Assembly (NCBI GenBank): GCA_039621445.1
Contig: CP154954.1
Span: 44,557,847-44,621,846 of the forward strand
Origin: Euglena gracilis
Taxonomy: Eukaryota
Direction: 5' to 3'
DNA length: 64,000 bases
The translations under genes and the position numbers were made by a program. How positions within the stretch are numbered: the first letter of the stretch is position 1; each line of letters begins with the position of its first letter. Below are positions 1-64,000 of this stretch, piece by piece. The notes below the pieces were generated by a model. That model was given only the letters and a program-made list of their open reading frames with translations. It was not told where the DNA came from and did no database searches.

Positions 1-1689
1 TAATTGATGGAGGAGATGGCAAAACCATGGAAGAACCCGAAGGGCAAGCAAAGATGAGGGGATGCTTTCGCACTTTGGTCAGACAGGCAACCATCAAAAA
101 CCGTTACTTCTCAACCAACCCATCAATTATTTCAACGTGAATTGTTTCAACGCCAGTGGTCCTGGGTTGGGAGCGGTGGTGGGGCGAACCGAGTCCACGG
201 ATCAGTGGCACAGCCTACTAGATTTGACGTGTTCGGGGGCGTAAGGCTGTACAGAGAAGCTTTGTGAGGCACAGAGGATGGGAGGGTAGGTAGGAGGGTA
301 AGAAGGGTGAGCTTAGCGAGAACTGGAGTTGCTGCTTGAAGTTGCTGCTTGAGTTGCTGCGCGCTGTTTCAACGTGAAAAAGCGCGTGCTGTCTCGCACT
401 TGGAATTGGAATCTTGGGAAATCTTTGAAGTGGTCACTCCAAAAAATCCCTTGTTGAACAGCTTCACGAATCAAGTTGATTTTGAGTGGACAAAGAAAAA
501 GGTCTTGTTGCAAGTAACACGACCAGGGTGTTTTACAAACGAAGGATTTTTTGGGTGCGATATGGTTGATAAGGTTGGGCGACCATGGCGCCAACTCCCC
601 TCAGAATGTTGAAGTTTACAGTCACTTGTGATGATGATTTTTTATCCCATTCAATTCTTTGAATTCTTTTTTTAGATTACGAATTTTTTCAGAGTCATCT
701 TACAAGTCATCCGATTGGGGAAGGATAAGAAAAAGTCATTTAATGGAGTTGGATTCTTTTCTCGAGAAACACATTTCCAAAAAAAAATACTAATAAATTG
801 AAGTAATGACAGTATGTTTTGAAAGTGAAGTGATTTTTTTAAGGACATTCGTGTCAGAGGCAGGGATGTCCCGAGATCTCAAAGAATTCGGAGAATGTGT
901 GGGAACCATTTTCAAAAATCCCCTTTTTGGTTTTTTTCATAAAAAAAAACGCTAGCATTGCTCAAAACCCTTTGGCACGGCAACCCCCCCCCAATGCCGT
1001 CATAAGCCGATTTCGGAATTTTTCGTCGGCCCCGCTGGCCGAAACCACCCGGCTCTATACGGAAAATTGGCCATGCCGACGATTTTCCACCAAAGGTGTC
1101 ACAAGGGGGGGTCGGGGGGGGGCGGCCGCCCCCCCCCGGGATTTTGGAAAGAAAAAAATTTTTTTGTAACATGAATGTGATATTTTTCTTTGTAATGCCA
1201 TGTTCAATGGTTCAAAGGGCGTTACCGTCTCGGCTGCCTTCGGCAGCCACCTTGCCAGTTAAAAGCACATTTTTGGAGAATGAAATTGCAAAATCCATTA
1301 CCGTCTCGGCCGCCTTTGGCGGCCGAAATAAAAATACTTGAAAAAACCCCACGGCACTTCTTGATGTTTAAACCGGCGTTTGAGACGCCGGGTTCAGGAC
1401 ATAACCGGCGTCCCCCCCCACGGGTTTTCCGGACGCCGGTTCTGTCCTAAAACCCAGCGCCAGGGGGGGTCGGCACACCCCTCCCCCCCCCCCCCTCCAC
1501 CGACCCCCTCCGCCACGGCCATTTTAACCCCCCTAAATTTCAACCCCCCCAATTAAAACCCCCCACCTCACCGCCCCCCCCCCCCCCCTGGCACCCCCGC
1601 TACCCCCGGATCACACCCCAAAGCCCCCCCCTCCCACCCCCCCCCCACCCCCCCCCCCCCCCCCCCCCCCGCGCCATCCTCCCCCCCTC

Positions 1690-1780
1690 CCCCCCCCTTT
1701 TCAGACCCCCTCGCCACGCCATGTCAGCCGCGCCAAAGAAAATTTTCTTGGAAAACCCCCGCGCACCCCTCCCCCCCCCC
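1690..1780 (+). repeat. Dispersed repeat, second copy at ~8445-8533
   Basis: CGCCACGCCATGTCAGCCGCGCCAAAGAAAATTTTCTTGGAAAACCCCCGCGCACC identical in both. Confidence 0.8.
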
Positions 1781-2013
1781 CATCCGGCACCCCCTCGCCA
1801 CGCCAAAACCCCCCCCTCCCCCCCCCCTAGCCGGACGGCTCGCCACGGCGTGCCGACCCCCCCAGGAACGCCGGTTCTGTCCAAAACCCAGCGTCCGGTT
1901 TGGATCTTGGCCACAAACCGACTTTTTTTCCCCTCCTTTGGTGCTAATTGTTTTTTGGGACCCCACAAACCACTTTCACCTTGGCTGTTTGAATACAAAC
2001 TGATATCCCCATA

Positions 2014-2439
2014 CATAGCTGGCACTTCGTTTAAAACGAAGTCAAAAAAAACACGTTTTTTTTAAAAAAAACATGTTTTTTTTTAAAAAAAACAAAAAAA
2101 ACGCCATTGAGGGTCCAGGGCAAAAAAAATTTTTGCCTTTAATTTTAGCTTTTTTGCCCATCCTCGGTCAGAGAAAGACACCAAATTTGGGATGTTTCAA
2201 GTTGAAACATCCCAAAATGGCCGAAAAATGCCCTATTTTGACCATTCTTGTTGAAGACAACCAAAATTATTGGTTTTCAAGTCATTTGAGCTAAGATTGG
2301 TTAACCCTTGCGATCAAAGGCAAAATTTGGACCATCATTTTCCCCTTTGTTTTTTTTGCCGTTTTTTTTGCCCGTTTTTTTTAATAAAAAACAAAAAAAA
2401 ACGTTTTTTTTAAAAAAAACAAAAAAAACGCCAGCTATG
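2014..2439. mobile_element. MITE family B, 8-bp TSD (hAT-like)
   Basis: TIR CATAGCTGGC/GCCAGCTATG; TSD TCCCCATA on both sides. Confidence 0.92.
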
Positions 2440-3013
2440 TCCCCATATGTCCCCCGAGTTTGGGGGAAACTCTTCGTTCGGCTTCTTCACCCCCCCCCCC
2501 AGGTTGCGAAGTCGACAGTTGGGTTGAGTTGGGAGGTTTCCAAAGGGGTTCTACCCATGATTTCGCTTTCTAGCTCAAGTTTTTGGAGCATTGGACTTCA
2601 AAAAAGGCGTTAGCGTCTCGGCCCCTTTGGGGCCAGGGGGACAAAAAAAAGTACATTTTGGTTGTGCCATGAAAAAAATTTTCCTCGGCGCTTCGCGCCG
2701 GGGAAAAAAAGGATTTGTCCAAATTTTGTCGGTTCCTCGCCCCCCCCCCGGGAAAAAATTGTTCCGACACCGCTGTTTGGTGGCCAACCCAACCATGGTT
2801 GGGCTAACCATTGTCCATGGCTTCCTTTGGGAGTGTTGGCAGGGGGGGTCCTGAGGTCAGATTTTTTTTGCATTTTTTGGCACTTTTCGCTGTACCTTCT
2901 CAACACAGGGGGGGAGAAGCAGGAGGGGAAAAACAATGGTTACATTAGGCATTTGTCAAGGATCTCCCCCCCCCGAGAAAAAAAGGTACTTCAACAAAAA
3001 CTGCCACAAAACC

Positions 3014-3050
3014 AAAAAAAAAAAAAAAAAAAAAAACAAAAAAAAAAAAA

Positions 3051-3088
<38 letters not shown>
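3014..3088. repeat. Poly(A) tract
   Basis: ~75 nt, two interruptions. Confidence 0.9.
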
Positions 3089-3092
<4 letters not shown>

Positions 3093-4132
3093 TAATGACA
3101 TTTAAAAATCAAGTCCAGAACTCATGGGTCGGAGGGGGCGGAAATCTTTCTTTTTTCAATTTCGGTTGTTGTTCGTGAACTTTTCCATTGCCTTTTCGCC
3201 GCCCTTCAGGTGGTAACAAGAAACACATGTATGTTGACTTGGCTTTTTTTTCAAAATTGAAAGCAAGGCTTTTTTTTGACAAGTTTTGCTCTTTTTGGGG
3301 AACCTTTTTGGGAAAATGCATACCGTTCAGCCGCCCTTTGGGCGGCAACTCTTTTTTTTTTGTTCATCACCTTCCCTTGCGTTGGGCTTGAAAGCTTCCA
3401 AATTGTGATGGATTTGTGCCAAAAATTGCCACGTTTTTTGTCACATTCAATGCCAAAAAGCGCTACCGTCTCGCCGCCCTTCGGGCGGCAAAAGAAAACA
3501 ACAATGTTGTATTGGGCCTTGTCAAGGATCTCGCCCCCCCCCCCCCGAGAAAAAATTACTTCTACACCCCTGCTCCCCATTATGTACCCCCCCCATTATG
3601 TACCCCCTGGGAGGAGGTAATCACAATGGGGGGCAGTCCCAAGAGGAATGCACCTTGCCTGGCCATCCGCAGGCACGGATTCGGGTGCAGTGATTCCAAT
3701 TTGGTCACGGAAAAAGTGGTGTTCTGCCACGTGACCCCCCCCCCCCGTTACCCGTCCATGAACCATGAACCTCAAAATGACCATTTTGAGAGGAAAACGA
3801 GCAAAATTCCAACCATCAAAACGGTGAAGTTCACCGGTGAACTTTCCCGGTGAACTTCACCACCGAAAGTACCCCTGTTCCCACCCGTAGGGGGTGAGTC
3901 GGGTTGCGGGGGGGGGGGGGAGGGGGGTTGCGGGGAGGGGGGGGGACCAATTTTTCCAGGTCAAAATCAGGCCAAATCACCAAGTCGCAAAATTTGGATG
4001 ATGCCACCAATAATTAGGCATTTCCACACATCAAATTAGGATTTTGGTTCCAAATTGGGCATCGCCAACCCAAAATTTTGACCCATTTGCCCTTATTGGA
4101 GCCAAAGATGTGCACGACAACTATATTTTAAC

Positions 4133-4562
4133 CATAGCTGGCACTTCGTTTAAAACGAAGTCAAAAAAAACACGTTTTTTTAAAAAAAAAAAACATGTTT
4201 TTTTAAAAAAAACAAAAAAAAAACGCCATTGAGGGTCCAGGGCAAAAAAAATTTTTGCCTTTAATTTTAGCTTTTTTTGCCCATCCTCGGTCAGAGAAAG
4301 ACACCAAATTTGGGACGTTTCAAGGTGAAACATCCCAAAATGGCAGAAAAATGCCCTATTTTGACCATTCTTGATGAAGACAACCAAAATTATTGGTTTT
4401 CAAGTCATTTGAGCTAAGATTGGTTAACCCTTGCGATCAAAGGCAAAATTTGGACCATCATTTTCCCCTTTGTTTTTTTTGCCGTTTTTTTTGCCCGTTT
4501 TTTTTAATAAAAAACAAAAAAAAACGTTTTTTTTAAAAAAAACAAAAAAAACGCCAGCTATG
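4133..4562. mobile_element. MITE family B, second near-identical copy
   Basis: Same TIRs; TSD ATTTTAAC on both sides. Confidence 0.92.
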
Positions 4563-5748
4563 ATTTTAACTAAAATTAGGCATCTCCCACCCGAAAGAAA
4601 TTTTCCCAGAACTGGGCTTCCGGTCGGGTTGCGGGGGGGGGGGTGCGGGGGGGACACCCCCGTATGTGTTTCATTTCGGCTTTTCGGCTACTTTGCCATT
4701 TCCTTCGGCCGGCGGGGGGGGGGGGTCTTATATGGGGGATGGTAAGGTTCGGGGTCAAGGTCAGGGTTAAGGTTAGGGTTAGGGTTTAGAGATTTTTTTG
4801 GAGGAAATTTTTGTTGCAAATGCGTTCATTTTCAAGAATTTTATCTGCCGGTGGTGGGGATGAAAAAAACCCTTATTTTGGGACGAAAAATTTTCACTCC
4901 CCATGGACTTGCCAAAAACACCCTATCGGGCTCACATGGCGTTGCCAACCCTGTGATGGCTAGGTTGGAATTGGATATGTTTTTCTTTATACATTCCCCC
5001 AGAGCCATGCATTATGTCCAGGCTCTTATATTTACTTCTCAATGGCTTGCTTTTCTGAGCATATCCCCAACAGCAACAAATGCATTGTCAGATGATGTCA
5101 TATTGCAATTGAGGACCAGGGCCACCGCACGTTGCCCTTTCAAAATCCTCCTTGCCAACTTTGAGTGTTTTTTTTTTGATTTGTTCATTTAAATTTATGA
5201 TTTAATAATAATAATAATAAATGGTTAATTGATTTGATTTGTTTTTGCCATTCTTGGCACTATGGAGCTTTGGCAGGGGGGGGAGGGGGGGTCCCGAGGT
5301 CAGTTTTTTTTGCATTTTTGGCACTTTTTGCTGTACTGTCTCAACACAGGGGGGGAAGGGTCCTGGGGTCCCAACTGTACTGCCAACCCCCCCCTCAAAA
5401 ATTGGCCAAAAATCGGCGCCGAAGGCGCTAAAAAATTTTAGGGCCTTTTTGGGGTCTAAAAAGGCCGTTTTTGGTGTCAAAATTTTCATCTGTCTTGGGG
5501 GGGTCTTGGGGCGGCACCAGGGGGGGGGGGTCCCAAAAACCCCAACTGTACAGGGGGGGGGGAGGGGGGTCCCCAAAAAACCCCAACTGTACTGCCGTCG
5601 CCCCCATGCTCCAGATGTTCCACAACAATGTGTGCAACAATGGGCAGGGGTTTTGTTTTGGAGCAGGATGAGGGGGAAGGCATTTTTGTCCCCCCCCACC
5701 CAGGGCAGCCGCGGAAGGGGGGGTCATGGTTCGATAAACAGAGAGTGT

Positions 5749-6185
5749 ATGGGAGGCTAGGCACAGCGGGGGGGGGGGGGGGCGGGGGGGGGGGAGCGGC
5801 CGCGCGGGCGGCCGCGCGGGGGGGAGGGGAGGGCGGCCGCGCGGGCGGAACGCATCCTAAAATCGGTGATTTTCGGGTCCAAAAAGTGGTCATTTTTTTG
5901 CCATTTTTGGGCCATTTTTGACCAAAAAAGTGCTTCTTTGGCCGCGCGCAGAGCGCGCGTCCCCAAATTTGCCGTTTTATGTCCGAAAATGGTCATTTTT
6001 GGTCATTTTTGGGCCTCAAAAAAATCGCGATTTTTTCACAAAAAAAACTTTTTTCTTGGCTATGCTAGGCACAGTGGGAGGGGGGGTCCAGGGGGGGGGC
6101 GAGCGGCCGCGCGGGCGGCCGCGCAGGGGGCCGCGCAGGGGGGGGGGGTCCCGGACCCCCCCGAGCGGCGCGCCTAGCCTCCATG
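5749..6185. mobile_element. MITE-like element
   Basis: TIR GGAGGCTAGGC/GCCTAGCCTCC; TSD not evident. Confidence 0.55.
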
Positions 6186-7338
6186 GGGTGTGTCTCACCC
6201 TTCTATTTTCTGTTGTTATCGGTTTCCCAAGAAGCAACGGAGGTTAGGCAGGGGTGGGGGGGACTGTGGACCCCCCCGGTGAAGTTCACCGGTGAACAGA
6301 GGGGGGGGGAGGGGGTCCGGGACCCCCGGTGAACTTTCAAACGGTGAACTTCACCATAGGGGGGGGGGAAGGGGGTCAAAATGACCAAAGTCTACTGCCT
6401 GATCTCCAACATGCCTGTGGCTTGTCGTCTTTCAGGTGACATTGCTTTTGATTCAAAGGGCAGCGTTTGCAGAGAGGGTTGGTCCTTCTCAGTGGGGCAG
6501 AACTCGGCCACCAAACGCAATCTCACCAGTATGTGTGGCTTCAAACCTCCGGCAAATTACAACCAGTCTTCTTTGCACACACAACACACAACTTTTTGAC
6601 ATCATGGAATGTCGATTCTCCAGTTTCAATGGGCAGGCATGCCCCCCCCCCCCGGATCTTGTCCCCCCCTGACCACCCCGCCAAGGGTCCGGGCCGGGGG
6701 CTGAAGGAAATTGTTGACCTCCTGACCTTGTCCCCCCCCAATCTTGTCCCACACCCGGGCAACGTTAGCCGGGGGGGATGGTAAACAATGCTCTCCACTT
6801 GCCACCAATGACTTTGCAATGGGACAAATGAGAACACCTTGCAGAGGCAACAATGCTTGTGTTGGTGAGAGTTGGTATAACTGACGAGGATTTCCCATGC
6901 CATGGCGAGGGTCCTGGAGGGGAGGGGGGTCTTTTTCGACCCATACAAATCAGGTCCCAAAAATGCAAAAGAAAAAGTCTCTCCGTGCAACTGTCGTCCA
7001 ACAAACAGCACAAGAAAACCCCCAAAACCTTCAAAAAAAATCTCGAAAACGCTTGCAAATGCATGCACAATGCAAATATTCATTCAAAATAAAAAAATAT
7101 TTTAATCCAAAATGAATGAAAAATGAGGGTTTGCCATGGTTGCGAGGTGAGCAATGGTATGGTTTGGATGGAGATGTGCAGCTTGAAGATGGGAGTGCTG
7201 TATTTCTGGGGGGAGGAAAAACACCAGGCAGGAGCCACAAGATGTGGCCAAAAGGAAAAATTTATTGGAATTTTTTATCTTTAAAAGGAACAAAAAAAAA
7301 TCAAAAGAGGGTTTTTATTCACGAGGAAGCCTGCCGGC

Positions 7339-7431
7339 AAGGGGCCAATGCAGGCAGCCCCCTCCCTGCCATCCATCACGACGCTCCCTGATCAGTTTGA
7401 CTGGCGGGCAGTGGTGCTGGATCAGTCGGGC
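7339..7431 (+). CDS. C1A gene 1 exon: end of pro-region and mature N-terminus (LPDQFDWR)
   Basis: LPxxFDWR papain motif in a frame absent from the ORF track. 3' end fixed by intron pairing with 12266-12276; 5' end tentative (CTG at 7331-33). Confidence 0.8.
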
Positions 7432-10400
7432 ACGCAGCACAGGGCAGACTTCTTCCTCTCTTTTGGATTGTCGAGGACAATAGTCTTCCACCATCAGGTG
7501 TGCCAGAGCCCCTAAACTGTGACGCCTGAACCGGCGTTCTGAGTTGTTGGCCTCACACCCAAACCGGCGTTCTGGACACAGTTTTTGTCTGTGAAAAAGG
7601 GGTTAGGGTTGTCCTGAACCCGGCGTCAGGGTTCGATATAAGGTGGGCGTACATGGTTTAGGTGGGGGTGTCCCCCCACCCCCCCCCCCTCCTGGCCCGC
7701 AGGGGGGGGGGTCCGGACCACCCCCCCCCACCTGCAAGGGGGGTCCGGACCGACCCTCGGGGGCAAAAATTGACCCCCCCAAAAAGGGTCAATTTTTTCC
7801 TCCGGCGCTTCACGCCGAAAATTTTTTGCATTTTTGGCACATTTTTGCCCAAAAAGTGCCCAAAATGGCACTTTTGGTCGTTTTGGGGGGTCAAAAATTT
7901 TCGGCCACCCTGACCGCGCACCTGTTTAGGTGGGGGGGGTGTCCCCCCCCCCCCCCCCCCTCCTGGCCCGCAGGGGGGGTCCGGCCCCCCCCCCCCCACC
8001 TGTCCTCATATCGAACCCTGCCCGGCGTCCGGCAGGGGAATGTATTTTGGCCAGAAAAGCATGCCAATGTGACCCCAGAAACGAAGATTGCCTTGTCTGA
8101 TGAGGGATGAGAGGCACAATTGCTGACTGCAATAAAATCACGGATCAGTGGTGGGACGCGTATTTGAGTTTCTGACACCGCATAGCCACCCCCGCTTGGG
8201 CTCGAAGTTCTTGCCGCTGGGACAGAGCGTCCGCATTTTCCTGCGGAGTATCAAATACTCCACATCCAGCGCAAATTTTGCGAAGGCCGCAAACCAGACA
8301 TCCAAATTTTCGATGACGCAATTTTGTGGTCCAAAATTCTAAAAATTCCGCAAAGGGCCCATACTCCGTACCCTATGGGGGGTCGGCACACCTCTCCCCC
8401 CCCCCCCCTCACCGACCCCCTCGCCACGCCATTTCACCCCCCCTCCCCCCCCCTTTTCAGACCCCCTCGCCACGCCATGTCAGCCGCGCCAAAGAAAATT
8501 TTCTTGGAAAACCCCCGCGCACCCCTCCCCCCGGCGCAAGGCGGTAGACTGGGGGGGGGGGGGGTAGTGGGTAGTCGGCCGACTAGTCGGCCGACTACCC
8601 AATTGGTCCACCGACTAGGCCTAGTCGGTAGCTAGTCGGCGAGACAGGGGGGGGGTAGTGGGTAGTCGGCCAACCAGTCGGCCGACTACCCACTCTAATG
8701 TACTAACGGGTCAAAACCGCCGACTTTTAAGCCCCCCCCATGAACAAAATCCAATGGAAACTACTAGTCGGTGGCTAGTCGGCGGTCATAAAAATGGTCT
8801 GTGGCGGGCCCAAATCACCCGGAAATGGTCCGGATGGGTCCAAATAAGTGTCTTACGCCTAAATAAACACCCCCAGATGAAAATATTTGGTCAGTGGGGG
8901 GTCGGTGGGCCCTTGATGGGGGTCCGGAAGGGTAAAAAACCAATGATGAAACAGGGATTACATTAAAATCCTTTAGAAATGCAATCTGCAATCTGCGTTC
9001 TGCATCACGAGAGGCAGAAAACTCCCCCCTCCACCCCAATCCGAGACTCAAATAACAAAATCCCTTTTGTATTGGCAACATACTCGGGGGCTAAGTCGTT
9101 TTTGTGGCTCACTTTGGTATAGGCGGGGGGGGCTCCGCCCCCCCCCGCACCCCCCCGCCTCAAATAACAAAATCCCTTCTGTGTTGGCAACATATTCGGG
9201 GGCTAAGTCGTTTTTGTGGCTCACTTTGGCATAGGCAGGGGGGGGGGGGCTGAACGCTGGGTTCAGGACAGCACCGGCGTCCCCCCCCTTTTTGATATAG
9301 ACATTTTGGTTTGTCAAATCCCACAGTTCAATTACCATATTTATCATGTCGAAGGAAAGCTCTCCTTTAGGACTTTCGATGCCCACAGAACTCAGACACA
9401 CTGCGCAGGCCAAAAAAAAACTACCCAGATGTGATGACCAGATGTCTATGAATCATTTTTGCAACTTTTTGGAACTTTTCATTTGGTCCCTTTGTGGCCA
9501 GTTTCACACCCGAACCGGTGTTCTGAACGCCGGTTCGGGCGGGAAATCTCCCACCTGATTTGTTTGGTTCGGGCGTGAAGCACCCCTCCCCCTCGGTCGG
9601 AGGACAGAGGTTATTGGTCGTTGGACGTAGGGGGAGGTAAGCACCCCAGTCTTTACCCGTCTTTTCTGGTGCTTTGACGGAGGGTAAAACAGTGAGTTGC
9701 GCTTTTAATGCAATCAATCTGTGAATGTTGTTCCCATTCCCACGATTGCAGCTCTATTTGTTCACCAGCACCCTCTTTTTCAGCTTTTGTGCGCACTCCT
9801 TCCCACCTCCCCCACCTCTGCCAAAGAGGTTCCCAAAGAAGGGGTCGTTGTTGTTTCTCAACCATAAGTGTTGGGCTTTCCTTGGTTCGATATCAGGAGG
9901 GCATGGGGGTTGAAAAAATTTTTTGGCACTTCGCGCCGGTCTCTGGAAAATTTTTTTTCCCACTGGCTAGCCCTGCTAGCAGACCCCCCCCCCCCCGGGG
10001 GTCTGCTAGAAATCCCACTAGCCAAATTTGGACTAGCTGCAGTCCAGCCCCCCCCGGGGGGGGGGGTGGGGTACTGCAATCCCTTAAGCAAAAGCCTGGT
10101 GCAAACCTGAAAAATGACGTGGTTAGGTTCACCTGGTTGCATGCACTGAACTGATGGTTCATAATATGCAACTGAACCTCCCCTCCCCAAAAAATATACC
10201 CCCCCCCCGGTTGGGGACTTCGGCTGCCCAAATAATATACCTCACCCCCCCCCCCGGACCCCAGAGAGGGAAAATCGAGCAATGCAGAAAATACTCAATT
10301 TCTGTGCAAAAACAACACATTTTGGCAAAAATGACTGGGACCAAAAAAATGGCAACGTCAACCTAAAGTAAAGTGTCACGAATGTGCAAAATGCAGAAAT

Positions 10401-13400
10401 TGCATAGGAATGTGCCTTTTGGGCCGGTCTGTTTGAGTTTGAAAAATTAGCACAAGTGATACCCCCCCCAAACAATACTTGCATGTGAAAGGAATTTGTT
10501 ATTCTTGGGTCTCCCCCCCTCGTGCTGAATAAAGCAAAAAAATGACGCCAAAACAGGTTGTGGGGGGGGCATTGTGGGGGAATGGGGGGGGGGGGTCTGT
10601 GGAAGCTCCACTTTCTCTTTTTTTTTGCAAAAAAATCAGCTGAAAAATACACATATTGACAACCCCATTTTCTCAGGAGGGGGGATGCAAGTTGCATAAT
10701 TTCCATTCAAATTTTTTGGTAAACACTTTTTTTGCATCATAACAAAAAAAATTATAAAAGAACATTTTTTCCCTTTTTTGCATATTTTTCTTTTCCGATT
10801 TTTTTTGGCAACTGCACAACAAAGTTGCTCGGGTCCTTGGGGGGGGGGGCGCTGTTTTCAAAATCACACATTCCCCCTGGCCCTGACTTTGGCTGCACAA
10901 GTAATATCCCCCCCAATACATTGCCAATCTGAATTGCTCCAAAGATGCGCAGTCTGCCACTTCGAGTAGCGCTGCAATGGTTCTACACTCCTTAACGAAC
11001 CAAACAAAAAAACATGCACAGGTTCCTCCCCAAATTACGCTCCCCTTGGGACCCCCAAAAATGGCCAAACTGCCCGTTTTTGGCCATTTTTGGGAATTTC
11101 TGGAACAAAGTCAGCCAAAAACCTATTATAAACCTCATTTTTCCAGTCCGGGGGACCCCCGGACCCCCCCCCGGGGGGAGGGGGGTCTAGCTAGTCCACT
11201 TTTTCCAGTGCCTTGCCGATTGGCTTGCCAGAACCCCCCCCCCCCGGGGGTCCTTAAGCAAAAGCCTGGTTTGCACCACACTCGCTTTTGGTGTGGCATT
11301 TTTTGTGGTGTTTTTTTTGACATTTTTGAGAAAATGTGCATGGCATTGTCTTCTGATGCTGTTATGGGTCCTGTTTTTGAGAGAGTAAAAATGCAAAGAT
11401 GATATTCCAAAACATGCACTGTGTTGCATTGCAAATGCTGTTGTGAAGTGAAAAATTTTGTCTTGAGCAGGTGAGAAGTCCTCTCCACTGAAAAAGTGTC
11501 CACCGGTGGGGAGTTTCCAAAGGAATTCACATACAACTTGCATTTTTTTGCATTTTTTTGTTGCATTTTTTCACTTTTTTTTGTTTTCTTGCATTTCATG
11601 TTTTGAGAGACTGTTGCATATTCCCCCCCCCCTGATTTCAAACTCGGCGCACAGCGCCAGAGGAAGTGTTTTCCAGTCGGGGGGAGAGGGTCTAGCTAGT
11701 GGATTTTTTTGAAGTGGCTGATAAAATGGCTAGCCAGTGGACTCCCCCCCAGGTCTTTCAGCAGAAGCTTTCCCCCCCTTGGGAGGGGGGGATAAGCTTG
11801 AAGGCCAGAAAAGGCCCATTTGGGGAAAAATCTGCCGACCACCCAAACCTACAAGGGCGCTGTTGTTTTTAACAGGGTATATGTTTTTTTCCTTTTTTTT
11901 GTAATTTGCAAAATACATGGTTGTTTGGGGCGGTTTTGTACCCCCCCTTGTTGTTGACACTGTGTTGTTGACAGCCCCCCGTGTGAATGGCACTTTTCTG
12001 GAACATAAATTCAAGGAATTTCAGCCAAGACACTTCAAAATTGTGTCGGATCTTCTTCCCAGCCATAGCTTCAAATGTTTTCCCTGGTGAATTTGGTGAT
12101 TTGGTGCAATATAGAGTGGTCCAATGGTGGGCGTGTCAACAACGCCGAGGGGGTGTACTTTTTGCAAGCATTTCCGGTGATTTTTGACGTGTGCTGGCAA
12201 ACATTCTTTCAAAAAATATGCATTCCGGACTATTTTTTCCTGTGCCCCCACTGGTTGATGGCCAAGCCCTATGCTGGCGTCGTCGTCCCCCCCGTCCGGG
12301 ACCAGGGGGAGTGCGGCTCCTGCTGGGCGTTCGCCACGGTGGGGGCACTGGAGTGGGCGCTGCAGATCACGGCGGGGGTGGCCGAGGACCTGTCAGAGCA
12401 GTTCCTCGTGTCATGCGCCCGGAAGTACAAGGGCGGGGGCCGGCGTTGCCAGCGCAAGAACTTCTCGCATTTTGTTCCATGCTGTTGTGTCTGTGTTGAC
12501 TGGACCCTAAGGCAATATCCAGCGGCAATGGGGGCTGGGGGGATTGCGACCACCAAAAAAGGGCATTTAAGAGCTGTTTCTTTGTTTGAGATACAACTGG
12601 AAGGATGGATGGATGAATGTAGTTGCATCCTTGAAGGTCACCCTCAACAAATGGCCGTTTTGCGCTTGGTGTGACGGCAGTTTTCTCCACCCTGAATTCC
12701 CAATTTTCCACATTTTTTTCTTCCCTTCAGATTTTCAACTCTGCGACACAGTTGGGCTTGGTGATGCAATGGGTTCTGGCCATTTGTAGGATGTCAGGTT
12801 TTGCGTTTGATTTGTTGATGAATTTGTATTAAAAACTGAAGAAAAAGTGGAAATAGCAGTTTCTCAGTATTGTGCCATTTGTTGCGCCATCACATATTCA
12901 TGCATGTCTGAGCTTTTGCACATACTTGATACCAATTAATCAGCGGGTGTGGTGTTCCATTTTTCAATGCAAAACGCACCCCATTCTGACACGTACCATT
13001 ACGGCGGGGATTGGGGCTGCGGCGGTGGCTCCTTCGCCCACGACGTCCACATCAACCCCGGCGCCTACTCCGAGACTGATTATCCCTACGTGAGCCACAA
13101 GGGGTGGACTGGGCAGGCAAAACTTTTTTAGCAACTTTCATCCCTGCCTTGAATTGGGCGGCCTGGCCCTGTTGCGTCGTCCGAGGACCTCTGCATTATC
13201 CGGTTTGTCATCAGTTTGCCAAGCTGTTATTTTGAGAATTTCGATATTTTATTGCCGTGGCATTCCTGTCTGTGGGTTTTCCCTCCCCCCTGTCCATGCG
13301 CTCCCTTGGCGCCTTGCGTCGCCCAGCAACCCACCCCGTGGTCCCCAACCGACCCCGCCGGCGAGACACCGCGTGCGACACGGGCCGTGCCACCGTCGTG

Positions 13401-16400
13401 GCGAAGCTCACCCGGTGGCAGTTCGTTCCCCTGCCGGACCGGCCGGAGGACCAGGTGACGGCCATCAAGACCGCGCTGTGGACGGGGGGCCCCGTGGCGG
13501 TCGGCGTGGCGGCCGGCCCCCAGTTCCAGGCGTACACCGGGCCAGGGAACGCCTCCAGCGGGGGGTGGCAGCCTGGCCATGGGGGGGGGGTTCTGGGGGG
13601 GGGTACGTACCTGGTACAAGGCGCGTACCTGGTCCTGGGTCCAGCAGGTCCTTGGGGGGGATACATACCAGGTACGACCCCCCAACACCGGCGCCGACAA
13701 GGCCTATGTCTAAACAGGTACGTACCCCCCAGGACCTGCGTGTACCTGTACTTGGAAACACAGGGGATTTGCCCCTAAAATGACTTGGAACAGGTATTGG
13801 GGGGGTTGTACCCCAGGTACGTACCCCCCCCAGACCCCCCCCCCAGGCCCAGACCGACACCCATCCTCCACGGGTTGGGGGGTGGTCGGACGCCTTCCCC
13901 CTGCCGCTCCTCCTCCATGCCCTGCCTAGGTTTGCTGGGGTTAGCGTGGCTGCTAGCTCTTTCCCCCAAATGGCTTTGCCCCGACGGATCTTTTTAGCCC
14001 CTTCCCCTTGTAAAGTTGTATGGGACCCAAAGCCAACGTGGCCCATTGGCCACTTTTCCAAAATAAATTTGCTGTCACATGCTTTTTTTTATTTTTAATT
14101 GTGACATAGTTTTCTGCTTCTCTTCGTTGGACAACAGAACACAATGATGGTTCAGATGATTCTCTTGACACCACCTGGTTTTCCAACGTAATTTGTCATC
14201 TTTTTTTTTACCAAAGTTATTTGGGGGTTATCTGTGGAGGATTGAAGCAAACCTTCAAGGTTCCTTATTGGCATCACACGGATGCTGGAATTGAAATACC
14301 TTTTGTCAATAGCGTCCTTTGTCTTTGTTTGTGTTTCGGTTTCATAAGTTTCAGTTTGTGGACTGAAACGTATGAGATGAAAAGAGTGTCCTGTCGGTGG
14401 GCATGCTCTTTGCATTGCACAGGCAACCACAAAATTCCAGTGCCAAGTTTTTTTTGCCACTCCTTTTCCTTCTAATGAGTTTTCCAAATGGTGAATCACA
14501 ATGATATGCTCAAGCAAACACCCTCCATTGAACCCATGCTTCTGTGACGTCCCTGCATCCGAGGTATCTTCAATTACAATGACCCAGGAGAGGTCGCTTG
14601 GCGTCGTGTTGCACAGCAACAGTTCCACAGTTCCATTGCAGGAAAGTGGTGGGGAAATTGGTTGATTCTCATCGCGGATTCTGAAAAAAAAAACAACCTG
14701 CAAAAAATGCAAAAACGGCTGAAGAAAGCAGAGATTGGGAAAAGCCCCACATAAACAAACGAAGCGAACAGCGATTTTTCAACTCATCTTTGCCAATGAT
14801 CCAGAAGTTTGACAACCCTGGAGGGCGTTGTTGGTACAGCTGAGAGTCCTCCACGTTGTAAACTCCCACCAGAAATCAAACCGTCGTCAGTAACTCGTTG
14901 CCAGACGACGCCGCCGGCAACCACGCAGTGCTCCTGGTGGGATGGGGGTCTGAGGGCGGCGTGGGCTATTGGCTGCTGCGCAATTCCTGCACAGGGAGGA
15001 TTCAGGCCGGCGCCAATGGGAATTTTTCAGGATGTTCAGGAACAGATGGGAAGCCCTTTGGTTTTGAGGCAGGCCTTTGGGAGGCCCGGACCACCCCCTC
15101 CCCTTCCTGGGGGGGTAAGGTTGGGGGGGTCCGGACCACCCCGCAGATTTCCAGACCCCCACCCCCTCCTTGACAGGTTGCAAAGAGAGGCAGTTTTTCT
15201 TCTGGCGCTGCGTGCCGAAAAATGAACAAATAATGCCCTTTAACCTCACTTTTGAGCATTGCCCCCCCCCTTCTCCAACGACGGGCCTTGTCCAATGACC
15301 ACCCCCCCCCGGTCAGCAGCAATCTTTTTTCAGGTGATCTTTTTTTCCAGACGTTTGCATTCTGTCAGAGTATCGACCACATGGTTGCAAAGTTTTTGCA
15401 CCCCACAAATTTTTTCTTCACCTTGGGGGTGCTTCAGGGTTCGATATAAGGAGGGCGTACATGGTTTAGGTGGGGGGGTGTCCCCCCCCCACCACCCCCC
15501 CCCCCCTCCTGGCCCGCAGGGGGGGTCCGGACCACCCCCCCCCCCACCTGCCAGGGGGGTCCGGACCGACCCTCGGGGGCAAAAATTGACCCCCCCCAAA
15601 AAGGGTCAATTTTTTCCTCCGGCGCTTCGCGCCGAAAATTTTTTGCATTTTTGGCACATTTTTGCCCAAAAAGTGCCCAAAATGGCACTTTTGGTCGTTT
15701 TGGGGGGTCAAAAATTTTCGGCCACCCTGACCGCGCACCTGTTTAGGTGGGGGGGGGGCCCCCTCACCCCCCCCCTTCTGGCCCGCAGGGGGGGTCCGGA
15801 CCACCCCCCCCACCTGTCCTTATATCGAACCCTGGGGTGCTTCTGCACCCCTTTTTTTGGCCAGTTTGGACCACTTTTGGCCATCTTTGCCCACTTTGGG
15901 CTGCATTTGGCAACTCAGACCACTTTTTGCTTTTTTTCGCTGCTTTAGGCGATTTTTGCACATTTGTGGCCATTTTAGGCCACTTCGCTTGCTTTTATCC
16001 AATCCTTGCCCCCTTTTTGGCCCCTTTTGGCCATTTTGCGGTCAGTTGCACAGATTCAGTGACCATCGGTACAGATTTGGTGAGATCTGGCAAACCAGGT
16101 GATTTGGGCCAAACACCAAGAACTTGGCCAAAAACGCCTAAAAATGACTAAAATCACTCAAAATGCTTTTTTTATTGCAATTTTGTAATCGATGGGCGCT
16201 TTTGCATGCATTTCTCTCTCATTTAGTCATTTTTGTTATACCTGATTCTTGTCACGCGGTGCCGCACGCGTTGCACTCGGTGCCGCACGCGGTGTGAAAC
16301 ACGCGGTGCGTGCGGTGCGGAAGCGGAAGAAAAATTTTTTGACCCCGGTATTGTCTAACGACCCCCCCCCCCCCGGTCAGCAGCGATATTTGGCCAAAAT

Positions 16401-19400
16401 AGCGACCACCCCCCGGTCAGTAGTGGTATTTAGCGGTCGTTGGACAAGGGGGGGGGAGGTAATGCATTTTATTTATGTTTTGGTGTTTTCCGCATAAAAT
16501 GTGTTCAATTTTTTTTAAAAAGTTAGCTTATTTGGATTTTTTTTTCAAGGAATTGAGGAATTTGGCGCATGAACACCCTTTGCTGTCCATAAAACCAAAA
16601 AATTTCCCAACCTTTTTCAGTCAAGGTTGGAGGGAAGGGGTCTGACCCCCCTCCTCTTCATGTTGGGCGGGGGTTTCCCCCCCCTCAAGGCTTCCCAGGC
16701 CTAATTTGGCAACAATTCCTGTTTTGGGTTTTTTTTTCAGCACTGTTCTGAATTGTAAAAATGGTTGCAAACCGGGGCATGGGGGGGGATGCGGGGAGAA
16801 AGCCCCTAAGGAGCATGTCACGGTGACGCCTCGGGTCAGAGGGGAAAGAAAGCTGTGGGAACTCAAAAATAAGGGAGGCCATGAGACACTTTGTACAAAA
16901 ACACAAGGGCACTGAGGTACAGGACGATGAAATGGGCAAGGAACAAAACATGACAAAGGAAGCCAAAATCCGTGATCAACCTGGAAAAAAAAACCACTGA
17001 ATATCCCCCCCCCCCACAATTTTCAGGTGCCGTCATTTCCGTCGCTTCTCACAGGAATTTCTTTCTTTTTTTTTAATAAAAAACCCCCTTCTCTGGCACC
17101 ACAGTGCTTCAATTTCTCAAACCGGCAGCCTGGCAGCTGCCCAGGCGTTAGGATCGTCCCTCCGCCCAAAGTTTCTGCCACCCCTCCCCCTGCACCTCCC
17201 TCCGCCTACCCCTTCCTGGATTTGGGGCAAGGGGTGGGGGGAAGGGGGCTACATGCGGATCAAGTACGGCTGCAGCCAAGTTGGCGCGTTTGCCAACTAC
17301 GTGGTGGATCCGCGTGGTGTGCCCCCTCCACCCCACCATTCCCCGCTTGATCCCGAGGCGGATGAGGATTTGATACAACAGAAACCTGGGGGGTGTTCCA
17401 TCGTTCCAGCGTTGCATTGCTACATGCAAGTGGATGGAATACAGCAAACATATTGTGGTGAATATATTCACATTATGTCATATGACACATATAATATATC
17501 TACATAATATTATATTTTTTTGTATTCCATTTATGTTATATTGTATTACATGTGACATACATATTATGTGCATTATATTGTATTGTGTGTATAACATACA
17601 TATTATATGCATTATATTGTATTGTGCTATGTTATATTGCATAATATTATGTCGAGGTGGATGTATCTTTCAGGTCAACATTCCCCTCCGGTGCAGAAGG
17701 TGTTTTGTGCTGTGGTGTGGTGTGGGGGGGTCTGAACCCCCAGGACCCCCCCCCCCAATTCCTCGTCCCCTGCAGTTGTCCGAGGGCCCGTGCCACGCCG
17801 ATGCCCCGGAGGTCAGTGTCCCATCGGGCGGGGACACCCTCTTTCTGAGCCTGCCCCTCCCCTCCTGGCCCCTCCGCCCACGTCGATCTCTCCTTGTCCT
17901 CGTCCTGCGACCCGGTGGGTTGGGGGGGGGGGGGGCTGAGTCGCCGACCCATTGCCCACCCCACCCCGGCCAGTGTTGCCGGCCAGCCACCGCCCAGGGC
18001 CCCCCGGCACCGTGGACAGCGTGGACAGCAGTTCCAGCAGTTCCAGCAGCTCCAGCAGCGAGGACGGTCCGCAGCAGCCTGTGAGGAGCGTACCAAGCGG
18101 TGCCACCCACCCCCTCTTCCCTGTTACCGGGGGCAGGCTGTTTTTTAAGGCGGTGCTGGCCATATTTTAGTCGGGTGCCGATCCCATCCCAGGGGGGAGG
18201 TGCCTGTTTGGGCAGGCACCCCAAGACTCCCGATCCGACCCCCCCCCCCGGGGGTGGCACACGGCCAAAAGTGCCCTGGCACAGACCCGGCGACGAAGGC
18301 ACCGCGGAGCCAAAAATGGCCTATTTTCAAAGGAATGTGCCTGGGCACAGGCCGAAATCCGACCCCCCCGGGGGGGGGTAGTGCCTGCCTGGGCAGGCAC
18401 CCCAAGGCTCTCCAGACCCCCCCCGGGGTTGGTAAAAAAAAAACAGCCTGACTGGGGGGGGGTAATCTGGGGGGAAATATTGGAATGCTGGGAAAAACCT
18501 AGGCGGCCACCTACGGCACAAAAAACGACGGTCCCATCGGTCGAAAAAAGTCCCTCAAAAATGGCGCCGTTATGGGCGGCTGCAATTTGATGTGGCCAAG
18601 ATTTCACAGGAGACTCTCCAGTGGAAAAAAACTGCAATTGTTTACCTTCGTTCCAATAAGTGTTAAAGAAGCAATCTATTTGTGAATCAATTACCGACGG
18701 TCCCGTCGGTTATCTGAGCAAACAAGAGCCCTCGATTGATTTTAAACATAATCCTAGGCGACCTACTGCACAAATGACCGATGGGACCGTCGGTCTTTTT
18801 TTGAAAGCCAGATTTTGATATCAAAAGATTTCTACTCATAAAACGCAATATTGCAATCTTGCATGTTTATTTGGGAACAATTTTCACCACAAATGGTCAA
18901 ATTTCGGGTTATATTTTCAGATGTAGGAAATCACTCTGACCTGTTAACCCTTCTCACTCTCTCAACTCTTCTCAGAATTCCATATTGCGTAAAACCGGTC
19001 AAGGTATATGACACATTGTCTGTTCGTCGCCATAACTGTATGTATCACAGTTGGATGGCGGAGAAACCTGTGAAGAACGTGCGAATGCACCACCATAACT
19101 TCTAGCGATAGTGCTGCTTTTGTTTGTTGAACTTTGCAGCTAAATCAAATACACTGTTGTTCTTGAACAAAAAAGATGCCCAATTCCTCCACAGAATATG
19201 TAGTTTGATGGAAAAGAAGACCGATGGGACCGTCGGTCAAGATGTGCCACTCTCATTGTTAATGAGATGTTTATCAGCACATGTTGAACGAAGCTTTTGT
19301 TACCAGGTCCAAATTCCATCCCCTCATCACAAAAGAATTACATGACAATTCCATTCAGTATTTCGACCATTCCATGGCCAAAATACAGCTGATCATTCGG

Positions 19401-22400
19401 TGTGGAAAATATGTGCGTGTCTGTGGAAGAGATACTGCCTCGTTCCAGAACACCAGAATAACAAAATGCGGTGGAGGTTTGTCGATATTGTCATATACCT
19501 TTGTTTCTTGTAAGGTTCAATTAGCCATATGTACACACCATAGCCGAAGGCTAAATGTCGCATGCCACAGCAACATTCTGCATCATTAAATTACAGGAGT
19601 TCTAAAACCAACGTACCGTAATTTGGACCAGAATGGAAATCAGACAGGGACGAGAGACCTTGTTGTCTCTTGCTTTCAAAAACCAGGTACAGCCAATGTC
19701 TCGATGGTACACGGCTATAGTATGTATTTAGCCCCCGATGGGAAGTGCAGAGCCGGCATTGCTCAGAAATACACCGGTTGCCAGCGTTTTCAGACATTGC
19801 CACAGGGTGTTTGTAACACAAGGCCTGAGGTTGATATAACAGACAAGCCCTGACGTAATACCAACCTATTTTTTCTCACACATGGTTTTTCAGACACTTG
19901 CAACAGAGAAAGCAAAGCAACTTTGTTTGGGTGTGGTTTTGACGGAGGCGGTGTTTTGTGCAGTGAATCTGAGCAATTTGCGAAAAATTACTCCCTTTTC
20001 TGGGATGAATTGGTGGGTGATTGCAAGAAATCACATACACATATGGACGTCGTTCTATTTTGCATGCAACATTGCGCGAAATCAGATGTACTTTGGTTAC
20101 CTTGATCAGTGATCACAACCATTTACTACAAACAATCCCTCCCCGGCCTATCTTTTTTGACCCAAGAGGCAAACCGGCAAATGAAGCAGGCTGGCACAAG
20201 CCCCCTCAATAGAATTTTGACGAACCTGGGGCACAAAACACCCCAGAAGAAACAAGCCAATGCCAGCCAGAAACCGCACAAAATACGTCTTTCTGGAAGC
20301 ATTGCCAGTACACAAGTTGTGGATCGAGCAGAAACAAAAAGGCCACAGAGTGCTTTCTCTCCCAAAGCAACTGCAGCTGCAACTGCAGGTGGTATCCATG
20401 ACTCTGAACAATACACACACATTGTCTTTTGCAAAATGCTCTCTGATCTCGCCGATTGAAAGGTAGAACATTTTCAGAACCGTAATGGACGGAAGTGTGC
20501 ATTGTGCACAGCTACCTGGCCTTTCGTGCAATGCACATGCTTGAGCGCTGAACGTTGTTGACTGATGCTGTATTTTTGAAGTCAAAATGATGATGCTGAT
20601 GAAAACATGCATGATCATTTATGTTAGTGGGAGGGGGGATAATTTCTTTGTGAATCTAGCATCTTCCACAGACAATTGGTGGTCTCAATACCAAATCACC
20701 TTCAAATTTAGCATTCTGCAAGGAGTATTTGTGGTGATTTGTTGGTTTGTTTCATGAAGGTGTGGGCTGACCCTCTGGACCGACGGGACCGTCGTTTTTT
20801 GTGTTTTAGGTGGTCATCTAGGATTATCGATGCGATCAGAAATTGCAGCAGGGACGATGGACGGTTTGTTGGATGTCCCTTTCTGTAATTTCTTCATTTT
20901 GTTCTTTCGGAGCAGCTGCTTTGTGGTGGCAATGGCATCCATTTTTCAATGATCCTCCTGGATAGTTAAGCTCAGTTGTGGTCTGGGTGTTTGCCCACAA
21001 TGTAAGCTGCTTAATCCTCTTTTACTGAAAATTGGATGGTCGTGTGCTCGCATGCAATAATCCTGCTTCTCATTCTCATAATCATTACAGGTGTTTTTGT
21101 CTTTTCCTCCGGTCTGGGAATGTGAGCATATCTAAAAGAGGGAGGTGATGGCACAATCTGTTTTTGTCTGTGCACATGCTGTAAACTCCACTTTGACATG
21201 TTTTTTTGTATAATGAATGTTCATTTTGTCACATTTCAATTCATGCCAAACAGGCTCAAATTTGCATTTTTATGAGGAAAAAGGTACCCTGTGAAGGCAA
21301 ACTGACGTTCGTCTACTTTTCTTCACAAAAGCAAGTGCCGTAGGAAGAAATTTAGTGCCGAAAAATGACCGACGGTCCCGTCGGTCATTTGTGCTGTAGG
21401 TGGCCGCCTAGGAAAAATTATGAGCGCTCGCTTAAAATGGCTGGGAAAAAATTCTGGACAAAAAAGTCTCGTGAACCCACTGTTTAAGTTTAAGGGAAAT
21501 GCAAATGAATTCACACCAAATCTGGATGTTTTCACAATCCAAAATTCAAAAAATTGGTGGAAATCCTTTGTTTCAAATTGCAAATTAAAGCAGAAAAAAA
21601 GACGTGTTTTCACATTTTGAAGGATAAATGCTCTGAACGGATGATTAAAACAAAATACATTCCAGAAATCAGAGCGAAGCTCCGGAGAGAAGCAACTTTT
21701 GGGTGGTAACTGCAGGAAATTTGATTTCCTTAAATTTGCTGGGAAAAATCCTGGATGAACCCTTAAAATGGTGGAAGAAATCCTGGACAAAATTTCGTCC
21801 AAAATTTTTTGCACAACAATTCTTCCCGTTCAAGTCCCCCCCCCCCCGACACTTGCCAGTTCCCAGTCGCTTTCTCGTGGCCCAACTACGTGAGGTCAAG
21901 AGTCAGATAATTCCTTTCTTCGGTCAATCCGCAGTTGGCTTCCCGTGCGATGGTGTTCCTGGTCCTATCACCAGGCTTCTATAAACTCAGAAGACTCCCC
22001 TCCCAGAGGTGGGTGGGTGGGTTCGGGCGGGACCCCGTGGGGGGGGTCTTGGGTGGCAGTCCCGGTATGGGTTTCGGCGCACAGTGCTGAATAATTTCTG
22101 AGAAATATCTTTGGACGGTCCGATTTTCCGCGCGGTCCGTGTCAACCCACTCCCCGGTGGGGGCGTCCCACGCCGGGCTGGGTGGGTGGGAGGGGACATC
22201 TGGGGGCCTTTAAAAAGACCTGTCCGAGACCCCACCACCCCACCTGACCTCGGGGAGAATGGTGGGCTGGTTTTGGAGAGTGGGTGGGTTTGGGCCGCTC
22301 GACCCCTCTCCTGGGGGAAAGGGGTGTTGCATGGGTCGGCCCCACCAGCCAGGTTGCCCAGAAAATTTTTTTTATTTTTAATTTAGGGGTTTTCTGGTTT

Positions 22401-25400
22401 TGGGCTGGTTGCATTGCCTCCGGTGGGAAGGGGGGTTGTGGTGGGCAGGTTGCAAACAAATGGGTGGTTTGGTGTGGGAAAAAAAATGCCCCTCCCCCCA
22501 TCCTCTGGGGTCACTAAGTGGCTCAATGTTTCCAGTGCATAGTGTGTGTGCTTACGTGAATGCGCACGCGCGCGCGCGTGTGTGTGTGCGTGCGTGTGTT
22601 TGGCGACTTCCAAAGTGTTCTCCATCAGTTTCTTTGTCATCTTTATCAATCACGACCAACTCCGTTTGGCCCCTCCCGGCCCAGTGACCACAATTCTCCC
22701 CGTTTTTCCAGGCCAGAGCTCAGGTCTGCCGGATGTGGAGGGGATGCGGTCGGCCACCGGTGCCTCCACCCCGCCATGCCGTTCTCAGGCTTTCCCCAAC
22801 GGCGACTGGGGGTTCAGACCGCCGCCGCCAGCCCCGACGGCGATGGCGCGGAAGACAGTTCCCCGGAGAGCGACAGCTGCCAGGCAGCAACTCCAGCCCG
22901 AATTTTTTTTCCACGGAGGTGGAAGCTTCCACAGACACAGCAAATGACGTTGAAACCGCCAAAAAAAAAGCAACCCTCTCTTTAAACAACCCCCAAATAT
23001 AAGCAAACCCGTTGTAGGGGGAAATGCATTTAGATTTGCATTTTTTTTTGCACTGTTGGGCATTTTTTTGCACTGTTGGGCATTTTCTTTAAACAACCCC
23101 CAAATATAAGCAAACCCGTTGTAGGGGGAAATGCATTTAGATTTGCATTTTTTTTTGCACTGTTGGGCATTTTTTTTTCAAATTTTCCAAAAAGGGGCAT
23201 TCTTGCGCATTTTTTTTTTTGCATTGTTTGTGTGTTTTTCCCCCATTTTTTTCCGGCGCATTTTTTGCTGTTCAGCGCATTTTTTTCCAGATTGACCAAT
23301 TTTTTCGTATTTTTTTGACCGTCTGTGCAATTTTTTTTTGTATTTTTTTGAAATTTTCGAATTTTTTTTTGAAATTGACATTTTCCACATAATTCCATTT
23401 AATCGTTGTAAATTTGGTGCCATTTTTGCATGTTTTTGGGAAATTTTGCATTTTCGTGATTTTTGTGATTTTTTCCCTCAAATTTTACACATTTTTTCAA
23501 AAAAAAATGTGCAATTTTCGTGCATTTTTTGCGCACTTTTTTTTAGCGGCTGGGCCAGCGCATCCCCCCCTGCCTTTGGCTGATTTTTAAGCTGACACCC
23601 AAACATAAAAACCCTCAAATACAATCAACTCCTGGCTGGATGAAAATTGCATGACACAGATGGGTCCTGTGCCAAAAAGCTCAGCTGCCTCCAGTTCCCT
23701 GTTTGCTGTCCCGGGTCTCGGGATGCATCCATGTATGTGGGAGAAGGCTCAAGATCCTCCAACGACGTTTGAGGAGGCTCTAGAGCTCCTACCCGGTCGA
23801 CCTCCCCCACAAGGCCTTCCCATACAGCCCTGCCCCCACGTTTTTTTCTTCCGTGTCTTCGGCGCCAGGCGCCAGGTGACCATTTTCTGCAGTTCCGGGA
23901 TGACCCCCACCCCTCGGGGGATGGGGGGGTCTGGAGCCAAAAACCAGTTAGGAATTTTTTTTGGTGGGTTTGGCCAAAAACCATTCATCCTGAGCAATTT
24001 TGGCCCTACTGGCCAAGGTGGCCCCCGGGGGGGGGGGGCAGGAATTGACCGACAAACTCGAACCGAAGTAGAAAGGATGACTAGATTTGAAGTGACTGAT
24101 TGGTTTTTTGAAAGAGGAAAGTTGGGGGTAAGCAATGGTATCCAGGACCAGTCATTGGCCAGCCCTTCGGCCTAAGGGTGGTAGTCTTTAAGAGTCTGTG
24201 CCCAGTATGCACAGAGGAACAGCTTGGCGTGGCTCTCAGGAACAAACGAGGGAAAATGAACATCTGATTGAATAATACCTAAAAGGGGCTTGTATGTATT
24301 TTTTATGTTATGTTTATTTTTGCTGATGTTATTTTTGGATTGCCCAATTTTTTTTTTCAAGGATGAAAAGCACTTGTTGCTGTTTATTCCGAGGTTTCAG
24401 TCTTTGAAAACAAAGCTTTCCTCAGGATGAACCACTTATGTCCAAAATTTCAGCACGGAAGGCAGGTTCTCATTGGCACGCATCATTCTTAAAAGTTTCA
24501 TGGTGGAGAGCTCGGTGCAACACCCCACGTTGGTGACTTTGGGGGACACCTGTACCCAGGGAGTACCCTAACTTTCAAAATCCGAGTTGTCATCCACAAT
24601 TTTTGGGGGTTTCAGCTAGTTTTGGGGGCTTTCGGTTCCAGGGTTTTAATCTCGCGAAAAATTTTGTTTGCTCACTTGCAAAAGTGGACCAGGTGCTGCC
24701 TCAGAATTTCTCATTTACCTGTGTGGCATTCACATCCGCACCTGAAACCCACAGGGCCCCTCAGGGCCCTGGAAATCTGCCTGAGCTGCTGAGTCGGCCA
24801 CCGACGGTTCCGCCAATTCTTTCCAGGGACGTGTTCCAACCAAGTGAAGTCAAGCAGTGTGGATTTCCCCAGGGACTGGCCATTTCACAGTTGCTTGCAT
24901 GCTCACCTTCGCCGCCGCCATCATCATCAGCGTTGCATTCATTACCATCCAAAGAAGCTTCATGGCGCTTGCATTCCCAGTTTCTTTGCTCAAAATAAAT
25001 CGCACAGAAAGTCACATCTGGAACCTGTCCTCGTGGTTTTCCCATCGAGGGGGAAGGGGTGCTGCCCCACGCCTCCTCATAACGCCTGGCCCACATGCGC
25101 TGACTTCTTCAGAGCCCCCCCCCCCCCCCGAGGCGCCACCCCCGAGGGGACACGCCTAAGGTGGACAAATTTCCCCACCGTCTCTGTCTTTGACGGGTCC
25201 GGAAGTGGTGGCTCCGACAGCACTGATGCCCCCACCGCCGCCCCTGCCGCAGAGCGTCGCTCAAGCCGAATGGGACCCACTCTGGAGGGCGTCCGCCCTG
25301 CATTCAATCTCAGCTTCTGTCAACTTTTAATTGGCTGCCTTGAACTGAGTGATGGCGTAAAGTGGAGCCCCCCCAGTGCCCCCCCACAGTGCCCCCTGCC

Positions 25401-26520
25401 TCCCCCCACAGGGTCCCAGCAGTCCAAAAACCGCCATTTAATTTGGGTTGACTGACCGAGGGGAGTCCTCCAACTGGGCTGTCACTGACCAGCAGTGGCT
25501 GGATTTAAAGCTATTGAGGCCCCTGCCCTGGAAAATGGAAATGGGGTGAGGTCCACTTTCTCAACCGCAAATTCATGCAGCGTATGTGTTTGCTTTTTAC
25601 TAAGTGTGGGTCACTGTGGGGGTATGTGCGGGGGGTGGAAGGAGAGGTTTCTAGTGGTTTGATTTCATTTTCTTATATGCAAGTTGATGTCCTCGTTTAG
25701 GGTAAGGGATTAGGGTAAGGTGATGTCACAAAGATAAGGCCACAAAGGGTCCTAAACTTTGCCGAATTTTGGCATAATTTGGGCCTAGTTTCAGCTCAAA
25801 CGTGGACCTACTGGCCTAACCCCAAACCCGAAACCTATCCCTTTCAAATAGTCACCAACTAACCTTATACCACGAGCAGATGCAGTGCTCCATTTTCGTC
25901 TGGGTTTTTTGTTGAGGGAGAGTGGAAACATGGGTAAACCTGGCTTCAGGCACTTGCTGCACGCAGGGGCTTGTCTGACTTTTTTTTTGTTTTGAGAATT
26001 GGCAAATTTTTGTTGAAACACACATATTTATTGAATTGGAGAAATTCTGAACATCCCCCCCCCCCCGGTGTGCTGCCACAAATCTGGGGAAATTAGTGGT
26101 CGGATTTTTGGAATACTGGAGTTAGAAAACGTCGATGCTTCCCCATCTGCCACCGACCCCCTTTCAAACTGTCTGTCCTCTCCGGACTGGCCAACCCGCC
26201 CTCACGGGGATCGGGCGCTCCCCCTCCGCACCCGCCGATTCCGTCCGTATCCCAGGTCGGGGGTTGCCCGGCGCCGCCCTGCCCCGCCGACCTCCCCCTC
26301 CGCCCCGGCGCCGTCCTCGCCGCGACGGTACCCCGCCCCGTGCCCCCCGCCGCGGCCGACGCCTTCGACGCGGCCGCCGGCACCGCCCAGACCACCCTGG
26401 CCGCGGCGCAGGGACCACCAGTGGGGGCGGGGGCGGTGGGGGCGGGGGCGGCGGCGGCGCTCGTCCTGCTGGCGATGGGCTTCGTCGGGGTGGGGCGGCG
26501 GCCGACCCGCCCGGCATCAG
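7339..26520 (+). CDS. Papain-family (C1A) cysteine protease gene 1, multi-exon, 5' exons not found. Core exons 7339-7431, 12282-12416, 12994-13096, 13363-13539, 14561-14595, 14919-14988, 17224-~17356; distal stalk/TM exons tentative
   Basis: Spliced translation: [95 protein letters not shown](R)[58 protein letters not shown](G)[34 protein letters not shown](W)[29 protein letters not shown]. Gln 12303, Cys 12321, His 14922 and Asn 14982 are all present. Confidence 0.85.
7627..8020. mobile_element. MITE family A, 8-bp TSD (hAT-like)
   Basis: TIR CAGGGTTCGATAT/ATATCGAACCCTG; TSD CCCGGCGT. Confidence 0.93.
9047..9245 (-). repeat. Dispersed repeat family E, two tandem units; + strand copy at ~39815-39906
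   Basis: CCAAAGTGAGCCACAAAAACGACTTAGCCCCCGA shared. Confidence 0.8.
9912..10098 (-). mobile_element. MITE family C left half, inverted
   Basis: Reverse complement of the left half of 57693-58106; flank GTGCAAAC. Confidence 0.85.
11046..11268 (+). mobile_element. MITE family C right half
   Basis: Matches the right half of 57693-58106; flank GTTTGCAC. Confidence 0.85.
12282..12416 (+). CDS. C1A gene 1 exon with catalytic Cys ([10 protein letters not shown])
   Basis: [18 protein letters not shown]...[10 protein letters not shown]. Confidence 0.95.
12417..12993 (+). other. Nonconventional intron, tentative boundaries
   Basis: gccCGGAA...TTCTGacacg; only 5 bp with a G-U pair, but an in-frame TGC|TAC join. 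Confidence 0.5.
12994..13096 (+). CDS. C1A gene 1 exon (GCGGG...DYPY)
   Basis: WGCGGG and ExDYPY papain motifs; 5' boundary less certain. Confidence 0.85.
13097..13362 (+). other. Nonconventional intron, 266 nt
   Basis: GGGGTGGACTGGG pairs imperfectly with CCCAACCGACCCC; Y|R ends; gives PYVSRD, matching gene 2 PYAGRD. Confidence 0.65.
13363..13539 (+). CDS. C1A gene 1 exon ([15 protein letters not shown]...FQAY)
   Basis: GPV and FQxY motifs; aligns to gene 2 exon 34792-34904. Confidence 0.9.
13540..14560 (+). other. Nonconventional intron, 1021 nt; position shared with gene 2
   Basis: ggcCAGGGAACG...CGTCCCTGcatcc|GA; join ACC G|GA GGT. Confidence 0.85.
13600..13845. mobile_element. Fold-back element with GTACGTACC repeats
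   Basis: TCTGGGG..GTACGTACCTGG / CCAGGTACGTACCC..CAGA inverted ends. Confidence 0.65.
14561..14595 (+). CDS. C1A gene 1 35-nt exon ([12 protein letters not shown])
   Basis: Restores the Y-x-GGIF motif; flanked by two paired introns; same length as gene 2 exon 35875-35909. Confidence 0.85.
14596..14918 (+). other. Nonconventional intron, 323 nt; position shared with gene 2
   Basis: C|gctTGGCGTCGT...ACGACGCCGccggc|AAC; +4/-6 register. Confidence 0.85.
14919..14988 (+). CDS. C1A gene 1 exon with catalytic His and Asn
   Basis: [10 protein letters not shown]...YWLLRNS. Confidence 0.93.
15261..16459. mobile_element. Family D-related element, opposite orientation, with nested MITE A
   Basis: Right TIR GGTCGTTGGACAAGGG..AGG-TA; degenerate left TIR. 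Confidence 0.7.
15435..15834. mobile_element. MITE family A nested in a family D element
   Basis: Same TIRs; TSD GGGTGCTT. Confidence 0.93.
17224..17356 (+). CDS. C1A gene 1 exon: end of protease domain
   Basis: (W)[29 protein letters not shown]; 3' end approximate. Confidence 0.9.
17990..18075 (+). CDS. Probable gene 1 Ser-rich stalk exon ([22 protein letters not shown])
   Basis: GC-rich coding-like island with TCC/AGC repeats; boundaries unresolved. Confidence 0.5.
18134..18450. mobile_element. MITE, 8-bp TSD; related pieces at ~43340-43465 and ~48820-49030
   Basis: TIR CAGGCTGTTTTTT/AAAAAACAGCCTG; TSD ACCGGGGG/ACTGGGGG. Confidence 0.8.
18498..21412. mobile_element. 2.9-kb TIR element with a related element nested inside (~18753-20822)
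   Basis: TIR CCTAGGCGGCCACCTAC.GCACAAA / TTTGTGCTGTAGGTGGCCGCCTAGG; six copies of the palindrome GACCGACGGTCCCGTCGGTC. Confidence 0.7.
22790..22890 (+). CDS. Possible gene 1 stalk exon, frame uncertain
   Basis: GC-rich island; one frame reads [19 protein letters not shown]. Confidence 0.3.
22979..23180 (+). repeat. ~107-bp tandem duplication
   Basis: TTTAAACAACCCCCAAATATAAGC...GCACTGTTGGGCA twice. Confidence 0.85.
25186..25265 (+). CDS. Possible gene 1 stalk exon ([21 protein letters not shown])
   Basis: Coding-like low-complexity Ser/Asp/Ala island. Confidence 0.35.
26340..26520 (+). CDS. Probable gene 1 transmembrane exon ([25 protein letters not shown])
   Basis: Hydrophobic segment followed by basic residues, analogous to the gene 2 C-terminus. 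Confidence 0.45.
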
Positions 26521-27429
26521 GGTCGTGGCTGCGAGAGGAGGAGGAGGGGAATGGCGCTGGCGTCCGGGTGTCCCCGGCGCATGGCGGGGGGGAATTGCTG
26601 GCGTGGCAGAAAACTGTGAATGTTGGTGTGCGGATGCTCTTGGCTCTGAGGCTCTTCCAGCCAGTCATGTCCTCTGACAGGTCAACCACCTCTGGGACCC
26701 CTATGTTTTCAGGAGGGGGGTTCAACAAAAAGCGACAGTGCATGCAGGAGCTCAGGCGGCACATCTCGCACTTAAGGGTTTTTTGGTCGACGTGCGCATT
26801 TTCGCAAATCGACCATTTTTTTTTGATTTTGGCACCGGCGTTGCAAGGGGTGAGAGCGCGAGGCGACAGGTGGACGACAAATCCGGCAGAATTTTCATTT
26901 TTGGCCCCGGCGGTCCCGCGAATTGCGTGTTTTTGGCTGCTTTTTGGTGGTCGGCATGGCACGAAAACCCCCGGACCTACCCCCCCCCAAAGTTGGAAAA
27001 GCAGCGACCAAAACACCAAAACCCCGGTACCGCCTCCCCCCTTTTTGTGCGATGCGGCTCTCCTCGCCGGCTGTTGGCAGCCGCGGCTGGCTCAGGGGGT
27101 TTTGGCGCACTTTTTTTTTTGTTTTTGCCGACCTTGGATTTGTGTTTTTGTACGTTTGCCGGAGCGCAGGGAAGGAGCATGGGGGTTTAGGGTGGGTCCA
27201 GTCACGCCGCCGGCCAAGAGCGCAGAAAGGAAGGCGTGCCTGGAGATTTTGTGAAGTCCCGTGCAGGGCGAAGGGAAAGTGGTTTGAAAGGGATGGAAGG
27301 GTCGCAAGTACCCACCGAACTTGCAGTGGGGATGTGTCCGGCCAAATTGCATCGCGATGAAACGGGAGAGGGGATCACACAAATGACACTGGAATGACGT
27401 GTTGCAGCCATGTTTTGAACAAATAAAGC

Positions 27430-28460
27430 GTGTTGATGTGCGCAATTTCGCACATCGACCATTGTACAGTTCCCCCGAAGAACGGCCATAAATACCCGAG
27501 AATTCACACTGCTGAAAGTGATATGACAAATACCGTGAGTATGGGAAAGAAGATGAGGTCGGTTTGCGCAAATGTGCACATCAACTGTTAAGGATGAAGA
27601 GCACTCCATGATACGGAGGTCAAACAAAGGTACCTTTACAAGCCACTGTTCTTTGGCACACATTGCAAACGGTACCCATTCAAAATCCTTGGACAAACTT
27701 TACTTTTAGAGCCAAGAAAATTCAGGTCTTGTGTTTCATGTGGTAGGAAATAATATGTGGAGTATATTTCACAAATTTTCACGTGGTCAGTTTGCGCAAA
27801 TGCGCACATCAACCATTCTCATATTTTCGCACACCGACGACATGTGTATTTTGTGTATATGGTTGGTGTGCATTTGCGCAAATCGACATTTTTCGCAAAA
27901 TTCTTGTGCGCCAACTGCGCCTTGTGAAACAGAAATATATGAGGTTCACACCTCACAATACAGGTTAGGAAACACAAAGGTCTCAAGCCATCATCCTAAC
28001 GAGCTGTGTGAAACATCTGGAACGGCAGATTGGTGTTGTTGTGTGTGAAACAGGTGGGTTGTACACCCTGGCTGTTGTGACGATGGGTTTTGGTGTGTCT
28101 CTGCTGCCTGTAATGACTGGGTGTTGCAAACCTGTTTGAAGGGGGCCGACTATCCATCATTTGGACAACGTGATGTGATGGTAAATTTGGCGACCATTGT
28201 GACATAAAAAACTTCAGAACTCTGCTGCTACCAGACGGATTGAAATGTGCGTCAAGCGATGGACCACTCATATGACACATAATTATGAAATGAGGGTCAA
28301 TGTGCGCAAATGCGCACACCAACCACATGTGAATTTTGTGTAAGTGGTTGGTGTGCAATTTGCGCACATCGACCACTTGTGTATTTGTTGATGGTCGATG
28401 TGCACTAATGCGCACATCAACCACACGCAAATAAATAAGTGATCGATGTGCGCAAATCTC
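27430..28460. repeat. Dispersed GTGCGCAAATGCGCACATC quasi-palindromic motif cluster
   Basis: About ten degenerate copies; region bracketed by ~45-bp direct repeats at ~26754 and ~28547. Confidence 0.6.
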
Positions 28461-28738
28461 ATTCTGCGATGGGAGGGGCCAGAGACCTGCGGCTGGCGCA
28501 GCCTTTCTGCCAACCCCATCCCCTTCAACCCTGTCACGCTCCTCTTAGGCGGCACATCTCGCTCTTAAGGGTTTTTTCTTTGTCGATGTGCGTGTGGGTG
28601 GCGGACTCCATCGGTGCCCTGAGGTTGTGTGCCCTGAGGTTGTGTGCCCACCGGACCGCCGAAGGCACCCGCAGGGGACTGCGGCGCCCGCTGTGAGCCC
28701 ACCGGCCCCCCCGACCAGGGCCGGCCTCCCCAGCCGTA

Positions 28739-29127
28739 CATCCCCCCCCCCCCTTGTCCTTGACACGCCTTGTCCATGACACACCCCCCGTGTCAACCGC
28801 ACTTTTCCCGTACCTAAAAAGAGTAATTATTTTTGACCCACTTCACGTCTCTGGAGCTAATTGGTTGCCATTTTCTGCACAGAACCATGGCTTTGAACTC
28901 ATCTTCTTTTGAGTTTGGTGATTTAGTGAGATATGAGCGCTCTAATGGAGTTATTGTTGATGCTATGGTGATTGGGCCCTCTAACCGAGGTCCAGATTAC
29001 CTGGCCATCATTTTGCTGCATGTTTTGTGGTACGGTTCCCATGACACGGCATGTCCATGACACACCCCCTGTGTCAACCGCATTTTCCCCGTACTTTGGC
29101 GTGTCAAGGACAAGGGGGGGGGGAATG
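28739..29127. mobile_element. TA-flanked MITE
   Basis: TIR CATCCC..TTGTCCTTGACACGCC / GGCGTGTCAAGGACAAGGG..ATG. Confidence 0.8.
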
Positions 29128-30473
29128 TACCCTTTGGCAACGCTCCAAACCAGGATGCACTTCACAGTTGGCAGAATGCGGCGCAAGGCGGAGGAAGCAG
29201 GAGCCTGGCCATTCCACATTGGGGGGGGGGGGTGGCCACTGACCACTGAGCTCTTGCCCCCCAACAATTTACTGCATCCAGCACAGCAGAACTCACCACA
29301 GCCCACCTCCAGTCAGGACGGGGGGAGGTGTGCAGGCCCAGGCCGCCCTGCCCGCAGCCAGTGAGCCGCGCACACACGCACACACGCGCGCGCGCACGAC
29401 CCCGGTGGGCCGCACCGCCCGCCGCACCACGCTGCGCCTTCCTGCCTGGCGGTCGCTGGTGGCGGTGCCCTCGAAGGCACAGGGTCATGTCCTTGCTTGG
29501 GGATGCCCCCCCCCCCCAGGGTGACTGACTAGTTTTTGGCTCCGGATCACGAACGTGGCACACCAGAAGCATTTCCAAAACCATCACCAGAGTTTTCTGA
29601 ATTTGGGCCGTTTTTGCTCGAGGGCCAGGGTGATCGGTTGGCGCTCCGAAAGTGATGGATTCGTTTGTGACCTCCTTGCCCTCCGCCGCTGGGGTAACTG
29701 GATGGCGAGCAGTCGGCCGGCTGACTCAACGCTCCGTTCCCTCAACTGCGGAAGGATTCTGACATCAAGGAAGGACCTTCGTTGGAGATTTCAGGACAGG
29801 GATAGGCCGAGTTGTGATCCTCACCCTTGCCTTGCATCTTGACCGGATTTCCCCGTCCCTCACCCCAGGCAGGCCCCGAAGCAATCAGGGGAGGGGGCTG
29901 CATGGCCGTCGCCTCCGCCTGTCCCCCCGCCGCGGTCCCATCCACATCCCCATCCGCCGTCCCGCGGGTATTTGCATTCGGCCCGCGGCGACCCCCTGCC
30001 GACCTATGCCCCGCCCCGCCCCGCCCACCCCTGCGGTGGTCCGGGGCCGGGGCAGGCCCGCATCGCCCAACACTTCCTCCCCCCCCCCACCGCCTGCCCA
30101 CTCGGATCCTCCTGGTTGCCGCAAGCAACTGCTCCCCTGGAGCCTGCCTTTGGGGGCCGGGCGGAAGCATGAGCGCTGTGCCGAAGGCCCTTGTGCACCG
30201 CTGAGGGGAATTCGGAACGGGGACTCGGCCGGGGTTGGGGGGCACCTTCCTGGCCAGAGGTCCTGTGACTGGGATTTCACTTTCAGAAGCCCCATAACCA
30301 CAGAAGAGGCCAAATTGTGGCACAAGTGGAAATTGGGGGAAATCGAAGATGGTGCAATTGCCCGAGATGTGAATGCATGGGTCAGGGCAGGGAAGATTGC
30401 TACCGAAGGAGCCGAAAGGTCGCATTGGCACCAGGCTTCTTTTTTTAAGTCAGGAGACCATCCCTGGGGGGGG

Positions 30474-30673
30474 CAGGGTTCGATATAAGGAGGGCGTACA
30501 TGGTTTAGATGGGGGGTGTCCCCCCCCCCCTCCTGGCCCACAGGGGGGTCCGGACCACCCCCCCCCCCCACCTGCAAGGGGGGTCCGGACCGACCCTGGG
30601 GGTGTCCCCCCCACCCCCCCCCTCCTGGCCCGCAGGGGGGTCCGGACCCCCCCCCCCCCTATATCGAACCCTG
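30474..30673. mobile_element. MITE family A, short copy
   Basis: Same TIRs; flanked by G8 on both sides. Confidence 0.85.
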
Positions 30674-31059
30674 GGGGGGGGGGGGTCAGGGCCGGACCTC
30701 CCCCCCGGGTTTCAATGCGAAGCGGCGATAATTTTTTGTGAATGCCCTCAGACGGTCCCCCAGGGAGTCCTGTGCCTTGCTGGGTGGGTGGGGGGAACCC
30801 CCCATGGGGGTCTTGCCTGCGGCCTGTGTGTCTTGGCTTGGAAAGTCAAGCAAAAAATAGTATGCCTTGACCTACCCATCTCCCTTTTTTCTGATCCCGT
30901 CAACCCCTCCCCCTCCCCCGCCCCCAGACGCAACAAAGCATAATGACGCAAAAAAAAAGGTCTTTTAATGCTTGAAATGCTTCAGCGCCAGGGGTTTGCA
31001 GTGCATGGCCACGCTTCCATGCCCCCCCCCCCCCAGCCCTCCGCCGGCTCCTCCCTCCT

Positions 31060-31090
31060 CGTTGGCCGCAGCCTCGCCTGTCTCTGCCAG
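31060..31090 (+). promoter_or_regulatory. Putative spliced-leader trans-splice acceptor for gene 2
   Basis: Pyrimidine-rich tract ending CTCTGCCAG, 16 nt before ATG 31107. SL trans-splicing is standard in Euglenozoa; assignment is inference. Confidence 0.45.
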
Positions 31091-31106
31091 GCACCCCCCA
31101 CCCCAA

Positions 31107-44106
<13,000 letters not shown>

Positions 44107-45267
44107 CCCGCCGCACTGTCCCCCCCCCCCCGCCAAGGGAATGGCTGGAGGTCCCCCAAACCCTGCCACTGTGGCAAGCCCCGCCCCCCCCTTTCACCCA
44201 CCAGCCCCGTCACTCTCCCCTCCCCCCACACCGAACACCCTTTGCTCGAGACGGGTTTCCACAATTCCTCAGGCTGGCTGATTTGCCTTCTCATGGTTTT
44301 GCACTGCGCTTTTATTGGGGACGGACCAATTATGCCTCAAAAGAGGATTTTTTTTGCTCAAATATCCAAATTATTGTTTTTTTTTTGTCATTTTCACATC
44401 AAATTTGCCAGTATTTTCGAGTGTTTTTGGACCTGAGAAGGGGGGCATTTTGGGGGTTTCTTTGGCTTTTTTGAAGGGGGGGGCATTTATCAAAGCCTTT
44501 GTTTTGGCTGCTGGGGGTATGCATTGGTCAGGGTATTTCACACAATTAGGACGCTGCATTTTGGGGGGGGGGTCACTGGCACAAGCTAAGCAAGCAACCA
44601 AAATGGCCTGGGAAGGTGATAACCTCATGGGGTGGCAATTTCCTGCGGAGGGTGGCAATTACCGGCGGAGGTGTGAAATCGAACTAGGAACATCTGAAAT
44701 CGGCTTTGTTGCAGGTGGATAACTGGGGTTCGTTGTAGGGGACATGTCTCTGCACACGTTGCAAACGCAGCCACAATCAGCAACATGCGTGTTCGAAAAG
44801 CGTAGGTCCGTGAAGGAGATGTGATGCGATTTCCCCCTTATCATTGCCAAATCTCCACATCGCCGTCAACCAAACGTCGCGCCTGCAATTTATGCCTACT
44901 ACATTGGCGGAGAGTTCGAGTGTTCATGCCTCTTCCCCAGAAGGTGTCATTTCGATGACGATTCTTTGTGAATGAGTACCAATTCTCCTTCGCGGTCAGC
45001 ATGGAGGCCGGCCATCCCCTGACTTCCCCCTTGCACTGTGACGACTGGCGTTGCCTGGCGCACTGCACTGCCTTGAATTGGGGCCCTTTTCCCTCGCCCC
45101 ACTGTGGATTGCACCGTACCAGCCTGCTCGTCGGGCTTGTTGTTTGGTGTCAAATGGTGTATGGGGATCAAATTCACCTCACAGGATGCAGTTTTCTCCC
45201 TCGCCCTCTCCCATCTTATTTCAACAAAGAGAATCATTTGATTTGTCTAGAAAGATTCTCGGGGGCT

Positions 45268-45347
45268 GTGTATATGTATGTATGTATGTGTGTATGTGTG
45301 TATATGTATGTATGTATGTGTGTATGTATGTATGTATGTATGTATGT
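45268..45347. repeat. (TATG)n microsatellite
   Basis: Direct reading. Confidence 0.9.
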
Positions 45348-46727
45348 CGGGAGGGTGGAGTGAGTGGGTGTCCGGTGCTGGACCCCCCCTGGGTTGGTTT
45401 CCGTGGCGGTCCCGGGCCAGAGGCCCGGTTATGGGTTTCAGTGTGAAGCATTGAATTTTTTTTGAAAATACCCTCAGACGGCTCGATTTTCGTGGTCCGT
45501 GCCCCCCAAGGGTCTCTCACTGGCTTTGTTGGGGAGGGAACCTTTTTAAAAAGAAGCCTGAATGGAATGGAATGGATGAATGGATGGATATGCGTGTGTT
45601 TTTCATACAAGTATGTATGCACACATACATGTGAATATATGCATATATGCCATAAGTCTCCTTGAGTTGCTCCCCTCCGGTGAGGGGGGGTAGCTGCAGG
45701 AGACCCATGACATGGGGAGACACACGGTGAATGATGGTCTTCCCTTCATATGCATGTATGTATGCGTGCATGTGTGTGGAGATATAAATGTTGTTCCTGT
45801 CGTCTTTTTTTTGTCATGACCCCCTCCTCCATCTCTCCAATGTCATTTGTGCTCAGCCCTGGTTGGGACCCATACGCCATTGTGGTGTCCCTCCCGTCCA
45901 CGTCTTGTTGTCACCCGGGTTGCACTGCCCTAGGCTTGTGCACGCTGCCCCTTGGGCAGCCCCCCCCCCTGTCAGCTCTCAGTTGACGGATTAGCCGCCG
46001 ACCTCCCCGCCTGCCGGGGGGACGGTGTGTTCTCCCTCAGCCCCTCTGTTTCCTTTCCCTTTCCCTTGGGGGTGAGGAGGCACAAGGGCCACACCCTTCA
46101 GATTTGTCTCTGGCCCCTCGGGATTGCCTCACGCCTTTGTACTTGTTGATTTGCCCCGACACAGGTGCTCGGATGGGGTGCATCGCACCGTGTTTTTTGT
46201 ATTTGCCTGTTTTCTGGGGGGGTTGTCAATTTTTCCTGTAATTTTGGAATGTAATTTTGTATTTTTACTCAGGTTTTTTTCCAGGAAAATGTTTCCAGAT
46301 CAATTCAAGTGCCGCCGGGGCACTGTTACCAACCTGGCCCCATCGGGAGTCGCCCTGCCCCAGTGTCCTCACCAACTTGGCCAAAGCCCACTTCGCACAA
46401 TGGCGCCCGGCCGCGGTGTTGCCCGCCCTGCAGTGTGTGCCACGCTGTGGTTGCCCCCCCCTCCGGGCCACGCCTTGGCCTCGGGTGGCTGTCCACCACC
46501 AAATGGTATGCTCGGAACTCCGCCCAAGGGGGACGGCCAGAAGTGACCGATTCCATTCCCCTCACGGCAAACGTTTCCCCGGGTTCAGTGCCCAGGGTGT
46601 TCACATCACAGGCCACCTCGCGGTGAAATCGTTTCGCGAAGCCCAACCCCTTCCGGCCAGTCCCTCCCCACCCCTTCAGGCGGCCGAAGCGGCGGGAAAC
46701 GCGCTGAGCAGAACTCTACAGCATGGG

Positions 46728-46854
46728 CAGGGTTTGATATAAGGAGGGCGTACATGGTTTAGTTGGGGGGGGGGTCCCCCCCCCCACCCCCCCCTCCTGG
46801 CCCGCAGGGGGGGGTCCGGACCACCCCCCCCACCTGTCCTTATATCGAACCCTG
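46728..46854. mobile_element. MITE family A, 127-bp minimal copy
   Basis: Near-perfect TIRs; TSD AGCATGGG. Confidence 0.92.
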
Positions 46855-47483
46855 AGCATGGGCCGAGGGGTTTGGCGGTGGCATTTGGGGTCCGCCCCAC
46901 ACGGTGGGAGAGGACTTTCCACCAACCAGACATTCACATCTTGCAAACCAGTCCCCCACTTCCAACCCCCCCCTCCCCTGGGCCCAGTCTTTGGTCACCC
47001 GGGTTTAAATGAACAGATTTTTGGTTGTTGTTTTTTTGAGAGTATTCCGGCTCCAAGGGGTCTGTGGCTACAAACCAGTCAATTATTCAAAATCATACCA
47101 GTCAGTCACCCCTCAAGTTACCAATACTCAGCAATGGCATAGCCCTTCCCCAAGCCTCAACGTCCATTCCTCTATTCCTTTTTTGGACAAGCCCAAACCA
47201 AATCAGATACCTTTTGGACGGGGTCCAACTCTGAGGCTGGAAAATTTGGGCTGGCTGGAAATAGGCTGGTGGCTGACCCCCCCCCCCTTTCATAAGCTCC
47301 CCCAATGGAATTTGGTTTGACCCTGGGCCAAACGAGATGCAAAAAAAAGTGAAGCCCAGAAAGCTGCAATTTATGCCAAAAAACTGATTTCCCTAAATTC
47401 GGTGCCGTGTGATCAAACTGGTGAGCCTGTGCATGTGTGCATTGGTCCAGCACACCCACACATACACAACACAACACAGCCGG

Positions 47484-47510
47484 TTTCTCTCCGCAGGCTT
47501 TTCCCCGCAG
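47484..47510 (+). promoter_or_regulatory. Putative trans-splice acceptor(s) for gene 3
   Basis: GTTTCTCTCCGCAG and TTTTCCCCGCAG just before the ATG; the first motif is also present upstream of gene 4. Confidence 0.5.
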
Positions 47511-47515
47511 TTCCA

Positions 47516-50500
47516 ATGACTGGTGCGTGGGGCATGGTGGTATGGTTCATCTGTCACGCTGCCTGGTCCTCCATGGCAGAGGGTGTGTTACTGCCCACCC
47601 CCAATTTTCGCAGCCTCCCCCCCCCCCCTGCAAACCCACCAACCTCACCACCAAGCGGCGCGCTGGCCAAGTCCTCGGAGGCCGGTAGTCCCCGTAAGGG
47701 AGGGGGTCACTGACCTGTTGCAGACGCCAGAGAGGAGGCATGGGGCTGGAGGATAGCAACGGGATCCTCCTCCTCCCAAACACCCACCATAGGCCACGTC
47801 ATTCGGATCGGGGGGGGGAGGCTGCGGAGGAACCCACGCTGAAAAGGCTGCTGGATGACCACCCCCTTGGGGGGAATGCTTTCCTCAAAAACCCAGTCAC
47901 TCACTTCCGACCTTGGGTCGTTGCCTCAGATCAGGAGTTATCCCGTTTGGCTTCCCCCCCCAAAAAAATGGCTGGCTTCGGTGGGTTGCTTTTGGCCGTC
48001 CAGAGATGACCCCCGCGGACTGGTATATATTTTAAAAAGATCAGAACAACCCTGAACCAAACGACTTGGGGAAGGGAAGGCAAACATTGTTATGCATTTC
48101 CCAATCTGGCTGTCATGGGCGCCGGGGGGGGGGGGCTGCGAGCACCGATTACGTCGAACACGAATTCAAATATGTCTTTAAGTACAGTCTGGACAAAAAT
48201 GACACACTGAAAAATAAAGGCAAAAATGATGGGAAAAATTGATGGGAAAAAAATGACTGGAAAATTTCGGTTTTGGAAATTTTGACTTTTAACAGAAAGT
48301 AGTAATAATTTTCCCACTTGTGAGGAAGGATATTCAGCAAAAATGACAATACAAAATTTCAAATGGTCTTCTGGGTGCATTTTTTGTGTTTTTTTTCATA
48401 AAAAAGTACCCCAAAATTGACCAAAAGTCATACTCCATCTTTTTGGATGTGAAATTTGACTACGCCTGAACACGGTTCCCCCAAAAGGGCGTAGACAAGG
48501 TATGGGGAGAAAAAAATGACTGGACAGAGAATGGAGAAAATTGGGTGTTTTCCCATCGTTTTTGTTTTCCCGTCATTTTTTGTCTGGACTGAATATTTAT
48601 TAAGCATCTGAGTTCATTGCCCAGCGGCATCACACGCCACCATGCAGGGAACAACATGGGGGTGGACGACAACTCGGACGTGTTGGGTCAGGCAGCCCTC
48701 AATGCTGCTGCCCTCCTCGTAACCCAAACCGCCTCCACCACAGACAAGTTATTGTTGTTGCAGTTGTTGTTGTTGTGGTTCCAGGCTTGTGCTCAGTCGG
48801 GTGCCTACACCACGGGGGGGGGGTGATAGGGGCAGGCACCTTATAGCCGACCCTCCGGGGTGTGGTAGGGTTTTTGGGGGTGCCTGCCCATAGCAGCCCT
48901 CCGACCCCGGTGCCAAAGGCATCGGGGGCCTGGAAAAGGCCATTTTCAATGAAAATTTTCTGGGTCCCCCCCGGACCCCCCCCGGGGGTGTGCCTGCTAG
49001 GGGCAGGCACCCTAGAGCACCCCCCCCCCCCCCCCCCGGTCCACAAGCATGTGTTGTTGTTGTTTCTGCTGCTGCTGCTGCTGCTGCTGTCTGATCTTTG
49101 CCTGGGGCAGGGAGGGGGGCCCAACAGACTGGACGTCGCCGTTGAATCAATTTTGCTTCATTTTGGTTCCTCTTTTTTTAAGAAAAAAATGACAGAGAAT
49201 GGCCAAAATTGGTTAAAAAAGCATAGTAAGAATGCAAAAAAAAATATAGAAAAGGTGGATGGCCCCTGAAAAATGGCCAGAAATAACCAGAAATGGCTAA
49301 AATTGGCGTAAATTTCTGAAAGAGGCTTGAGCTTTATGCAATATATCGCCTATAAGGTTGGCTCATAATTGTCAAAAGTCAAGAAAACGCCAAAGTGGCC
49401 AGCAATGGGCAAGGTGACAAAATTAGCTAAACGGACATAAACACCCAAAAATTGGCCATATACCCCCATTTATGGCCAAATTTCTGATTTTGGGTCCCTT
49501 CCTCCCAACTTGTCAAAGACCCCCCCCCCTCGCCGGCTGGAGTTGAACATTAGCTGTTTTGCGCCCCGCCCCGCCCCCCCCCCCCGGTCAGAGAAAAAAC
49601 GCTGGTTTGTGGAAAAGGAGAGGTTTTGACCCCCCAAAAAATCTGCTCTCCCCCCGAGTCCCCCCCCCTAGCCCCCCAGGGAAGAGTGTGCTCTGTGGGG
49701 TGGCAGGGAACCCAGAACCCAACCCAGACCGCCCATAGAGCCGCTGGAGCAGCGGCGGGCGCCAGCCGTGCCTCGACGACTGCCTCGCCACGCGCAGCTT
49801 CGCTGCGTGCCCCCCGCTCTTGGATTCACTTAACACCTGTGTGACCCCACCCCCCCCAAGGGGAGGGGGTTTGAGTGTGGGTGGTGGGTTGGGGCTGCCG
49901 GACCCCCATCCCCCCCGGGGGGGTGCACCATCGGTCAGGTTTTGGCCCGGCCAAAGGCCGGGCCGAAAACAATTTATCAAGGGTTTTCGGCTGATTTTGG
50001 CTGTACTTTGGGTGGGTGGGTGGGTGGTTGACCCCGGGGAGGGGCCTTGGGTCGGTGGGTTTCCAAAAAAGTGGGCGGTGGGTTTGGGTCCGGGAAAAAG
50101 TGCCCCCCCCCCCGGGGGGTCACCAAGCGAATCCATGGCCCCGCTGCCGGACGCCTGCCGGCAGTGCCTCGGCGTCTGCCTCGCCGTGCCGGGCGGCAGC
50201 ACGGCCTGTGTCACCCGCGGGGCGCTGTCCCTGTCGCGTGGATGCGTGCCGTAGTTTGGTCAGTTTCGGCGGTGGCGGCGGGGGATGTGTGCCGGGGAGC
50301 GGGGCGGGGAGCGGGGACCATCGCCCCGCGGCCCCGACCTCTGCCTGGCTGTGCCGGGGCCGTGCACCCCCTACACCCTCTGCCCCGGCGGTGGCGGGGA
50401 AACCGGAAGGCGGGGGCCGCGACTGACTTCCCCACCGAAGTTTGTACCGATGGTGCGCGGGGTCAGGGTGCAATGGACGGAGGGTGTACATTCAGGTGAG

Positions 50501-52052
50501 GGTCCCCCACCTCCCCCTTCTTGGACCGGATGGGGGCGGGGGGGGGGTCCGACCCGCCACCTACCAGGACCCACACCACCTTGGGGTCCCCCCAAAAGGT
50601 CAAAATTTTCCTTCCATCAATTTACGCCAAAAATTTTGGCAATTTTGCCAAAAAGTGTCCCCCAAAATGGCCCAGAATGGCATTTTTGGCTGATTTGGGG
50701 GGTGGGGGGCAAAATTCTTCGCCCGGCGTTTTGTGCCAGGGCGAAAAATTAGTCGCTCGGACAGCACCGCTGTTTGGGTGGTCGACCCCCCCCCCCTCCT
50801 GGACTGGGGGAGGGGCCGACCCACCCCCCACCTGCCCTCACATTGGACGGCAATGCATCCACAGACGGACATCAGCAGCTTTGAGGGCACACCTTTGCAT
50901 GTGCTTTAGGGCAAAATTATTGGACCACCCAGTTTTCCAACATTTTTCCCCACTATTTTATGCCCAATGTTTTCCTAGGCTCTCAAGAGAAACTGCTTCC
51001 TTGTTCACTTTTTGGGGGGACTAATTAGGATCATCATAAACATGAAGCCAAGATGGGCAGGAGAAGCAAATTTTTTTAAAAAAATCTTTTTTTGTTGTTG
51101 TTTTTGGAATTTCTTCGGCTGGAAAACTATGTGTTTACATCCAGCCTGAGCCCAGAGCAGGGATTTGAGGGCTCTTTGTGATCTCGTGCTCCCTGTCATC
51201 TGGCTGGGGCGGTTTTAACAGGCGAGGTGGTCATTTGCAAACCAAAACCCTTCCTGCCTGCCTCTCCCCAAGGCTGAATGGAAACCCTGGAAATTGCACA
51301 AGTGGTATGGAATAGGGGGAGGGGCTTCGCCCTTTCTCCATCGCCACCTATTTCCATTTGAGAAGGACCGATGGGCTTCTTCGCTGCGCCACGCCCAGGC
51401 TTCTTTTTAAGTCAGAAGACCCCCCCCCCTGGGAGGTAGGGGGGTGGGTCCGAGCCCCCCCGGGGGGGTCCCGCGCCGGAAGCGCCGGGTGTACGTTTCG
51501 GCAATTTCCAAAAATTGCCTTTAATGGGCCTGATTTTGGGGGGGGGGGGGGGGGGGGGTGAAGCCTGGGGGTGTTGTGGGGGCCTCAACCCAGCGTTTCC
51601 GCCGCCATGGGTGGGGGTTCGGGGGGGTGGGGGGATGTTCGGGACGAACGCCGGGCAGGGGTGGGGGGGTGGGGGCGGGGGGGGGGGGGGGGGGGGGAGG
51701 GGGGGGGGGGGGGGGGGGGGCGGGGGGGGGGGGGGAGGGGGGGGGGCGGGGGGGGGGGGGGGGGGAGAGGGGGGGGAGGATACGCAGGGCGCGTGGACCG
51801 GTGGGAACGGAGACAGCAGAGAGACGAATCCGGAAAAGGGCAGAACGGGAAGTATGACGTGCGTGGGGGGTGGGGGGTCGTACCAGAGGAGCACGGCGTT
51901 CTGCGGGTGGAGTGCAGGTCGAAAGGCTGACATGGGCCTGACATGAGCCGGGGGCAGGAGGCGGAGCGGGCGGCGCCGAGCCTCAGGGTGAGCGGAGAGG
52001 GCGGACCACGCCCCGACCCCGCGATTGCACCGGCGCCAACGAGCGGAGACGA

Positions 52053-52084
<32 letters not shown>

Positions 52085-52510
52085 AACACAAGGGTGGGAA
52101 AAGGCATCGAGATGACAGGTACCGGGAATCAAAGCGTCACGAGAGGAGCAAGGAATCCGAGTTGTACAAGAGGAGCAAGTCTTCGGAGCGTGATGAGCAG
52201 GATGAGGAGGGAGGGTCGTATGCCAGAGACTCGGAGTCCAAGAGCTTTGCCAAGAACAAGGAATCCGAGTTCTCTGAATACTCCAGGGATGGAAGCCGCC
52301 CCGGCACAGGCGGCTACCGTGACCGTGGCACGGATTCGGAAACGGAGCGCTATCAGAAGAGCAAGGAATCTGAGGACTACCACAAGAAGCAGGAATCGGT
52401 GTCCGCCGACCGGGATGGGGATGGCGGGTCGTACCAGAGGAGCACGGAGTCGGAGAGCTCGGAGAAGAGCAAGGAGTTCGAAAGCTACTCCTCCACCCGG
52501 GAAGGAACTA
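47516..52510 (+). CDS. Secreted Cys-rich protein gene 3 of unknown family. Exons ~47516-47575, ~48656-48750, ~49745-49815, 50143-50212, 50336-~50400; probably also the charged exon ~52042-52510
   Basis: MTGAWGMVVWFICHAAWS signal-like N-terminus; WSSGGRQPCLDDCLATRSFAACPPLPDACRQCLGVCLAVPGGSTACV|DLCLAVPGPCTPYTLCPGGGG is collinear with the paralog at 56802. Confidence 0.7.
49816..50142 (+). other. Nonconventional intron, 327 nt: MITE-like insert with 8-bp TSD, absent from paralog
   Basis: CTTGGATTCACTT/AAGCGAATCCATG termini; TSD CCCCCGCT/GCCCCGCT; empty site at 57584-91. Confidence 0.88.
50213..50335 (+). other. Nonconventional intron, 123 nt, shared with gene 4
   Basis: CCGCGGGGCG/CGCCCCGCGG perfect 10 bp; join GTC|GAC. 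Confidence 0.88.
50464..50845. mobile_element. Degenerate family-A-like MITE
   Basis: Starts CAGGGTGCAAT; internal CCAAAAGGTCAA and AATGGC blocks; right TIR and TSD not clear. Confidence 0.5.
52042..52510 (+). CDS. Highly charged Asp/Glu/Ser/Lys/Arg exon with poly-Asp and internal repeats
   Basis: SGDDDDDDDDDDDDEHKGGKRHRDD...SKESE and GGSY repeats; long open frame with coding-like composition. Confidence 0.7.
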
Positions 52511-53759
52511 CCCATCGGCGTGAGGGGGCGGAGGACATGGTTGGGCAGGGCTGTATGGGAAACCCTCTTGGGTTGATGGGAGGTGGGGGTCAACCACCCC
52601 CGCCCCCATCCTGCTTGCCAAGCTGGGCGATGCTGAGCGATGCTGGGCGATGCTGGCATTTTCTTGTACGTTTTGAAGAATTAAACCCATTTTTAGACTA
52701 ATGGGGGTACGTGCCCCCACCAGGACTTCCTGGATTCTTGGGGGGCACCGGCTCTTTGGGCAAGTTCTTCGTTGTGTATATGGTGCTGTGGTGAGTCGGA
52801 AGATGCGCATCACGCTGGACACCGTGGCCAGGCGGCTATTGCTTGTTTCCAGCCCAGCTTGTCGCATCCTCGAAACCCTCCCCCAAAAAGCTGTGTAATT
52901 TTGTCACTGTCGAATATTTTATATTGGGAGATCAATCGTGGGGGTCGACCCCCCTCCCCCCCAACCCCGCAGCCTGGCCTTTCTGGACAGCCCTGGGGCC
53001 GGGGCCGGGGAGGGGGTGGCCATGGGGCGGGTCCCCCCGTTGCTGGCGGAGGCGCTGCGGACCGGGGCCGCGGCCCACTCCGATTGCCCCCCTGCCGCTG
53101 CCGGGCGGTGGGCGTGTTGCTCGGCCTCGACCCTGTCAAGGGTGCCCGTGTACCTGGATGTACCTGTCCACTTCAGGAAATAATTGAGAAACGAAACGAC
53201 GGGCGAACACCGAAAAGGCCTTTTTTCAAAAAAAAATTCGGTGCCTTCGGCGTCGGACCCCCCGTCGGCATCGGACTCTCCGGGAAGTCAACATGTTCAG
53301 TTCAGTTCGGAAGTGAATTGGGGGGGGGGGTCCCAGCGGACCCCTCGAAACACAAGACCCTCGCTGAGAACCTTTTTTGGTTAGGTGGAGGTTTCTGTTA
53401 AGTTGCATGATTGCCGTTTGATGGCCTTTTTTAGGGGTGGACACAAGGCGTGGGGACTGATTGTATTTCTGAACATTTTTTTGTGCATTTCGAAAGTTCT
53501 GAAGCTTACTCGACTTCAGTTTCCTGTTGTATGCAGTCAGGTGGGACCCATTGCCCAAAATTATTTGCAGCCGATGGTCGACCGCACCACCATCCACAGG
53601 TTTTCATAAGCCCTGCCGCGGGGGGGGTTTGAAGAATACAAAATGGAATGTCCGCAGCATACAGTGCAGTGGGGGACTCTTCTGCTTTGTCAGCACATTC
53701 TTTGACCCAAGCAGCTGTATCGTCCCAAAGCCCATGCCCCAATAACTTTACTGCTGTTG

Positions 53760-54130
53760 TACGGTTGCCAAGCTCAATATGCAGTAAAGGCACCCATTGA
53801 AGCCCCGTGGACCGTCCCGCTGTTTGTGTTGGCCTTTGGAGCCAACATGGCTTGGGCGCCCTTGGCGCGGGGGTTCAAGCCAACTTCAAGCGAGCAGGCA
53901 CCCCCCGGCAGGCGGGCTGCCCCGGCCCCCAGCCCTGAGCTTCGGCTCGCACGCAACGCCCCGGGGCGACGGGAGTCCCCACCGCCCCCGCCGATGCGTA
54001 GCGCCGACGAATGGCTTGGCCGGCCGTCGCGTCCGCTGCGGGCTGCGCCGGGGTTGGCCGCCGGCGGCGCACGCGTCCGGGATTGGACGGCGTTGGTGCC
54101 AATGCCTGGGGACGTCTGCTCTCCCCCCGA
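53760..54130 (+). CDS. Possible exon(s), unknown product
   Basis: GC-rich open frame with a hydrophobic stretch (WTVPLFVLAFGANMAW); no recognised motif. Confidence 0.25.
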
Positions 54131-56390
54131 TTTCCATCGCACCCACCCGCCTTGGAATGGGTGGATGGATCTGAAGTGGAAAGGTCGTATTGTCCGGATA
54201 GGCATCCGAGGACCCCTGACGCCCCAGGCGCCCATGTGGTGCAGGCTGTACCTGGATGGTCCGGGGTGTCTGGACAGGTCGGTGGGACAGCATTTGCATG
54301 GTGGTCGACCGCACCACCATCCACAGGTTTTCATAAAGCCCTGCCCGGGGGGGGGGTTGGGTCCCGGATGGGTCTTACCCCCAGCCAAATTGCACCTGGA
54401 AATGCCTATTCCAGGCTGGCGGTGCCGAGGTTCTGCATCTCACACATCATACCCTGCCCTGAAACTGGACCCGCACCGGCCCCCCTCCCCCGTCCCCCCT
54501 TCACATGTTTCGGGTGCACCACCCCCCACAAACGTTTTCCTGCGGCGCCAAAGGCACAGAAGGATTCTGTTCGCAAACTGACATGTGGTGCCCCCCCCCA
54601 CCACCACAGCCCTGCCCCCGGGAGTTAGACACCTGCTGTTCGTGTTGGAATCCCAGAGACATTCTCGGACCGTTGCTGGGGAGGGGGGCGAATTCCGCCC
54701 CGGCCGGCTTTGCCAATGGCCGGATCCGGCGTGGCCCGGGGCCCAGGTGTTCCACTGACCGTCACCCCCCCCCCCCCCGAATGGCCCCCCTGAGGGGGAG
54801 GGGGCCCCCGAGGAGTATGGCCCGCGGCCTGCATAGCTGGTCGACGGCAGTCCGGCAGTACCACCGGCCCCGTGCCTGGGGGGGGGAGGTTTGCACTGCA
54901 GAGATGCCATTGAGGAGTGCAGGTGTATTGTGCCGGGACGAAAGTTGGTGGCGCTGGTGAAACCATCACTGGGAAAGTTGGCAATTCTAAACTTAAACAA
55001 TTTACACTGATTCAGGGCGGACATCTTTTTATAGAAACCGTTTTATATGAACGGTGTTTGGCGGGATTTGTTTGAACAGAGTTGGGACAAAGATGATGGG
55101 AAACACAAATGATGGGAAACCACCGAAATCTTTTGCATCATTTTCAGAACATTTTCTGCTGCATTTTGCTGATGTGCATTGAAGTGTGTATTTTCAGAAT
55201 TACCAGCACATTTCACACATCAAGAGATGGGTAATGGAATTTGCTTTGGCGATCTAAGTGAGTTGGGGGAAGAAACCCTCAAAAATCCATTTCTGGTCTG
55301 TTTGTTGAGCATAGAGTTTGTCTAATTTCATCAACCAACACAAGTTTTGAATTTTTTTAGATGATTTTGGTTTTCCATCATCTTTGGTTTCCCATCATTC
55401 TTTCCAGGTTGGATCCTGTACATCTGCATATTTTGAGTACAGCGCCATTTTCGACTGTGCCGCATTTCACTCACAAGTGGTGCTGGCCACCCTTTGTTTG
55501 GAATTGCCACCCAGTTGGCGCAGACCCACTGGTGGAAGACATGGCTGCCGAACTGGTTGTACATTCCCCCTCTCCTGTCAGCGCATCGTTATGGCTGTCG
55601 CAACGCACACCGTTTTGGCGGTCTGACGGCGGCTTCGTGTGCTGCAGTCACGGTATTTTTTTGCACTGGACCCCACCCTGCCCCCTGGGAGGTGGGGCTC
55701 CAGCCAGCCAGCCAACGCTTTTTTTCCCCACCAGAACTCCCAACTGGGCTGCGGATGCGGGGGGGGGGGGGTCGAACAGAAATAAAACCTCCGCAGCCTG
55801 GTGCAGCCAGGCTGGGCCGACAGAGTGTTTTCGGTACAAACCACTGAACATTTTTCAATCAATGGGTCCAAATGCTTAAAAGGGCCTTTTTATGAGGGTT
55901 TTCGCCTCAAAAGTTTTTTTTTTGTGTTTTCAACCCGGGCTTTTTTGCCCGGTTTTGGGAGCCAGCCGGGTGCAGGGTCCACTGTGAGTCACCGTTTCAC
56001 TTTGGGGAGGGCGTGGGGGGACTCCAACGCATCTGGGAGGGGGAGGGTCCTTCGGGACACGGGACGGGGTGGGGCACGGGGCAACGCCATCGAACAGCCG
56101 CAGTTGTGGGGGCGATTGAGAACTGACTGCGGCTGCTCATTTAGGAACGCCCCCGCTGCACTGCAAGTTAAACGAACATTGGGAAAGCCACAGAAATCGA
56201 TGAAGTCGTGGATCGCTGGATGGGGAGGAGGGCCATGCAGGAGGAGATCTATTTGCCACGAGTGGTTGTGGAATTCGAAATTCGGCATTGTCCCTCATCC
56301 CCCCCCATAAAAACTGACCGGAAGCTTGAATAATCCACCATCTTGTTTGGAAGCTTGCCGACAATAATCGCTAAATCAACTGTGTGTGTA

Positions 56391-56395
<5 letters not shown>

Positions 56396-56439
<44 letters not shown>

Positions 56440-56456
56440 GTGTGTGTGTGTGTGTG
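56396..56456. repeat. (GT)n microsatellite
   Basis: Direct reading. Confidence 0.9.
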
Positions 56457-56758
56457 ACACCTCAAGGAATTCCGCGAACCCCCTCTCCGGTCATATTCAA
56501 GCCGATGGGGCTTGTGGGGGATGGGGCGGGAAAAGTTTTTGGGCACAAAACCCATGGGTGCGGGTGCAGGTGTGGGTGTGGATGGCGTGTGTGTGCTGTG
56601 GGCATGGTGGGCAGGCAGTGGCTAGCCCCTGTAAAGAAAAGGCCCAGAGGACTGTTGTTCCGAGGCATGTCCTTAAACACCCCCCCGCCCCACCCAACTA
56701 ACCTTTTAGTGGGGGTTCGGAGCAACCCCGGCATATGACTCACACACCTCCACCACGT

Positions 56759-56772
56759 GTTTCTCTCCGCAG
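56759..56772 (+). promoter_or_regulatory. Putative trans-splice acceptor for gene 4
   Basis: GTTTCTCTCCGCAG, identical to the motif upstream of gene 3. Confidence 0.5.
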
Positions 56773-56801
56773 ACAGGCCTGCACTTGCGACCCCACTTTG
56801 G

Positions 56802-59165
56802 ATGAATGCCGCGTGGGGCATATTGCTGTGGTTCATCTCCCACGCCGTGTGGTGCTCCGGCGCAGCGGACGACGATCCTGATGCGATGCGCCGGGCCCTC
56901 CTCCGCGCGATGCGGCCGGGGGTGGCGGCCGGGGGCCCGGCGGCGGCCCCCCTCGTGACCCGGCCCGCCGTCGCCACAGACAGACAGGCAGGTTGCAGCA
57001 GTGATTGCTGTTGCCTGGGTGTTGGTGGAGGAGGAGGAGGAGGAGGTGGTGGTGGTGGTGGTGTCCTTGTCAGGCACAGACAGACAGAGCCCAACCCAGG
57101 CACACTGGCAAACCCTGCTTTTCCTTTCGGCCAACGGGAACAGGGTATTTTTTTTAAAAAAAGGCATCCCCCCCATGGAAATTCTCCTCCCCGGGAAATT
57201 GTCCTCTGTCTTGTTTGCACCCACCAAAGTCCTCATAGGGGCGGCGAAAAGAGCCAATACCCCACAGATATGACTACAAAATACCCAGAATGCAGAAACT
57301 GATGTAAAATGTGCAAGATTGTGAAGAAAAAGACTGTGTTCCTCCTGCCCCGGCCAGGAGACAATTTCCCGGGAGGGGAGTATGTCGTGTGTATCACGTA
57401 GGATAACTGTGTGTCGGATGTGTGTGTGGGATAGGAATGTGTGCATGAAATCATATTGGGTCGGATACAGAATGGAGGCACATTGTCACATGTTCACTCC
57501 AACCTTCCAATGCGGATTGGAGCGGCGGCGGGCACCAGCCGTGCCTCGACGACTGCCTCGCTATGCGCAGCTTCGCCGCGTGCCCCCCGCTGCCGGACGC
57601 CTGCCGGCGGTGCCTCGGCGTTTGTTACGAAGTGCCAGGCAGCAACGCCGCCTGTATCGCCCGCGGGGCGGTGGGCGGTGTGCAGTCCTCGTCAGGCTTT
57701 TGCTTAAGGGATTGCAGTACCCCGCCCCCCCCCCCCCCGGGGGGGCTGGACTGCAGCTAGTCCAAATTTGGCTATTTGGCTAGTGGGATTTATAGCAGAC
57801 CCCCCCCGGGGGGGTCTGCTAGCAGGGCTAGCTAGTGGAAAGATTTTTTCCAGTGACCGGCGCAAAGCGCCGGAAATTTTTTGGGACCCCCCAAAAATGG
57901 CCAAAAATGCCCGTTTTTGGCCATTTTTGGGAATTTTTGGAACAAAATCAGCCAAAAACCTGTAAAAGCCCTCATTTTTCCAGTCCGGGGGACCCCCGAA
58001 CCCCCCCCCCCCGGGGGGGGAGGGGGGTCCAGCTAGTCCACTTTTTCCAGTGTCTAGCCGATTGGCTAGCCAGTACCCCCCCCCGGGGTCCTTAAGCAAA
58101 AGCCTGGTCCTCGTGCAGGGGAAAGGTGCCCCCCCCCCGCGGGGGTCACTACCTACCCCCCCCCCCGGGAAACTGTCATGCCCGAGAACCTGTCAGGGTC
58201 CCCGGCACCGGCCAACCTGTCAGGGTCATTTTTCATTGACTTTCCCTTGAAATGCCCTACCCGGGAAACTGTCAGGGTCCCGCCCGGGAAATTGTCAGAG
58301 TCCCTGGTACCGGCCAACCTGTCAGTATAGGAAGTCGTCAGGGTCCCCGGTACTGGCCAACCTGTCAGGTGACAGACAGTTTCCCGGGGGGGGGGGGGTA
58401 GGTACCTCCCCCCCCCCCTTGTCCAACGACCGGGCTTGTCTAACGACCACCCCCCCGGTCAGAGACGATCTTTTTGTATACGATGTTGGTTCGGCCAAAA
58501 TTGCTAAAAGTTGGCTAAAAACAGTCAAAAATAGCCCAAAATGGCCTAAAATGGCCAAAGGATGGCCAAAAGTGCCCAAAAAGTTGCCAAAAATAGCAAA
58601 AATAAGGCAAAAAATGGCCAAAAGTAGCCAAAAACAGCCTAAAGTGGCCAAAAATGGGCAAAGGGGGCCAAAGTGTGGCCAACAGTTGCCAAAAGTGACC
58701 AAAAGCGACCAAACATGGCGAAAAGCGGTCAAAAATACCTAAAAATTCCCAAAAGTGCCCCAAAAATGTCCAAAAATGGCCAAAAGTGGCCTACCGTAGT
58801 CAAGAAATAGCATAAATGGCCAAAAACAGCCCAAAAATGGCCATATACCCCTATCTATGGTAAATTTTCCTCCGATTTGGGGTCCACCCCCCTTGTCTAA
58901 CGACCACCCCCCCTGGTCGGAGACGAACATTGGCCATTTTAGCGACCGCCCCCCCCCCGGTCGGAGACGAACATTAGTGGTCGTTGGACAAGGGGGGGGG
59001 GGAGGTATGTAAATCTGTGCTCATGGTGCGCGCGTTTGCGCTCCGGTGCACAGTGGTGTGCGGGGGTTCCACCGCTCCGCGGTGTCGACCTCTGCCTGGC
59101 GGCGCCGGGGCCGTGCACCCCCTATGTCCTGTGCCCCGGCGGCGGGGGGGGGGGGGAGGGGGGCG
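56802..59165 (+). CDS. Secreted Cys-rich protein gene 4, paralog of gene 3. Exons ~56802-56985, ~57518-57658, 59087-~59165; likely continues downstream
   Basis: MNAAWGILLWFISHAVWCSG signal-like; WSGGGHQPCLDDCLAMRSFAACPPLPDACRRCLGVCYEVPGSNAACI|DLCLAAPGPCTPYVLCPGGGG. Confidence 0.75.
57693..58106. mobile_element. MITE family C, 8-bp TSD
   Basis: TIR CAGGCTTTTGCTTAAGG/CCTTAAGCAAAAGCCTG; TSD GTCCTCGT. Confidence 0.93.
58405..59005. mobile_element. MITE family D, near-identical copy
   Basis: Same TIRs, TA flanks and internal GGCCAAAA arrays. Confidence 0.9.
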
Positions 59166-62100
59166 CTCAAACCCCGGGAGGCGGAGACCCTCCTCTAAGG
59201 GAAAGTATTGGTCTGGTTTTTGGGGGATATTTTCCTCATAATTCATACAATTGTTGTAAATTTGGAGTCGTGTTGCATGTTCTTGGACAGTTTTTGCATT
59301 TTTGTGACTTTTGCATTGTTCCTCTCGACCTTTGAGCATTTTTGCGCATTTTTTTTTAGAGCCCTCCGCTTTTGAAGTTGCTACGAACCATTTTCGCGAA
59401 TTTGAATTTGTGGTGTTGATTTGACCTGTCACGTCCCTCGGGCTGGGGGGGGGGGTAGCTTTGGGGTCCGACCAATCAACAGTTTTCCCAGGCATTGGTT
59501 TTTTTGGTCAGAATTTTCTTTCGGCACCCTCGCCTCCGGAGGTTTTTTTCTTTGCGTGATGCCCCACTTGGAGAGCAGTTACGTTTATAGGACAATCATA
59601 CCCCCTTTGGGTCTGGCTTCTTTTTTTTTTTACTTGGAAGGCACTCCTAAATTTTCAGTTTGTCTATCTATCGTCTATTGTTCACTCCCTTTCCACTGTT
59701 ATTACCAGGCTTCCATGGCACAGGGTCGACGTTTCCTCCAAATTGTTGAGTTGGTCATTTGGCCTTTGAGTCGCCGGTATTTCCCGAAAGTACAAAAATA
59801 TTTTTTGGGTTTGGTACACAAACCCAGGAAAAAAACTGCAACAAAATTTGGGTTTTTTTGTGACGTTTCAGTGTTGTGTCCCCATTTAAGTGCAGTTTTG
59901 TGTGTCGCCTGAATTAAATTTAAGGCTTTCCCAAAGTTTCATTCAAAATGTACCCCACACGTTTTATCGTCATTTTTAACCCACTCGCATTTTCACTCTG
60001 ATTCATTCCCCAAGGGTGTGGATGCAACGACACACCCCACATTACGAGGGCGAACTGACCAGTCAACCACCTCAAAAAAGCAGCCACACGCCAGGATTTT
60101 TTTTTGCCGAGTCAAACATTTCCGATTTTAGCCTCCATTTCGCCTGCGTTTGGCCCAATTCCGGGCATCGCTACCCGGCCAGCCCTAACCCAAAGCCTGA
60201 CACATTTGCTCTCCCCATCCCCACCCTTCCGCCGATCGGTCCGAGAAACGCGCGTGCGAGCAAAGCCCCCCCCTCAGGTTTGCACCAACCGGGACCCCCC
60301 ACCCCTCCCCGTGGCGGTCGGTGAAGGGTCCCGCTGGGCTCGGGGCCGGGGGGGGGGGGGGGGGCGAGGCTGCCCCCCTATCCCTGCCCCCCCCATATCA
60401 GGCCCTTTTTGCCCTAACAATGGGTCGTTCATCACACCATATGATGGTGCTTCGCGGGACGTTTCGCCAAATCGCAATTCCGAATTCCGAAGCGTGGCAT
60501 CGGCGTTGACACCCACCCAAAACCATACCGTTTGCGATTCGCATCCCGTTGCCGCGGGGGGTCCGGCCACCGCCGCCCGCCGCCGGGCTCCGCCGGGCGG
60601 CCGCCTGCCGCGTGGAGTGCGCCGCGGTGGGCGCCGGCGCCGCCGGGCCGGGCGGGCCGTGGGCCGGCCCCCCAACCGGGGACGTGCGGCCAGGGCTCCC
60701 TGGGGGCGGGTTGGGGCTCCCCCCCACAGCCAAAGGTTCCCTGGGGGGGGTTTCCGGGCCACCAACGGGCTGTTCCCTGCCCCAGACTCCCCTTCCCTGT
60801 GGATGAGGTTTAGTTTCTGGTGCGGCCTGTTTTGGGACGGGGCGGCTGGACGGAAACGGATTTAGGCCGCGTCTTGGTGGACATCGACCGAAAATGCCAG
60901 GTCAAACTTTAGTTGCATAGTTTGTTCATTTTTGGGTTTTTTTTCCGGATCAAGTTCGTCCTGGGGCAGCCCAGGTTCCAGCCGGGGACCCTTGATGAAC
61001 CCCCCATGTGCTTCACTCACCACGCAGCACTCACCGCCCATATGCAAGCCCGCGTGCCAGGAAAGCGAAACGGTTGTGCACTCAATTGCATATGTCGCTC
61101 ATCTCTCAAAGCGGAGCCGCAAGCCAGCACAGAGGGCCCTGTGGCTGAGACGGGCAGCCTCAGGAGCCAGACCCTCCGCCTTGCCAACCCTTGCCCATGC
61201 AAGCTGCTGGTTGCAAACCCTGTTGTGTATGACCATCACCTCACAACTGACTCACCTGTTCTCGCCCAGGACGTTGCTTAAGAAAACTTGACCCCACCCC
61301 GCCAGCAGCCGCGGACCCCCCTCCCCCCCCCCCAGCAACGAGAGTATTTATTTCCACCCGCCCTTTGGGCGACTGGACGGTAACGGATTTTTCGCTTTCG
61401 GGGGTGCGAAAATGGTCCAAAAATGTGTCGGCAAATGGCTGTCCAGGACATTTTTTGGGGTCAAAAAATCGGGAGTGTTTGATTGATGCGTCGGATTATG
61501 CGAGGTCGTCTCCCAGCCCCCCGGAAGTCCCCCAGTCTGTCCACCTTCTCTGCCCCGTTTCTTCTTTTTGGCACCGATTTGTTCGGCCCACTGTGGGCGG
61601 GGGCTTGGGGGGTTGAAGCCGGCACCGCCAGGGGGCCCTACCCCCCCCCCCCATGCCTGTCCTGCCAGGCCGGTGGTTGGCCCAGGTGAGCGCTGTCGGC
61701 CCGGCCGGCAGCAGCGGGCCCACCCCATGCCCATGCCCCCCCCCCCCGGGCAGTGCGGTGCGGGGCCAGGCTTCCAGCTCACAGGCGCCGAGGGCGGCCC
61801 GGGCGGCGCCGCAGGGCCAAACGCCGCAGAGGCCCCCGCCCCTGGAGAGCCCGGGCAGGGGGACCTGCAGCGGGGGGGGGGGGGGCGGGGGGTGCCGGCC
61901 ACCCCTCGCAGGGCAATGCCTGGTGGCCGTGGCAGTGTGGGCAGGAAGCTGGGTTGGGTTGAGACTCCGGACGGCGGAAGAAGGGCGGGGCGGGCAATTT
62001 TCTCGGAGACCCAGAACCCCCCAGACTGTCACTCGAAGGTGGCGGACGAATGGGAGGCGGCAGTGGGATGTGACTCCGTCTGGAGACCGAACCCCATCGC

Positions 62101-63560
62101 TGGTGCTCTGAGGCCGGGATGGAGCAGAGTCCCACCCTCTTTCTGGCTGGATTCTGCCTGGAGGGAACGGGAGACACCCCTAGTAGTTCACCCTGAGTCA
62201 AATGGCGAAAAATTTTGGTGGGTTTTGCTTAGGAGGAAAATCATGTTTTCGAAAAGAATTGCCTTTGAAATCACGGGGACGAGAAATATGCAAACACAAC
62301 AGGAATGGTGGGGGAGAAGGGAACCTATTGGCAATGAACAGGTGGGAAGGGGCGAGGTCCGGACCTAACGATCTGCAACCGCATCTGCAGACATCCCTGT
62401 TCATGTCCAGAACGAACATCGATGCGACCACAAAGAGCACAATCATCACAAGGAGGGAGAGCACCATAACCAGGCTTTTGCTTGTTGGATTTCAATCCCC
62501 CGTCTCACTCAGGGAAACCTGCCTGGCGGACCGGGGGGCTTCCACTGGAGGTCATCAGAATTAGGATCACCCCAATCCTTTTTAAATGTACTCCGTGCTG
62601 CCAGCGACTTTATTGGAAATGCATATTTTCAGATGCAGTGTGAAGTTCGGTATGTGTTGGGGAAAGATGAAGAGAGAGAAATTTTGGCGGCCCTGAACTA
62701 CAGACCCCAGTAATGTGGTGACCATCCTCCCATGTAAGTGAGTTCCCAAAGGATGCACAGTGCCCAAATATGTGTCACACTCTGAGCCTCCGAAAGTGAT
62801 GTCCAAGGAAGTGCACACCCCCTGTAACAGCCATTTTGAATTGAACCAATCTCAGGTTATGCCCTAACAAGTGCCTGAATGGGAATCCCCGAAATCCTGT
62901 GGATGGTGGGTGGGGTCCCCCCCCCATCCTTGTGGGTGGGGGAGTCCGACCCCCCCCCCCCCCGCCGGGCCTTCCTGTGGGTGGTGGGTTGGGGCCGACC
63001 ACCTCCCCCCCATCCTGGTTGTTGGGTCCGATCACCAGTCCTTGCCGTGCACTTAAATGGGAGGGGGTAACGAGAGAGGTCCATTTTTTTTAGGGCAAGT
63101 TTTTTTTAGGGCAAGCTGATGGAGGTATTGTCGGCTTGGTGTGTTCTCTTGTGTTTGAGTTAGATTAGGAATACGTTTAGGGCTTCAATTGTCGTCGAAG
63201 AAAGGGTCAGTGTCATGGTTTTCCGAAGTTTGGAGGTTAGGCCGAATTTGGGCCTGAACGTCGGTGTCAGTTATTCCTAATTTTTGGCCAAGTTGGGCTG
63301 GGCTAAAACTTCACACAAACTCTATTCCGCATCCGAACCCTGACCCTATCCCTTTACCTGGGGGCAGGCTTTTACAGCCAACTACAGGAAGAGCGATACG
63401 CAGGCCTCTTCTTCAGGCCAAGGCCTCCCTTCTGTGTGAGTTTATTTCACCAAACCCCACACCTGGGAAGACAGGTTTGGTCCTCCCATGTTCCAAAAAT
63501 ACAACCACAAAGCATTAAATAATAAACGCATAATGTGGTCATCTTCAACTTGCTGTGCTG

Positions 63561-63676
63561 CAAAAAGAAATGAGCCTGAACCTGAGCACAAGCACAAGGA
63601 AGGAGAGTGCCATGAAGAGCACAAGCACAAGGAAGGAGAGTGCCATGAGGAGCACAAGAAGGGAGAGCATCATGAC
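63561..63676 (+). CDS. Probable His/Glu/Lys-rich exon with 33-nt tandem repeat (EHKHKEGECHE x2+)
   Basis: Codon-phased repeat 63584-63649; followed by C|gacCAG, a plausible intron 5' end. Confidence 0.55.
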
Positions 63677-64000
63677 GACCAGGCTGTTTTATTTTATACG
63701 TGCTAAGTTAAAACGTCAAACGAAGGTGACGTGTATGTTGGAATCAATTGGACTCTTTTGGTGAGAAGGAAAGGGGTTCTCCCATCATCGTTTAGCACCA
63801 TCTTTTTTGAAGAAAACACCACAGTATCAGAATTTTCCCCCTTTTTGCCTGTTTCATTTGCCGTTTGTGCAATTCTTGAGTTGCATTTTTAATTTGTTTG
63901 TGTGCATATTACCCCTTCCTGTTCACCCGAGGGGAGAGGCTGGCTTCCTTTCCAAGGCTTCTTTTCTTTCTTCTTTTCAAGACTTCTTTTCATGTCCCCG

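Follow-up and report, generated by a model that had tools for sequence, protein, structure and literature searches.

A MITE-like insertion in one of two neighbouring Euglena gracilis paralogues, a candidate newborn nonconventional intron

hAT-type MITEs create an 8-bp duplication of their target and often end in CAG...CTG, and superfamilies other than hAT also produce 8-bp duplications. Proposals of a MITE-like source for the nonconventional introns of euglenids go back to 2014, and the origin of these introns is still called unclear (PMC3935182; PMC12501133). TSD-like repeats at the borders of these introns, like the MITE hypothesis itself, are already part of the literature searched. Introns of this class leave the mature mRNA as circles. 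The code described for Euglena agilis and E. gracilis reads 5'-N3CDG-/-CH'GN5-6|R (PMC12501133, PMC3935182). According to PMC12501133, knock-ins in E. gracilis were no longer spliced once a single base of CAG or CTG was substituted, and intron-retaining transcripts were detected only when frame and stops permitted; the signature CDG/CH'G is missing in 38.8% of annotated nonconventional introns. A related process is known from the introners of Micromonas, Aureococcus and dinoflagellates, where a transposon enters an exon, its duplication helps to define the removed segment and the frame is restored, the removal being carried out by the spliceosome at carried or co-opted GT/GC-AG sites (PMC11282704).

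Here we describe a locus in a 64,000-nt stretch of the E. gracilis genome, hereafter the window. The window carries the euglenid nonconventional intron code. The intron of a papain-like gene (gene 1, 14989-17223) reads GCA-CAG...CTG-GATTT|G, an exact fit to N3-CAG...CTG-N5|R, and its joined flanks give residues of gene 2 and of the homologue P0004. Directly upstream of the gene 2 exon at 36653 lies CTG-GCTGC|.

The locus itself consists of two neighbouring paralogues, gene 3 and gene 4. An exon-like block of gene 3 is interrupted by a 319-nt insert at 49819-50137, whose 5' end is CTTGGATTCACTT and whose 3' end is AAGCGAATCCATG. These 13-nt terminal inverted repeats are complementary at 11/13 positions, and the similarity of the arms extends further inward once gaps are allowed. 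A direct repeat of 8 bp, identical at 7/8 positions, borders the insert. The paralogue contains one copy of CCCCCGCT (57584-57591) within an unbroken block (57518-57673), which constitutes the empty site. In blastn comparisons of gene 3 with gene 4, the left half (49745-49818) aligned to 57518-57591 at 93.2% over 74 nt and the right half (50139-50227) to 57585-57673 at 83.1% over 89 nt, and both aligned halves adjoin each other in gene 4. The initial annotation had proposed both the insert, with its inverted termini and flanking repeat, and the uninterrupted gene 4 site; the sequences are as it described. The features of the two genes are as follows.

47516-47572, plus strand: candidate first coding block of gene 3, ATG and signal-peptide-like hydrophobic start, 77% to 56802-56858
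49745-49815, plus strand: cysteine-rich exon-like block of gene 3, its left half as far as the 3+5 junction, with a blastn match to gene 4
49811-49818, unstranded: upstream target duplication copy, CCCCCGCT
49816-50142, plus strand: candidate nonconventional intron in the 3+5 register, 327 nt, geometry N3...N5|R, next base (50143) G
49819-50137, unstranded: MITE-like insert, 319 nt, missing in the paralogue, with inverted ends and flanking repeat
49819-49831, unstranded: 5' terminal inverted repeat, CTTGGATTCACTT
50125-50137, unstranded: 3' terminal inverted repeat, AAGCGAATCCATG
50138-50145, unstranded: downstream target duplication copy, GCCCCGCT, single mismatch at 50138
50143-50254, plus strand: right half of the cysteine-rich block of gene 3, ending at stop codon 50252-50254
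56802-56985, plus strand: candidate first exon of gene 4, ATG, hydrophobic start and linker, open from the ATG
57518-57673, plus strand: uninterrupted paralogous block of gene 4, empty site at 57584-57591
57693-58106, unstranded: separate small element in gene 4, missing in gene 3, with ends CAGGCTTTTGCTT / AAGCAAAAGCCTG and a perfect 8-bp duplication GTCCTCGT

The insert has inverted ends and an 8-bp duplication of its target, and the paralogous site is empty, which supports its interpretation as a putative non-autonomous DNA transposon. It is short, without coding capacity, and the frame running through it (49739-50251) gave no Pfam match; its GC content by codon position is flat (0.67/0.63/0.61). 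We consider it probable that a 319-nt MITE-like non-autonomous transposon entered the cysteine-rich block of one of two neighbouring paralogues, most likely after their duplication. A MITE-like insertion subsequent to the gene duplication is well supported; the timing of the insertion, the mobility of the insert as a member of a family and any splicing are what we infer. The mismatches in the duplication (1/8) and in the arms (2/13) show that the insert is not very young. With hAT-type MITEs it shares the 8-bp duplication and the short inverted ends, whereas its terminal bases fit their consensus only partly.

To estimate chance levels, we scanned the window at every start and every length from 100 to 1000 (57,154,034 combinations). 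Of the start-length combinations, 0.16% had a flanking repeat matching at 7/8 or better and 0.019% had ends complementary at no fewer than 11/13 positions, giving a joint chance of ∼3e-7 for boundaries preset, as here, by the paralogue alignment. An inverted-repeat search listed 25 of its 48 pairs, the 13-nt terminal pair not being one of them; a script confirmed that pair instead. The duplex of the 20-nt insert ends reached -15.1 kcal/mol, a value attained by 2/1000 shuffles (mean -4.96, sd 2.25). In the unconstrained minimum-energy fold the insert ends are left unpaired, and a constraint to form the terminal stem raises the energy by 0.4 kcal/mol (-165.4 versus a minimum of -165.8 kcal/mol). 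Taken as a whole, the 350-nt stretch does not fold more stably than its shuffled versions (z = 0.53).

An element with an 8-bp duplication would automatically provide the geometry of a nonconventional intron, with 3 bases before and 5 after the paired ends. The 3-nt and 5-nt spacing of the candidate intron follows from the length of the target duplication (3 + 5 = 8), the spacers being GCT ahead of the 5' arm and GCCCC after the 3' arm, followed by the purine G at 50143. Were the RNA cut at 49816 and 50142, the uninterrupted reading frame would be regained exactly: the resulting junction, CC|GCTG, is in frame and returns the codons of the paralogue, and the lone repeat mismatch (50138) lies within the removed segment. 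This junction, the intronic position of the mismatch and the 3+5 rule had all been put forward in the initial annotation; the first two hold in the sequence, and the rule agrees with the published Euglena code (PMC12501133) and with the homology-defined intron of the window. If no such cut is made, either the insert would be retained in the message (327 nt, in frame and stop-free) or gene 3 would be silent or decaying.

Like euglenid nonconventional introns, the insert lacks GT-AG borders and has inverted ends that may pair and draw the junctions together, 3 + 5 spacers, a purine-initial next exon, direct repeats at its borders and a position occupied in one paralogue. Its 8-bp border repeat is nearly intact, whereas that of the older in-window intron (14989-17223) is unrecognisable. 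The base of the stem, however, is CTT/ATG and not CDG/CH'G, and the insert is at this point a candidate intron. We searched all 9 registers allowed by the repeat (starts 49811-49819, ends 50137-50145), and CDG at +4..+6 and CH'G at -8..-6 (or -9..-7) were absent from every one of them. In the 3+5 register, the trinucleotides are CTT (+4..+6) and ATG (-8..-6), with the pairs C-G, U.U and U-A. No GT/GC...AG borders remove exactly the element and its duplication in the same 9 registers, and the AG sites available to a GC start at 49816 all leave extra codons behind. The borders are thus of the non-GT/GC-AG type seen in euglenid nonconventional introns. This also sets the locus apart from introners, since no GT-AG pair restores the paralogue sequence and the pathway of removal would be the euglenid nonconventional one. 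Because a CAG/CTG-type motif is absent from the stem base, we place removal of the candidate intron at 49815|50143 clearly below an even chance. Of the earlier proposal that a MITE made this intron, the transposon anatomy, the coding-like site and the distinct ends stand, while CTT/ATG in the place of CDG/CH'G speaks against the intron itself.

That the insert sits in coding-like sequence, with flanks coding in one frame, is supported by several observations. Third-position GC is 0.96 both in 49745-49816 and in 50144-50227 of gene 3 and 0.88 in the gene 4 block (57518-57673), compared with 0.71-0.98 in homology-defined papain exons; in the same gene 3 halves, the first and second codon positions have a GC of 0.62-0.75. 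All cysteines (7/7) of the 52-residue block are common to the two genes. Both genes also share an upstream, conserved acceptor-like tract, GTTTCTCTCCGCAG, then an ATG and a hydrophobic start, and each seems to code for a small cysteine-rich protein that is probably secreted. In the candidate first exon of gene 4, third-position GC remains at 0.8-0.95 up to ∼56982 and then falls to 0.3-0.45. The upstream part of gene 3 spans 1132 nt, against 82 coding-like nt in gene 4, with lower third-position GC, and looks less well kept than its counterpart. Across four paralogous islands we counted 46 differences, distributed as 12, 15 and 19 over codon positions 1, 2 and 3, i.e. without concentration at the third position. 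The sharp edges of these similar islands, separated by unalignable spacers, suggest that they may be under constraint. A complete exon-intron model of genes 3 and 4 was also attempted from splice codes alone and abandoned, too many options being compatible.

The insert is not the only small element of its kind in the window. The start-length scan of the window described above gave 74 matches, 11 of which were classed by eye as clean elements, the gene 3 insert included. Perfect 8-bp duplications are found in 8/11 of them, and their ends are CAG...CTG in seven cases, CAT...ATG in two and TCG...CGA in one, the gene 3 insert being the remaining one. Examples of these small 8-bp-duplication elements are given below by group.

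7627-8020, 15435-15834, 30474-30673 and 46728-46854: one group
18134-18450 and 57693-58106: one group
2014-2439 and 4133-4562: one group

The insert resembles these elements in its length range (127-435 nt), short terminal inverted repeats, 8-bp duplication and noncoding nature. It differs in that two element families are represented by 2 to 4 copies, each with its own duplication, so that their mobility is evident, whereas the gene 3 insert is single-copy in the window. Its ends match those of no other small element in the window: they read CTT...ATG against CAG...CTG in seven elements, the CAT...ATG pair being nearest. The insert consequently does not belong to the same family as the element at 57693-58106, in keeping with the different MITE family postulated in the initial annotation. 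Both the gene 3 and the gene 4 loci are dense in repeats.

Relatives were sought both within and beyond the window. No second full copy of the insert exists within the 64 kb; its best non-self match there is partial (22425-22528, 67.6% over 108 nt), and there is one occurrence of the 7-mer core of the 3' arm. A pattern scan of metagenomes with the 3' end of the insert gave 13 matches, and blastn of the insert against these 13 loci returned three matches covering the 22-nt pattern only, which we attribute to chance. The 52-residue block (57518-57673) matched only 2 repetitive, spurious entries among 1.84 billion representative proteins, and two word-indexed protein searches with it found no relatives. 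With Pfam, nothing rose above noise in 76 plus-strand frames of 43000-50300, and 20 long frames of the window yielded a papain fragment at 36617 and otherwise noise. Rfam gave no match on the window.

Among indexed sequencing runs, 16 DNA-type runs under one organism label contained at least half of the query words, while no RNA run was listed and five RNA runs came up through their species label only. Sequencing reads of two RNA runs (X19 and X20, chosen by species label only; about 5 in 100 of each run sampled) and of two DNA runs (X1, under the same label, and X17, under a second one) were aligned to 46500-59500 at a likeness of 90. RNA depth over both genes was ∼1 or less per bin, save in bins with C/G-run repeats, and most reads lay only partly on the stretch (3497/3554 in X19 and 1867/1904 in X20), mostly with poly-C/poly-G loose ends. 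The bin 49972-50405 had a depth of 1.28/0.36 (X19) and 0.12/0.38 (X20). Depths of 14-22 and 9-18 for the two directions in the bin 49538-49971 were not taken as expression because loose ends accumulate on its C-runs. Neither the splice junction nor the empty-allele joint 49818>50146 was among the 15 joints listed (1769 others), at a depth too low over the exon halves. In the DNA runs, an X17 contig on 50132-50613 extends 6 nt and an X1 contig, whose start is inferred at ∼50115, extends 23 nt into the insert, both below the 31-letter bridging threshold; these contigs hint that the insert is present in other samples. X1 and X17 agree at 7/7 listed variants (50184-50290), so that X17, despite its label, is no real outgroup.

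Exact removal at 49815|50143, by which the insert would be a working nonconventional intron created by a MITE after the duplication, is a genuine though doubtful possibility. It has the right 3+5 geometry, with a purine at 50143 and ends able to pair, in an organism that employs the nonconventional pathway (PMC12501133; papain-like intron of the window). A third-position GC of 0.96 has been kept in both flanking halves, and the signature is likewise missing in 38.8% of annotated nonconventional introns (PMC12501133). However, no CDG/CH'G is found in 9/9 registers, and this motif was essential in the knock-ins described in PMC12501133; no junction-crossing read was seen in two RNA runs of no usable depth there. 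Moreover, a length that is a multiple of three and a stop-free frame are not required of a spliced insert, and their joint chance is about 1-4%, the product of one in three for the length and of the share of open frames, 3.8% among shuffles or 12% among 327-nt windows. Alternatively, the insert may be tolerated and kept in the message, as a proto-intron stage or as part of a variant protein. The insert and its duplication add 327 nt (3 x 109), i.e. 109 in-frame, stop-free codons, with 0 stops in the gene frame versus 3 and 2 in the others, and such an open frame arose in only 762/20,000 shuffles and in 12% of 327-nt windows; the knock-ins yielded intron-retaining transcripts under just these conditions of frame and stops (PMC12501133). 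We nevertheless regard retention as unlikely: the composition of the insert is not coding-like, 109 residues amid the conserved cysteines are likely to upset a small disulphide domain, and the open frame was noticed post hoc.

Another explanation, which we take as a serious possibility if not a likely one, is that gene 3 is a silent or decaying duplicate and the insert one of many transposon insertions in dispensable DNA. The lack of third-position bias among the 46 paralogue differences, the failure of searches with the 52-residue block to find protein relatives, and the disruption of the upstream region relative to gene 4, in loci that are both repeat-laden, would fit with this. Yet the interrupted block has a higher third-position GC than the uninterrupted copy (0.96 > 0.88), it retains 7/7 cysteines, and the sharp-edged similar islands between unalignable spacers suggest constraint. 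A very unlikely scenario is that the element predates the duplication and that gene 4 later shed it precisely, which could have happened by recombination with a spliced cDNA, by deletion between the 8-bp repeats or by clean excision. The divergence of the repeat (1/8) and of the arms (2/13, with inner indels) is close to that of the paralogues (7-17%), so that the ages overlap. Loss nevertheless requires two events versus one, and other nearby interruptions (57693-58106 and beyond) were kept or gained, which argues against a cDNA-mediated route. DNA-transposon excision, too, usually leaves footprints, which counts against loss from gene 4.

Our preferred reading remains an insertion of a MITE-like element into gene 3 after the duplication, with the insert as a candidate newborn nonconventional intron. 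The literature searched, of partial coverage, gave no description of the 3 + 5 = 8 link or of such element families; the supplements of PMC12501133 (Datasets S7 and S8 and the motif tables) may list CAT-ATG or CTT-ATG classes. A filled site with a near-intact duplication beside an empty paralogue is the sort of snapshot that the MITE-origin hypothesis predicts. Since it is devoid of the essential motif, the insert can also serve as a natural test case for the strictness of the code. A broader proposal, which we hold to be rather unlikely as it stands, is that the euglenid splicing code is the RNA image of a transposon insertion, the CAG...CTG stem corresponding to the ends of the element and the 3 + 5 spacers to its 8-bp duplication, with the CTT...ATG insert as a second family. 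The repeated CAG...CTG elements of the window, with their perfect 8-bp duplications, would then account for the exact spacers of 3 and 5. If this is true, every exon insertion of such an element would be born removable. The CTT...ATG insert would have been caught before acquiring the canonical motif, or would not need it, and would owe its survival to 327 nt that leave the reading frame open. One transposon superfamily would then explain both the spacer lengths, long a puzzle, and where most Euglena introns came from.

Gene 3, the interrupted copy of a small cysteine-rich gene, and gene 4, its neighbouring uninterrupted copy, differ by a 319-nt MITE-like segment (the insert). The features of gene 3 are as follows.

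Features of gene 3
up to 49818, resuming at 50138/50146: exon-like block, split by the insert
49819-50137: the insert, 319 nt, beginning CTTGGATTCACTT and ending AAGCGAATCCATG
49811-49818 and 50138-50145: flanking repeat of the insert, CCCCCGCT and GCCCCGCT
47516-47572, 48704-48746, 49745-50227 minus the insert, 50318-50399: collinear alignable islands

Gene 4 has a single CCCCCGCT (57584-57591) within an unbroken block, and the two copies align by blastn on both sides of the site (49745-49818 with 57518-57591, 93.2% identity; 50139-50227 with 57585-57673, 83.1% identity). We scanned the whole window with all starts and all lengths from 100 to 1000 (57,154,034 combinations). A flanking 8-mer repeat with at least 7/8 matches occurred in 0.16% of the combinations, and 13-nt inverted ends with at least 11/13 in 0.019%; the joint chance is ∼3e-7, with the boundaries pre-set by the paralogue alignment. 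The insert, its flanking repeat and the empty site, as described in the initial annotation, are confirmed. Codon periodicity is absent from the insert (GC 0.67/0.63/0.61 over codon positions).

In the frame of the initial annotation, each half of gene 3 shows a third-position GC of 0.96 and gene 4 one of 0.88, with positions 1 and 2 of the gene 3 halves at 0.62-0.75; five homology-defined papain exons have third-position GC of 0.71-0.98. All seven cysteines of a 52-residue block are common to both copies, and upstream each has a hydrophobic start behind an ATG (at 47516 and 56802), together with a conserved GTTTCTCTCCGCAG tract. In gene 4, third-position GC is high from 56802 to ∼56982 and then collapses. 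The islands are sharp-edged, and the spacers between them are not alignable. All these features speak for a coding block. Speaking against it, the 46 differences in the four islands fall 12, 15 and 19 times at codon positions 1, 2 and 3. Also against it, beyond two repetitive matches no relatives of the block were found among 1.84 billion representative proteins, nor any in two word-indexed searches, and the 76 plus-strand frames examined over 43000-50300 gave no Pfam match above noise. We read genes 3 and 4 as a lineage-specific pair of small cysteine-rich genes, whose products probably undergo secretion. Continued use of gene 3 is uncertain. Between alignable islands, gene 3 has 1132 nt (47573-48703) versus 82 coding-like nt in gene 4 (56859-56939), a gap that reflects either a further presence/absence difference or decay of the first exon of gene 3.

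The scan returned 74 combinations, mostly low-complexity or within tandem arrays, from which 11 clean elements of 127-435 nt, including the insert, were chosen by eye.

Clean small elements of the window
7627-8020, 15435-15834, 30474-30673, 46728-46854: four-copy family, 127-400 nt, ends CAGGGTT[C/T]GATAT / ATATCGAACCCTG
18134-18450, 57693-58106: CAGGCT...AGCCTG-ended elements
57693-58106: the second of these, the gene 4 element, 414 nt, ends CAGGCTTTTGCTT / AAGCAAAAGCCTG, perfect duplication GTCCTCGT
2014-2439, 4133-4562: CAT...ATG-ended pair, ends CATAGCTGGC / GCCAGCTATG
34353-34662: clean small element, its 3' end directly adjoined by a tRNA-Leu(CAG) gene (34662-34734, minus strand)
18790-19224: clean small element

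Perfect 8-bp duplications, no two alike, flank 8 of the 11, and CAG...CTG ends are present in 7. In the four-copy family, the perfect 8-bp duplication is different for each copy (CCCGGCGT, GGGTGCTT, GGGGGGGG and AGCATGGG), and the terminal CAG...CTG is that found in the nonconventional-intron code of Euglena. The gene 4 element, located just 3' of the cysteine-rich block, is missing from gene 3 and has a relative at 18134-18450 (ends CAGGCTG...CAGCCTG). Nearest to the insert in end type is the CAT...ATG pair, whose members are 97% identical and have perfect 8-bp duplications (TCCCCATA, ATTTTAAC). The 11 clean elements therefore indicate that the genome carries small 8-bp-duplication elements, active or recently so, and the insert is of the same build. 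The insert and these elements may be hAT-like.

The proposal that the insert came from a different MITE family is plausible in structure, and the ends of the insert match those of no other clean window element; the family is a putative one, with a single full copy in the 64-kb window. The sole relative in the window is a 67.6% match to the last 108 nt (22425-22528), which has the same ...GGGGTCAC[C/T]AAG...ATG ending and no detectable partner arm, and a metagenome scan for the 3' end pattern gave chance matches only. The insert closes, over its last ∼45 nt (50092-50127), with a recurring module GGGAAA(n)-[G/A]TGCCCC...GGGGTCAC, also seen beside the gene 4 element (58118-58153) and in the partial relative (22478-22518); this module could be a mini-element in its own right or a common subterminal part. 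In DNA contigs of another sample (run X1), 49855 is connected with 50012 through one extra letter (depth 97.8); given the C-run/G-run sequence on both sides, this joint may be a repeat artefact and not a shorter form of the insert. At its 3' end the insert is entered by DNA contigs of X1 over an inferred 23 nt and of X17, the second DNA run, over 6 nt, too short to count as bridging.

The Euglena nonconventional-intron code has been genetically defined as 5'-N3CDG-/-CH'GN5-6|R; it is valid for 61.2% of nonconventional introns in E. agilis, which constitute 71.8% of all its introns (PMC12501133). Such introns are reported from euglenids and diplonemids only (PMC6221363). Two papain-like genes lie in the window (Pfam Peptidase_C1; exons mapped with homologue P0004). 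In gene 1, an intron at 14989-17223 (2235 nt) splits the ...RNS|WG... codons, starts GCA-CAG and ends CTG-GATTT before a G; its joined flanks give residues continuous in gene 2 and P0004. The gene 2 intron (∼36600-36652) ends CTG-GCTGC| directly before the exon at 36653 and just before NHAV, with no AG available; gene 1 is continuous there, and intron positions differ between the two genes. Since the gene 1 intron and the gene 2 acceptor fit the published code, the 3+5 rule (3 nt before the 5' arm, 5 nt after the 3' arm) is genuine, and it holds for this window. The active-site motif of gene 2 (33428-33511) reads ...QCAASWAF... versus ...CGSCWAF... in gene 1 and homologues; its catalytic cysteine appears replaced, and gene 2 could thus encode an inactive protease homologue. 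Downstream of gene 2 are a long (GT)n and then a (GGGTGT)n microsatellite (37137-37435), and two GC-rich tandem-repeat blocks in opposite orientation are located at 38000-38320 and 40085-40440.

An element whose ends pair from the first base and which is flanked by an 8-bp duplication would have the geometry of the code by construction. Three duplicated bases would precede the 5' arm and five would follow the 3' arm, and a cut removing the element plus 8 nt would restore the uninterrupted target, here as a candidate intron at 49816-50142 with junction CC|GCTG. By sequence, this junction is as had been claimed: the following base is G, and the single repeat mismatch falls in the removed part. 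The end duplex of the insert reaches -15.1 kcal/mol (equalled by 2/1000 shuffles); by comparison, the gene 1 intron reaches -19.4 kcal/mol, and two CAG...CTG elements lie between -22 and -24 kcal/mol. Enforcing the terminal stem costs 0.4 kcal/mol; the unconstrained fold leaves the ends unpaired, and the stability of the region is no better than that of shuffles. A CDG or CH'G motif was found in none of nine registers, the 3+5 register reading CTT/ATG, and this missing motif is the weak point of the intron reading. In PMC12501133, any single substitution within CAG or CTG abolished splicing of knock-ins; among annotated nonconventional introns, 38.8% nevertheless lack the signature.

It is quite probable that a MITE-like element entered a coding-like block after the duplication, and the inverted ends with a target duplication make insertion the one-step explanation. 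The repeat differs at 1/8 positions and the arms at 2/13, with indels further in, and the paralogues differ by 7-17%. Divergence of repeat and arms about as far as the paralogues argues that the insert is not recent, and leaves presence before the duplication, followed by loss from gene 4, as a very improbable alternative. Genes 3 and 4 have been hit independently, gene 4 by its element with the perfect GTCCTCGT duplication, absent from gene 3. X17, which bears a second organism label, agrees with X1 at all 7 listed variants and thus provides no outgroup.

Three fates of the insert are all compatible with the MITE-like insertion reading. Gene 3 could tentatively be a silent or decaying copy; removal of the insert from RNA at the predicted junction is somewhat unlikely, and its in-frame retention is doubtful. 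RNA was drawn from two raw-read runs with the same species label (∼5/100 of each; X19 and X20), alongside the two DNA runs. Nearly all mapped RNA reads match C/G-run repeats, and do so only in part; outside C/G-run bins, depth is ∼1 or less over both gene copies, with no junction read among the joints listed. C-runs followed by G-runs, which form C(n)G(n) palindromes and frequently lie within GTGAC...GTCAC, recur across the window (49018, 49564, 57720-57738, 59141-59163 and many other sites). Their word depth in public DNA contigs is 1e5-1e6 versus ∼30-90 for unique sequence, and RNA reads with loose poly-C/poly-G ends accumulate there. In-frame length and an open frame are both required of a retained insert, and neither of a spliced intron or a dead gene. 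Insert plus duplication amounts to 327 nt (3 x 109), with no stops in the gene frame and 3 and 2 in the others. The frame is open in 762/20,000 shuffles and in 12% of all 327-nt windows; together with a length divisible by 3 (one in three), the chance is roughly 1-4%. Because it was spotted after the fact, this property is weighed lightly; it does leave room for a stage at which the insert is 'tolerated, not yet spliced'. Knock-in transcripts retaining the intron were detected only where frame and stops permitted (PMC12501133).

In the literature covered, we found no explicit link of the 3 + 5 spacers to an 8-bp duplication, nor any account of CAG...CTG elements that recur in Euglena with 8-bp duplications. 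A MITE-like source of euglenid nonconventional introns has already been proposed, and TSD-like border repeats and species-specific positions noted (PMC3935182, PMC11282704 and PMC12501133). The insert, which lacks one defining feature, the motif, is a further candidate case of this proposed MITE-like intron source.
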